Part shown: positions 1 to 64,000 of the stretch, one piece after another
How the letters are laid out: the number at the start of each line of letters is the position of its first letter
Numbering within the stretch: the first letter of the stretch is position 1
DNA from: Rebecca billardiae RCC1528
Lineage: Eukaryota; Protista; Haptophyta
Assembly: GCA_965240325.2 (NCBI GenBank)
Contig: OZ251222.1
Location: 4,588,001 to 4,652,000, forward strand
Direction of reading: 5' to 3'
Length of the DNA: 64,000 nucleotides
Made by a program: the position numbers and the translations under genes
Notes under the pieces: model-generated
What the model saw: only the letters and a program-made list of their open reading frames with translations
What the model was told of the DNA's origin: nothing
The model's database searches: none

Positions 1-163
1 GTAGTTGTAACTTCGACGACAGACTCGCGGACGAGACACGCGGTCGTCGTCGTCAGAATTTGTTTGTTTGAGTTCGGGACGACCCAACCGAGTCAGCTGT
101 GGACACGCAATTGCAAAGCGTGTGCAACGCCTCGCCATACTCGCCGGCGGCACCACGATCTCG

Positions 164-1036
164 TCAGGAAGGCTCGTCTCCCGTCTCGTCCTCGAAGAGG
201 TGGGCATCCTGCGATGGCGCGGATCCACCTGCCGCACGCGGGCGTGTCGTGGGCGACATAGCTGTGTTGAACACCCGACCGCCCGCTCTCCACACTTGCC
301 GCCCGACGGCAGCAAGGCCCTTCGCGACGTCGGCGGCCTCGCGCATCTCCTCACGGAAAGCAGGGTGCACAGCAGCAGCGTACACGTTGAACGCAGCGTT
401 CAGCGTGGTGAGCACGGCCACGCCCGCGCCCACGGGGCCGCTCGACCACACGACCGTCGCAGCGAAAACGAGCGTGGTCGAGCGCCCCAACTGGGACGCA
501 AGCCAGCGCGGACGGAGGTTGGCCGATCCGCGCGTCGGCACCTCCGCGGAGACCAACGCCCAGCCGCTCAGGCCGGCATACGTCGCGTGCAGGCACCTGC
601 ACAGCCGTCCGCTCACCAGGGAGACGAACGCCGTGAGCGGCGCGTACAGCACCAGGATGACGCCGTTCAAAAGGTTGGCGCCGCGTATCGTCTGCAGGAT
701 GCGCTCGGCGGACATGTCGTTCAGGCTTGATTCGAAGCGTCGGTGGTACGTCTCCAGGATGGTTGTCGCCGAGCCGAGCAGTCTCACGACCTCATCCAGG
801 CCAACAGACTGTGCCGACTCGCGAGTGACGCCCTCCTCGGAGCCCTCCTGCACCTCCTCCTCCGCTGTCGCCTCCTCGCCGGGCGCAGCCTCCGCGGCCT
901 CCTCGGGCGCAGGCTGCGCGGTGACCGTATCGGGCTCGCCTTCGTCCACACGCGGGTCTATGCCCACCTCGCTGGCAGCATGCGTAGACGCATGCGACAA
1001 TGCCAGCACGCAGGCGACAGCGAGGGCGGCGCGCAT
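164..1036 (-). CDS. Signal-peptide-bearing membrane protein with a COPI-associated/Tvp15-like multi-TM domain (~290 aa)
   Basis: ATG at 1036 gives MRAALAVACVLALSHAS (signal-peptide-like), an acidic linker, then hydrophobic segments with the pattern LASQLGRSTTLVF...LNAAFNVYAAAVHPAF, reminiscent of the Tvp15/COPI-associated family. Confidence 0.6.
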   Translation of the reverse strand: MRAALAVACVLALSHASTHAASEVGIDPRVDEGEPDTVTAQPAPEEAAEAAPGEEATAEEEVQEGSEEGVTRESAQSVGLDEVVRLLGSATTILETYHRRFESSLNDMSAERILQTIRGANLLNGVILVLYAPLTAFVSLVSGRLCRCLHATYAGLSGWALVSAEVPTRGSANLRPRWLASQLGRSTTLVFAATVVWSSGPVGAGVAVLTTLNAAFNVYAAAVHPAFREEMREAADVAKGLAAVGRQVWRAGGRVFNTAMSPTTRPRAAGGSAPSQDAHLFEDETGDEPS

Positions 1037-1239
1037 GGCCGCTGGCTGACCGCTGACGTGGATGCGAACGCGCGGGCTGCCCCGCCGCCCCGGCGGCCGG
1101 CGCTGCACAGCGGACAGCGGTGGCAACTGGGTGACCGCGACAGCCTCCGCGCTCGGCGTCTCGCACGAAGCGTCGAGGGGACGACCTCAGTGCGCCGGAC
1201 GCGCGCGCTTCTCCGCCATTTGCGATCGCGCGGATTGGT

Positions 1240-2262
1240 ATGGTGACGGTGCGTGTGCGGCTGGGCCCGATGGCCAGCTGGCATGAGCTGGACTTCGAAG
1301 AGGGCAGCACCGTCGCAGATCTAGACGCCCTCCTTCGGCACGAGTGCGCGGCGTGGATGGGCGAAGAGGGCGTGGACCTCACATTGTGCCACGACGGCCG
1401 CGTTCTGCAGGTCGACGAGCGCTCCCTCCGCGCAGCGGGCCTTCTGGAGACGCCGGTCATCGTGGCGCACTGGCACGTGCACGACATCAAAGCACAGTCC
1501 AGCTGCGCCCCGGACCCCGGGAAGGCGCCCACGTCGTCGGTGGAAGTGGCCGCACCCTCCGCAGGACCCGCGGACCCGGTGGATCCCGAAGACGAAGAAG
1601 ACGCCGACGCGGAGCCCGAGGAGCTCGCGTGCCGGCTGTGCTTTGCAGGCCCCGAGTACGACTCTCTGATCGCGCCGTGCAAGTGCATCGGCTCGATGCG
1701 CCACGTGCACACGAGCTGCCTCAACGAGTGGCGCACGCAGTCGGCCAACCCGCAGAGCTACTTCCGCTGCGACCAGTGCCAGTACGTCTACCTGACCGAG
1801 CGCACGCCCCTCGCAGACTGGCTCGAGTCGCGCTGGCTGCACCGCGTGGTGAGCGCGGTCGTCTTTGTGCTCGCGGTCGCACTGTGCGGGCTGCTCTTCG
1901 GCGGCGTCGAGCGTTGGTTCTACGTGTTGGTTGAGTGGTCGCCGGCCTCGCGCAGGAACCCCTCCTTCGTGCAGGCGCTCGCAGGCCCGCGGCTGGACCG
2001 GCTGATGGCCGGCTTGCTCAGTGTCTCGTCTGTGGGATTCGCGCTCTCGGCGCGTGATGCGGTGCGCGCGCACGGAGGGCAGCTCGTCCCGTGGCTGTGC
2101 GGCCTCGGAGCGTCCGTGGCCGCGAGCGGCGTGCGGCTGCTGCGCGTGATCGCCGTCCTCTCCACCGTGCACTCGGCGGCGACCATTATGGTCGAGGTGC
2201 AGAGGCGTGCGCGGCTGATGCTCGTGCGGAAAGGCGAGCGCGTTCTTGAGTACAAGCGTTAG
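1240..2262 (+). CDS. Membrane RING-CH (RINGv, MARCH-like) E3 ubiquitin ligase with an N-terminal ubiquitin-like domain
   Basis: C4HC3 motif CRLC...LIAPCKCIGSMRHVHTSCLNEW...CDQC followed by TM helices; N-terminus (VTVRVR...STVADL...LCHDGRVLQ...SLRAAGL) has a ubiquitin-fold pattern. Confidence 0.85.
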   Translation: MVTVRVRLGPMASWHELDFEEGSTVADLDALLRHECAAWMGEEGVDLTLCHDGRVLQVDERSLRAAGLLETPVIVAHWHVHDIKAQSSCAPDPGKAPTSSVEVAAPSAGPADPVDPEDEEDADAEPEELACRLCFAGPEYDSLIAPCKCIGSMRHVHTSCLNEWRTQSANPQSYFRCDQCQYVYLTERTPLADWLESRWLHRVVSAVVFVLAVALCGLLFGGVERWFYVLVEWSPASRRNPSFVQALAGPRLDRLMAGLLSVSSVGFALSARDAVRAHGGQLVPWLCGLGASVAASGVRLLRVIAVLSTVHSAATIMVEVQRRARLMLVRKGERVLEYKR

Positions 2263-2463
2263 CGTGTTGCACTGCGTTGTGGGCGTCGTCGTACTGTCCG
2301 GAGGGCGGATGATGATTCGTCAAATTCATAACTCACTTTGAATAAGTCAATTGTCAAAGCGCGACTCGGCCGCCGAGAGCAATGCCAACATTGATGAGCA
2401 TCCGGCCGGTCTCAGTCTGCGGACAGTCGTCCGATCACCATAATCCTGACGAGGCTGAATAAT

Positions 2464-4446
2464 CCATAACTCACTCGGTAGACCCACATGAGAGTAGATT
2501 GAGGTGGGGGCCGCGTTGATAAACGCGTGAGGTGACTAGGTCACACCCCCGAAGCCGTCCAGGATGCGACGCCGACCAGAAAGGACTCGCCGATGCATTC
2601 GAGCAACTACGCCGACAGAAGCCGACCGCCTAGACGCCGAAGAGGAAGTACTCGATGGAGCACGTAGATAGACCGCAGGCGCTGGCAGCCGACGCCCACC
2701 CCCAACGCAAGTTTGGGCCGAGCGCGGCGCCGCAGGGGGCAGAGGCCTCGAGGGCCTCCACCCCCCCCGACACCGCGCGCACCCAGGCCATGCCCACCCA
2801 GCAACCAGCCGGGTGGGAGGGCAGGGAGAAACAACTCCCAGAGGAGGGGCAGCCACCAGCGCCGCGGTGACCCAGCAGCCACGCCGGCCGCCGAGCCGCG
2901 GATGCAGCCAGCGAGCGCGCGCAGAGAGGCGCATCGCTTGCCAAGCTACTGCGCGGATCCGCGCCCACCCCCTGTCCGGGCCTGGCTCGGCTTGACGACC
3001 GGAAAACCTTCGGGCAGCCGGACCCGGGCTGCCAGCCCGCCCTCATGAGGGCTACCGGTGAGTTATACCCGCATAACCGAGCGGTTATACAACCATAACT
3101 CACTCGGTAGACCCACATGAGAGTAGATTGAGGTGGGGGCCGCGTTGATAAACGCGTGAGGTGACTAGGTCACACCCCCGAAGCCGTCCAGGATGCGACG
3201 CCGACCAGAAAGGACTCGCCGATGCATTCGAGCAACTACGCCGACAGAAGCCGACCGCCTAGACGCCGAAGAGGAAGTACTCGATGGAGCACGTAGATAG
3301 ACCGCAGGCGCTGGCAGCCGACGCCCTCCCCCAACGCAAGTTTGGGCCGAGCGCGGCGCCGCAGGGGGCAGAGGCCTCGAGGGCCTCCACCCAGAAGGAG
3401 GTGTGGAATGCCACACCCCGTAGGGGTGGTGGCCGGGGGCCCGAAGAGGCCGAGGCCGCCGAAGGGGTAGCGCGAGGACCGAAGGCGGCCGAGGCCCAGA
3501 GGGGCTCCCCGCAGGATTGTGTGAGGACGAACCCGACGGTAAGTGCGACGAGTAGGCACAAAGACATGCGCGGCGGCGGCGGCGCAGGCGGGAAGCAGGC
3601 GCGAGACACGCACGCGCACGCGTAGCGTCAGATAAGGTAGCAGGTCGCATCCCCACACACAGCAGTGCACTGCAGACTGCAGAGGAGGCGGCAGAGAAGG
3701 AGAGAGCAGCACCCACCCGCCAGGCGATGAAGGCAAGCGAGACTGCGAAGCGTGAGAAGATTGCAGACGGGGACGCCTGGGAGCGGTTCCGAGGCGCCCC
3801 CATCGAAAGCAGAGCATGCGGAGATTGCAGACGGGGACGCCTCGAAGCGGTTCCGAGGCGCCCCCATCGAAAGCAGAGCATGAGAAGATTGCAGACGGGG
3901 ACGCCCCGAAGCGGTTCCGAGGCGCCCCAATCGAAAGCAGAGCATGAGAAGATTGCAGACGGGGACGCCCCGAAGCGGTTCCGAGGCGCCCCCATCGCAG
4001 AAAGCAGAGCATGGGACGATTGCAGACGGGGACGCCTCGAAGCGGTTCCGAGGCGCCCCCATCGAAAGCAGAGAGCACCCGGAGGGGTCCGAGGTGCCCT
4101 CGCAGCGAGCAGAAGCGACAGACAGCCCGATCGCGCGTTGGCAGCAAGCAGGGCAGGTGCACGAGTGGAGAGAGCGAGGGCTGAGGGCGCCTACCGCCGA
4201 CGCACACGCACCTGGAAGAAACAACTCCCAGAGGAGGGGCAGCCACCAGCGCCGCGGTGACCCAGCAGCCACGCCGGCCGCCGAGCCGCGGATGCAGCCA
4301 GCGAGCGCGCGCAGAGAGGCGCATCGCTTGCCAAGCTACTGCGCGGATCCGCGCCCACCCCCTGTCCGGGCCTGGCTCGGCTTGACGACCGGAAAACCTT
4401 CGGGCAGCCGGACCCGGGCTGCCAGCCCGCCCTCATGAGGGCTACC
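2464..4446. mobile_element. Non-autonomous element with split direct repeats (A-x-B-A-y-B); right end lost in the assembly gap
   Basis: Repeat A (300 bp) at 2464-2763 and 3093-3392 (one mismatch seen); repeat B (>=230 bp) at 2827-3056 and 4217-4446; unique ~63-bp spacer x; internal 64-bp minisatellite; no credible ORF. Confidence 0.7.
3754..4073. repeat. Tandem repeat, 5 x 64 bp (one unit 67 bp)
   Basis: Unit GAGAAGATTGCAGACGGGGACGCCYCGAAGCGGTTCCGAGGCGCCCCCATCGAAAGCAGAGCAT; the GATTGCAGACG anchor recurs near 3759, 3823, 3887, 3951 and 4018. Confidence 0.95.
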
Positions 4447-4546
4447 NNNNNNNNNNNNNNNNNNNNNNNNNNNNNNNNNNNNNNNNNNNNNNNNNNNNNN
4501 NNNNNNNNNNNNNNNNNNNNNNNNNNNNNNNNNNNNNNNNNNNNNN
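4447..4546. other. Assembly gap (100 N)
   Basis: Run of N. Confidence 1.
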
Positions 4547-4589
4547 ATATATGATTAAGCGTCGCGCGCACTGTAATCAGTGAGTATTC

Positions 4590-4648
4590 AGAGAGAGAGA
4601 GAAAGACTCAAGAGAGAGAGAGAGAGAGAGAGAGAGCTGAGAGAGAGA
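4590..4648. repeat. Interrupted (GA)n microsatellite
   Basis: Directly visible. Confidence 0.9.
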
Positions 4649-4721
4649 TCGTCATCATCAGCGCGCGCGCGAATTGAGAGTACTCCTAGACTCTCCCCTG
4701 AGCAGCCGCAGCACGCGACTT

Positions 4722-4790
4722 AGCAGTGACGAGCAGGTAACTCAGTCAGGATTCAGCAGTGACGAGCAGGTAAGTCAGTCAGGATTCAGC
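4722..4790. repeat. 2 x 33-bp tandem duplication
   Basis: AGCAGTGACGAGCAGGTAASTCAGTCAGGATTC occurs twice in tandem. Confidence 0.9.
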
Positions 4791-4861
4791 TGCGTGAGAG
4801 CCCGGCGCCGCCACGGCCGACCGTCGCAAACCTAAATAACCTCAGCCAGCGAAGTCCCCGT

Positions 4862-5341
4862 TCACGGCCGTAGATCGTCGCCGTCTGGACCGACGACTCC
4901 CTTCGTGAGAACGACGTTTCCGTACGGACGTCGCTCCATAGTCTGTACGACAGCGAAGCACGTGCGCGCCTCAGCGTAGAATTCGAAGCGCTCCACCGGC
5001 TGCAGCTGCACGCCAGCACAGCGCTGCTGGATGGCAGCTTGGGCCTGACTGACAACCTCCGCGCCAAGCGTGGGCATCGTGACGCCGGTCTGGGGGGCCA
5101 TGTGCCTGGCAGGTGCGTCCACGAAGAAATCGATGGGAAGCACGGAGCAGATAGCGCCCAATGCCCGCGGCAGGTCCACCCCAACGAGCTGCACGTGCTT
5201 GCGTGAGGTGGTGTGCGTTGCGACCTCGTGGGCGGGGAAATTGCAGTCGCACACGCAGAGCTTGTCGCCATGCCCCATCGCTCGCAGCACATAGAGTAGG
5301 TCGGCGGTCAGTATTGGATCCAGGCCTTTGAGGAGCCCCAT
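4862..5341 (-). CDS. FUOM: L-fucose mutarotase (RbsD/FucU family), 159 aa
   Basis: MGLLKGLDPILTADLLYVLRAMGHGDKLCVCDCNFP...ERFEFYAEARTCFAVVQTMERRPYGNVVLTKGVV is the family signature. Confidence 0.93.
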   Translation of the reverse strand: MGLLKGLDPILTADLLYVLRAMGHGDKLCVCDCNFPAHEVATHTTSRKHVQLVGVDLPRALGAICSVLPIDFFVDAPARHMAPQTGVTMPTLGAEVVSQAQAAIQQRCAGVQLQPVERFEFYAEARTCFAVVQTMERRPYGNVVLTKGVVGPDGDDLRP

Positions 5342-5478
5342 TGCGCACGCGAGCACGAGCGCAGAGCAGGCGCCCGTCCCGGTCGGCGAGGCGGCCACGG
5401 CCGGCCGAAAGCCGGAGTCCGGACCACTCGAGACTCGACGGAGTACGGACGGACTCGGGGTGCTTGACACGTCCCAAG

Positions 5479-6639
5479 ATGGCAGACCAGGGCGAGGACA
5501 CGATCGCGGCGCTGGTGGAGAAGGCCGGCGCGGAGGAGTGCGGCACGGCCCTATCGACGGTCACGCAGCTGCTCGAAAATGCGTCAACCGACCCCGAGAA
5601 GTACGGCACGATCAACCGCTCGTCGCGCGTGCTGAAGGCGCGGCTGCTGGACGTGCCGGGCGGCGAGGAGGTGCTGCCGGCACTCGGCTTTGTTCCCAAT
5701 GACGACGCCTACGTCTTCAACACCTCGCTCGAACCCGGGCGCATCGCAGCGCGTGTGCAGCTGGTCAAAACGGTCTCCGCCCAAATCGAGGCGTTGACCG
5801 CCGCCATCGTCGCCATCGGCGACCAGAACGTCCCGGACGCTGCTCGCAACGCGGTGAAGCTCGCGCGGATCTACTGCGGCAACATCCTGGCGAACGCAGG
5901 CGACGACGCGAAGCGGCGCATCGCCGCGGCGAACAAGGCGTTGTCGTCCCGCCTGCTCGCTGCCAGCGGCGGCCTGCGCCTGCTCAAGGCGTGCGGCTTC
6001 GAAGCGGAGGGCGAGCCGCCCGAAGCGTTTGTGTGCCAGGCGAACGCCCTCGCCCTGCGCGTGACGTGCGCCGTGATCGACAAGGCGGACGCGGTCTGGG
6101 CGGGACTCGCCGCGCGCGCGCCAGACAGCGGTGGGAGCGCTGGCGACGCCGGCGCTGGCGACCACACAAGCGTGGCGCCGGCCGTCTCCGGCTTCACAAT
6201 CGCGCGGCTGCCGACCGTCGCGTCGCTTGCGGACAGGCGCGGGGGCGCGGACCTCGAGCCCGCGCTGGTGGTCGATGCGCAGCGCACGGCCGTGCAGCTG
6301 CACACGTGGATGGCGGTCTCAAAGCGCTGGCGCCTCGTCGGCAGCATGCAGATCCCGTCGAGCCATTTCGAGTGGGTGCGCGCGCCCGTCGGCAGCGGGC
6401 AGTACGAGCTGGTGGTCGAGGTGGACTTTGGCGACGGCCAGCCGGTCGAGTTGGGGCTTGGCGTGCCCGACGGCCAGCCTGAGAACGAGTACGTCGCGGC
6501 GCAGCGATTCATCGGGGAGCACTACGAGCACCTGAATAACAACCATCTGGAGGAGATCGCGAAGGACCTGCGCGCGCGCTCAGCGCCGGTCCTGGAGACG
6601 GTCGCGAACCTGGTCCGCGCCATGGAGGAGCAGAATTGA
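5479..6639 (+). CDS. Protein with two PUB-like domains and a C-terminal PFU (PLAA-family ubiquitin-binding)-like domain, 386 aa
   Basis: PUB-like motifs LLENASTDPEKYGTINRSS...GGEEVLPALGF and YCGNILAN...KRRIAAANKAL...GGLRLLKACGF; C-terminal WMAVSKRWRLVGSM...YELVVEVDFGDGQP...NEYVAAQRFI...LEEIAKDL resembles Doa1/PLAA PFU. Confidence 0.75.
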   Translation: MADQGEDTIAALVEKAGAEECGTALSTVTQLLENASTDPEKYGTINRSSRVLKARLLDVPGGEEVLPALGFVPNDDAYVFNTSLEPGRIAARVQLVKTVSAQIEALTAAIVAIGDQNVPDAARNAVKLARIYCGNILANAGDDAKRRIAAANKALSSRLLAASGGLRLLKACGFEAEGEPPEAFVCQANALALRVTCAVIDKADAVWAGLAARAPDSGGSAGDAGAGDHTSVAPAVSGFTIARLPTVASLADRRGGADLEPALVVDAQRTAVQLHTWMAVSKRWRLVGSMQIPSSHFEWVRAPVGSGQYELVVEVDFGDGQPVELGLGVPDGQPENEYVAAQRFIGEHYEHLNNNHLEEIAKDLRARSAPVLETVANLVRAMEEQN

Positions 6640-6799
6640 TGATGAATGATCGATGATGACTAAGCTACGATATGATCCGATGCTGCTGACCGCCGCCATC
6701 AATATATGACCGCGTTCCGCGGTCCTTCCGTAGAACCAACGTAGTTAGGGGCCCGCGGCGCAACCTCCGTCGGCTGCTGTCGATCAGTCTGACAGTAGT

Positions 6800-7568
6800 G
6801 ACACTCTGACTGACATGGCGGGCCGAGGACTGTCGCCGCGGCCGCGCGGCGGGAAGCGCGGCCGCCGGGGCGGCGCGCGCGCGCAGGGCGAGAGGCGCCG
6901 CGCGGCGCGGGCCGGCGCGGGCGGGCGTGCGGGCGCACCTGCTAGTGAGGTGCTCGCGCTGCGCCATGCGCTCGACGACGGGCCGCTGGTCGCTCAGCCG
7001 GCGCGCTTCGTGCCCGGGCAGAGCGAGAGCGCGCGCCACTCGGCCAGCGGGCACTGCTGGTCCCCGCGGCCCCGGTCGGCGCTGCGCAGGGTCCGCGCAC
7101 CGATCGCCACGGAGGCGAGACCGAGCGGAGCTCGGAGTGGAACGAGGCGAGCGGCGCGTCGCGCCTGCCGCCGTGCGTGCGCGCCTGCTCCACCGCGCCG
7201 CGCCGTGCTCGCCCGCCGCCTCCTCGTCCGCCACGTCGGCCTCGAAGCCACCGGGCGGCGGCCACGGCCGGCGCGGCAGGCCGTGACAATCGGCAGCCCG
7301 TGGCCGTGCGTGTTCGCCGAGTTGCTGCTGCTGCACCTCCGGCGCGGTCGACGACCGAGTTGAGGAGGAGCTCGCGCTCGGCGTCGAGGAGCGAGCTCGC
7401 GAGCTCGAGCTCGCCCTTCAGCCGCACTACTAGCTCCGGGCGCATCCGGCTCATCTCCGCTGCGGCGTGCCGTCGCGGCACGCTCCCGTCCTCATTCCTC
7501 AAGCGACGAGCTCGCGTAGTGCTCCGGACTCGGCTCGCCCTTCGCTCCTCCTCGAGCGACGAACGCGC
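6800..7568 (-). other. Possible hypothetical gene or pseudogene (coiled-coil-like fragment); exon structure unresolved
   Basis: Coding-like peptide ARSSLEEERRASR...ELVVRLKGELELASSLLDAERELLL follows a candidate acceptor (ctacccgcag); the downstream coding-like text (EVQQQQLGEH...FEADVADEEAA) is in another frame. Confidence 0.3.
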
Positions 7569-7974
7569 CTGCGGGTAGGTTGTTGGGCGCGCGCCGACTC
7601 GGCGTGACTCGGCCACGCGGCCCGGCGAGACGGACACGGACCGGTGGGCGCGCTCGGTGAGAGAGAGCGGAGTGCGAGGGCCGGGCGAGACGGAGTAGGT
7701 AGACGCGGGGCCTGCGAGGCGACAGGCGCGCTCGGGGAGAGCAGAGTGCGAGGGCGAGAGGCAGCGGCCGGCCGGCCCCCGCCACCACCTCGCGCACCGC
7801 GGCGTCACTGCGGCGGCACGCGCACGCACGCGGTCCCGCGGCGGTCCGAGTCAAGGGCTCCGCAGTTCCACGCGTCGCGGTCGCGCCGGCGTCACCGGCC
7901 GGCGCGAGTCGTCAAGGGCCTTGCCCAAGGTGCAACTTCGTCTGCGTGCTGTATTCGTATCACGAATACCCTAC

Positions 7975-8062
7975 TATGGGGGTACGGAGTGATCATCTTT
8001 TCATCTGCAGTGCGCCCTTATGGGGGTACGGAGTGATCATATTTTCATCTGCAGTGCGCCCT
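7975..8062. repeat. 2 x 44-bp tandem duplication inside a lower-GC segment
   Basis: TATGGGGGTACGGAGTGATCATMTTTTCATCTGCAGTGCGCCCT at 7975-8018 and 8019-8062. Confidence 0.9.
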
Positions 8063-8752
8063 CTACTGTAGCTAGTGGCTTCCGCGGGAACCATGTCCAT
8101 TTACGACCATGCACGTTCAACCGTATCGTCGGAAGATTGAACGGGAACCCCCTTGGTAGAATACCCTGCTACTGTAGGACCCCCGTGCACATGCACTTTT
8201 AAAAAACACTTCCGGCCCTGGGTCCGGTTGGTCCCGGGCTGGCGACCAAGTTTTGTTCCGTATGAATATTTACAACAAATCGCAGCTAGATACATTCGTT
8301 CACTACCCAGATATACTGACAAAGGCACGTCCAGCGGTTACGTATTACTCGTCACGTCCGTCCGTAGATACGGAATTGGAGTGGGCGCGGCTATTTCGTC
8401 AATGCGTCTGGCTAATGCAGAGCAATGGGCCAAGGTACCCCTCAAAAAAGCGAAAACTCACCCTCCGACAGCCCTCAAAATCGTCCCCCGTCCCCTTTTC
8501 TTTGATCAAAACATCTTTTTGACAACGTAGTGAGGGCCCCCGGCGGGGCTCCACGCTACGCGCTCCGCCCTACACCGCGGGCCATCATCATCATCATCGT
8601 CAACCACGAATCACCACGCGATGACTGAGTCGTCGTCGTCCTCATAGTCTTCTTCAATCATAGTCCGAAGCAATTGGTCTCAGTAACTGCCTCTCTCACT
8701 AGGGCTCAGTATTATGCCGTGCAGCGGCCGGACTGCTGACACTGCTAGTTAG

Positions 8753-9008
8753 CTATATATATATAATATATATTAAATATATATATATAAGTCAGCATAG
8801 AGAGAGAGAGAGAGAGAGTAAGATGTCAGCAGCACGTCAATTCACGACGACTATGATGACGACTCGGCGCTGCTGCTAATATATATATCTATATCTATGT
8901 CTATATCTATATCTATATATCTATATATCTATATCTATATCTATATCTATATCTATATCTATATCTATATCTATATCTATATCTATATCTATATCTATAT
9001 CTCTCTCT
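8753..9008. repeat. Compound microsatellite region: (TA)n, (GA)n, (ATCTAT)n, (CT)n
   Basis: Directly visible; long (ATCTAT)n tract at about 8880-9000. Confidence 0.95.
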
Positions 9009-10433
9009 CACCTTGAATGACCCCAGTGGGCGGAAATGGCCATATCTCCCGGAGATTGCGTTTACTGACGTACGTCAGTAAAGTTTCGTCGGGATTTTCA
9101 GCAATTTCATTGGAGGAGGGTGCCTCACTCTATTGTCCAAACTTGCATTTTCGGGATGTGAAGCTGTAAGTGTTTCGCCTTGCGGAGTAGCGCAGCCGCC
9201 AATCCGTCCAATGGGAAGCCAGCTCGGGCTTCGCTCAATGAAAAATGATCACATCGGCTCCCGCGAGCCCCAATAGGAAATAGATGCTCGCTCCGTTCCA
9301 CTTCGTCGGTATCTCGCCGTCTCGTGGTGGGCGAGGGGCGGAGCTGAGTGGTTGGGGCTGCGGCGCGGACTGCGATGCTGGGCTGCTGACGTTCTCCGCG
9401 CGGGATATCTGAGGGGCACGCGAGCTGTATGTAGGGCACGCCTTGCAAACAATCTCCCCGCTGTACGTGCAGGTCATGCTAGCGTCCTCCGCGCCAAAAA
9501 AACCTGCTTGTTCTTGCGCGAGGCCCGAGTCCGCGGCACGGTCGCTGCTCGCCGCAAGCTGGCACGCGTCAGCGTCTACACATTCACGATTCGGTGGTCA
9601 TAGTGCGCCTGAGGACGGGGGCGATCTACTGAGTGCGCTGCTAGATGAGCAGGCCCGCGTAAGGTTAGATCACCCTGCTCCTCACGCCTTGCGCGCACCT
9701 TGGGTTGCTTCCGTCACGCTTGAGGCGCTTCACGTCGCACGGGTCGGCGTAAGCTGTGTGTGTGATGCAAGCAGACGTCTTCCAAGCCTGGCTTGTACCC
9801 GATGGGAGAGCATACTTCTATCGCCTTCAGCCACCACCTTCTCCGGCGTTCGACGCCCACACTACATGCGACCACAGCCATACGCAGCTCGTCGGGACTC
9901 GTCTCCGTTAGCTTGTCGATGTGCAAACGCCAAGGCCTGTGACACGCAGGGAAGACTGATTCGCCATGGCATTTGTGCACTGCGTGAAGCATTGACACCA
10001 GCGCACGTTCGCCAGGTAGATTTGCGGGAGCAGAGCGTGCTTTTCTGCAAGGAATCGCACACGTATCCGACAGAAGTTCAGCAGTCGCGGGCTCGGACTG
10101 AAGATCTCTGCACCGTCGCTTGGCAGTGAGTGACAGGAACAGGCGAGGAGCTCCCACGGTGCTGGCGCACAACATGCCGTGACAGCGGGGGGCACACACA
10201 TGGCGCGTGCGCTGACACAACTGCGCGGACGACCGGGCTAGGCGCCACTGATCGGCCGCCCTCGTGCAAGGCACCGGCGGACTTCGCGGCCGGAACGCCA
10301 TCGGGACAGCCGTCCCTCGTTTCGGCCGCCAGATAGTCTTTCGCCTTCTTCAAAACTCTAAACATTGACTGGCCAAGTAACTCTGAGATTCGCAATCGTG
10401 CGGCCAAAAACGGGGCTGGGGGGCAGTCAAGGT

Positions 10434-10434
<1 letters not shown>
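9009..10434. mobile_element. Non-autonomous DNA transposon with CAC...GTG termini (CMC/Transib-like ends), 1426 bp, inserted in a (CT)n tract
   Basis: Left end CACCTTGAATGACCCCAG versus reverse complement of right end CACCTTGACTGCCCCCCAG; both flanks are CTCTCTCT; no recognisable transposase. Confidence 0.65.
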
Positions 10435-10474
<40 letters not shown>

Positions 10475-10506
10475 ATATATATATATATCTATATATATAT
10501 ATAGAT
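10435..10506. repeat. (CT)n then (TA)n microsatellite
   Basis: Directly visible. Confidence 0.95.
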
Positions 10507-10765
10507 AGTCGATCAACAATAGGTCGTACCACGATCTGCTCAGCCGACAGCGGCCCACTACAGTCCGCGAGTGACCCACACTCCGCACTCGCCACGTCAC
10601 TCCAGTCCCAAGACCGGGCAAGACCCGACTCCGACACTCCGAACTCCGCCACTCGGTCTCGGACGCGAGGGGCGTCGTGAGGCGGCCGGAGGCGCCGGCA
10701 CATCCCGCCACATGTACGTGGCGCTTGTCGAAGCCAGGCGCAGCACAAAGCCGCCCACAGCACGA

Positions 10766-12058
10766 TCAGCGCTTGAGCTGCTCGGATTCGAACGGCGTGT
10801 ACGGCGCGTCGTCCGCGTCCCGACTCGGCTTTGCGGGCGTGGCTTCCGGCGTGTGCGGCATGGCGCGTGGCGTGTCCTGCCCAACCGCAAAGTGCACGCC
10901 GCACGCGAGCTCGGAGCGCACCCACAGCTCGCGCGCCATCGCCTCGTCGTTGGCGTGGCCCGCGGGCTTGCAGCGCACGGGCGCGCCGTGCGTGCCCTTC
11001 TCGGGGCCGTAGAACGCGCCCGACTCGACCAGCGGGTGCGTCGCCGCCAGGATCAGCGGCAGCGCGCCGTCCTCGGCCGACTGCGCAAAGTGTTTGCAGA
11101 AGAAGCGCCAGCCGGGCATGTTGCCAGCGCCGCCTGCCACCTGCTGAAGCTGCGTCGACGCGAAGCCGGGGTGCGCGCACACGGACTTGACGCGCGCGTC
11201 GAGCCCCGCGGCCTGCAGCCGGCGGTGCAGCTCGAGCGCGAAGAGCACGTTCGCCAGCTTCGACTGCCCGTACCGCACCCACGGCCGCGCGGCCGGGATG
11301 CGCCCCGCGAGGCCGCAGAAGCCGTCCGCGCCGCCCTCGTTCAGGTCGTCCACGTTGATGCGCGGCGAGCCCGCCTTGTGCGCGAGGGACGAGTGCGAGA
11401 CGACGCGCGCGCCGCCCGGCGCGCGGAGCATCAGGTCGAACAGCTCGTACGTGAGCAGGAAGTGCGCCAGGTGGTTCACCTGCAGCTGCACGTCCCAGCC
11501 GTCGGCCGTGAGGTGCCTCGAGACGCCCATCAGCCCCGCGTTGTTCACCAGCACGTGCACGCAGCCGTGCGCCTTGCGGAAGGCGGCGGCGAAGGCGCGC
11601 ACCGAGGCGAAGGAGGCGAGGTCGAGCTGCGCCACCTCGAGCACCGCCTCCACCCCCGCGGTGAGGCGCAGGTCCGCCTCGATCTCCGCCTTCGCCTGCC
11701 GACCCTTGCCCACGTCTCGGCACGCGAGCACCACCGTCGCGCCCTTGGCCGCGAGCGCGCGCGCGGTCCAGTAGCCGAGCCCCGAGTTGGCGCCGGTGAC
11801 GATGGCGATCTGCCCGCTCAGATCGCGCACCGAGTTGGCGACGAAGCTCTTGTACAGCTTCGACGGCACGCGCGGCACGGGCGGCTGCTTTGAGAGCAGC
11901 GGCGAGTACATCGCAGACATGTCGGACGGCGCGTCGGAGGGCTTGCCCGCGCTCGGGGGCGCCTCCTTGGCGGAGGGGAGCTCGAGGAGCGGGTCCGCAT
12001 CGACGCTGCGCGGCGGCGCGAACAACCGCGCGAGCGTCGGGCACAGCCGGTCGCACAT
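10766..12058 (-). CDS. Short-chain dehydrogenase/reductase (retinol dehydrogenase/WWOX-like subgroup)
   Basis: IVTGANSGLG, QLDLASFASVRAFA, LVNNAG, VNHLAHFLLT, catalytic YGQSK, AHPG. Confidence 0.93.
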   Translation of the reverse strand: MCDRLCPTLARLFAPPRSVDADPLLELPSAKEAPPSAGKPSDAPSDMSAMYSPLLSKQPPVPRVPSKLYKSFVANSVRDLSGQIAIVTGANSGLGYWTARALAAKGATVVLACRDVGKGRQAKAEIEADLRLTAGVEAVLEVAQLDLASFASVRAFAAAFRKAHGCVHVLVNNAGLMGVSRHLTADGWDVQLQVNHLAHFLLTYELFDLMLRAPGGARVVSHSSLAHKAGSPRINVDDLNEGGADGFCGLAGRIPAARPWVRYGQSKLANVLFALELHRRLQAAGLDARVKSVCAHPGFASTQLQQVAGGAGNMPGWRFFCKHFAQSAEDGALPLILAATHPLVESGAFYGPEKGTHGAPVRCKPAGHANDEAMARELWVRSELACGVHFAVGQDTPRAMPHTPEATPAKPSRDADDAPYTPFESEQLKR

Positions 12059-12191
12059 CGTCGAGGCGGCGGAGGGGGCGGTCCAGGACCCAGCCCGAGC
12101 GGCGTCGCCGTGGGATTCTCGAGCACTCGATCGGCCGAGCGGCCCAGCCGGAGCGGAAGCAACAGAAGACAGTGCAGAACAGCGCAGTCCG

Positions 12192-14764
12192 AGACCCCTT
12201 CAGGGAAATCGGCCTTGGCTTGGGTCAGCGCGCCGCTGGTGGCTTGGGTCGCACCCAAGCCACTCGCGGCTTGGCTTGGGTCAGGGAGATCATACGGAAT
12301 GCCGCTCAGATCATATGCCGTGCGCGCATGCGCGCGGCCTCGCGGCCGTGCACGGCCGCGCACGGCCGGGCACGGGCGCGGCGGGCCGGCATTGGCGGTC
12401 GCACACCAGCGCTGGGGTGCGTGGCACCCGCCCGCGCCCTCGGGGCGTGCCCGCACGCCCTCCTCCGCCGCCGCGCATCGCGCTTGTGCCTGCGGCCTCG
12501 CGGCCCGCCTGGGCGCGCCGAAAGCACGGGCGCACACCGAGCCGCTTGTGGCGCATCAGGCCCGTCGCGTGGGCGCATGGCATGGTCATTGGTGAGCATA
12601 CGCCGTCGGGCTTTCGCGATGCCGGCTGTGCGGAGCCTCCCGACCACGAGCACCGCGCGTTGCGCAGCCGAGCCCAGGCAGTGGCCGGGCTGACCGCTCG
12701 GACGCTCGGCGCCGCCAAGCAACACACCGGCGTTCAGGACGAGGCGGCACGCAGCGTATGCGGCAGCTGTAGACTACGTGCCATGCGCCAAGCCGCGTGT
12801 GGAGTGTCAGAACGACCATCTTAGCCCTCACGATCGTGCCGCGCGTGGGGATTGCACACAAGCAGTGCTCGAGCTCGCTCCGACCGCAGGCGTCGAGCTG
12901 GGAAAGCCGTGTAGTGCTGCGCGCCGGCGCGCGCGCGCGCGAGGCAGGCCTGCGCGCGGCATCGCCCGCGCCTCGGCCATCCCATCGATCGTGCTGCACT
13001 GTGAACATGATGCCAGCGGGGGCGTGATGTCAGCTATCGCCTTGTTGCGGAACACCTCCGCCACCCGCCAGCCTACTGGAGCGCTCAGCTCAGCGCTGTT
13101 GTGGCAATGCTGTGTGTGTTCGGCTGACAGCGCGAGGCAACGTTTGACAGCATGCCTTCTGCGCACGTGTGCCTACTAGGTGCGGTAGGCCTTGAAGAAC
13201 CTCAACCCGGGACTACTTGTTGCTTGTACCAGATCAGAGCGCAGAGTCAGCACTCTGACTCAGCACGTCACTGCTGTCAGTGGCGTGCCAGCAGCGCCCA
13301 GGCTGCCGGTGCTTGAGACGGCGATGCATCGAAGCCTCTGGACATTATTGCACGCTCGAAGTAGACCACGATCGCAAGTCTGTATCGGAGAACAGAACGC
13401 GTCCGGTGTACTCGCATGCCCTATCACATATCGCTGCTGCAAGTATGCCCGTGTCACATCAGACGAGTTGTCTGCCCCGGCACTCGGAATTGCTGAGGCG
13501 CGCGCGGGCCGAGCAAGCTATCAGGTCGCCACTCAGCTGCGATGAGTTGCCAGTTGATGCAATTACGGCAGCTCAACCGAGCGGGCAAACCTAAGAGCGC
13601 GTCTCAACAGCGGCAAAAGCTGCATCATAGTCTTACTGTGACCGCTGTGCTGGCATCATCGCGAGCTCGTGGGCAACAGCTGTCCCAGTACGTCGTCCAA
13701 GGCGCAGCCGACAGCGCTAAGCGTATGCTTGCGCGTGTAGATCCAAGGTTGCTTCGCTCTAGAAGGCGTGGCTCAGCTGCTGCTCGCAGTAGTCGACCAG
13801 ATATACAGATCAAGCGCGAGGACGGTGTGTAGTGCAGCGGGCGCATCATCGGCGATGCTACTGTCTTCGACTGAGGGCGTGACAGAGAACTGTCACCATG
13901 TGCCCAGCCCATGATGATGTAGGCAGCGCGCACTCACCACACCGGTATATCATTGGTGCAAGCACGATCGATGGGATGGCCGAGGCGCGGGCGATGCCGC
14001 GCGCAGGCCTGCCTCGCGCGCGCGCGCGCCGGCGCGCAGCACTACACGGCTTTCCCAGCTCGACGCCTGCGGTCGGAGCGAGCTCGAGCACTGCTTGTGT
14101 GCAATCCCCACGCGCGGCACGATCGTGAGGGCTAAGATGGTCGTTCTGACACTCCACACGCGGCTTGGCGCATGGCACGTAGTCTACAGCTGCCGCATAC
14201 GCTGCGTGCCGCCTCGTCCTGAACGCCGGTGTGTTGCTTGGCGGCGCCGAGCGTCCGAGCGGTCAGCCCGGCCACTGCCTGGGCTCGGCTGCGCAACGCG
14301 CGGTGCTCGTGGTCGGGAGGCTCCGCACAGCCGGCATCGCGAAAGCCCGACGGCGTATGCTCACCAATGACCATGCCATGCGCCCACGCGACGGGCCTGA
14401 TGCGCCACAAGCGGCTCGGTGTGCGCCCGTGCTTTCGGCGCGCCCAGGCGGGCCGCGAGGCCGCAGGCACAAGCGCGATGCGCGGCGGCGGAGGAGGGCG
14501 TGCGGGCACGCCCCGAGGGCGCGGGCGGGTGCCACGCACCCCAGCGCTGGTGTGCGACCGCCAATGCCGGCCCGCCGCGCCCGTGCCCGGCCGTGCGCGG
14601 CCGTGCACGGCCGCGAGGCCGCGCGCATGCGCGCACGGCATATGATCTGAGCGGCATTCCGTATGATCTCCCTGACCCAAGCCAAGCCGCGAGTGGCTTG
14701 GGTGCGACCCAAGCCACCAGCGGCGCGCTGACCCAAGCCAAGGCCGATTTCCCTGAAGGGGTCT
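12192..14764. mobile_element. Foldback element: 804-bp terminal inverted repeats, 965-bp spacer, 7-bp target-site duplication CAGTCCG
   Basis: 12192-12995 is the reverse complement of 13961-14764 (mirror ORFs translate identically); CAGTCCG at 12185-12191 and 14765-14771. An alternative boundary 12191-14765 gives a 5-bp TSD AGTCC. Confidence 0.92.
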
Positions 14765-14931
14765 CAGTCCGCAGCGGTGCGGTCCGGCGCACGCCGGGCG
14801 GCCTCCGCCGCACCGGACCGGAAGTTGGCCCACCTGCCATCGGCCAAACCAGTCCGCATGACCGCTTGCAAGCACAGCGGCTCAACCGTCAGCGCCCCCA
14901 TCGCGCGCGGCGAGTGCAACGAAAAGGCGGC

Positions 14932-16757
14932 ATGCGACGCGGCCAGCGCGGGCAACCGCAGCTCGACCAGCAGACCTACCTCCGTGAGCTGCAGCTCCAG
15001 GCGGCTGAGCAGAAGCGCCGCAAGGAGGTGCGCGCCCCGCGCCCCGATGCCCTGCACTGGCGCGCGCGCGCGCGCGGGGCGCGCAGCGCTGATGGCAGCG
15101 CTTCGCGCCGCCCGCCGCTGCCGCCGCGCTCGCTCCGGCAGGTGGAGCAGCTGGTGGACAAGCACGAGGTGCTGCAGCAGCTTCAGAACAACCCGCTCGC
15201 GCAGGTCGGCCACTCCGCGGCCGAGCCCTCCCGCGCCGGCGACCGCGAGCTCGCGTCGCTCATCCGCGCGCAGGACGAGCGTCTGCAGGCGCAGCAGCAG
15301 CGGCTGGGCGTGGACGCGCAGGCGGCGAGCGAGCAGAACTACCGCCGGCTGCCGGCGTGCAGCAGCAGCCCGGGGCAGCGTGGCGCCGCGGGTGCCGGCG
15401 GCTCGGCCGGCGGCGTGCCCGCCGGCCTGCCGTGGGCGCGCGCAGGCGTGGGCGCCGTGCCGGGCGCAGGCGGCGCGCCTCCGGCCGCGTCGGGCGACGA
15501 CGCCGCGCGCGCGGCGGCGAAGGCTCGCCTCTTCGAGCCGGAGGGCGTGGTCGTGCGCGCCGCGGGTGCGCAGGGCCCGTCCGCGGGCCAGTCCGCCCGC
15601 GACCGCATGTGGGAGGAGAAGCGCCGCCAGCGCATGGGCGAGGCGGGCGGCGGCGGCGCTCCGCTGTACGACGCGCCGCGGCCGGGCGGCGGCCAGCCGG
15701 GTGGCGGCCAGCAGCCCGCGCACTCGGCTGTGGGCGGCGGCGGCGGCGGTGCGCCCGTCGGGGTGCGCGCGGCGGGTGGCGAGCCGCGCTCGCGCCGCGA
15801 CGAGGTGTACGAGCAGAAGCGGCGCGAGCGCCTCGCGCGCGAGGGCGGCGGCGGCGGCGGCGGCGGCGGCGACAGCGGGCACTACGGCTATGGTGGGCAC
15901 GCGCCCCCCGGCGGCCACGGGGTGATGGCCGAGGCTGGAGGCCGCCCGCCGCCGCTCGGCCTCGGGCAGCCGCGCTCGGACGCGACGTCCTCGCAGCCGC
16001 CGTCGAACCCGCTCTCGCCGCCCACCTCCGACGAGCCGCGCGCCCACGCTCGCGCGCCCGCGCCGCACGAGCGCGCGGACGGCGCATTCCAGCAGCCCGG
16101 GGCGGAGGGCGCGCGCCGCCGGCAGGAGCAGGCGGCGTACCGCGCGCAGCTCGACGCGCAGACGCGCGAGCGCGACGCGGCGCGCGGCGTGCGCGGCGGC
16201 GGCGGCGGCGCCACGGCCGCCCAGCCCGGCGCGGCGTACGCCCCCGCCGGCGGCATCGCCGAGCTCGGCGCCGCTGACTCGGACGCCGAGCGCAAGCGGC
16301 GGCAGCAGGAGGCATACAGGGCGGAGCTCGAGGCGCAGATGGCGGAGCGGACGCAGCGGGAGGGGCGCAGCCGCGAGCGCAGGATGGGCGGCGGGGAGGC
16401 GGGCGCGCCGGGCGGTGCGGGCAGCCCGGGGCTCGCCGACGCGGACGACGCCGCGCGCCGCCAGCGCCGGCAGCAGCAGGACGCGTACCGCGCGGAGCTG
16501 GACGCGCAGATGCGCACGCAGCCGCACGGCGGCGCCCAGCGCGCCGCCGAGGCGCGCGCCGGCCGCGACGCGCCCGGCGGCGGCGCCGGCGGCGGCATCG
16601 CCGCGATCGGCGCGTCGGAGGGCGACGCCGAGCGCAAGCGGCGGCAGCAGGAGGTGTACAGGGCCGAGCTCGAGGCGCAGATGCGCGCCAAGGAGGCGCG
16701 CGACCACCAGAGCCGCGAGCGCCGCGCCGCGCCCGCGCGCTCGATTGTGGACGCGGT

Positions 16758-16788
<31 letters not shown>

Positions 16789-19700
16789 TCACCGCCCGCG
16801 CGCGCCAGCGGGTTCGGGCAGCAGCAGCCGCAGCAGCCGCACCAGCAGCCGCACCAGCAGCCGCACGGCGGGTACGACGCGCGCGACGCGGCGCTGGGCG
16901 CGCGCCACCCCGGCGGCGGCGGCGGCGGCGGCGGCGGCATTGCCGCGCTGGGCGGCTCTGACGACGGCGGCGCGCGGCACGCGGCGCAGCGCGCGTACGC
17001 CGCGGAGCTGGAGGCGCAGATGGCGGCGAAGCGCGCGGCGGAGGAGCAGGGCGCGATGGGCACCGCCGCGCGCCGCCGCGCCGCGCGCGCCCACGCCGAC
17101 GCCGCCTCCGCGCACGCCGACGGCAGCGGGTCCTTCTTCCCCTGGGGCAAGCCGGGCGGAGGCGCGCCGCTGCGCGACCGCTCGGGCGCGGTCGTGGCGG
17201 ACCTGCACTTGCTCAAGGAGGGGGAGGCGCCGAGCGTGCTGGGCGGGCAGGCGTACCCGGCGGCGAGGTACGACCTGCCCGGGCCGGGAGTGGGCGCGGC
17301 ACCCTCGCCGCCCCTCGCCTCGCCGCCCGCCGACGGCGGCGGCGTCGCGGGCGTGCTCGGCGGCGGCGGCGGGTTTGGCGGCGTCGGCTCGGGCGGCGGC
17401 GGCGGCGCGCCGGTCGCGCCGCGCCGCGGGCTCGGCGGCGGCGAGGACAGCGCGGCGCAGCAGCAGCAGCGGCTGAGCGCGCAGCAGCAGATGAGCCTCG
17501 CGCTGCAGGAGCAGATCCTTGAGAAGCAGCAGCGCAAGGCGCGCGAGAAGGCCGAGCGCGAGGCGGAGGAGGCGGCGGAGGCGGAGCGGCTGCGGCGCGA
17601 GCAGGCGGCGCTGCGCACGGCGTACGAGAGCGAGCAGGCGCGGCAGAGCGCCAAGGAGCACGCGGCGAGGCAGGGGGCGGATGGGGGCGGCGGCGAGGGC
17701 GGCGGCGGCGCGGGGTGGCGCGAGCCTTCCACGCCGGGCGCGCAGCACTCGCAGCGGCAGCAGCAGCGGCAGCCCACGCCGCAGCAGCCCGCCGCCTCGG
17801 CCGCCCCGAGCGCGGCGGCGCCGGTGCGCGCGGTCGAGACGCGCGAAGACCGGCTGCGGCGGCAGGCGGAGGAGCGCTGGGCGCGCATCGAGGCGGCGGA
17901 GGCGGAGGAGGAGGCGAAGCAGCGCGCCGCGGCGGTGGCGAAGCAGCGCCGCGGCGGCGCGGACTCGCCGCCCGCCGCGCCCGTCGACCGCGCGTCGCTC
18001 TTCGCGCCAAAGTCGCCCGCAGCCGAGCGCGCGGGCGCGGGCGCGCCGCCGCCGCCCGAGCCGCCGCCGGGGCGGCTGCCGTGGGCGGGCGGCGGCGTCG
18101 GCGTCGGCGGCGGCGGCGGCGGCGGCGGCATCGGCGGCGCGGAGGGCGGCGGCGGCGACGAGCCGGCGCCGCCGCGCGCGCCCGCCCCCCTCTCGCCCGG
18201 CGCCGCGCCGCCGCCCCCCGCCCCCGCCGAGCCGTCCGTGCGCGCAGACGCGCTCGAGGCGCTCGGGCAGATGCGCGCTGAGCTGCTGGCGGAGCAGCAG
18301 CGGATGGCGAGCATGGTGGCGGCGCAGGGCAGCATGGTGAGCGCGCTGCAGCAGGCGACAGAGCAGGTGCTCAGTCGGCACTCGGAGCTGCAGCGCGACG
18401 TGGCGCAGCTGCACTCGCGCGAGCAGCAGCAGCACCAGCCCGCGCGCGCCGCCGCCCCGCGCAGCATCAGCTCGACCGAGATGGTGCGCACGCCTTACAC
18501 CGACGGCTACGCCGACGGGGCGCGCGCCGCCGCCCACGGCGCGCGCTACGCCGACGGGCGCAGCGAGCGCGGCGCGCAGCAGCACGCGCAGCAGCACGCG
18601 GACGGGCCGGCGCCGGGGCAGCCGCGCTGCGCGCCCGTCGCCGAGCTGTCGTCGGCGCCGCCGGGCGCGGGCGGGCCGGCGTGGCACTCGCCGCCGCGCG
18701 CCCACGGCGCGCCGCACCCGGCGCTCGGCGGCTGGCCCGGCGCGCACGGCGGCGGCGACGCGTGGCCGCGCGGCTCGCCGCCGTCGACGCCCGGCGCGGC
18801 GCGCGCGCTCGCGGGCGGCGGCGGCGGCGTCGGCGGCTCGCCCGCCTCGCTCCTCGCCGCCTCGCTCGCGGGCGAGTCGCACATGCTCGGCGCGACCGCG
18901 CGCGCGCACGCCGGCGCCGCGCCCGACGCGCCGCGCGCGCGCCCGCCCTCGGGCGGCGGCGGCGGCGGCGGCGCGCGCGCGCGGCGCGGGTGCGCGCTCG
19001 ACGCGTCGCTCGCCGCAGAGTCCGCGCTGGTGCCTGCGCTCGGGGGCACGGGCGTGGGCGGCGGCGCGCTCGTCGCCGCGGCGGCGGCGGCGGAGGAGGC
19101 GGCGCGGCAGCGCGCCGCCGCCGCCGCCGGCCGCGCGCCGCAGCTGCTCACGCCGCAGGCACCGTCGCTGGCGGGCGATTCCGCGCTGCTGCACAGCGCG
19201 GGCGGCGCGGGCGCGGCGGCGCGCGCGCTGCCGCCGCCGCCGCTCTCGCCGCAGGGCTGGGGGCAGGTCTCGCCCGCCGGGCGGCTGGGCGGCGCGGCCG
19301 CCCTCGGCGCGCTCGGCGCGTCGCACGGCGGCGGCGGCGGCAGCAGCTACGCAGACGACGCCTTCGAGGAGGAGGGCGAGGAGGAGGAGGGCGCGGGCAG
19401 CAGCGCGGCCGGGGCCAGCCCGAGCCCGGGCGCGCTCGGCCGCGGCGCCGCGGGCTCGCCGCCGAGGCACGCGCCGCCCGCGCGGCCGCACGCGCACACG
19501 CCGTCCGTCGACGGCCTGATGCTGCGCGCGGAGGAGCGGCTGCGCCAGCTCAGCCGCGGCGACGTGCGCGCCACAACCTCGGCGGCAGGCTCAGGCTCCG
19601 CCATCGCGGCGGGCGTCCCGTTCGGCAGCAGCGGCTGCAGCGCGGACGGCGGCGCGCGCGCGTCCGCCGACGCGCGCGCATACGCGCCCCCGCCGCCGCC

Positions 19701-20425
19701 GCCGCCGCCGCCGCCCGCCGACGAGCGCGCCGACTCGCCGCCGCGCGCGGACGCGCTGCGCTCGAGCGCGGGCGCGCGCGGCACGCCCAACATCGACAGC
19801 CTGATGCTGCGCGCCGAGGACAAGCTGCGCGCGCTCGCGGTGCGTGCGCGCGCGCCGCGCCACCCAGCGCCACGCGCCGCCGCGCTCGCCCGCGCCGCCG
19901 CGCGCGCGCCCGCCTCGCCGCACACCTCACAGGCCGCCCGCCGCGCGCGCGTGCCGTACGTGTGCGCCGTGTGCGCAGGACCTGGGCTCGTCGGTGGAGA
20001 GCGGCACGCCGCACGACTCCTCGCGCCGCGCCGCGTCGGCCGCCGCGGGCTCTCTGGGCGCGAGCGGCGCGAGCGACGACCTCGGCGTGCTGCGCGCGGG
20101 CGCGCTGCCGCAGCGCGCAGGCTCGGCCGCGCTGCGGCGCTCGGCGCGGCTGGACGAGCTGGGCAGCGGCGCCGGCAGCGCCGTCTCGCGCACGGGCGAC
20201 GCGATCGCCGCCAAGCTCGCGCGGCTCGAGGAGCTCGAGGCGAGGCTGGTCAACGGCGACGGCGACAAGGCGGAGCTCGACGCCGCGCTCGCGCACTTCT
20301 TCGAGGAGTCGTCTGTGGCCGACGGCCTGCACCTGCCAGAGGCCAGACTTTCGGAGGCGGGCGCGGGCGCGGGCGCGGGCGCGGACTGGACGACGGGCAA
20401 CAGCCAGCGCCGCCTGGAGTGGTAG
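14932..20425 (+). CDS. CSPP1/CCDC66-like centrosomal/ciliary coiled-coil protein; predicted exons 14932-15027, 15142-19839, 19979-20425 (~1746 aa)
   Basis: FFPWGKPGGGAPLRDRSGAVVADL resembles the conserved CSPP1 PWGKxGGGAPLRD motif; repeated QQxAYRAELxAQM helices; GT-AG introns 15028-15141 and 19840-19978 join the frames. Confidence 0.7.
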
Positions 20426-20719
20426 TAGGATAAGGAGGTAGCCTGGCGGTATATAGGTAGGCTGCGGTACGTCGATCATCGCGTCAGCATGCTGAGCATA
20501 TCATCAGCAGCAGCGTAGCAGCAGTATAGCGCATCAAGCTATGATGCGCATCATCGACGATCATCAATCATCATATCAATAATCGCGCGCCCCGGGCGCG
20601 CCGGCACGCCGCGCGGTGCCGCCTCCGCCGCCGCACCCCCGGCCAGGTCCCGCGTGCCCAGCCCCGAGCGCTCGCCCGCCCGCCCGCCCCCCCGCGGGGC
20701 GCGCCGCCGCCCCGCGCGC

Positions 20720-22321
20720 TCAGGGCGCCGCGCCGCTGCAGTCGTACTTCGCGAGCCGGTTGCACAGCGAGCGCGGCACGTGCGCCTTGACGTACGTGCC
20801 GGCCTCCCGGTAGTCCTCCTCCGAGATGGTGCCGTCGCGGTGGATCTCGGCGAGGAGGTCGCCCGCGCTGTACGGCAGGATGCACTCCACCGGCACGGCG
20901 AGGCGCAGCAGCGCCGCCTCCACCGCGAGCAGCAGCTCGTGCAGCCCCTCGCCCGAGTGCGCGGACACGAGCACCGCCCCGCTCGGCGCCACGCGGCCGT
21001 GCAGCCCGAGCCACTCGGCGGCGAGCGGCGAGCCCGGGGCGAGCTCGCCGAGCTCGCAGCCGCCGGGCCCGCCGAGCGCGCCGCCGGGCTCGCACGCCAC
21101 GTCCGCCTTGTTCAGCACGAGCAGCTGCGGCGTGCCCCCCGCGCCCAGCTCGGCGATGATCTCCTGCACAGAGACCACCTGCTGGCGCGCGCGCGGAGAC
21201 GCGGCGTCCACGACGTGCAGCACAATCGACGCGTCCTCGAGCTCGTCGAGCGTGGCGCGGAAGGCGGAGACGAGGCGCGTGGGCAGCTTCTGGATGAAGC
21301 CCACCGTGTCCGAGAAGAGCGCCTCGCGCCCCGCGGGCAGCCGCACGCAGCGCGTCGTCGGGTCGAGCGTGGCGAACAGCAGGTCGTCGGCGTACACCTC
21401 GGCGGAGCCGCACAGCTTGTTGAGCAGCGTCGACTTGCCCGCGTTCGTGTACCCGACGATCGCGACGATGGGCAGCGTGTCGCGCTCGCTCCGCTTCTTG
21501 CGGAAGCGCTCGCGCTGCGCCTGCACCTCGCCGATCTCCGCCTCGAGCCGCGAGATCTGCTTGCGGAACAGCCGCTTGTCCATCTCGAGCTGCGTCTCGC
21601 CCGCGCCGCGGAGGAAGGCGCCGCCGCTGCCGCCGCCGCCGCCGCCGGCCGAGCCGCCCTTCGCGTCCATCCCCGCGCCGGTGGTGAGGAAGGTCTGCAG
21701 CCGCGGCAGCATGTACCGCATCTGCGCCACCTGCACCTGCAGCTTCGCCTCGCGCGTGCGCGCGCGCTGCGCAAAGATCTGCAGGATGAGCTGCGTGCGG
21801 TCGAGCACGAGCACGGACGCGTCGCTGCCCGCGGAGAAGGCGGCCTGGAGGTTGCGCGACTGCGCGGGGGAGAGCTCCTCGTCGAAGACGACCGCGCGCA
21901 CGCCCTCCACCGCCGCCGCGCGGCCCACGATCTCCTCCAGCTTGCCCGGCCCGATGAAGGTCGAGGGCGACGGGTGCTGCATCATCTGCGTCTCGCGGAA
22001 CGCGATGTCGAGCCCGGCGGTCTCGCACAGCCGCTCGAGCTCGTCGAGCGAGTCGTCGACGCTCCACTCGCCCTCGAGCGTCTTGTACTTGTCCTGCTTG
22101 ATGTGCACGCCGACGATGATCGCGGTGTCGCCCTCGCTCACCGTGATCGCGTCCGAGCCGAACGCGGACGTGGACGAGAGCCGCGCGCGCGCGCGCGGCG
22201 GCGCGGCGCGGCGGTGGGGCGCGCGCGCGCGCAGCCCGTCGACGCCGCGCGGCGCGCGGCCGGGCGACGCCGCGAGCAGCACGAGCAGCTGCAGCGCGAG
22301 CGCGGCCGCCCGTCTCCCCAT
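20720..22321 (-). CDS. hflX: GTPase HflX, probably plastid-targeted (533 aa)
   Basis: GYTNAGKSTL, DDLLFATLDPTTR, DTVGFIQKLP, NKAD, LRGAGETQLEMDKR; N-terminal hydrophobic signal plus Arg/Ala-rich transit-like leader. The longer ORF start lies inside the adjacent transposon. Confidence 0.95.
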   Translation of the reverse strand: MGRRAAALALQLLVLLAASPGRAPRGVDGLRARAPHRRAAPPRARARLSSTSAFGSDAITVSEGDTAIIVGVHIKQDKYKTLEGEWSVDDSLDELERLCETAGLDIAFRETQMMQHPSPSTFIGPGKLEEIVGRAAAVEGVRAVVFDEELSPAQSRNLQAAFSAGSDASVLVLDRTQLILQIFAQRARTREAKLQVQVAQMRYMLPRLQTFLTTGAGMDAKGGSAGGGGGGSGGAFLRGAGETQLEMDKRLFRKQISRLEAEIGEVQAQRERFRKKRSERDTLPIVAIVGYTNAGKSTLLNKLCGSAEVYADDLLFATLDPTTRCVRLPAGREALFSDTVGFIQKLPTRLVSAFRATLDELEDASIVLHVVDAASPRARQQVVSVQEIIAELGAGGTPQLLVLNKADVACEPGGALGGPGGCELGELAPGSPLAAEWLGLHGRVAPSGAVLVSAHSGEGLHELLLAVEAALLRLAVPVECILPYSAGDLLAEIHRDGTISEEDYREAGTYVKAHVPRSLCNRLAKYDCSGAAP

Positions 22322-22445
22322 GCTGGCGAAGGTTGGCGGGAGGCGGCGCCGCGGCGGCGGCGGTCGGGAGCGCTGCCGGAGGTGCGCTCGGCGAAGCGCA
22401 GAGCCGATCGAGTGCTTTGCCGTGCGCTCGCGAGCTGGGCTCGCG

Positions 22446-23551
22446 CAAGGGTACTTAAGGGTGAGCAACTCCGCTGGCGACAGCCGCGAAGGTCGGCAGC
22501 CCTCTGTTTGCCGCGAGCGGAGCGGAGCGAGTGCTATCAGCGGCGGAGGGCGCTGAGGCCGCGCACGGCGTGAGGCGCGGCGTCGGCCGAGTCGGTCCGC
22601 GGAGGATGCGCGGCGCTCGGCCCGCTGCGCAGCGGTAGTGCGCCTCACTTTGCCCCGAGCGCCGTCCTCCGCGTCGCCTCCTTCCCGCCTTGGAGCAGCA
22701 CGCATGTGCGCGCCGCCACCTTGAAGGCGGCACGGGCTTGCTCAGACGACCGCGCGCGCGTGGCGCGCGACTTGGTCGGCTGCGCGCGCGCGCCGCCGCG
22801 GTGCAAGGTAGCGCCACCGCATGCGCGCGCCGTGCCAGCGCGAGAGCGTGTGCGCGGACCTGAGTGCGACCTCACACACATGTCGAATGCTGCTTGGCAT
22901 CCGACTTGCGGACTGACGGGAAGCTGGAAAAGACAGCGGCGTGAGTGTTGGTCCCATCGATGCGGAGCCTTAGCGTCCACTTGCATTCGTGCTGAGAAGG
23001 AATAGACAAGACTAGGCCTTCGTCCTGGGTATCCAATGTCACTCAACACCTCGCTGATCGACCCGACGAGTGCCAGCGTGAGGCACAGCAAATCATTCGT
23101 GAGAGCAAGCAGACAAGCGAGCACTACGCTCATGAGATGGCCGTGAGCAAAGGCTCGCGCGGGCACGGCGCGCGCATGCGGCGGCGCTACCTTGCACCGC
23201 GGCGGCGCGCGCGCGCAGCCGACCAAGTCGCGCGCCACGCGCGCGCGGTCGTCTGAGCAAGCCCGTGCCGCCTTCAAGGTGGCGGCGCGCACATGCGTGC
23301 TGCTCCAAGGCGGGAAGGAGGCGACGCGGAGGACGGCGCTCGGGGCAAAGTGAGGCGCACTGCCGCTGCGCAGCGGGCCGAGCGCCGCGCATCCTCCGCG
23401 GACCGACTCGGCCGACGCCGCGCCTCACGCCGTGCGCGGCCTCAGCGCCCTCCGCCGCTGATAGCACTCGCTCCGCTCCGCTCGCGGCAAACAGAGGGCT
23501 GCCGACCTTCGCGGCTGTCGCCAGCGGAGTTGCTCACCCTTACTACCCTTG
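22446..23551. mobile_element. Foldback element, 1106 bp, ~399-bp TIRs, CAAGGG...CCCTTG termini, 7-bp TSD GCTCGCG (P-superfamily-like ends)
   Basis: 22446-22844 is a near-perfect reverse complement of 23154-23551; GCTCGCG at 22439-22445 and 23552-23558. Confidence 0.92.
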
Positions 23552-23807
23552 GCTCGCGAACGTCGTCGACTACTCGACTCGTCGTCGTCCTTCCCGCCTT
23601 CCGCCTCCCTTTCGGTTTGGCCTTTCCGCTTACGACCGGCCTCGCGAGAGCGTCTCACGATGGCGGCGGTGCCGGGGCCGGCTTGGTGGTGGGCTATCTC
23701 CGCACGGGTACCATCTCACGCCGGGCGATCCGGCTGCTAGCAGTATGCTTTCGCCGGCGAGTGCCGCTGGCCCACCGGCCGCCACCGCGCGGCGCCCCCG
23801 CCTCGCG

Positions 23808-25544
23808 TCAGTAGTGCGAGTCGAGCGTGAAGAACTCGAGCACCGTCGTGTCGTGGTCAAACGCCTGCGAGAGCCAGAGCTCGTTGAGCTCGTCGTACCG
23901 CGCGCGGCTGAGGTGGAGCGGGCGGCCGCGCTCGAGGCCGATGTCCTGCTCGCCGTACACGTCGAGGTACGGCGAGCCCCAGAAGCTGCAGCGCGGCCCC
24001 GAGCGCACGAGCACGTCCGAGGTGTGCAGCAGCAGGAAGACGGCGCCGTTGGCGTGGCAGCGCGCCGCGTGCGTCGCGCACCCGCCGCCCGCCTTGGTGT
24101 GGCAGTACTTGGAGCCGGCGCAGACGAGCGCGCCGCACACGAGGCACAGCGCCATGTGCGACGCCGCCGAGCCGCACGTCACGCAGCGCGCGTGCAGGTG
24201 CGCGTGGAAGAGAGTCTCGAACAGCGGCGGCAGCGGCAGCAGCCGGCAGCGCACGAGCTCGGCGCCCGCGGCCGCGGGCTCGAGCGCGCGCGGCATCGCG
24301 GGCGGGTGCGCGAGCGGCGAGAGCACGCGCTCGAGCTCGTGCAGCAGCGCGCACACCGCCGGCGGCAGCGCCGCGCCCGGCGGCGTGAGCGCGAGCGCGG
24401 CCGTGCACTGCGCGGCGGTGCGCAGCTCGAGCGCGCGCGCCGGCGGCGGCTCGGCCGCCGCGCGCACGGCCGCCAGCAGCGCGGCGCGGCGCAAGAAGGC
24501 GAGCAGCGAGGCCGAGGCCCACACGTCCGCGCAGCCGGCGCCGCCCGTGCACAGCGCGTGCACGCGGCGGCGCAGCGCGTCCGGCCGCACCACCGCGCCG
24601 CCGCCGCCCGCGCCCGCCGCGCGCTGGTCGGCGGCCGCGGCCGCGTGCAGCAGCGCGAGCGTCGCGCACACGGTCGCGGCGCGGTGCGCGTGCGCCGCGG
24701 CCGCGCCGCCGGCGGGCTCGAGGCCAAAGGCGCCGCCGCTCGGCGGCGGGTCGAGCGGCACGGCGGGCGAGCAGAGCAGCTCGACGAGCAGCAGCAGCGG
24801 CGGCGTGTGCAGCAGCTGCGACGGCTCGCCCTCGCCGCGCAGCGCGCCGAGCACGCGGCCCGCGTGCGCGCCGCGCGCCGCGGCCGGCTGCGCGCACAGG
24901 TGCAGCAGCGCGCGCAGCCGCAGCCACTGGCGCGCCGAGGGCAGCAGCGGCGCGGGCTCGCCCTCCTCGCCGCCCGCGCCGCCCGCGCGCCCCGCCAGCT
25001 CCGCGCACGCCACGTTGAACGCCAGCGCCGTGCGCACCGCGCTCTGCAGCCGCGTGTCGTCCGGCCCCAGCGACATGTGCTCCAGGTCGGACTCGACGCA
25101 CGCGACGAAGGAGGCGAAGGCGCGGAGCTGCTCGTCGAGGGGCCGCGCGAGCGCGGGCGGCACGCCGGGCGGCGGCGCGCCCGCGCCGCCGCGCGCCGCC
25201 GCGTCCACCGCGTCGCCGAGCCACGCGGACAGCGAGGGCGGCGGCGCGGCGGCGGGCGGCGTCGGCGTCGGCGTCGGCGCGCCCGTCGCGCGCGGCACGA
25301 GCGGCAGCAGCGTGTTGGCGAGCCGGCGGCAGACGGGGCAGAGGAACTCGCCGCGCTCCATGTCGACCAGCTGCTCGCCCTCGAACTCCTCCTGCGCCGC
25401 CTGCTTGCGCAGCAGCATCGAGATGTAGCCCTGCCAGCAGGGCACGTGCATCACGTGTCCGCACGCGAGCACGTGCGGTCCGACGCTGGGCGGCAGGTCG
25501 CGCCCCTCCCACGGGCTGGCGCGGGTGCGCGCGCGGATGCCGAG

Positions 25545-25580
<36 letters not shown>

Positions 25581-25658
25581 CGCGTCGGCGCCTTCCCACC
25601 AGCCGCCCAAAAAGTCCTCCAGCCGGAAGCGCCCCTCGTCGTCCTCCTCGTCCTCCTC

Positions 25659-25735
<77 letters not shown>

Positions 25736-25758
25736 TGCCGCTGCCATCGTCGTCGTCG

Positions 25759-25802
<44 letters not shown>

Positions 25803-28800
25803 CTCCTCCCCCTCCTCGTCGCTCTCGCCATCACCCATCGCCGCGTCGTCGGCGCCCGGAGCGTGGGCAGTGCGCGCGCGCTGGTTCCTCACCCCGCCGT
25901 TGGGTGCGCCGGCGGGGGCGCCCGGCGTGCCAGCCGCGCCTCCGCCCTCCTCCTCCTCCCCGCCCTCCTCCTCCTCGTCGTCGTCGTCCTCCTCGTCGTC
26001 GTCATCCTCGTGCATGGCGTCAAAGTCGATGCCGAGCTGGTCGAGCGGGAAGCCGAGCTGCGCGGCGATGCCGTCGGTGTCACCGTGCATCAGCATCAGC
26101 ATGCGCTCCTGCACGCACGCACGCGCACGCGCACACGCACAGACAGAGAGCCGCACAAGGCAGAGCGCGCGCGCAGAGGCGGAGGGGACGGGGCAGGCCG
26201 GGCGGGCGCAGGGGGACGGGCGAGGGCTGAGCACGGCGGCGCGCGCCGTGGGCGCGGCCCCGGCGCCTGCCCCTCCCGCCGCGCGCGCGGCCGCTCCCTC
26301 CCGCGCATCAGCCAAGTTGCGAGTTTCGTAATCAGCTCGAGGGCACACGGGCCGTCTCATGCGAAAGAAGACCAAAGCAGGTTGACATCACGTGCGCGGA
26401 GTGGGCGCAGCCGCGCGGCGCGCGTGCGGAGGCGCGGGGGCGGGCGCGAGGCGCGGGCGGCTGGGCGGCTCGCACCTCGAGCTCGTTGTTGTGCGACGTG
26501 GCGTACCGCGGCACGCCCGGCTCATTGTCCGACTCCTCCTCCTCCTCCTCCTCGCCGCCGCCGCCGCCGCCGCCACCGGCGCGCGCACCCGCGCGCAGCC
26601 CGTCCGCCCCCGCCTCCTCGTCGTCGTCCTCGTCGTCCTCGTCGTCCGAGCTGCACACGTCGGCACTCGAGGAGGAGGAGGCGGAGGAGGAGGCGGAGGA
26701 GGACGAGCCCTCGTCGTCCGACTCGTCCTCCTCCTCGTCATCGTCATCGATCAGCATCGGCTCTGCGAGCGGGTCGTAGTCGTCGTCGTCGTCCTCCTCC
26801 TCCTCCTCGTCCTCGAACGAGCCCGCGCGCCGCTGCAGCGGGGTCGGCACCCCTCGCACCTCGTGAGGCCGGCGCGCGCGGCCCGGGCCACCGCTCGGGC
26901 CAGCGGCGGCGGCGGCGGCGCCGTCCGCGTCGCGCGCGGCGGCGGCCGAGCCGCCGCCGTCGGCGGCCGCGCGGCGCTGCGTGGGCGTGCTCACGCCACC
27001 AGCGCCGCTCGCGCCGCCGGCGTCGGCGTCGGCGTCGGCGGGCGCGTCGGCGGCGGGCGCGCGCGGCCGCTTGGCCGCGCGCGCGGCGCGCGCCGCGGCG
27101 CCGTCGGCCTCGGCCGGCGCGGCGCTGTCCGCCGCGGGCGCGAGCGCCGCGGCGCGGCGCTTTGAGCGGCGCACCGCGTGGCCGTCCGCGCCCGCCTCCT
27201 CAGCCTCCGCCAGCGCCGCGGGCGCCTCCGCCCCCTCGGCCCCCGCGCCCGCGCGCCCGCCCGCGCCGCCGTGCGCGCAGCCCGCGCCCAGCAGCGCGCT
27301 CCGGCTCACCAGGCACACCAGCCCGAGCAGCGCGGCCGGGTCGTCGTCGTGGCAGAGCACACACAGCGCCTTGTCCGCGGGGAGTGCGTGCGCGTACAGC
27401 TGCGCGCACGAGCCGAGGCCGGGCGCGCTCGGCGCGGGCGGCGGCCGGCTGAGCGCGTCGAGCAGCGGCGCCGCGCCGCGCGGCTGCCTGCCGCTCAGAG
27501 CGCCGCCGCCGCCGCCGCCGCCGCTGCCGTCGCCGTCGCCGCCGGCGGGCGCGGCGGCGGCCGAGCGCGCGGCGCGCGGCGGGCGCGACGCCTCGGCGGC
27601 CGCGTCGGCGGCGGCCTCGACGCTCGCCGACGCGTCGGCGTTCGACTTCTCCTCGAAGGCCGCCTGCTGCAGCTGGAAGGTCTTCATCATCTCCTCCTTG
27701 CGCCGCCGCGCCGCCGCGCGCCTCGCGTCCGCCTCGGTCGCGCGCGGCGGCGTGGGCCCGCCCTGGCGCAGCTGCTGCTCCCGCAGCTGCCGCAGCGCGT
27801 CGCGGCACGTGGCCGAGCTGGCGGAGAGGCGCTGGAGAAGCGCGTGCGCGCTCGGCGCGACCGTCGCCATCGGCGAGTTGCCCGCGCAGCGCGCGAGGCG
27901 CACGAGCGCGCGCAGCGGCGGCTGGACACCCACCGCCGCCGCGCGCTCGGCCGGCTCGGCCGCGCCGCCCGCGCCCGCGCCGCCGCCGCCGCCGCCGCCG
28001 TCGGCGGCCGAGGCCGCCGCGTCCGCGCCGCCCGCGCCGCCCGCGCCGGCGTCGGCGTCGGCGCTCGAGCCGCCGCTCTCGGGGTGCGCGCCCGTGCCGT
28101 GGCACAGCGCGCGCAGCAGCCGCTCCGCGTCGTCGGCGAGCGGCGGCGGCGTGCGCGGCGACGGGCTCGGCGCGCGCGGCGACGCGCCGGCCGCGCACGC
28201 CGCGGCGGCGCCGGTCGGCGTGCCGGCCGCGTCGGCCGCGCCGCCGCCGGCCTCGGCGGGCGGCGGGCCGAGCGCGGCCTCCACGGCGAGCGCGGCGATG
28301 TCGAGCGCTCGGAGCGCGGCGCCGGGCGAGATGCGCGCGGCCGCCGTGGACGCGGCCGGCCCGGCGGACGTCGACGCCGCCGCCGCCGCCGCGGCCAGCG
28401 CGATCACGCGCGCCACGGCGCGCAGCAGCGGCGGCGCGGTGAGCACGCGCAGCGTGGCCGCGTGTGGCAGCGCGCGCGCCGCGCTGAGCGTGGGCAGCCG
28501 GAGGCGCGCGGGGAGCTTCGCCGCCTTGAAGAGCTTCTCCGCCTGATCCGCCGCCTCGGTCGCCTCCTCGGGCGAGTAGAACGGGTAGCTCGCGTCGAAC
28601 TCCGCCCAGCACTCGGGGCGGAGGCTGAACTTGCTGCCGCCGCGCCCGCCGCGCGCGGCGGCGGCGGCGGCGGCGGCGGCTGCGCCGGCCGCGGCGCCGC
28701 CAGCGCCGCCGGCCGCGGCCGCGGCCGCGCTCGCGCTCGCGCCGCCGCGCGCGCCGGCGGGTGCGGGCGCGCGCTCGCGCTCGCTCACCTCGGCGAGCAC

Positions 28801-31489
28801 CTCGTCGATGCACGGGTGCTCCGCCAGCACCGACGGCAGCGCCGCCGCCAGCGCCGAGTGCGCCGCGGGCCCGAGCGCCAGCCTGTGCACGAGCGCGCAC
28901 CGCACGGAGCGGCGCGCGACCCGCTCGTCCGCCGCCGGGTGCGTCCAGTCCTTGGGCAGCTGCAGGCAGAGCTTGAGCCACTCCTCGACGAGGACGGCGG
29001 TGTGCTCGGCCTCCTGCGACCCCAGCAGCGCGCGCACGCCCTCGCCCTCCGCACCCTCGAGCAAGAACGCCGCCACGCCGAAGCGGCGCGCGGCGAGCTG
29101 CACGACCGCCGCCGCGCCCGCCGCCCTGATCGCCGTCTGCGTGAGCGACATGTCGAGGCAGAGGCTGGCCTCTCGGAAGAGCGGGCAGCGGTAGAACTGG
29201 TCGGCGGCCCACGCGCCGCGGCTCGAGCGGTTCCACCAGCCCGCGCCGATCTGCGCGTGCGCCGCCTGCAGCCGCAGCGGGTGCTCGACGGCGGCGAGCA
29301 GCGCGCGCGCGGCCGCGCCCGGCGGCGCGCCCGGCGGCGCGCCCGCGTCCGCCGGCGCGGCGGGTGCGTGTGCGGGCGCGATGCGCTCGTCGTCGGCGCG
29401 CACGAGGCGCGCGCTCAGCCCATCGTCCAGCAGCACCGCGCCCTCCGCGCACCCGTCCGCGCCGCACCCCGCCTCCGCCGCCTCCGCCGCCTCCGCCGCC
29501 TCGCGCAGTGCGCCCAGCGCGTCCACGCCCAGCTCGGTCGCCGTCGTGAGCGCGAGCGCGAGCGCGCGGTGCAGCGGCAGCGAGTAGGACACGTGCAGCC
29601 AGCCGTGCTCGGAGGAGCGCCACGCGGGCGCGAGCGGGGGCGGCGAGCCGCGCGCGAGCTCGGGCGCCGAGGGCTCCTCGGCGGCGCGCGCGCGCGCGAC
29701 GCGCGCGGACGCGCGCAGCCAGCCGCGCAGCGCGCGCCAGCACTCGAGCAGCAGCGCGCGCGCGTCCTCGCGGCCCGGCGCGCCGTCGGCCGAGGGCGCG
29801 CCGCCGCCGCCGCCCGCGCCGCCGCGCGCCGCGAGCAGCGCCTTGCAGATGTTGAGCATCAGCGCCGTCGCGTCCGCCTCCAGCAGAGTCGTCTTCACCC
29901 ACGCGGCGCGCTCCGAGCCCGCGTGCGGCCGTCCGGGCGGCACGCGCTCGTGCGAGTGCATGTGCTGCAGCCAGCCGACGCAGCGGAGCCAGCGCGCGAG
30001 CAGCGCGCGCCGCCCGCCGGGCGCGCCGCCGCCCTCGCCGTCCGCGCCCGCGCCGTCCGCCTCGGCGCACCCGCCGTCGCCCGCCGCGCTCACAAACGCG
30101 CGCGCGCACGGCGCGTGCGCGAGCGCGTACTTGAGGTCGAGCAGGAGCGGCGCGCAGCGGTGCGTGCGCACGAGGCGGTGCGTCGCGCTGACCGCGCGCG
30201 GCAGCCCGAGCCTCGAGAGCGAGCCCGCGGCCGCGCGGAAGCGGAGCGCGCCGTCGTCCGATCCCGCGCCCACCGCCGCGCCGGTCGCCGACGCCGGCGG
30301 CAGCAGCGCCGCGCGCAGCCCGAGCTCGAGGCACGCGACCATCTGCGTGAGGCCGTGCGCGGCGACGACGCACGGCACGACGTTCGCGTTGGTGAGCAGC
30401 TGGATCGAGAACTTCTCGAGGAAGTCCGAGTGGCGCAGCGGGCGCGCGCGCGCCGCCAGCTGCTGCTGCTGCTGCTGCCGCGCGCCGGCCGCGCCGGCCG
30501 CGGGCGGCGGCGGGTGCGGCGGGTGCGGCGGCGGCTGCAGCGGCTGCAGGCCGGTCAGCAGCGGGTACGCGCGCAGGATCGAGACGGTGAGCGACTCCTT
30601 GAGCTCGGGCACGACCATCAGCCTGCGCGGCGGGCGGCGGCGGGCGCGGGCCGGCGCGCGCCGCGCGGTGGTGCGGTGAGCGGCGCGGTGCGCGCGCGGC
30701 GCGGTGCGCGCGCGCGCGCCGCGCGTGGCCGGCGCGCGTGGGCGGCGCGCGCACATGAAGCACATCTCGTCGAGCTCGGCGAGCGGCTGCAGCTCGCGCG
30801 CGCGCGCGCAGCCGGCGTGCAGCTCGATGAGCGAGCGAAGCATCCCCGCCGTCCCCGCCTGCGCGCCGCCGCCCGCCGCGCCGCCCGGCCCGCCGGCCGC
30901 GCCGCCGCCGTCGGCGCCGAGGCGCGAGCCGTCCACCTCGCACAGCACGCGCGCGACGAGCTCCTTGACGGCGTGGCCGTACTCGCCGACCGAGCACAGC
31001 CAGCGCAGCAGCACGCGCACGCGCTCGACGGCGCACAGCGCCGCGCACGGCGCGTCGAGCGCCGGCAGCGCCCGGCGCGGCGGCGGCACTCCCACGTCCA
31101 CGCTCACGCCGCCGTCCGCCGCGGCGGGCGCAAACGCGCCAGCGCCGTCGGCGCGCGCGTGCGCGTACGCGGCGAGCAGCCGGCGCATCTTGCGGTGCCG
31201 CGGCGGCCGATCGGTGACCACCACGTCGAGCGGCCGGCCGAAGATGTGGTCCCGCGCGAACGGGTCCGCCCCGCGCTCGAGCAGCAGCTTGGCGACCGGC
31301 AGGTGTCCCTCGAACACGCAGCACAGCAGCGCGGTCTGACCAAACGCGTTGGTCGCGTCCACGGCGGCGCCCGCGTCGAGCAGCGCGGCGACGATGCGCA
31401 CGTCGCCGCCGATCGCCGCCCAGTGCAGCGCCGTCGTGCGGAACTCGGAAGCGTCGCGCGCGTTCACGTCCACGCCGCCGCCGCCGACC

Positions 31490-31529
<40 letters not shown>

Positions 31530-32247
31530 CCGCGTCGGCCGCAGACCCGCCGCCGCCGCCCGCCGCGAGCATGGAGCGCACGTGGGCGAGGCGGCCGCGG
31601 CGCACGGCGCGGTGGAGGATCCGGCCAGGCGGCGCGCGCGGCTCCGCGCTCGGCGCGTCCGCCGGCTCGCCCGCGACGCGCCGCGCCGCGCGCGTCGCGC
31701 GCACGGCGGCGTGCGCGCCGCCCAGCTCGCGCGCGAGCCGTGTGAGCACCGCGCCGACGACGTCGCGCGCGGCGCGCTCGACGTCGGGCGGGATGGGCTG
31801 CGCGTCGGACTCGTCGACGCGGTGCTTCGCGCAGAAGCCCGACGCCTTCCACGCGTGCGGGTTGCCGCAGTCGCAGCAGCCGCCGTCCGTGCGGATCAGC
31901 CGGTAGTTGTGGCCGCGGTGGTTGCCCGCCTTGAAGCAGTCGACGCACACGGCGCACGTCGAGTCCTGCTCGCAGTCGAGGCAGCGGTACGCGAAGGAGC
32001 CGGGCTTCCACACCACGCTGCACACGCGCTCGTGCTGCGGCAGCGGGTTCTTCTCGAAGTAGCTCTTCGGCTCCTCCGCGCAGACCAGCCAGCCGCACAC
32101 GTGCAGCGCCTCCATCAGCGCGAGGTCGGCGTGCAGCAGCAGCCACTCCGCCACGGCGCGCGTGCCGTGCTCGCGCGCGGCGGCGACCACCGCCGCCGGG
32201 CCGCGCGCGAACGCCTCGTCCAGCGTCGCCGACAGCTCCGCCGCCAT
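23808..32247 (-). CDS. UBR-box/N-recognin E3 ubiquitin ligase (UBR1/PRT6-like) with ankyrin repeats; predicted exons 32247-30755, 30622-26476, 26108-23808 (~2646 aa)
   Basis: UBR box CSVVW...YRCLDC...CAVCVDCF...HRGHNY...GGCCDCG..AWK.SGFC..H; split RING CVLC...ACGHVMH..C...CPVCRR; C-terminal CLVCG...HAARC...SPYLDVYGEQDIGLERGRPLHL; GT-AG introns of 132 and 367 bp keep the frame. Confidence 0.88.
25547..25800 (-). repeat. (GAC)n coding trinucleotide tracts giving poly-Asp inside the RING insertion
   Basis: Long (TCG)n runs on the + strand. Confidence 0.95.
26301..26399 (-). ncRNA. Candidate intronic C/D-box snoRNA
   Basis: Minus strand: 7-bp terminal stem CCGCGCA/TGCGCGG, C box GTGATGT, D' ATGA, C' CTGATTA, D box CTGA; guide GGTCTTCTTTC is complementary to conserved LSU rRNA GAAAGAAGACC; lower-GC island in a 367-bp intron. 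Confidence 0.7.
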
Positions 32248-32660
32248 CTGCGGGTCCGGCGCGGTGCGCTCGTCTTGTGTCGGGGCGCGTCGACACGCGG
32301 CTGAACTCCCGCCATCGTGAAATCCGGGCGCGAATACTTTAGCCTCGGCGAATTTCTGAGTTTCCCGCAGGCGCTGCGCAATTATCTAATTCGCCGACGG
32401 CCGCGCACTGGCGAGGCGAATATATGATTAGTCGTAGGCGATTCTAGAAAGTGTCTAGCCGAGTGAGTAACATCTTGCACGCCAACCACTCCAATCGCGG
32501 AAAAGAGGCAAGTGCGCATTTCCTCCCTGGTCAAGGCGGGCCAATCAGCTGGCTCGGAGTGTGGACCCTTTCGAGACTTTCAGGTCGAGTTAGTTTGGCT
32601 CCACCGAAGCCGGCCGAGAGGGCGCGAAATCTCACACGGCATCGCGTGTGGTCCCCGGCC

Positions 32661-35600
32661 ATGCGGGCACGGCCGCTGGCGGCGCTCCTTGCGCTCGCGA
32701 GCATCGCCTCGGTGACCGCTGGTTCGTGCCGCACCATCTCGATCTCGACGAGCGCCCAGCTCGCGGACGCCATCGACGACCTCGAGAAGTGCGACACGCT
32801 CGAGCTCGCGCCCGGCACGTACCCCGTGGCCTCCCAGCTCAAGCTGGACAAGGACGACGTGACGCTCACGTGCCCGGCGGGCACGGCCGTGCTCAGCCCG
32901 TCAGGCCGCTTGAACAAGCCCCTGCTCAAGCTGCATGACTCGGACGGCCTGCTGCTGCACAACCTGCGCTTCAGCCACGCGCCCGCCGGCGGCGTGTACG
33001 TGCACAAGTCGCCCGCGACGATCAGCAACTGCACCTTCTACGACGGCGCCGCCGCGCAAGGGTCGGGCGTGTACATCCACCAGAGCGAGGGCGTCGCGCT
33101 CGTCAACTGCGAGTTCCGCGACAGCTCGTCCAGCGGCCAGGGCGCGGGCGTGTACGCGCACCAGTCGAGCGGCACCATCTCAGACTGCCGCTTTGCGCAG
33201 CTGAGCGCGGACTCGTCCGGCGGCGCGCTCTTCTCGCACCAGGGCTCGCTCGCCGTGCAGAACACCGAGTTCGTGGACTGCCAGGCGCAGCAGGGCGGCG
33301 CGTGGTACGTCAACCAGGCCGGCGGCGAGAGCTCGTGCACGGGCTGCGCGTTCACGAGCGCGCGTGCGCACGGCAGCGGCGGCGCGCTCTTTGTGAACGG
33401 CGGCGCGCTGCGCCTCGCCGAGAGCACGCTGAGCGGCTGCGAGGCGGGCGCGGATGGAGGCGCGGCGTACGTCGTGGGCAACGGCGCGCACCTCACACTC
33501 ACGCATGCCACCCTCGCCGCCAATAGCGCCGGCAGCTCGGGCGGCGCCCTCGCAGCCGAGAGCGCGGCCGTGACGCTGGCCGACAGCTCGCTCACGCACA
33601 ACGCGGCCGGGGCCGAGGGCGGCGCCGTGCTGCTGCGCGGCTCGGCGTCGCTTGAGCTGGTCGGGTGCAACCTCTTCGAGAGCAACGCCGCCGGCGGCTC
33701 CGACCTCTGCGAGGCCGTCGCGAAAGTGAACAGCCCGACTGCGCAGTGCGCCGGCGGCGTGGCTGCCGGTGCCGCGTGCTCGGACGCAGCGGCGAGCGCG
33801 GCATGCGAGGGGTGCGGGGCCGCGACACCGTCGCCGCCGTCCTCGCCGCCGCCGCCCACGGCCGGTGCCACATCGCCACCGCCACCGCCAAGCCCGTCGC
33901 CGCCGCCTTCGCCGCCACCGCCACCGCCAAGCCCGTCGCCACCGCCGCCGCCTTCGCCGCCGCCGCCGTCCGCTCCGCCGCCGCCGCCGCCAAGCCCGCC
34001 GCCACCGCCGCCGACCGGTGCGCACGGCTCGCCGCCGCCGCCGAGCCCGTCGCCGCCGCCTTCGCCGCCACCGCCACCGCCAAGCCCATCACCACCGCCG
34101 CCGCCTTCGCCACCGCCGCCATCCGCACCGCCGCCGCCGCCGCCAAGCCCGCCGCCACCGCCGCCGACCGGTGCGCACGGCTCGCCGCCGCCGCCGAGCC
34201 CGTCGCCGCCGCCTTCGCCGCCACCGCCACCGCCAAGCCCATCACCACCGCCGCCGCCTTCGCCACCGCCACCATCCGCACCGCCGCCGCCGCCGCCAAG
34301 CCCGCCGCCACCGCCGCCGACCGGTGCGCACGGCTCGCCGCCGCCGCCGAGCCCGTCGCCGCCGCCTCCGTCATCGCCGCCGCCGCCGACCGGTGCGCAG
34401 GGTTCGCCGCCGCCACCGAGCCCGTCGCCGCCGCCTTCGCCGCCACCACCGCCGCCGAGCCCGTCGCCGCCGCCGCCGCCTTCGCCGCCGCCGCCAACCG
34501 CTCCGCCGCCGCCGCCGCCAAGCCCGCCGCCACCGCCGCCGACCGGTGCGCACGGCTCGCCGCCGACACCGAGCCCGTCACCGCCGCCTCCGTCATCGCC
34601 GCCGCCGCCGACCGGTGCGCACGGCTCGCCGCCGCCGCCGAGCCCGTCACCGCCGCCTTCGCCGCCACCACCGCCGCTGAGCCCGTCGCCGCCGCCGCCG
34701 CCTTCGCCGCCGCCGCCGTCCGCTCCGCCGCCGCCGCCGCCAAGCCCGCCGCCACCGCCGCCGACCGGTGCGCACGGCTCGCCGCCGCCACCGAGCCCGT
34801 CGCCGCCGCCTTCGCCGCCACCGCCACCGCCGAGCCCGTCGCCGCCGCCGCCGCGTTCGCCGCCGCCGCCGTCCGCTCCGCCGCCGCCGCCGCCAAGCCT
34901 GCCGCCACCGCCGCCGACCGGTGCGCACGGCTCGCCGCCGCCGCCGAGCCCGTCGCCGCCGCCTTCGCCGCCACCACCGCCGCCGAGCCCGTCGCCGCCG
35001 CCGCCGCCTTCGCCGCCGCCGCCGTCCGCTCCGCCGCCGCCGCCGCCAAGCCCGCCGCCGCCGCCGCCGACCGGTGCGCACGGCTCGCCGCCGCCGCCGA
35101 GCCCGTCGCCGCCGCCTTCGCCGCCACCACCGCCGCCGAGCCCGTCGCCGCCGCCGCCGCCTTCGCCGCCGCCGCCGTCCGCTCCGCCGCCGCCGCCGCC
35201 AAGCCCGCCGCCACCGCCGCCGACCGGTGCGCACGGCTCTCCGCCGCCGCCGAGCCCGTCACCGCCGCCTCCGTCATCGCCGCCGCCGCCGCCTACCGGT
35301 GTGCACGGCTCGCCGCCGCCACCGAGCCCGTCGCCGCCGCCTCCGTCATCGCCCTCCTCGTCGCCCTCGCCCCTCGGCAGCCCTCCGCCCGCCGGGGGCT
35401 ACGAGGCGTGCACGCCCGGCTACTGGAAGAACCACCTCCCGCAGTGGGCGCCCGCCGCCATCTCGCCCTCCAGCGCGTTCAACGCGCACTTCGCGCTCTC
35501 GCCAGCAGAGTCGGGCTGGTCCGACCGCGCAGGCGCCGCGGGCGCGTGGGAGCTGCTCGAGGTGATGCAGGATGGCGCCCGAACGCACAACGCCCACGGC

Positions 35601-36192
35601 AACAACTGGTGGCAGCTCTCGCGCACCGCTGCCGCGGCCGTGCTCAACGCGGGCCACCCTGACGTGACGTACCCGCTCACCGCGGCGGAGGTGATCACGA
35701 TGGTGGGGGACGCGATGCAGCTGCCGCCCGAGGACTTCCAGGCGGAGGTGGAGCGCGTGAAGACGCTGCTCGACGACATGCACAACGAGTGGCCGTGCCC
35801 GCTCGGCAATGCGCTGCCCGAGCCGAGACCGCCGCCTGCGCAGCCCTCACTGCCGTCGCCGCCAAGCTCGCCAGCGCCGTCGCCGCCGTCGTCGCCGCCA
35901 AGCCCGCCGCCTCCGCAGCCCTCGCCGCAACCACCGCCGCCATCCGCGCCGCCACCACCGCCGCCGCAGCCCTCACCACCGCCACCAAGTGCGCCTCCGC
36001 CGCCGCCACCGTCGCCGCCGCCGAGCCCGCCGCCACCGCCACCGCCATCTCCGCCACCATCGCCGCCGCCGCCTAGCTCGCCACCGCCGCCACCGCCGTC
36101 ACCGCCGCCGAGCCCGCCACCCAGCCCGCCACCACCAAGCCCGCCACCGCCACCACCACCCTCTCCGCCGCCGTCGCCGCCGCCGCCCAGCT

Positions 36193-36223
<31 letters not shown>

Positions 36224-39200
36224 CAGCCCGCCACCGAGCCCACCGCCGCCGTCTCCGCCGCCGCCTCCGCCGCCATCGCCACCGCCATCGCCGCCACCGC
36301 CCAGCTCGCCACCGCCGCCACCGCCGTCGCCGCCGCCGAGCCCTCCACCCAGTCCGCCGCCGCCGAGTCCGCCGCCACCACCGCCGCCATCTCCGCCGCC
36401 GTCACCACCGCCGCCCAGCTCGCCACCGCCGCCACCGCCGTCGCCACCACCGAGCCCGCCGCCACGCCCGCCACCGCCGAGCCCGCCACCGCCACCGCCA
36501 CCGTCGCCGCCTCCATCGCCGCCGCCGCCCAGCTTGCCGCCCCCTCCGCCACCGTCGCCGCCACCGAGCCCGCCGCCCAGCCCGCCACCGCCGAGCCCGC
36601 CGCCGCCACCGCCGCCATCTCCGCCGCCGTCACCACCGCCGCCCAGCTCGCCACCGCCGCCACCGCCGTCGCCACCACCGAGCCCGCCGCCAAGCCCGCC
36701 ACCGCCGAGCCTGCCACCGCCACCGCCGCCATCGCCACCACCGTCGCCCCCACCGCCATCTCCGCCACCGAGCCCACCCCCGCCGTCGTTGCCACCCACG
36801 CCACCTCCGCCTTGCAACGGCAATGGCGCGGTTCAGGCGACTGCGTACTCGGGCGGTCCTCCGACGGGCTACTCGTGCGTGCCGGACGACAAGGCGGGGC
36901 CTCCCCGGCCGCGCCGCCTGTCGAGTGTGCCTGACGTGGTGGGTGCGCGTGACGAGGACGAGTGCGCTGCCGCGCTGTACAGCGTGTGCTCGGTGTTCAG
37001 CTTCTGGGCGGACACGGGCGAGTGCTACTGCTGCCCGGACCCGTTCACGCTCTACCCGCGCCCGTCTGCATCGTTGTGGGAGTCGGAGTGGGTGTGCCCG
37101 CCACCGCCGCCACCGCCATCGCCGCCACCGAGCCCGCCACCGAGCCCTCCACCACCGAGCCCGCCACCGCCACCACCACCATCTCCGCCGCCGTCGCCGC
37201 CGCCGCCCAGCTCGCCACCGCCGCCGCCGCCGTCGCCACCGCCGAGCCCGCCTCCGAGCCCCCCGCCGCCGTCTCCGCCACCGCCACCACCGCCGAGCCC
37301 ACCTCCATCGCCTCCACCGCCGAGCTCGCCGCCGCCCCCACCACCGTCACCACCGCCCAGCCCGCCACCGAGCCCCCCGCCGCCGTCTTCGCCACCGCCA
37401 CCGCCGCCGAGCCCGCCTCCATCGCCGCCGCCACCGAGCTCGCCGCCGCCGCCACCGCCGTCGCCACCGCCCAGCCCGCCACCGAGCCCACCGCCGCCGT
37501 CTCCGCCACCGCCACCGCCGCCGAGCCCGCCTCCATCGCCGCCGCCACCGAGCTCGCCGCCGCCGCCACCGCCGTCGCCACCGCCCAGCCCGCCACCGAG
37601 CCCACCACCACCGAGCCCGCCACCGCCACCGCCGCCGTCGCCGCCGCCATCTCCACCGCCGAGTCCGCCACCACCGAGCCCTCCTCCGCCGCCTCCACCG
37701 TCACCGCCGCCGAGCCCTCCACCGAGCCCGCCGCCGCCGAGCCCGCCGCCGCCACCGCCGCCATCTCCGCCGCCGTCACCACCGCCGCCCAGCTCGCCAC
37801 CGCCGCCACCGCCGTCGCCACCACCGAGCCCGCCGCCAAGCCCGCCACCGCCGAGCCTGCCACCGCCACCGCCGCCATCGCCACCACCGTCGCCCCCACC
37901 GCCATCTCCGCCACCGAGCCCACCCCCGCCGTCGTTGCCACCCACGCCACCTCCGCCTTGCAACGGCAATGGCGCGGTTCAGGCGACTGCGTACTCGGGC
38001 GGTCCTCCGACGGGCTACTCGTGCGTGCCGGACGACAAGGCGGGGCCTCCCCGGCCGCGCCGCCTGTCGAGTGTGCCTGACGTGGTGGGTGCGCGTGACG
38101 AGGACGAGTGCGCTGCCGCGCTGTACAGCGCGTGCTCGGTGTTCAGCTTCTGGGCGGACACGGGCGAGTGCTACTGCTGCCCGGACCCGTTCACGCTCTA
38201 CCCGCGCCCGTCTGCATCGTTGTGGGAGTCGGAGTGGGTGTGCTCGCCACTGCCGCCACCTTCGCCACCACCGCTGCCCCCGCCATCCCCACCGTCGCCG
38301 CCGCCGAGCCCGCCACCGCCGCCACCGCCATCGCCGCCACCGAGCCCGCCACCGAGCCCTCCACCACCGAGCCCGCCACCGCCACCACCACCCTCTCCGC
38401 CGCCGTCGCCGCCGCCGCCCAGCTCGCCACCGCCGCCGCCGCCGTCGCCACCGCCGAGCCCGCCTCCGAGCCCTCCGCCGCCGTCTCCGCCACCTCCACC
38501 ACCGCCGAGCCCACCTCCATCGCCTCCACCGCCGAGCTCGCCGCCGCCCCCACCACCGTCACCACCGCCCAGCCCACCACCGAGCCCCCCGCCGCCGTCT
38601 CCGCCGCCGCCACCGCCGCCGAGCCCGCCTCCATCGCCTCCACCGCCGAGCTCGCCGCCGCCCCCACCACCGTCACCACCGCCCAGCCCGCCACCGAGCC
38701 CACCGCCGCCGTCTCCGCCGCCGCCACCGCCGCCGAGCCCGCCTCCATCGCCTCCACCGCCGAGCTCGCCGCCGCCCCCACCACCGTCACCACCGCCCAG
38801 CCCGCCACCGAGGGCCCCGCCGCCGTCTCCGCCACCGCCACCGCCGCCGAGCCCGCCTCCATCGCCTCCACCGCCGAGCTCGCCGCCGCCCCCACCACCG
38901 TCACCACCGCCCAGCCCGCCACCGAGCCCACCGCCGCCGTCTCCGCCACCGCCACCGCCGCCGAGCCCGCCTCCATCGCCGCCGCCACCGAGCTCGCCGC
39001 CGCCGCCACCGCCGTCGCCACCGCCCAGCCCGCCACCGAGCCCACCACCACCGAGCCCGCCACCGCCACCGCCGCCGTCGCCGCCGCCATCTCCACCGCC
39101 GAGTCCGCCACCACCGAGCCCTCCTCCGCCGCCTCCACCGTCACCGCCGCCGAGCGCTCCACCGAGCCCGCCGCCGCCGAGCCCGCCGCCGCCACCGCCG

Positions 39201-42200
39201 CCATCTCCGCCGCCGTCACCACCGCCACCCAGCTCGCCACCGCCGCCACCGCCGTCGCCACCACCGAGCCCGCCGCCAAGCCCGCCACCGCCGAGCCTGC
39301 CACCGCCCCCACCGCCATCGCCACCACCGTCGCCCCCACCGCCATCTCCGCCACCGAGCCCACCCCCGCCGTCGTTGCCACCCACGCCACCTCCGCCTTG
39401 CAACGGCAATGGCGCGGTTCAGGCGACTGCGTACTCGGGCGGTCCTCCGACGGGCTACTCGTGCGTGCCGGACGACAAGGCGGGGCCTCCCCGGCCGCGC
39501 CGCCTGTCGAGTGTGCCTGACGTGGTGGGTGCGCGTGACGAGGACGAGTGCGCTGCCGCGCTGTACAGCGTGTGCTCGGTGTTCAGCTTCTGGGCGGACA
39601 CGGGCGAGTGCTACTGCTGCCCGGACCCGTTCACGCTCTACCCGCGCCCGTCTGCATCGTTGTGGGAGTCGGAGTGGGTGTGCTCGCCGCTGCCGCCACC
39701 TTCGCCACCACCGCTGCCCCCGCCATCCCCACCGTCGCCGCCGCCGAGCCCGCCACCGCCGCCACCGCCATCGCCGCCACCGAGCCCGCCACCGAGCCCT
39801 CCACCACCGAGCCCGCCACCGCCACCACCACCATCTCCGCCGCCGTCGCCGCCGCCGCCCAGCTCGCCACCGCCGCCGCCGCCGTCGCCACCGCCGAGCC
39901 CGCCTCCGAGCCCTCCGCCGCCGTCTCCGCCACCGCCACCACCGCCGAGCCCACCTCCATCGCCTCCACCGCCGAGCTCGCCGCCGCCCCCACCACCGTC
40001 ACCACCGCCCAGCCCGCCACCGAGCCCCCCGCCGCCGTCTCCGCCGCCGCCACCGCCGCCGAGCCCGCCTCCATCGCCTCCACCGCCGAGCTCGCCGCCG
40101 CCCCCACCACCGTCACCACCGCCCAGCCCGCCACCGAGCCCACCGCCGCCGTCTCCGCCACCGCCACCGCCGCCGAGCCCGCCTCCATCGCCTCCACCGC
40201 CGAGCTCGCCGCCGCCCCCACCACCGTCACCACCGCCCAGCCCGCCACCGAGCCCCCCGCCGCCGTCTCCGCCGCCGCCACCGCCGCCGAGCCCGCCTCC
40301 ATCGCCTCCACCGCCGAGCTCGCCGCCGCCCCCACCACCGTCACCACCGCCCAGCCCGCCACCGAGCCCACCGCCGCCGTCTCCGCCACCGCCACCGCCG
40401 CCGAGCCCGCCTCCATCGCCGCCGCCACCGAGCTCGCCGCCGCCGCCACCGCCGTCGCCACCGCCCAGCCCGCCACCGAGCCCACCACCACCGAGCCCGC
40501 CACCGCCACCGCCGCCGTCGCCGCCGCCATCTCCACCGCCGAGTCCGCCACCACCGAGCCCTCCTCCGCCGCCTCCACCGTCACCGCCGCCGAGCCCTCC
40601 ACCGAGCCCGCCGCCGCCGAGCCCGCCGCCGCCACCGCCGCCATCTCCGCCGCCGTCACCACCGCCGCCCAGCTCGCCACCGCCGCCACCGCCGTCGCCA
40701 CCACCGAGCCCGCCGCCAAGCCCGCCACCGCCGAGCCTGCCACCGCCACCGCCGCCATCGCCACCACCGTCGCCCCCACCGCCATCTCCGCCACCGAGCC
40801 CACCCCCGCCGTCGTTGCCACCCACGCCACCTCCGCCTTGCAACGGCAATGGCGCGGTTCAGGCGACTGCGTACTCGGGCGGTCCTCCGACGGGCTACTC
40901 GTGCGTGCCGGACGACAAGGCGGGCCCTCCCCGGCCGCGCCGCCTGTCGAGTGTGCCTGACGTGGTGGGTGCGCGTGACGAGGACGAGTGCGCTGCCGCG
41001 CTGTACAGCGTGTGCTCGGTGTTCAGCTTCTGGGCGGACACGGGCGAGTGCTACTGCTGCCCGGGCCCGTTCACGCTTTACCCGCGCCCGTCTGCATCGT
41101 TGTGGGAGTCGGAGTGGGTGTGCTCGCCACTGCCGCCACCTTCGCCACCACCGCCGCCTCCGCCATCCCCACCGTCGCCGCCGCCGAGCCCGCCACCGCC
41201 GCCACCGCCATCGCCGCCACCGAGCCCGCCACCGAGCCCTCCACCACCGAGCCCGCCACCGCCACCACCACCATCTCCGCCGCCGTCGCCGCCGCCGCCC
41301 AGCTCGCCACCGCCGCCGCCGCCGTCGCCACCGCCGAGCCCGCCTCCGAGCCCCCCGCCGCCGTCTCCGCCACCGCCACCACCGCCGAGCCCACCTCCAT
41401 CGCCTCCACCGCCGAGCTCGCCGCCGCCCCCACCACCGTCACCACCGCCCAGCCCGCCACCGAGCCCACCGCCGCCGTCTCCGCCGCCGCCACCGCCGCC
41501 GAGCCCGCCTCCATCGCCTCCACCGCCGAGCTCGCCGCCGCCCCCACCACCGTCACCACCGCCCAGCCCGCCACCGAGCCCCCCGCCGCCGTCTCCGCCG
41601 CCGCCACCGCCGCCGAGCCCGCCTCCATCGCCTCCACCGCCGAGCTCGCCGCCGCCCCCACCACCGTCACCACCGCCCAGCCCGCCACCGAGCCCACCGC
41701 CGCCGTCTCCGCCACCGCCACCGCCGCCGAGCCCGCCTCCATCGCCGCCGCCACCGAGCTCGCCGCCGCCGCCACCGCCGTCGCCACCGCCCAGCCCGCC
41801 ACCGAGCCCACCACCACCGAGCCCGCCACCGCCACCGCCGCCGTCGCCGCCGCCATCTCCACCGCCGAGTCCGCCACCACCGAGCCCTCCTCCGCCGCCT
41901 CCACCGTCACCGCCGCCGAGCCCTCCACCGAGCCCGCCGCCGCCGAGCCCGCCGCCGCCACCGCCGCCATCTCCGCCGCCGTCACCACCGCCGCCCAGCT
42001 CGCCACCGCCGCCACCGCCGTCGCCACCACCGAGCCCGCCGCCAAGCCCGCCACCGCCGAGCCTGCCACCGCCACGGCCGCCATCGCCACCACCGTCGCC
42101 CCCACCGCCATCTCCGCCACCGAGCCCACCCCCGCCGTCGTTGCCACCCACGCCACCTCCGCCTTGCAACGGCAATGGCGCGGTTCAGGCGACTGCGTAC

Positions 42201-45200
42201 TCGGGCGGTCCTCCGACGGGCTACTCGTGCGTGCCGGACGACAAGGCGGGGCCTCCCCGGCCGCGCCGCCTGTCGAGTGTGCCTGACGTGGTGGGTGCGC
42301 GTGACGAGGACGAGTGCGCTGCCGCGCTGTACAGCGTGTGCTCGGTGTTCAGCTTCTGGGCGGACACGGGCGAGTGCTACTGCTGCCCGGACCCGTTCAC
42401 GCTCTACCCGCGCCCGTCTGCATCGTTGTGGGAGTCGGAGTGGGTGTGCTCGCCGCTGCCGCCACCTTCGCCACCACCGCTGCCCCCGCCATCCCCACCG
42501 TCGCCGCCGCCGAGCCCGCCACCGCCGCCACCGCCATCGCCGCCACCGAGCCCGCCACCGAGCCCTCCACCACCGAGCCCGCCACCGCCACCACCACCAT
42601 CTCCGCCGCCGTCGCCGCCGCCGCCCAGCTCGCCACCGCCGCCGCCGCCGTCGCCACCGCCGAGCCCGCCTCCGAGCCCTCCGCCGCCGTCTCCGCCACC
42701 GCCACCACCGCCGAGCCCACCTCCATCGCCTCCACCGCCGAGCTCGCCGCCGCCCCCACCACCGTCACCACCGCCCAGCCCGCCACCGAGCCCCCCGCCG
42801 CCGTCTCCGCCGCCGCCACCGCCGCCGAGCCCGCCTCCATCGCCTCCACCGCCGAGCTCGCCGCCGCCCCCACCACCGTCACCACCGCCCAGCCCGCCAC
42901 CGAGCCCACCGCCGCCGTCTCCGCCACCGCCACCGCCGCCGAGCCCGCCTCCATCGCCTCCACCGCCGAGCTCGCCGCCGCCCCCACCACCGTCACCACC
43001 GCCCAGCCCGCCACCGAGCCCCCCGCCGCCGTCTCCGCCGCCGCCACCGCCGCCGAGCCCGCCTCCATCGCCTCCACCGCCGAGCTCGCCGCCGCCCCCA
43101 CCACCGTCACCACCGCCCAGCCCGCCACCGAGCCCACCGCCGCCGTCTCCGCCACCGCCACCGCCGCCGAGCCCGCCTCCATCGCCGCCGCCACCGAGCT
43201 CGCCGCCGCCGCCACCGCCGTCGCCACCGCCCAGCCCGCCACCGAGCCCACCACCACCGAGCCCGCCACCGCCACCGCCGCCGTCGCCGCCGCCATCTCC
43301 ACCGCCGAGTCCGCCACCACCGAGCCCTCCTCCGCCGCCTCCACCGTCACCGCCGCCGAGCCCTCCACCGAGCCCGCCGCCGCCGAGCCCGCCGCCGCCA
43401 CCGCCGCCATCTCCGCCGCCGTCACCACCGCCGCCCAGCTCGCCACCGCCGCCACCGCCGTCGCCACCACCGAGCCCGCCGCCAAGCCCGCCACCGCCGA
43501 GCCTGCCACCGCCACCGCCGCCATCGCCACCACCGTCGCCCCCACCGCCATCTCCGCCACCGAGCCCACCCCCGCCGTCGTTGCCACCCACGCCACCTCC
43601 GCCTTGCAACGGCAATGGCGCGGTTCAGGCGACTGCGTACTCGGGCGGTCCTCCGACGGGCTACTCGTGCGTGCCGGACGACAAGGCGGGGCCTCCCCGG
43701 CCGCGCCGCCTGTCGAGTGTGCCTGACGTGGTGGGTGCGCGTGACGAGGACGAGTGCGCTGCCGCGCTGTACAGCGTGTGCTCGGTGTTCAGCTTCTGGG
43801 CGGACACGGGCGAGTGCTACTGCTGCCCGGACCCGTTCACGCTCTACCCGCGCCCGTCTGCATCGTTGTGGGAGTCGGAGTGGGTGTGCTCGCCACTGCC
43901 GCCACCTTCGCCACCACCGCTGCCCCCGCCATCCCCACCGTCGCCGCCGCCGAGCCCGCCACCGCCGCCACCGCCATCGCCGCCAGCGAGCCCGCCACCG
44001 AGCCCTCCGCCACCGAGCCCGCCACCGCCACCACCACCCTCTCCGCCGCCGTCGCCGCCGCCGCCCAGCTCGCCACCGCCGCCGCCGCCGTCGCCACCGC
44101 CGAGCCCGCCTCCGAGCCCCCCGCCGCCGTCTCCGCCACCGCCACCACCGCCGAGCCCACCTCCATCGCCTCCACCGCCGAGCTCGCCGCCGCCCCCACC
44201 ACCGTCACCACCGCCCAGCCCGCCACCGAGCCCCCCGCCGCCGTCTCCGCCACCGCCACCGCCGCCGAGCCCGCCTCCATCGCCGCCGCCACCGAGCTCG
44301 CCGCCGCCCCCACCGCCATCGCCACCGCCCAGCCCGCCACCGAGCCCACCACCACCGAGCCCGCCACCGCCACCGCAGCCGTCGCCGCCGCCATCTCCAC
44401 CGCCGAGTCCGCCACCACCGAGCCCTCCTCCGCCGCCTCCACCGTCACCGCCGCCGAGCCCTCCACCAAGCCCGCCACCGCCGAGCCTGCCACCGCCACC
44501 GCCACCGTCGCCGCCTCCATCGCCGCCGCCGCCCAGCTTGCCGCCCCCTCCGTCACCGTCGCCGCCACCGAGCCCGCCGCCGAGCCCGCCACCGCCGAGC
44601 CCGCCACCGCCACCGCCACCGTCGCCGCCTCCATCGCCGCCGCCGCCCAGCTTGCCGCCCCCTCCGCCACCGTCGCCACCACCGAGCCCGCCGCCCAGCC
44701 CGCCACCGCCAAGTCAGCCGCCGCCACCGCCGCCATCGCCACCACCGTCGCCCCCACCGCCATCTCCGCCACCGAGCCCACCCCCGCCGTCGTTGCCACC
44801 CACGCCACCTCCGCCTTGCAACGGCAATGGCGCGGTTCAGGCGACTGCGTACTCGGGCGGTCCTCCGACGGGCTACTCGTGCGTGCCGGACGACAAGGCG
44901 GGGCCTCCCCGGCCGCGCCGCCTGTCGAGTGTGCCTGACGTGGTGGGTGCGCGTGACGAGGACGAGTGCGCTGCCGCGCTGTACAGCGTGTGCTCGGTGT
45001 TCAGCTTCTGGGCGGACACGGGCGAGTGCTACTGCTGCCCGGACCCGTTCACGCTCTACCCGCGCCCGTCTGCATCGTTGTGGGAGTCGGAGTGGGTGTG
45101 CTCGCCGCTGCCGCCACCTTCGCCACCACCGCTGCCCCCGCCATCCCCACCGTCGCCGCCGCCGAGCCCGCCACCGCCGCCACCGCCATCGCCGCCACCG

Positions 45201-48200
45201 AGCCCGCCACCGAGCCCTCCACCACCGAGCCCGCCACCGCCACCACCACCAAGCCCGCCGCCGCCGAGCCTGCCGCCGCTCCCGCCGCCATCGCCGCCGC
45301 CGTCGCCACTGCCGCCCAGCTCGCCACCGCCGCCACCGCCGTCACCGCCGCCGAGCCCGCCACCCAGTCCGCCACCGCCGAGCCCGCCGCCGCCTCCGCC
45401 GCCGTCGCCGCCGCCATCTCCACCGCCGAGTCCGCCACCACCGAGCCCTCCTCCGCCGCCTCCACCGTCACCGCCGCCGAGCCCTCCACCAAGCCCGCCC
45501 CCGCCGAGCCCGCCGCCGCCACCGCCGCCATCTCCGCCGCCGTCACCACCGCCGCCCAGCTCGCCACCGCCGCCACCGCCGTCGCCACCACAGAGACCGC
45601 CGCCAAGCCCGCCACCGCCGAGCCCGCCACCGCTACCGCCACCGTCGCCGCCTCCATCGCCACCGCCGCCCAGCTTGCCGCCCCCTCCGCCACCATCGCC
45701 GCCACCGAGGCCGCCGCCCAGCCCGCCACCGCCAAGTCAGCCGCCGCCACCGCCGCCATCGCCACCACCGTCGCCCCCACCGCCATCTCCGCCACCGAGC
45801 CCACCCCCGCCGTCGTTGCCACCCACGCCACCTCCGCCTTGCAACGGCAATGGCGCGGTTCAGGCGACTGCGTACTCGGGCGGTCCTCCGACGGGCTACT
45901 CGTGCGTCTTTGACGACAAGGCGGGGCCTCCCCGGCCGCGCCGCCTGTCGAGTGTGCCTGACGTGGTGGGTGCGCGTGACGAGGACGAGTGCGCTGCCGC
46001 GCTGTACAGCGTGTGCTCGGTGTTCAGCTTCTGGGCGGACACGGGCGAGTGCTACTGCTGCCCGGACCCGTTCACGCTCTACCCGCGCCCCTTCTCCGAC
46101 CTATGGGAGTCGGAGTGGGTGTGCTCGCCGCAGCCGCCGCCACCAGGCCCGCCGCCAAGTCCACCACCTCCCAGCCAACCTCCCCCGCAACCACCTTCGC
46201 CACCGCCTTCGCCGCCGCCACCGGTCGCTGGTAGTGGCGGCCCTGGCGGGCCCACTCCGCCACCGTCGCCGCCGCCTTCGCCGCCACCCTCGCCGCCATC
46301 ATCGCCGCCACCGCCTCCCCCGAATCCGTCGCCTCCGCCCACCAGCGCCGGCAGCGGCGGCGGACCCACGCCGCCGCCCTCGCCGCCGCCCTCGCCGCCG
46401 CCTCCGGGCGACTGGATCAGCCAGGCGGTCGAGGAGCTGCTCGGCCTGGGCGTGCTGCCGGACCCAGAGCCTTCGACGACCGCTTCGTCCGCGACGTCCG
46501 CGCCCACAGACGACGACGGCGACGGCGGCGGCGGTGGCGCGGACGAGACGTTTGGCGAGGCGAGCTACCGCGCCGACCGTGTCAACGAGGCGGTGGACGA
46601 CTTCCTCGTGCGCCAGATCAGCAGCACTGGGCCGGGCGTGACGAGCGTCTCGAGCGTGGAGACGCAGTACGGCACGGCTGGCATCGTGCTGCGGGGCGTC
46701 GGCACCTCGACGTTCGGGCTGAGCGACATTGTCGTCGACTCGCCCGCCGTGCCGGTGTCGGACGGCGACACGGCCGCCGCCACGTTCACCATCCCAGTGT
46801 CCACGCTCGAGTTCATGCTGGGCCGCGGGCTGCTCAACGTGACCAACGCGTCCGAGATCCGCTCGCTGCACGTGGCCGTCGTGCTGTGGGAGAACAACTA
46901 CCGCGCGTTCGCCGGGCTCGACGGGTTCGTCCTGGCGGACACGCTCACGAGCGTGACCGTGTGGCTCAACGGCGCGCCGCTCGACGTGGACTTCACGCAG
47001 CTCACGCAGCCGGGCGAGGCGCCGCCCGTGGTGACGATCTCGCTGCCGGTCGACCCGTCCGTGCTGCCGGCCGAGAGCGCGGGCTTCAGCTGCCGCTTCT
47101 GGGGCGGTGAGGCGTGGGTGAACAAGGGGTGCGTGGACGTGGGCGACCCGCTCGACTCGGTGGTCGAGTGCGAGTGCACGCACCTCACCGACTTCATCGC
47201 CGTGTACGAGGCGAGCGCCGCGCCCAGCGAGGACCCCGGCCTGGCCTCGACCGACCCGCCGCTCAACGTGAATGCGATCTCGCTCGACCGCGTGAGCTTC
47301 TCGTACTCTGCGCTGGTGATCCTCTTCTTCCTGCTGCTGGTCTACGCCTCGCTCTACTACTGCGCGCACAGGCGGGACCGGCACATCGAGCGCGAGCCAT
47401 TCGTGCCGCTGTGGAAGCGCAAGGAGGACGAGCACCTGTGCTACGCGCTCGGCGCCGCGCTGATCTCGCGCTCGACCGTCTCGTGGTGGCTCGCGCGGCT
47501 GCCGGGCGAGCTGGACACGTCGCGGCAGCGCGTGACGGTGCTGTACAACACTCTGCTCGCCGAGCTGCTGATGATCCTCGTCTTCATCGGGCAGGACAAC
47601 TCGCTCGCGCACCAGGTGCTCACGCTCGCCGCGGTCTCGATCGCGGCGGGCGTGCCCTTCGAGTTCGCCATCCACTTCCTCTTCCGCTGGGCGAACCGGC
47701 GCCGCCCGCTGCACCGGCTCAAGGCGAAGCTCATCAAGAAGTACGGCCGAGAGCTCAGGCAGCGGACGCTGTGGCGCCGCTTCTGCGGCTGCTGCGCGCG
47801 CGTGCTCCCCTTCCGCCTCGGCCTCGCGCCGCGCGAGGAGGAGTTCACCTCGGCTGTGCAGCACGCGCCGACGGATGACGACCTCTCGCCGCGTCGCCCG
47901 TCGCGCCCGTCGGACGGAGCGCCGGTCACACCCGTCCCGACGTCACCGCCGCCCAGCCCGCCGGTGCTTGAGCCGGCACCGGGCTCGCGCTTTGGCTCGC
48001 TCGTCGCGCGCGTGCGCGCACAGCCGTCGCTGGGGGACGACGAGGCTGCGGAGGCAGCTGCAGAGTTAGACGAGGCGGTGGACGTGGGCGCCGCGCGTGC
48101 CTCGCTCGAGCGGCGTGCCTCGCAGCTCGGCCTGCCGCAGGACTGGCACGACCTGATCGCCGACGACGACTCGGAGACGTCGTCGCGGCCGGCGCTGCGG

Positions 48201-49514
48201 GACCTGCTCGGCGCGCGCAGCGACACGGCCGGCTCCGAGCGCTCCTCGGTGGCGACGTCCGCGCACGCCGAGCCCAAGCACCGCGCAACGCCGCACGCCG
48301 CGCCGCTTCAGGACGATGGCCGCAGCGTGCCGCTGCCGCTGCTCTCGAGCGCACACAAGCTGCTGTACGTCTGCCCGTCCACGGTGGGCATCGCGCCGCG
48401 CCACGGCGAGCAGGTGGAGAACGCGGGCGCGCGCGACTCGATCCGGATGCCCGCCAAGGCGCTGATGGCCGTGCACACGCGCCGCGGCGAGATGGTGGGC
48501 TTCTTCGTGCACGTGGGCGTGGCGGACGCGACCGAGCTCGCGCGCAAGCGCTTCAACGAGCGCCGCGTCGCGATGCAGCGGCGGCTCGCCAGCCCGCTCA
48601 AGCGCATGATGGACGCCATCGTGCCGAGCCATCGGCATGAGGAGGGCGCTCAGCACGCAGCGGCGGCGGAGGCGTCAGGCGCGTTCGGCGACGTCCATGT
48701 GCAGCACACCGAGTACCGGCCGGAGCACGTGCCCGACCTGCGCTTCGTGCAGGCGCACCTCGTGTACAAGGCGGCCGACGCGCCCGCCGACCAGGTGGCC
48801 ACGCGCTACTACCACGTCAAGCCGACCGCGGCCGAGCGGCTCGCGAAGAAGCGCAGCGCGATGGTGCACGTCGTGCCCTTTGGCTCGCCTTTTGTCGACG
48901 GCCGGCCCGTGCACTCAGCCGACCTCTTCTGCGAGCCCGACGTGGCGCGCGCGCACCTGCTGGCCGCGTACGCAAAGGCACCGGGGCGGGCGGTCGCGCC
49001 TTCGCCGTCCGCGGCGGTGGAGCCCGACGCGGCCGGCAGGCGGCGGGGCTCGACCGGCGCGGCGGCCCGGGCCACGGAGGCGGCGAAGCCGCACTCGCCC
49101 CGCCGCCGCCGGCTCGCCGCGTCCGAGCAGCTCTCGGACGTGGAGGCGTACTCGCGCATCGACGAGAAGTCGCTCAAGATCGCGCAGCTGTGGTGGTCGC
49201 TGCCGCGCCGGTGGAAGGTGCTGCTCGCGTGGAGCGTGCACGCCGTGCTCGGGCTGGCCATGTACTTCGCGATCATCCTGTACTCGCTCACCAACCCGAT
49301 CCTGCAGGACCTCGGCATGTGGACGGGCCCGGTCGTGTCGACGGTCGTGCACGCGCAGCTCATCAAGCTGCTCGTGATGGAGCCGGCCATGGCGTTCGCG
49401 TCGCCGCTTGCCAAGTTTGCGCTGGCGTGCCTGCCGGAGGAGGTGCAGGACATGATCGTGGAGTACATCCTCTCGCCCATCGGGCGGCTCTTCGCGCTGT
49501 GCACATTCCAATGA
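32661..49514 (+). CDS. Giant (5617 aa) cell-surface protein: signal peptide, parallel beta-helix, extensin-like SPn stalk, TPGYWKNH domain, 8 Cys-rich modules, GAIN/GPS motif, polycystin-1-like membrane region
   Basis: Single uninterrupted ORF from ATG 32661 (MRARPLAALLALASIASVTA); GGA(L/W/A/V)x repeats; GPS SCRFW...W...GC...VECECTHLTDF; about five hydrophobic helices in the C-terminal region. Confidence 0.88.
35820..46400 (+). repeat. Higher-order coding repeat: SPn tracts alternating with eight near-identical 285-bp Cys-rich modules
   Basis: Modules start at 36813, 37959, 39399, 40839, 42165, 43605, 44817, 45840 (periods 1146, 1440, 1440, 1326, 1440, 1212, 1023 bp). Confidence 0.95.
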
Positions 49515-49694
49515 CATGACTGCCAAATACTGCGGAAACAGGGGCAGGCGTCGGGCGCCTATCGCAAGCCTTGACACTTGCAAGAACGGTTCAGCCATCA
49601 TCCATCGTTGTCCGGCCATGATGTGCCACCGACCGTTACTTCTCGCCACAAGGCGTGTAACGTCACATTCACATTTCGAATAATATCTACTTCC

Positions 49695-50800
49695 CAAGGG
49701 AGGTCCGGGCCGGGAGCTCCCAGCGAGCGGCCAGCGCGACATCACCTCAAGGTTTTTTCCTGAGCGCCGGGCGGCAGCGGCGGCGAGGGCGGTGCTCCGC
49801 TGGCGGGGCGCGCACGGGGCACGGCGCTGCGGGCGCGGATGTGCCCGCAGAGCCGGCGCGTGCGGACGGGCTGTTGCGGGAGAGCATCTGGCGCCCTCCT
49901 GCGCCGCGCGCATTGCGCCACGCCTCTTTCGCCTTGACTCAGGGCAGCGCGCACATGCGCGCCGCGTCAAGGCCAGCCTTGCCGCGCCGCAGCCGACCGC
50001 GCGCGCGCCGTGCGCGGCGTGGTCGGGAAGGAACGGGCGTGGCTGCCGGGCGAGATGGCGACATCACGTGCGCACGCCATGCCGCCCCGCCACGCCTTGA
50101 CGAGCGTGTCGCCGGTCCGTTTGCACGCCTCTTCGAGTTGTCTCAAATGGTCTGCACGGCCTCGCGGTCGCGACCCTTGTCGGGACGATCATTGAGACAC
50201 AGAACAGTGCCAGACGGGCACGCGGACTACTCTTACATGAATGTCCATCACCACGTGGCCATGTAGAAGTGCTGGGTGCGACGCTTTCCTCGCGCTGATG
50301 CACTTTCATCATCTTTTTCGAGCTCAGGTCTGGCTTCAGGCACGGCAAGAAATCAGCACTCGTCAACAGCTGTGCGGATCCGTTATCGCGCCCTTTCGCG
50401 GCGCCGCGGGACGACATGGCGTGCGCACGTGATGTCGCCATCTCGCCCGGCAGCCGCGCCCGTTCCTTCCCGACCACGCCGCGCACGGCGCGCGTGCGGT
50501 CGGCTGCGGCGCGGCAAGGCTGGCCTTGACGCAGCGCGCATGTGCGCGCTGCCCTGAGTCAAGGCGAAAGAGGCGTGGCGCAATGCGCGCGGCGCAGGAG
50601 GGCGCCAGATGCTCTCCCGCAACAGCCCGTCCGCACGCGCCGGCTCTGCGGACACATCCGCGCCCGCAGCGCCGTGCCCCGTGCGCGCCCCGCCAGCGGA
50701 GCACCGCCCTCGCCGCCGCTGCCGCCCGGCGCTCAGGAAAAACCTTGAGGTGATGTCGCGCTGGCCGCTCGCTGGGAGCTCCCGGCCCGGACCTCCCTTG
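49695..50800. mobile_element. Foldback element, 1106 bp, ~396-bp TIRs, CAAGGG...CCCTTG termini, 7-bp TSD TACTTCC (P-superfamily-like ends)
   Basis: 49695-50090 is a near-perfect reverse complement of 50406-50800; TACTTCC at 49688-49694 and 50801-50807. Confidence 0.93.
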
Positions 50801-51247
50801 TACTTCCGCTTGCCCAACCATAGGACAATTTTCATCATGCTTCATACCTTATGTAAGTCTCGTTAGGGCTTCCGCATATTTGCTCTAACCAACTGCCCTT
50901 TTTCGGCGTTTCGGTGCAGCCCCGGCTCGAGGTTCACGAATTCGCGATGACGAAATGGTCATTTGCGGCCTCGCCGAGGAACTATGAAATGCGCGAGATT
51001 CCCGCCCGTCCTTTCGGATAGTGCTTAATTGATGTAAGTACTATGCAGAGGTGCGGAGAAACTGTATTGACCTGATATGTGGGTGATCTTCATCAAGCTG
51101 CATCCGATGGCCGCGCATCCAAATTCAATCTCGAAATCGGGGCTACAGCGGAGCAGGGCCTCATCAGCGGGGCGCCTGGTGCCACAGAGACAACGTGTTC
51201 GAGCATTCGCACGCACGGAAGCGAGGGCCCTCGTCCGAAGGGCCACG

Positions 51248-54200
51248 ATGAGGTTGGCGGAGTCAGCGACGCTCCTCGCGCTCACAAGCACCCTGGCTGT
51301 CGCGGTGGGCTCGCCGCTGCCTTCAGCATCGCCATCCTCGTCGCCCTCGCCCCTCGGCAGCCCTCCGCCCGCTGGGGGCTACGAGGCGTGCACGCCCGGC
51401 TACTGGAAGAACCACCTCCCGCAGTGGGCGCCCGCCGCCATCTCGCCCTCGAGCGCGTTCAACGCGCACTTCGCGCTCACGTCCGCAGAGTCGGGCTGGT
51501 CCGACCGCGCAGGCGCCGCGGGCGCGTGGGAGCTGCTCGAGGTGATGCAGGATGGCGCCCGAAAGGAGAACGCCCACGGCAACAACTGGTGGCAGCTCTC
51601 GCGCACCGCTGTCGCGGCCGTGCTCAACGCGGGCCACCCTGACGTGACGTACCCGCTCAGCGCGGCGGAGGTGATCACGATGGTGCAGGACGCGATGCAG
51701 CTGCCGCCCGAGGACTTCCAGGCGGAGGTGGAGCGCGTGAAGACGCTGCTCGACGACATGCACAACGAGTGGCCGTGCCCGCTCGGCAATGCGCTGCCCG
51801 AGCCGAGCCCGCCCCCTGCGCAGCCCTCACTGCCGTCGCCGCCAAGCTCGCCACCGCCGTCGCCGCCGTCATTTTCGCCGCCGCCCACGGCCGGCACGCC
51901 ATCGCCACCGCCACCGCCGAGCCCGTCGCCGCCGCCTTCGCCGCCACCACCTTCGCCGACCGGTGCGCACGGCTCCCCGCCCCCGCCGAGCCCGTCGCCG
52001 CCGCCTCCGTCATCGCCGCCGTCGCCGACCGGTGCGCACGGCTCGCCGCCGCTACCGAGCCCGTCACCGCCGCCTCCGTCATCGCCGCCGCCGCCGACCG
52101 GTGCGCACGGCTCGCCGCCCCCGCCGAACCCGTCGCCACCGCCTCCGTCCTCGCCCTCCTCGTCGCCCTCGCCCCTCGGCAGCCCTCCGCCCGCCGGGGG
52201 CTACGAGGCGTGCACGCCCGGCTACTGGAAGAACCACCTCCCGCAGTGGGGGCCCGCCGCCATCTCGCCCTCGAGCGCGTTCAACGCGCACTTCGCGCTC
52301 ACGTCCGCAGAGTCGGGCTGGTCCGACCGCGCAGGCGCCGCGGGCGCGTGGGAGCTGCTCGAGGTGATGCAGGATGGCGCCCGAACGCACAACGCCCACG
52401 GCAACAACTGGTGGCAGCTCTCGCGCACCGCTGCCGCGGCCGTGCTCAACGCGGGCCACCCTGACGTGACGTACCCGCTCACCGCGGCGGAGGTGATCAC
52501 GATGGTGGGGGACGCGATGCAGCTGCCGCCCGAGGACTTCCAGGCGGAGGTGGAGCGCGTGAAGACGCTGCTCGACGACATGCACAACGAGTGGCCGTGC
52601 CCGCTCGGCAATGCGCTGCCCGAGCCGAGCCCGCCGCCTGCGCAGCCCTCACTGCCGTCGCCGCCAAGCTCGCCAGCGCCGTCGCCGCCGTCATTTTCGC
52701 CGCCGCCCACGACCGGCACGCCATCGCCACCGCCACCGCCGAGCCCGTCGCCGCCGCCTTCGCCGCCACCACCTTCGCCGACCGGTGCGCACGGCTCCCC
52801 GCCCCCGCCGAGCCCGTCACCGCCGCCTCCGTCATCGCCGCCGCCGCCGACCGGTGCGCACGGCTCGCCGCCGCCACCGAGCCCGTCACCGCCGCCTCCG
52901 TCATCGCCGCCGCCGCCGACCGGTGCGTTCGGCTCGCCGCCGCCACCGAGCCCGTCGCCGCCGCCTCCGTCATCGCCGCCGCCGCCCACCGGTGCGCACG
53001 GTTCGCCGCCGCCACCGAGCCCGTCACCGCCGCCTTCGCCGCCGCCGCCGCCGCCGAGCCCATCGCCGCCGCCGCCGCCATCGCCACCGCCGCCATTCGA
53101 ACCGCCGTCGCCGCCGCCTTCGCCGCCACCGCCGCCGCCGAGCGGTGCGCACGGCTCCCCGCCCCCGCCGAGCCCGTCACCGCCGCCTCCGTCATCGCCG
53201 CCGCCGCCGACCGGTGCGCACGGCTCGCCGCCGCCACCGAGCCCGTCACCGCCGCCTCCGTCATCGCCGCCGCCGCCGACCGGTGCGTTCGGCTCGCCGC
53301 CGCCACCGAGCCCGTCGCCGCCGCCTCCGTCATCGCCGCCGCCGCCCACCGGTGCGCACGGTTCGCCGCCGCCACCGAGCCCGTCACCGCCGCCTTCGCC
53401 GCCGCCGCCGCCGCCGAGCCCATCGCCGCCGCCGCCGCCATCGCCACCGCCGCCATTCGAACCGCCGCCGCCGCCGCCTTCGCCGCCACCGCCGCCGCCG
53501 AGCGGTGCGCACGGCTCGCCGCCCCCGCCGAGCCCGTCACCGCCGCCTCCGTCATCGCCGCCGCCGCCGACCGGTGCGCACGGCTCGCCGCCGCCGCCGA
53601 GCCCGTCACCGCCGCCTCCGTCATCGCCGCCGCCGCCGACCGGTGCGCACGGCTCGCCGCCCCCGCCGAGCCCGTCGCCGCCGCCTCCGTCATCGCCGCC
53701 GCCGCCGACCGGTGCGCACGGCTCGCCGCCGCCACCGAGCCCGTCACCGCCGCCTCCGTCATCGCCGCCGCCGCCGACCGGTGCGCACGGCTCGCCGCCG
53801 CCGCCGAGCCCGTCACCGCCGCCTCCGTCATCGCCGCCGCCGCCCACCGGTGCGCACGGTTCGCCGCCGCCACCGAGCCCGTCACCGCCGCCTTCGCCGC
53901 CGCCGCCGCCGCCGAGCCCATCGCCGCCGCCGCCGCCATCGCCACCGCCGCCATTCGAACCGCCGCCGCCGCCGCCTTCGCCGCCACCGCCGCCGCCGAG
54001 CGGTGCGCACGGCTCGCCGCCCCCGCCGAGCCCGTCACCGCCGCCTCCGTCATCGCCGCCGCCGCCGACCGGTGCGCACGGCTCGCCGCCGCCACCGAGC
54101 CCGTCACCGCCGCCTCCGTCATCGCCGCCGCCGCCGACCGGTGCGCACGGCTCGCCGCCGCCACCGAGCCCGTCACCGCCGCCTCCGTCATCGCCGCCGC

Positions 54201-54737
54201 CGCCGACCGGTGCGCACGGCTCGCCGCCCCCGCCGAGCCCGTCGCCGCCGCCTCCGTCATCGCCGCCGCCGCCGACCGGTGCGCACGGCTCGCCGCCGCC
54301 ACCGAGCCCGTCACCGCCGCCTCCGTCATCGCCGCCACCGCCGACCGGTGCGCACGGCTCGCCGCCGCCGCCGAGCCCGTCACCGCCGCCTCCGTCATCG
54401 CCGCCGCCGCCCACCGGTGCGCACGGTTCGCCGCCGCCACCGAGCCCGTCACCGCCGCCTTCGCCGCCGCCGCCGCCGCCGAGCCCATCGCCGCCGCCGC
54501 CTTCGCCGCCACCGCCGCCGCCGAGCGGTGCGCACGGCTCGCCGCCGCCGCCGAGCCCGTCGCCACCGCCTCCGTCATCGCCGCCGCCGCCGACCGGTGC
54601 GCACGGCTCGCCGCCGCCACCGAGCCCGTCACCGCCGCCTCCGTCATCGCCGCCGCCGCCGACCGGTGCGCACGGCTCGCCGCCGCCACCGAGCCCGTCA
54701 CCGCCGCCTTCGCCGCCGCCGCCGCCGCCGAGCCCAT

Positions 54738-54768
<31 letters not shown>

Positions 54769-55028
54769 ATTCGAACCGCCGCCGCCGCCGCCTTCGCCGC
54801 CACCGCCGCCGCCGAGCGGTGCGCACGGCTCGCCGCCCCCGCCGAGCCCGTCACCGCCGCCTCCGTCATCGCCGCCGCCGCCGACCGGTGCGCACGGCTC
54901 GCCACCGCCACCGAGCCCGTCACCGCCGCCTCCGTCATCGCCGCCGCCGCCGAACGGTGCGCACGGTTCGCCGCCGCCACCGAGCCCGTCACCGCCGCCT
55001 TCGCCGCCGCCGCCGCCGCCGAGCCCAT

Positions 55029-55059
<31 letters not shown>

Positions 55060-55319
55060 ATTCGAACCGCCGCCGCCGCCGCCTTCGCCGCCGCCACCGC
55101 CGCCGACCGGTGCGCACGGCTCGCCGCCGCCACCGAGCCCGTCGCCGCCGCCTCCGTCATCGCCACCGCCGCCGACCGGTGCGCACGGCTCGCCGCCGCC
55201 GCCGAGCCGGCCGCCACCGCCTCCGTCATCGCCGCCGCCGCCGAACGGTGCGCACGGTTCGCCGCCGCCACCGAGCCCGTCACCGCCGCCTTCGCCGCCG
55301 CCGCCGCCGCCGAGCCCAT

Positions 55320-55350
<31 letters not shown>

Positions 55351-56300
55351 ATTCGAACCGCCGCCGCCGCCGCCTTCGCCGCCACCGCCGCCACCGACCG
55401 GTGCGCACGGCTCGCCGCCGCCTCCGAGCCCGTCGCCGCCGCCTCCGTCATCGCCACCGCCGCCGACCGGTGCGCACGGCTCGCCGCCGCCGCCGAGCCG
55501 GTCGCCACCGCCTCCGTCATCGCCGCCGCCGCCGACCGGTGCGCACGGCTCGCCGCCCCCGCCGAGCCCGTCACCGCCGCCTCCGTCATCGCCGCCGCCG
55601 CCGACCGGTGCGCACGGCTCGCCGCCGCCGCCGAGCCCGTCGCCACCGCCTCCGTCATCGCCGCCGCCGCCGACCGGTGCGCACGGCTCGCCGCCGCCAC
55701 CGAGCCCGTCACCGCCGCCTCCGTCATCGCCGCCGCCGCCGAACGGTGCGCACGGCTCGCCGCCGCCACCGAGCCCGTCACCGCCGCCTCCGTCATCGCC
55801 GCCGCCGCCGACCGGTGCGCACGGCTCGCCGCCGCCGCCGAGCCCGTCGCCACCGCCTCCGTCATCGCCGCCGCCGCCGAACGGTGCGCACGGCTCGCCG
55901 CCGCCACCGAGCCCGTCACCGCCGCCTCCGTCATCGCCGCCGCCGCCGACCGGTGCGCACGGCTCGCCGCCGCCGCCGAGCCCGTCGCCACCGCCTCCGT
56001 CATCGCCGCCGCCGCCGACCGGTGCGCACGGCTCGCCGCCGCCGCCGAGCCCGTCGCCACCGCCTCCGTCATCGCCGCCGCCGCCGACCGGTGCGCACGG
56101 CTCGCCGCCGCCACCGAGCCCGTCACCGCCGCCTCCGTCATCGCCGCCACCGCCGACCGGTGCGCACGGCTCGCCGCCGCCGCCGAGCCCGTCGCCGCCG
56201 CCTCCGTCATCGCCGCCGCCGCCGAACGGTGCGCACGGTTCGCCGCCGCCACCGAGCCCGTCACCGCCGCCTTCGCCGCCGCCGCCGCCGCCGAGCCCAT

Positions 56301-56331
<31 letters not shown>

Positions 56332-57074
56332 ATTCGAACCGCCGCCGCCGCCGCCTTCGCCGCCACCGCCGCCACCGACCGGTGCGCACGGCTCGCCGCC
56401 GCCACCGAGCCCGTCGCCGCCGCCTCCGTCATCGCCACCGCCGCCGACCGGTGCGCACGGCTCGCCGCCGCCGCCGAGCCGGTCGCCACCGCCTCCGTCA
56501 TCGCCGCCGCCGCCGAACGGTGCGCACGGTTCGCCGCCGCCACCGAGCCCGTCACCGCCGCCTCCGTCATCGCCGCCGCCGCCGACCGGTGCGCACGGCT
56601 CGCCGCCGCCACCGAGCCCGTCACCGCCGCCTCCGTCATCGCCGCCGCCGCCGACCGGTGCGCACGGCTCGCCGCCGCCGCCGAGCCCGTCGCCACCGCC
56701 TCCGTCATCGCCGCCGCCGCCGAACGGTGCGCACGGCTCGCCGCCGCCACCGAGCCCGTCACCGCCGCCTCCGTCATCGCCGCCGCCGCCGACCGGTGCG
56801 CACGGCTCGCCGCCGCCGCCGAGCCCGTCGCCACCGCCTCCGTCATCGCCGCCGCCGCCGAACGGTGCGCACGGCTCGCCGCCGCCACCGAGCCCGTCAC
56901 CGCCGCCTCCGTCATCGCCGCCGCCGCCGACCGGTGCGCACGGCTCGCCGCCCCCGCCGAGCCCGTCACCGCCGCCTCCGTCATCGCCGCCGCCGCCGAC
57001 CGGTGCGCACGGTTCGCCGCCGCCACCGAGCCCGTCACCGCCGCCTTCGCCGCCGCCGCCGCCGCCGAGCCCAT

Positions 57075-57105
<31 letters not shown>

Positions 57106-57572
57106 ATTCGAACCGCCGCCGCCGCCGCCTTCGCCGCCACCGCCGCCACCGACCGGTGCGCACGGCTCGCCGCCGCCACCGAGCCCGTCGCCGCCGCCTC
57201 CGTCATCGCCACCGCCGCCGACCGGTGCGCACGGCTCGCCGCCGCCGCCGAGCCCGTCGCCGCCGCCTCCGTCATCGCCGCCGCCGCCGACCGGTGCGCA
57301 CGGCTCGCCGCCGCCGCCGAGCCCGTCGCCACCGCCTCCGTCATCGCCGCCGCCGCCGACCGGTGCGCACGGCTCGCCGCCGCCACCGAGCCCGTCACCG
57401 CCGCCTCCGTCATCGCCGCCACCGCCGACCGGTGCGCACGGCTCGCCGCCGCCGCCGAGCCCGTCGCCGCCGCCTCCGTCATCGCCGCCGCCGCCGAACG
57501 GTGCGCACGGTTCGCCGCCGCCACCGAGCCCGTCACCGCCGCCTTCGCCGCCGCCGCCGCCGCCGAGCCCAT

Positions 57573-57603
<31 letters not shown>

Positions 57604-58139
57604 ATTCGAACCGCCGCCGCCGCCGCCTTCGCCGCCACCGCCGCCACCGACCGGTGCGCACGGCTCGCCGCCGCCACCGAGCCCGTCGCCGCCGCCTCCG
57701 TCATCGCCACCGCCGCCGACCGGTGCGCACGGCTCGCCGCCGCCGCCGAGCCGGTCGCCACCGCCTCCGTCATCGCCGCCGCCGCCGAACGGTGCGCACG
57801 GTTCGCCGCCGCCACCGAGCCCGTCACCGCCGCCTCCGTCATCGCCGCCGCCGCCGACCGGTGCGCACGGCTCGCCGCCGCCACCGAGCCCGTCACCGCC
57901 GCCTCCGTCATCGCCGCCACCGCCGACCGGTGCGCACGGCTCGCCGCCGCCACCGAGCCCGTCACCGCCGCCTCCGTCATCGCCGCCACCGCCGACCGGT
58001 GCGCACGGCTCGCCGCCGCCGCCGAGCCCGTCGCCGCCGCCTCCGTCATCGCCGCCGCCGCCGAACGGTGCGCACGGTTCGCCGCCGCCACCGAGCCCGT
58101 CACCGCCGCCTTCGCCGCCGCCGCCGCCGCCGAGCCCAT

Positions 58140-58170
<31 letters not shown>

Positions 58171-58637
58171 ATTCGAACCGCCGCCGCCGCCGCCTTCGCC
58201 GCCACCGCCGCCACCGACCGGTGCGCACGGCTCGCCGCCGCCACCGAGCCCGTCGCCGCCGCCTCCGTCATCGCCACCGCCGCCGACCGGTGCGCACGGC
58301 TCGCCGCCGCCGCCGAGCCCGTCGCCGCCGCCTCCGTCATCGCCGCCGCCGCCGACCGGTGCGCACGGCTCGCCGCCGCCGCCGAGCCCGTCGCCACCGC
58401 CTCCGTCATCGCCGCCGCCGCCGACCGGTGCGCACGGCTCGCCGCCGCCACCGAGCCCGTCACCGCCGCCTCCGTCATCGCCGCCACCGCCGACCGGTGC
58501 GCACGGCTCGCCGCCGCCGCCGAGCCCGTCGCCGCCGCCTCCGTCATCGCCGCCGCCGCCGAACGGTGCGCACGGTTCGCCGCCGCCACCGAGCCCGTCA
58601 CCGCCGCCTTCGCCGCCGCCGCCGCCGCCGAGCCCAT

Positions 58638-58668
<31 letters not shown>

Positions 58669-59411
58669 ATTCGAACCGCCGCCGCCGCCGCCTTCGCCGC
58701 CACCGCCGCCACCGACCGGTGCGCACGGCTCGCCGCCGCCACCGAGCCCGTCGCCGCCGCCTCCGTCATCGCCACCGCCGCCGACCGGTGCGCACGGCTC
58801 GCCGCCGCCGCCGAGCCGGTCGCCACCGCCTCCGTCATCGCCGCCGCCGCCGAACGGTGCGCACGGTTCGCCGCCGCCACCGAGCCCGTCACCGCCGCCT
58901 CCGTCATCGCCGCCGCCGCCGACCGGTGCGCACGGCTCGCCGCCGCCACCGAGCCCGTCACCGCCGCCTCCGTCATCGCCGCCGCCGCCGACCGGTGCGC
59001 ACGGCTCGCCGCCGCCGCCGAGCCCGTCGCCACCGCCTCCGTCATCGCCGCCGCCGCCGAACGGTGCGCACGGCTCGCCGCCGCCACCGAGCCCGTCACC
59101 GCCGCCTCCGTCATCGCCGCCGCCGCCGACCGGTGCGCACGGCTCGCCGCCGCCGCCGAGCCCGTCGCCACCGCCTCCGTCATCGCCGCCGCCGCCGAAC
59201 GGTGCGCACGGCTCGCCGCCGCCACCGAGCCCGTCACCGCCGCCTCCGTCATCGCCGCCGCCGCCGACCGGTGCGCACGGCTCGCCGCCCCCGCCGAGCC
59301 CGTCACCGCCGCCTCCGTCATCGCCGCCGCCGCCGACCGGTGCGCACGGTTCGCCGCCGCCACCGAGCCCGTCACCGCCGCCTTCGCCGCCGCCGCCGCC
59401 GCCGAGCCCAT

Positions 59412-59442
<31 letters not shown>

Positions 59443-62400
59443 ATTCGAACCGCCGCCGCCGCCGCCTTCGCCGCCACCGCCGCCACCGAGCGGTGCGCAC
59501 GGCTCGCCGCCGCCACCGAGCCCGTCGCCGCCGCCTCCGTCATCGCCGCCGCCGCCGACCGGTGCGCACGGCTCGCCGCCGCCGCCGAGCCCGTCGCCAC
59601 CGCCTCCGTCATCGCCGCCGCCGCCAAACGGTGCGCACGGCTCGCCGCCGCCACCGAGCCCGTCACCGCCGCCTCCGTCATCGCCGCCGCCGCCGACCGG
59701 TGCGCACGGCTCGCCGCCGCCGCCGAGCCCGTCACCGCCGCCTTCGCCGCCGCCGCCGCCGCCGAGCCCGTCGCCGCCGCCGCCGCCTTCGCCACCGCCG
59801 CCATTCGAACCGCCGCCGCCGCCGCCTTCGCCGCCACCGCCGCCGCCGACCGGTGCGCACGGCTCGCCGCCCCCGCCGAGCCCGTCACCGCCGCCTCCGT
59901 CATCGCCGCCGCCGCCGACCGGTGCGCACGGCTCGCCGCCCCCGCCGAGCCCGTCACCGCCGCCTTCGCCGCCACCGCCACCGCCAAGCCCATCGCCGCC
60001 GCCGCCGCCTTCGCCGCCGCCGCCATCCGAACCGCCGCCGCCGCCGCCTTCGCCGCCACCGCCGCCGCCGACCGGTGCGCACGTCTCGCCGCCACCGCCA
60101 AGCCTGCCTCCGCCTTCGCCGCCATCGCCACCGCCGTCACCGCCAACGCCCAGCGCGCCACCGCCGCCACCGCCATCGCCGCTGCCAAGCCCGCCTCCGT
60201 CTCCGCCACCGCCGAGCCCGCCGCCGCCACCGCCGCCGTCGCCACCACCGTCGCCCCCACCGCCCAGCTCGCCACCGCCGCCACCGCCGTCGCCGCCGCC
60301 GAGCCCGCCTCCGTCTCCGCCACCGCCGAGCCCGCCGCCGCCACCGCCGCCGTCGCCACCACCGTCGCCCCCACCGCCCAGCTCGCCTCCGCCGCCACCG
60401 CCGTCGCCGCCGCCGAGCCCGCCGCCGTCTCCGCCACCGCCGAGCCCGCCGCCGCCACCGCCGCCGTCGCCACCACCGTCGCCCCCACCACCCAGCTCGC
60501 CTCCGCCGCCACCGCCGTCGCCGCCGCCAAGCCCGCCTCCGTCTCCGCCACCGCCGAGCCCACCGCCGCCACCGCCGCCGTCGCCACCGCCATCTCCACC
60601 GCCGAGTCCGCCACCACCGAGCCCTCCTCCACCGCCTCCGCCGTCACCGCCGCCGAGCCCTCCACCAAGCCCACCGCCGCCGAGCCCACCGCCGCCCCCG
60701 CCGCCATCGCCACCACCGTCGCCACCGCCGCCCAGCTCGCCGCCGCCGCCACCGCCGTCGCCGCCGCCGAGCCCGCCACCGAGCCCGCCACCGCCGAGCC
60801 CGCCGCCGCCTCCGCCGCCATCGCCACCGCCGTCGCCCCCACCGCCCAGCTCGCCACCGCCGCCACCGCCGTCGCCGCCGCCGAGCCCGCCTCCGTCTCC
60901 GCCACCGCCGAGCCCGCCGCCGCCACCGCCGCCATCGCCACGGCCATCGCCACCGCCGCCCAGCTCGCCACCGCCGCCACCGCCATCGCCGCCGCCGAGC
61001 CCGCCACCCAGCCCGCCACCGCCGAGCCCGCCGCCGCCACCGCCGCCGTCGCCACCGCCATCTCCACCGCCGCCCAGCTCGCCACCGCCGCCACCGCCGT
61101 CGCCGCCGCCGAGCCCGCCTCCGTCTCCGCCACCGCCGAGCCCGCCGCCGCCACCGCCGCCATCGCCACCGCCGTCACCACCGCCACCCAGCTCGCCACC
61201 GCCGCCACCGCCATCGCCGCCGCCGAGCCCGCCACCCAGCCCGCCACCGCCGAGCCCGCCGCCGCCACCGCCGCCGTCGCCACCACCGTCGCCCCCACCA
61301 CCCAGCTCGCCTCCGCCGCCACCGCCGTCGCCGCCGCCGAGCCCGCCTCCGTCTCCGCCACCGCCGAGCCCACCGCCGCCACCGCCGCCGTCGCCACCGC
61401 CATCTCCACCGCCGAGTCCGCCACCACCGAGCCCTCCTCCACCGCCTCCGCCGTCACCGCCGCCGAGCCCTCCACCAAGCCCACCGCCGCCGAGCCCACC
61501 GCCGCCCCCGCCGCCATCGCCACCACCGTCGCCACCGCCGCCCAGCTCGCCGCCGCCGCCACCGCCGTCGCCGCCGCCGAGCCCTCCACCAAGCCCACCA
61601 CCGCCGAGCCCGCCGCCGCCTCCGCCGCCATCGCCACCGCCGTCGCCCCCACCGCCCAGCTCGCCACCGCCGCCACCGCCGTCGCCGCCTCCGAGCCCGC
61701 CTCCGTCTCCGCCACCGCCGAGCCCGCCGCCGCCACCGCCGCCATCCCCACCGCCATCGCCACCGCCGCCCAGCTCGCCACCGCCGCCACCGCCATCGCC
61801 GCCGCCGAGCCCGCCACCCAGCCCGCCACCGCCGAGCCCGCCGCCGCCACCGCCGCCGTCGCCACCGCCATCTCCACCTCCGCCTAGCTCGCCACCGCCG
61901 CCACCGCCATCGCCGCCGCCGAGCCCGCCACCCAGCCCGCCACCGCCGAGCCCGCCGCCGCCACCGCCGCCATCGCCACCACCGTCGCCCCCACCGCCCA
62001 GCTCGCCTCCGCCGCCACCGCCGTCGCCGCCGCCAAGCCCGCCTCCGTCTCCGCCACCGCCGAGCCCGCCGCCGCCACCCCCGCCATCGCCACCGCCGAG
62101 TCCGCCACCACCGAGCCCTCCTCCGCCGCCTCCGCCGTCGCCGCCGCCGAGCCCTCCACCAAGCCCGCCGCCGCCGAGCCCACCGCCTCCCCCGCCGCCA
62201 TCGCCACCTCCGTCGCCCCCGCCGCCCAGCTCGCCACCGCCGCCACCGCCGTCGCCGCCACCGAGCCCGCCTCCGTCTCCGCCGCCGCCGAGCCCGCCGC
62301 CGCCACCGCCGCCGTCGCCACCGCCGTCGCCGCCACCGCCCAGCTCGCCACCGCCGCCACCGCCGTCGCCGCCACCCAGCCCGCCTCCCAGTCCGCCACC

Positions 62401-64000
62401 GCCGAGCCCACCGCCGCCTCCGCCGCCATCGCCACCACCGTCGCCACCGCCGCCCAGCTCGCCACCGCCGCCACCGCCGTCGCCGCCGCCGAGCCCTCCA
62501 CCAAGCCCACCACCGCCGAGCCCGCCGCCGCCACCGCCGCCATCGCCACCGCCGTCGCCCCCACCGCCCAGCTCGCCACCGCCGCCACCGCCGTCGCCGC
62601 CACCCAGCCCGCCTCCCAGTCCGCCACCGCCGAGCCCACCGCCGCCTCCGCCGCCATCGCCACCACCGTCGCCACCGCCGCCCAGCTCGCCACCGCCGCC
62701 ACCGCCGTCGCCGCCGCCGAGCCCTCCACCAAGCCCACCACCGCCGAGCCCGCCGCCGCCACCGCCGCCATCGCCACCGCCGTCGCCCCCACCGCCCAGC
62801 TCGCCACCGCCGCCTCCGCCGTCGCCGCCACCCAGCCCGCCTCCCAGTCCGCCACCGCCGAGCCCACCGCCGCCTCCGCCGCCATCGCCACCACCGTCGC
62901 CACCGCCGCCCAGCTCGCCACCGCCGCCACCGCCGTCGCCGCCGCCGAGCCCTCCACCAAGCCCACCACCGCCGAGCCCGCCGCCGCCACCGCCGCCATC
63001 GCCACCGCCGTCGCCCCCACCGCCCAGCTCGCCACCGCCGCCTCCGCCGTCGCCGCCACCCAGCCCGCCTCCCAGTCCGCCACCGCCGAGCCCACCGCCG
63101 CCTCCGCCGCCATCGCCACCACCGTCGCCACCGCCGCCCAGCTCGCCACCGCCGCCACCGCCATCGCCGCCGCCGAGCCCTCCACCAAGCCCACCACCGC
63201 CGAGCCCGCCGCCGCCACCGCCGCCATCGCCACCGCCGTCGCCCCCACCGCCCAGCTCGCCACCGCCGCCACCGCCGTCGCCGCCGCCGAGCCCGCCTCC
63301 GTCTCCGCCACCGCCGAGCCCGCCGCCGCCACCGCCGCCGTCGCCACCGCCGTCGCCCCCACCGCCCAGCTCGCCTCCGCCGCCACCGCCGTCGCCGCCG
63401 CCGAGCCCGCCTCCGTCTCCGCCACCGCCGAGCCCGCCGCCGCCACCGCCGCCGTCGCCACCGCCATCTCCACCGCCGAGTCCGCCACCACCGAGCCCTC
63501 CTCCGCCGCCTCCGCCGTCGCCGCCGCCGAGCCCTCCACCAAGCCCGCCGCCGCCGAGCCCACCGCCTCCCCCGCCGCCATCGCCACCACCGTCGCCACC
63601 GCCGCCCAGCTCGCCACCGCCGCCACCGCCGTCGCCGCCGCCGAGCCCACCACCGAGCCCGCCACCCCCGGGCCCGCCGCCGCCTCCGCCGCCATCTCCG
63701 CCGCCGTCGCCACCACCGCCCAGCTCGCCGCCGCCGCCACCGCCGTCGCCGCCGCCGAGCCCGCCACCCAGCCCGCCACCGCCGAGCCCGCCGCCGCCTC
63801 CGCCGCCATCGCCGCCGCCGTCGCCACCACCACCCAGCTCGCCTCCGCCGCCACCGCCGTCGCCGCCGCCGAGCCCGCCTCCGTCTCCGCCACCGCCGAG
63901 CCCGCCGCCGCCACCGCCGCCGTCGCCACCGCCGTCGCCCCCACCGCCCAGCTCGCCTCCGCCGCCACCGCCGTCGCCGCCGCCGAGCCCGCCTCCGTCT
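51248..64000 (+). CDS. Second giant extensin-like secreted/surface protein (partial, >=4251 codons, runs off the window): signal peptide, 2 x TPGYWKNH domain, TGAHGS-SPn array, SPn array
   Basis: ATG at 51248 reads MRLAESATLLALTSTLAVAVGSPLPSASPSSSPSPLGSPPPAGGYEACTPGYWKNH; I saw no in-frame stop before the window end, which would explain its absence from the ORF track. Confidence 0.85.
52780..60090 (+). repeat. Coding minisatellite with a 69-bp base unit (TGAHGSPPPPSPSPPPPSSPPPP), interspersed with longer PPPFEPPP-containing units
   Basis: The CGGTGCGCACGG anchor recurs mostly every 69 bp; variants NGAHGS, SGAHGS, TGAFGS. Confidence 0.95.

Follow-up and report, generated by a model that had tools for sequence, protein, structure and literature searches.

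The foldback layout, in which inverted arms able to form a hairpin make up most of a transposon, is familiar from the Drosophila Foldback (FB) element, whose arms consist of tandem repeats and whose insertions are flanked by 9-bp target-site duplications (TSDs). Termini of the form CANRG are the rule given in Repbase for the P superfamily. Enzymes that form a hairpin on the flanking DNA (hAT, Transib and RAG) remove the whole element and leave no tips of 8-16 nt behind. TSDs in the P superfamily measure 7-8 bp, and those of its members 1360 and Galileo 7 bp (PMC3698922); the P-element transposase itself cleaves with a 17-nt stagger (PMC7776569). Galileo, a P-superfamily transposon of Drosophila, has non-autonomous copies with two terminal inverted repeats (TIRs), which range from 18 to 1250 bp and carry internal tandem repeats and conserved tips (PMC3573991, PMC4168063), and its target is GTANTAC (PMC4168063). 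BuT5, a miniature inverted-repeat element (MITE) of a divergent Drosophila P element, is about 1 kb long, non-coding, size-homogeneous and moderately abundant, has the same ends as an identified master P element and is presumed to be moved in trans by a P-type transposase (PMC3698922).

The elements considered here, E1 and E2, lie in the window, by which we mean the whole 64,000-nucleotide stretch of Rebecca billardiae DNA that was analysed (G000:C1:4588001-4652000, from a very GC-rich assembly of 72 Mb in 41 contigs). The architecture reported for them in the initial annotation, namely CAAGGG...CCCTTG ends, 7-bp TSDs, GC-rich arms of about 400 bp, a lower-GC spacer and a length of 1106 bp, is present in both. 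Their parts are listed below in window positions, with arm lengths and identities taken from an inverted-repeat finder and BLAST.

22439-22445, no strand: left TSD of E1, GCTCGCG, the same 7-mer as at 23552-23558
22446-23551, no strand: E1, a non-coding foldback transposon of 1106 bp with ends CAAGGG/CCCTTG
22446-22844, plus strand: left arm of E1, 399 nt, GC 0.74, with tip CAAGGGTACTTAAGGG
22747-22779, plus strand: conserved inner-arm block CGACCGCGCGCGCG..TGGTCGG in the left arm of E1, common to E1 and E2
22845-23153, no strand: spacer of E1, 308-309 nt, GC 0.57, homologous to that of E2 only when the two are oppositely oriented
23154-23551, minus strand: right arm of E1, 98.7% complementary to the left arm
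23219-23251, minus strand: mirror copy of the conserved block CGACCGCGCGCGCG..TGGTCGG in the right arm of E1
23552-23558, no strand: right TSD of E1, GCTCGCG, a perfect match to the left TSD
49688-49694, no strand: left TSD of E2, TACTTCC, the same 7-mer as at 50801-50807
49695-50800, no strand: E2, a non-coding foldback transposon of 1106 bp with ends CAAGGG/CCCTTG
49695-50096, plus strand: left arm of E2, 402 nt, GC 0.76
49994-50026, plus strand: conserved 33-nt inner-arm block in the left arm of E2
50097-50399, no strand: spacer of E2, 302-303 nt, GC 0.57, between the arms
50400-50800, minus strand: right arm of E2, 97.8% complementary to the left arm, with 10 differences
50801-50807, no strand: right TSD of E2, TACTTCC, a perfect match to the left TSD

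The open reading frames (ORFs) within E1 and E2 gave no Pfam match, no Rfam family was found between window positions 12000 and 51000, and no tandem arrays were reported inside either element (22446-23551 and 49695-50800).

In their hairpin-forming layout, with arms that make up most of the element, E1 and E2 resemble FB, from which they differ in the unique sequence of the arms and in the 7-bp TSDs. With Galileo they share foldback-like long arms around a spacer, a 7-bp TSD, a palindromic target of the G...C type (GTANTAC in Galileo, GYYNRRC in the E1 and E2 families; PMC4168063), the occurrence of subfamilies that differ in their ends but not in their body, and insertion into relatives (PMC3573991, PMC4168063). 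They are distinct from Galileo in that their geometry is uniform, their arms lack tandem repeats and their outer 60-100 bp, CAAGGG aside, vary most, and their host is an alga rather than a fly. The likeness to BuT5 lies in size, homogeneity, lack of coding capacity and presumed movement in trans; BuT5, however, has very short TIRs and 8-9-bp TSDs in place of arms of about 400 bp, and its ends match those of a master P element (PMC3698922), whereas none with matching ends was found for E1 and E2.

Both elements belong to dispersed families. The E1 family comprises at least 40 scored copies that are 91-99% identical, and the E2 family at least 25 copies at 99.5-100% identity, at least 10 of which are identical over all 1106 bases and sit at unrelated sites. 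Perfect 7-bp TSDs, again at unrelated sites, flank 40 of the 46 full copies extracted from the genome sequence. The 33-nt inner-arm block common to both families has 567 matches in the genome, against 6 for a reversed-pattern control, and hence about 280 elements would carry it. E1 and E2 are real, recently mobile, gene-less DNA transposons of two related families. Because the copies differ in their flanks and TSDs, an assembly artefact or a simple palindrome was rejected as an explanation. Like MITEs, they are non-coding, have TIRs and TSDs, and occur in many homogeneous copies with tight length modes; at 1.1 kb they are large by MITE standards, though similar in size to BuT5. They constitute an ordinary new family of hairpin transposons, probably P-type, and not a new kind of element.

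Insertion would proceed by a 7-bp staggered cut at loosely palindromic targets. The consensus of 40 TSDs is the loose palindrome GYYNRRC, with G at position 1 in 26 of them (p = 2e-4), a pyrimidine at position 2 in 31 and a purine at position 5 in 32; pyrimidines are favoured at positions 2-3 and purines at positions 5-6. Several copies have landed within a relative's tip or re-use a relative's TSD. E1 copies are inserted in the tips of E2b elements at two loci (L007, L018), and at a third (L050:378-2614, G000:C8) an E2b adjoins an E2, the two being separated and flanked by three CCTCAGC 7-mers. In the latter case the second insertion re-used the target of the first exactly.

The initial annotation had noted that E1 and E2 align only in patches, and this similarity is real. 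In global alignment the arms are 60% identical, which scores z = 8.7 and 9.4 when set against 200 dinucleotide shuffles; both elements also contain the block CGACCGCGCGCGCG..TGGTCGG. The inner arms are better conserved than the tips; with the exception of CAAGGG, conservation is lowest in the outer 60-100 bp. The spacers are similar when E1 is read on the plus strand and E2 on the minus strand (z = 5.4), as opposed to z = 1.5 in the same orientation; judged from these alignments, the E1 and E2 lineages differ by a flip of the spacer, which points to recombination between the arms. When the family consensus sequences are aligned with the spacer flipped, only 4-5 gap events are needed per arm, and these lie at mirror positions. 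The arm homology and the mirrored gaps together argue that the two families are collinear descendants of one foldback ancestor.

We propose, with a probability of roughly 0.72 for the account as a whole, that E1 and E2 are sister foldback families moved by a P-type enzyme acting in trans, that their geometry is inherited, and that their arms are reset at the level of founder lineages. Under this proposal both would descend collinearly from one ancestor of roughly 1.1 kb, and cut-and-paste transposition would rely on transposase supplied from elsewhere. Size and arm/spacer layout would be mainly inherited, since the few indels would be transferred from one arm to the other, and the length mode would be sharpened by MITE-style bursts from a few master copies.

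The identical length of the two window copies had been taken as a sign of conserved size. Both copies do measure 1106 bp, but this is not a family property: the modal length is 1105 in the E1 family (7 of 19 copies) and 1106 in the E2 family (13 of 26 copies). The window copy of E1 owes its length of 1106 rather than 1105 to a private insertion of 1 nt in the left tip (CAAGGGTACTTAAGGG in place of the family tip CAAGGGTAGTAAGGG), and the exact match is thus partly chance, as the initial annotation had itself allowed. An equal length in two copies needs a family-level check before it is read as a constraint. At that level, E1-old copies span 1130-1134 bp and those of the older E2 group, E2o, 1107-1121 bp; E2b, which combines a body about 92% identical to that of E2 with unrelated 58-bp tips, measures 1109 bp. 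In a third tip family, CAAGGGTGTCC, about 20 pairs of ends lie 1094-1119 bp apart, with a mode of 1112 (C1:4910755-4911866 and C7:1776668-1777779 are examples), and its length outliers are explained by nested insertions (for instance 2228 = 1112 + 1109 + 7). E1, E1-old, E2, E2o, E2b and the CAAGGGTGTCC family thus all fall within 1094-1134 bp. Other CAAGGG-type ends are spaced quite differently, those of CAAGGGGCTTACAAAA at 237-293 bp (mode 269, about 17 pairs) and those of CAAGGGAGATAGCCGT at 1811 and 5143 bp (the latter at C13:1278351-1283493); the CAAGGGTGTCC, CAAGGGGCTTACAAAA and CAAGGGAGATAGCCGT families are placed by the coordinates of their end motifs only. Given that other CAAGGG-ended families measure about 269 bp, 1.8 kb and 5.1 kb, a length of 1.1 kb is not imposed by the transposition system. 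The sharp mode near 1.1 kb belongs to one clade, and CAAGGG-ended lengths overall are broad.

It might be argued instead that functional selection acts on the 1.1-kb size and the 400/300/400 layout, perhaps through a fixed spacing between inner-arm blocks and tips that the transposase or the hairpin requires, and that unrelated or very diverged families are held at this geometry or converge on it. At least six families and subfamilies, including the CAAGGGTGTCC family with its mode of 1112, share the narrow range of 1094-1134 bp, and the better conservation of inner arms than of tips would also fit such selection. So would the scarcity of indels, of which there is about one for every 7 substitutions among the private changes of copies and about one for every 19-27 between families, 3-4 times fewer per substitution, although at 60% identity indels are under-called. 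In the lineage of E3, another foldback with a 7-bp TSD, arm spacing differs by 20-40% between relatives that are 70% identical, which lends the argument some further weight. Against this, E1 and E2 are collinear homologues, so that descent suffices; the lengths of subfamilies do vary, from 1105 to 1134 bp; the CAAGGG-ended families of other sizes speak to the same effect; and homogeneous size is a general trait of MITEs (PMC3698922). We therefore regard functional selection as an unlikely explanation of the layout as a whole, while some selective constraint on geometry may nonetheless have acted. The claim that geometry is conserved more strongly than sequence holds within the clade, where it is mostly a matter of inheritance. 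Both outcomes that had been named beforehand as contrary to that claim, a broad distribution of lengths and collinear membership of one lineage, were observed in part.

The history of the arms is recorded in how their differences are paired. Between E1 and E2, 163 differences are mirrored in both arms and 14 are confined to one; the corresponding counts are 64 and 11 between E2 and E2b and 27 and 8 between E2 and E2o. Mirrored differences in such numbers are beyond the reach of independent mutation, and one arm must repeatedly have been copied onto the other. That this happens continuously, by gene conversion within every resident copy, appears very improbable. The mirrored differences do require some arm-to-arm copying, and the arms are 98-100% alike in most sampled copies (100% identical in L056). 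Ten E2 arm differences, however, have been inherited unchanged by all identical E2 copies, of which there are at least 10, so that arm copying does not accompany each transposition; and the older copies L022, L028, L057 and L060 carry 14-25 one-arm changes (about 25 in L057 and L060), so that there is no steady equalising of the arms in place. The per-copy counts of private mirrored changes carry a baseline artefact from the trimming of arm ends, and these counts were used only for the one-arm changes of the old copies. The near-identity of arms that the initial annotation saw as maintained in each copy is accordingly a feature of lineages and breaks down in old residents.

Our preferred account would have the arms reset occasionally, at the level of a founder lineage, by the recopying of one arm from the other or its conversion by the other, and this rare re-symmetrising would be followed by decay of the resident copies arm by arm. 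As to the route, we infer intramolecular recombination or, alternatively, snap-back synthesis while the excision gap is being repaired. Either would copy indels to both arms and in so doing preserve the layout.

Further evidence on the mode of transposition comes from sites that elements appear to have left. The pattern CAAGGGWR-N(0-30)-YWCCCTTG occurs at 50 sites in the genome, against 1 for the control, and these scars consist of transposon tips, from several families, joined together. The majority measure 16-20 bp and retain 8-10 nt per end, while some scars of 34 and 38 bp retain at least 16 nt per end. One scar (L015:1483-1499), located inside an E1 tip, consists of 9+8 nt from E2 tips with a GTAAGGG repeat on either side, the product of an insertion followed by an excision. 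Excision would on this evidence involve a long staggered cut within each transposon end, so that between 8 and at least 16 nt of each tip stay at the donor site. Some scars are longer than 17+17 nt (38-52 bp), and some of these long scars may derive from incomplete gap repair rather than from direct end joining.

The CAAGGGGCTTACAAAA family, with about 130 ends in units of about 269 bp (for example C3:338258-338526), also has at least 8 sites with an identical 38-bp unit composed of 16 + 6 + 16 nt (C1:3242549-3242586; L012:2641-2678). These 38-bp units are either stereotyped excision scars or mobile micro-elements.

The scars bear directly on the class of enzyme involved. Read directly, the CAAGG of the E1 and E2 ends matches the CANRG pattern, and it matches the YARNG rule of hAT elements as well; a search of the full-text literature for CANRG returned no transposon paper. 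A transposase of another class, such as a RAG1/Transib-like or Dada-type enzyme, might be thought to move E1 and E2, and the absence of any terminal match between them and the P-type gene on C21 (described below) would be in keeping with this. We nevertheless consider it unlikely, given 50 scars with transposon tips where hAT, Transib and RAG enzymes would leave none. The long retained tip segments fit instead the 17-nt stagger, which is peculiar to the P-element transposase (PMC7776569), and the P-like reading is supported to that extent. A P-type mechanism is well supported by the scars, the palindromic target and the presence of P-type genes in the genome, and the link from enzyme to element is circumstantial.

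Two P-type loci were found in the genome:

G000:C21:1532845-1536795 (L063:3843-7796), minus strand: ORF of a P-type transposase, 1317 uninterrupted codons, single-copy, with PF21787
G000:C11:2635935-2636558, plus strand: second, more divergent P-type match, profile E 2.8e-12, in a 926-codon frame

The C21 locus was the sole match of a whole-genome Pfam search for the P-type RNase H domain. Its protein scores above the cut-off for PF21787 and below threshold for PF21788 and PF21789 (GBD, RNaseH_C), in the correct order, and D820, D933, D995-x-x-H998 and E1219, the residues of the DDE triad and D(2)H motif, do not vary across an alignment of 32 sequences. The top Foldseek match of its AlphaFold model (pLDDT 81) is the Drosophila P transposase 6p5a (E 2.5e-18, TM 0.73); RAG1 is second-best, so that an assignment to the RAG1 fold may conceal a divergent P-type enzyme, and RAG1, Transib and Hermes all fall far behind 6p5a. 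A full HMMER search recovered 645 relatives, the best of which are marine protist transcripts, and these relatives carry PF21787, PF21788 and PF12017; the last of these, the P-element HTH domain, replaces THAP in some homologues. A word-indexed protein search with the catalytic region gave no match, and a metagenome scan for related loci found no relative. Judged by its frame and residues, the C21 locus is a catalytically intact P-type transposase gene.

The predicted C21 protein thus shares with the P-element and THAP9 transposases the order RNaseH_N, GTP-binding insertion, RNaseH_C, the DDE and D(2)H residues and the best structural match. It differs from them in its 1317-aa frame, in a front half of about 800 aa that matches nothing recognised, in that no match to the THAP finger PF05485 was obtained even at E <= 10, and in being single-copy with no recognisable TIR or TSD. 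Around the ORF, a search for TIRs with a 7-bp TSD returned only chance-level matches, and no CAAGGG inverted repeat brackets it. Its flanks have no similarity to E1 or E2, and tblastn of the transposase against E1, E2 and E3 detected no coding remnant. The search for P-type elements with matching ends that the initial annotation had recommended therefore delivered the genes, but at C21 no E1/E2-type ends. Its description of the two elements as non-autonomous P-like foldbacks fares similarly: the 7-bp TSDs, the excess of scars, the palindromic target and the P-type genes all agree with it, and a master with matching ends was not found at C21. From this circumstantial evidence we infer that C21 and C11 are candidate transposases for E1 and E2. 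An element of the CAAGGGTGTCC family, 1094 bp long (C11:2643233-2644326), is located about 6.7 kb downstream of the C11 match.

The tips of E1 and E2b look composite, in that a second (C)AAGGGTG comes after a 9-10-nt CAAGGGNNN(N) segment (window 22446-22470; L050:385-410), and the E2 tip has an internal CAAGG at position 53. Speculatively, the composite tips of E1, E2b and E2 suggest that half-scars of relatives supply the material for new tips. A bolder proposal, which we find distinctly improbable, is that the 1.1-kb clade is a self-renewing hairpin replicator for which the P-type machinery needs in cis only the CAAGGG tip, the inner-arm blocks and hairpin geometry. The outer 60-100 bp would then be exchangeable modules, possibly derived from half-scars of relatives inserted in the tips (compare the tips CAAGGGAGT+CAAGGGTG), and snap-back resynthesis in gap repair would reset the arms and actively preserve length. 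If true, this would be a length-homeostatic mechanism undescribed for P-type elements.

On the account we prefer, of sister foldback families with inherited geometry, R. billardiae harbours a very young P-type transposon system, probably still active, outside the animals and in a GC-rich alga, in which hundreds of hairpin-shaped passengers lie near genes and insert into one another. The families also provide a clean natural data set on the co-evolution of long inverted arms. What has been added to the original description is the test of homology and orientation, the co-evolution of arms at founder level, the multi-modal lengths of CAAGGG-ended elements and the two candidate P-type genes.

Other repeats were noticed in and beyond the window. 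The foldback E3 (window 12192-14764, 2573 bp) has arms of about 808 nt that are 99.9% identical, a spacer of about 957 nt, ends AGACCCC...GGGGTCT and the 7-bp TSD CAGTCCG. Four full copies of it measure 2568-2576 bp, and in its relatives at 70% identity the arm segments are spaced 2219-2679 apart, as against 1870 in E3. An unrelated foldback of 898 bp with 364-nt arms (L008:2625-3522, G000:C12) has ends ATTGACACTGG and an 8-bp TSD, ACACGGTC, and is probably moved by a transposase of a different superfamily. Very long C-rich tandem arrays, with units of 15, 63-69, 114, 138, 228 and 498 bp, occupy window positions 33800-46000 and 52700-64000. Their GC content is 0.78-0.84 and their GC skew reaches down to -0.46, and on the plus strand they read as proline-rich repeats of the PPPPSP type, which suggests either giant repetitive wall-protein-like genes or satellite. 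There are also a 64-bp repeat in five tandem copies and, within a locally AT-richer stretch, an (ATATCT)21 microsatellite (window 3749-4073 and 8879-9002).
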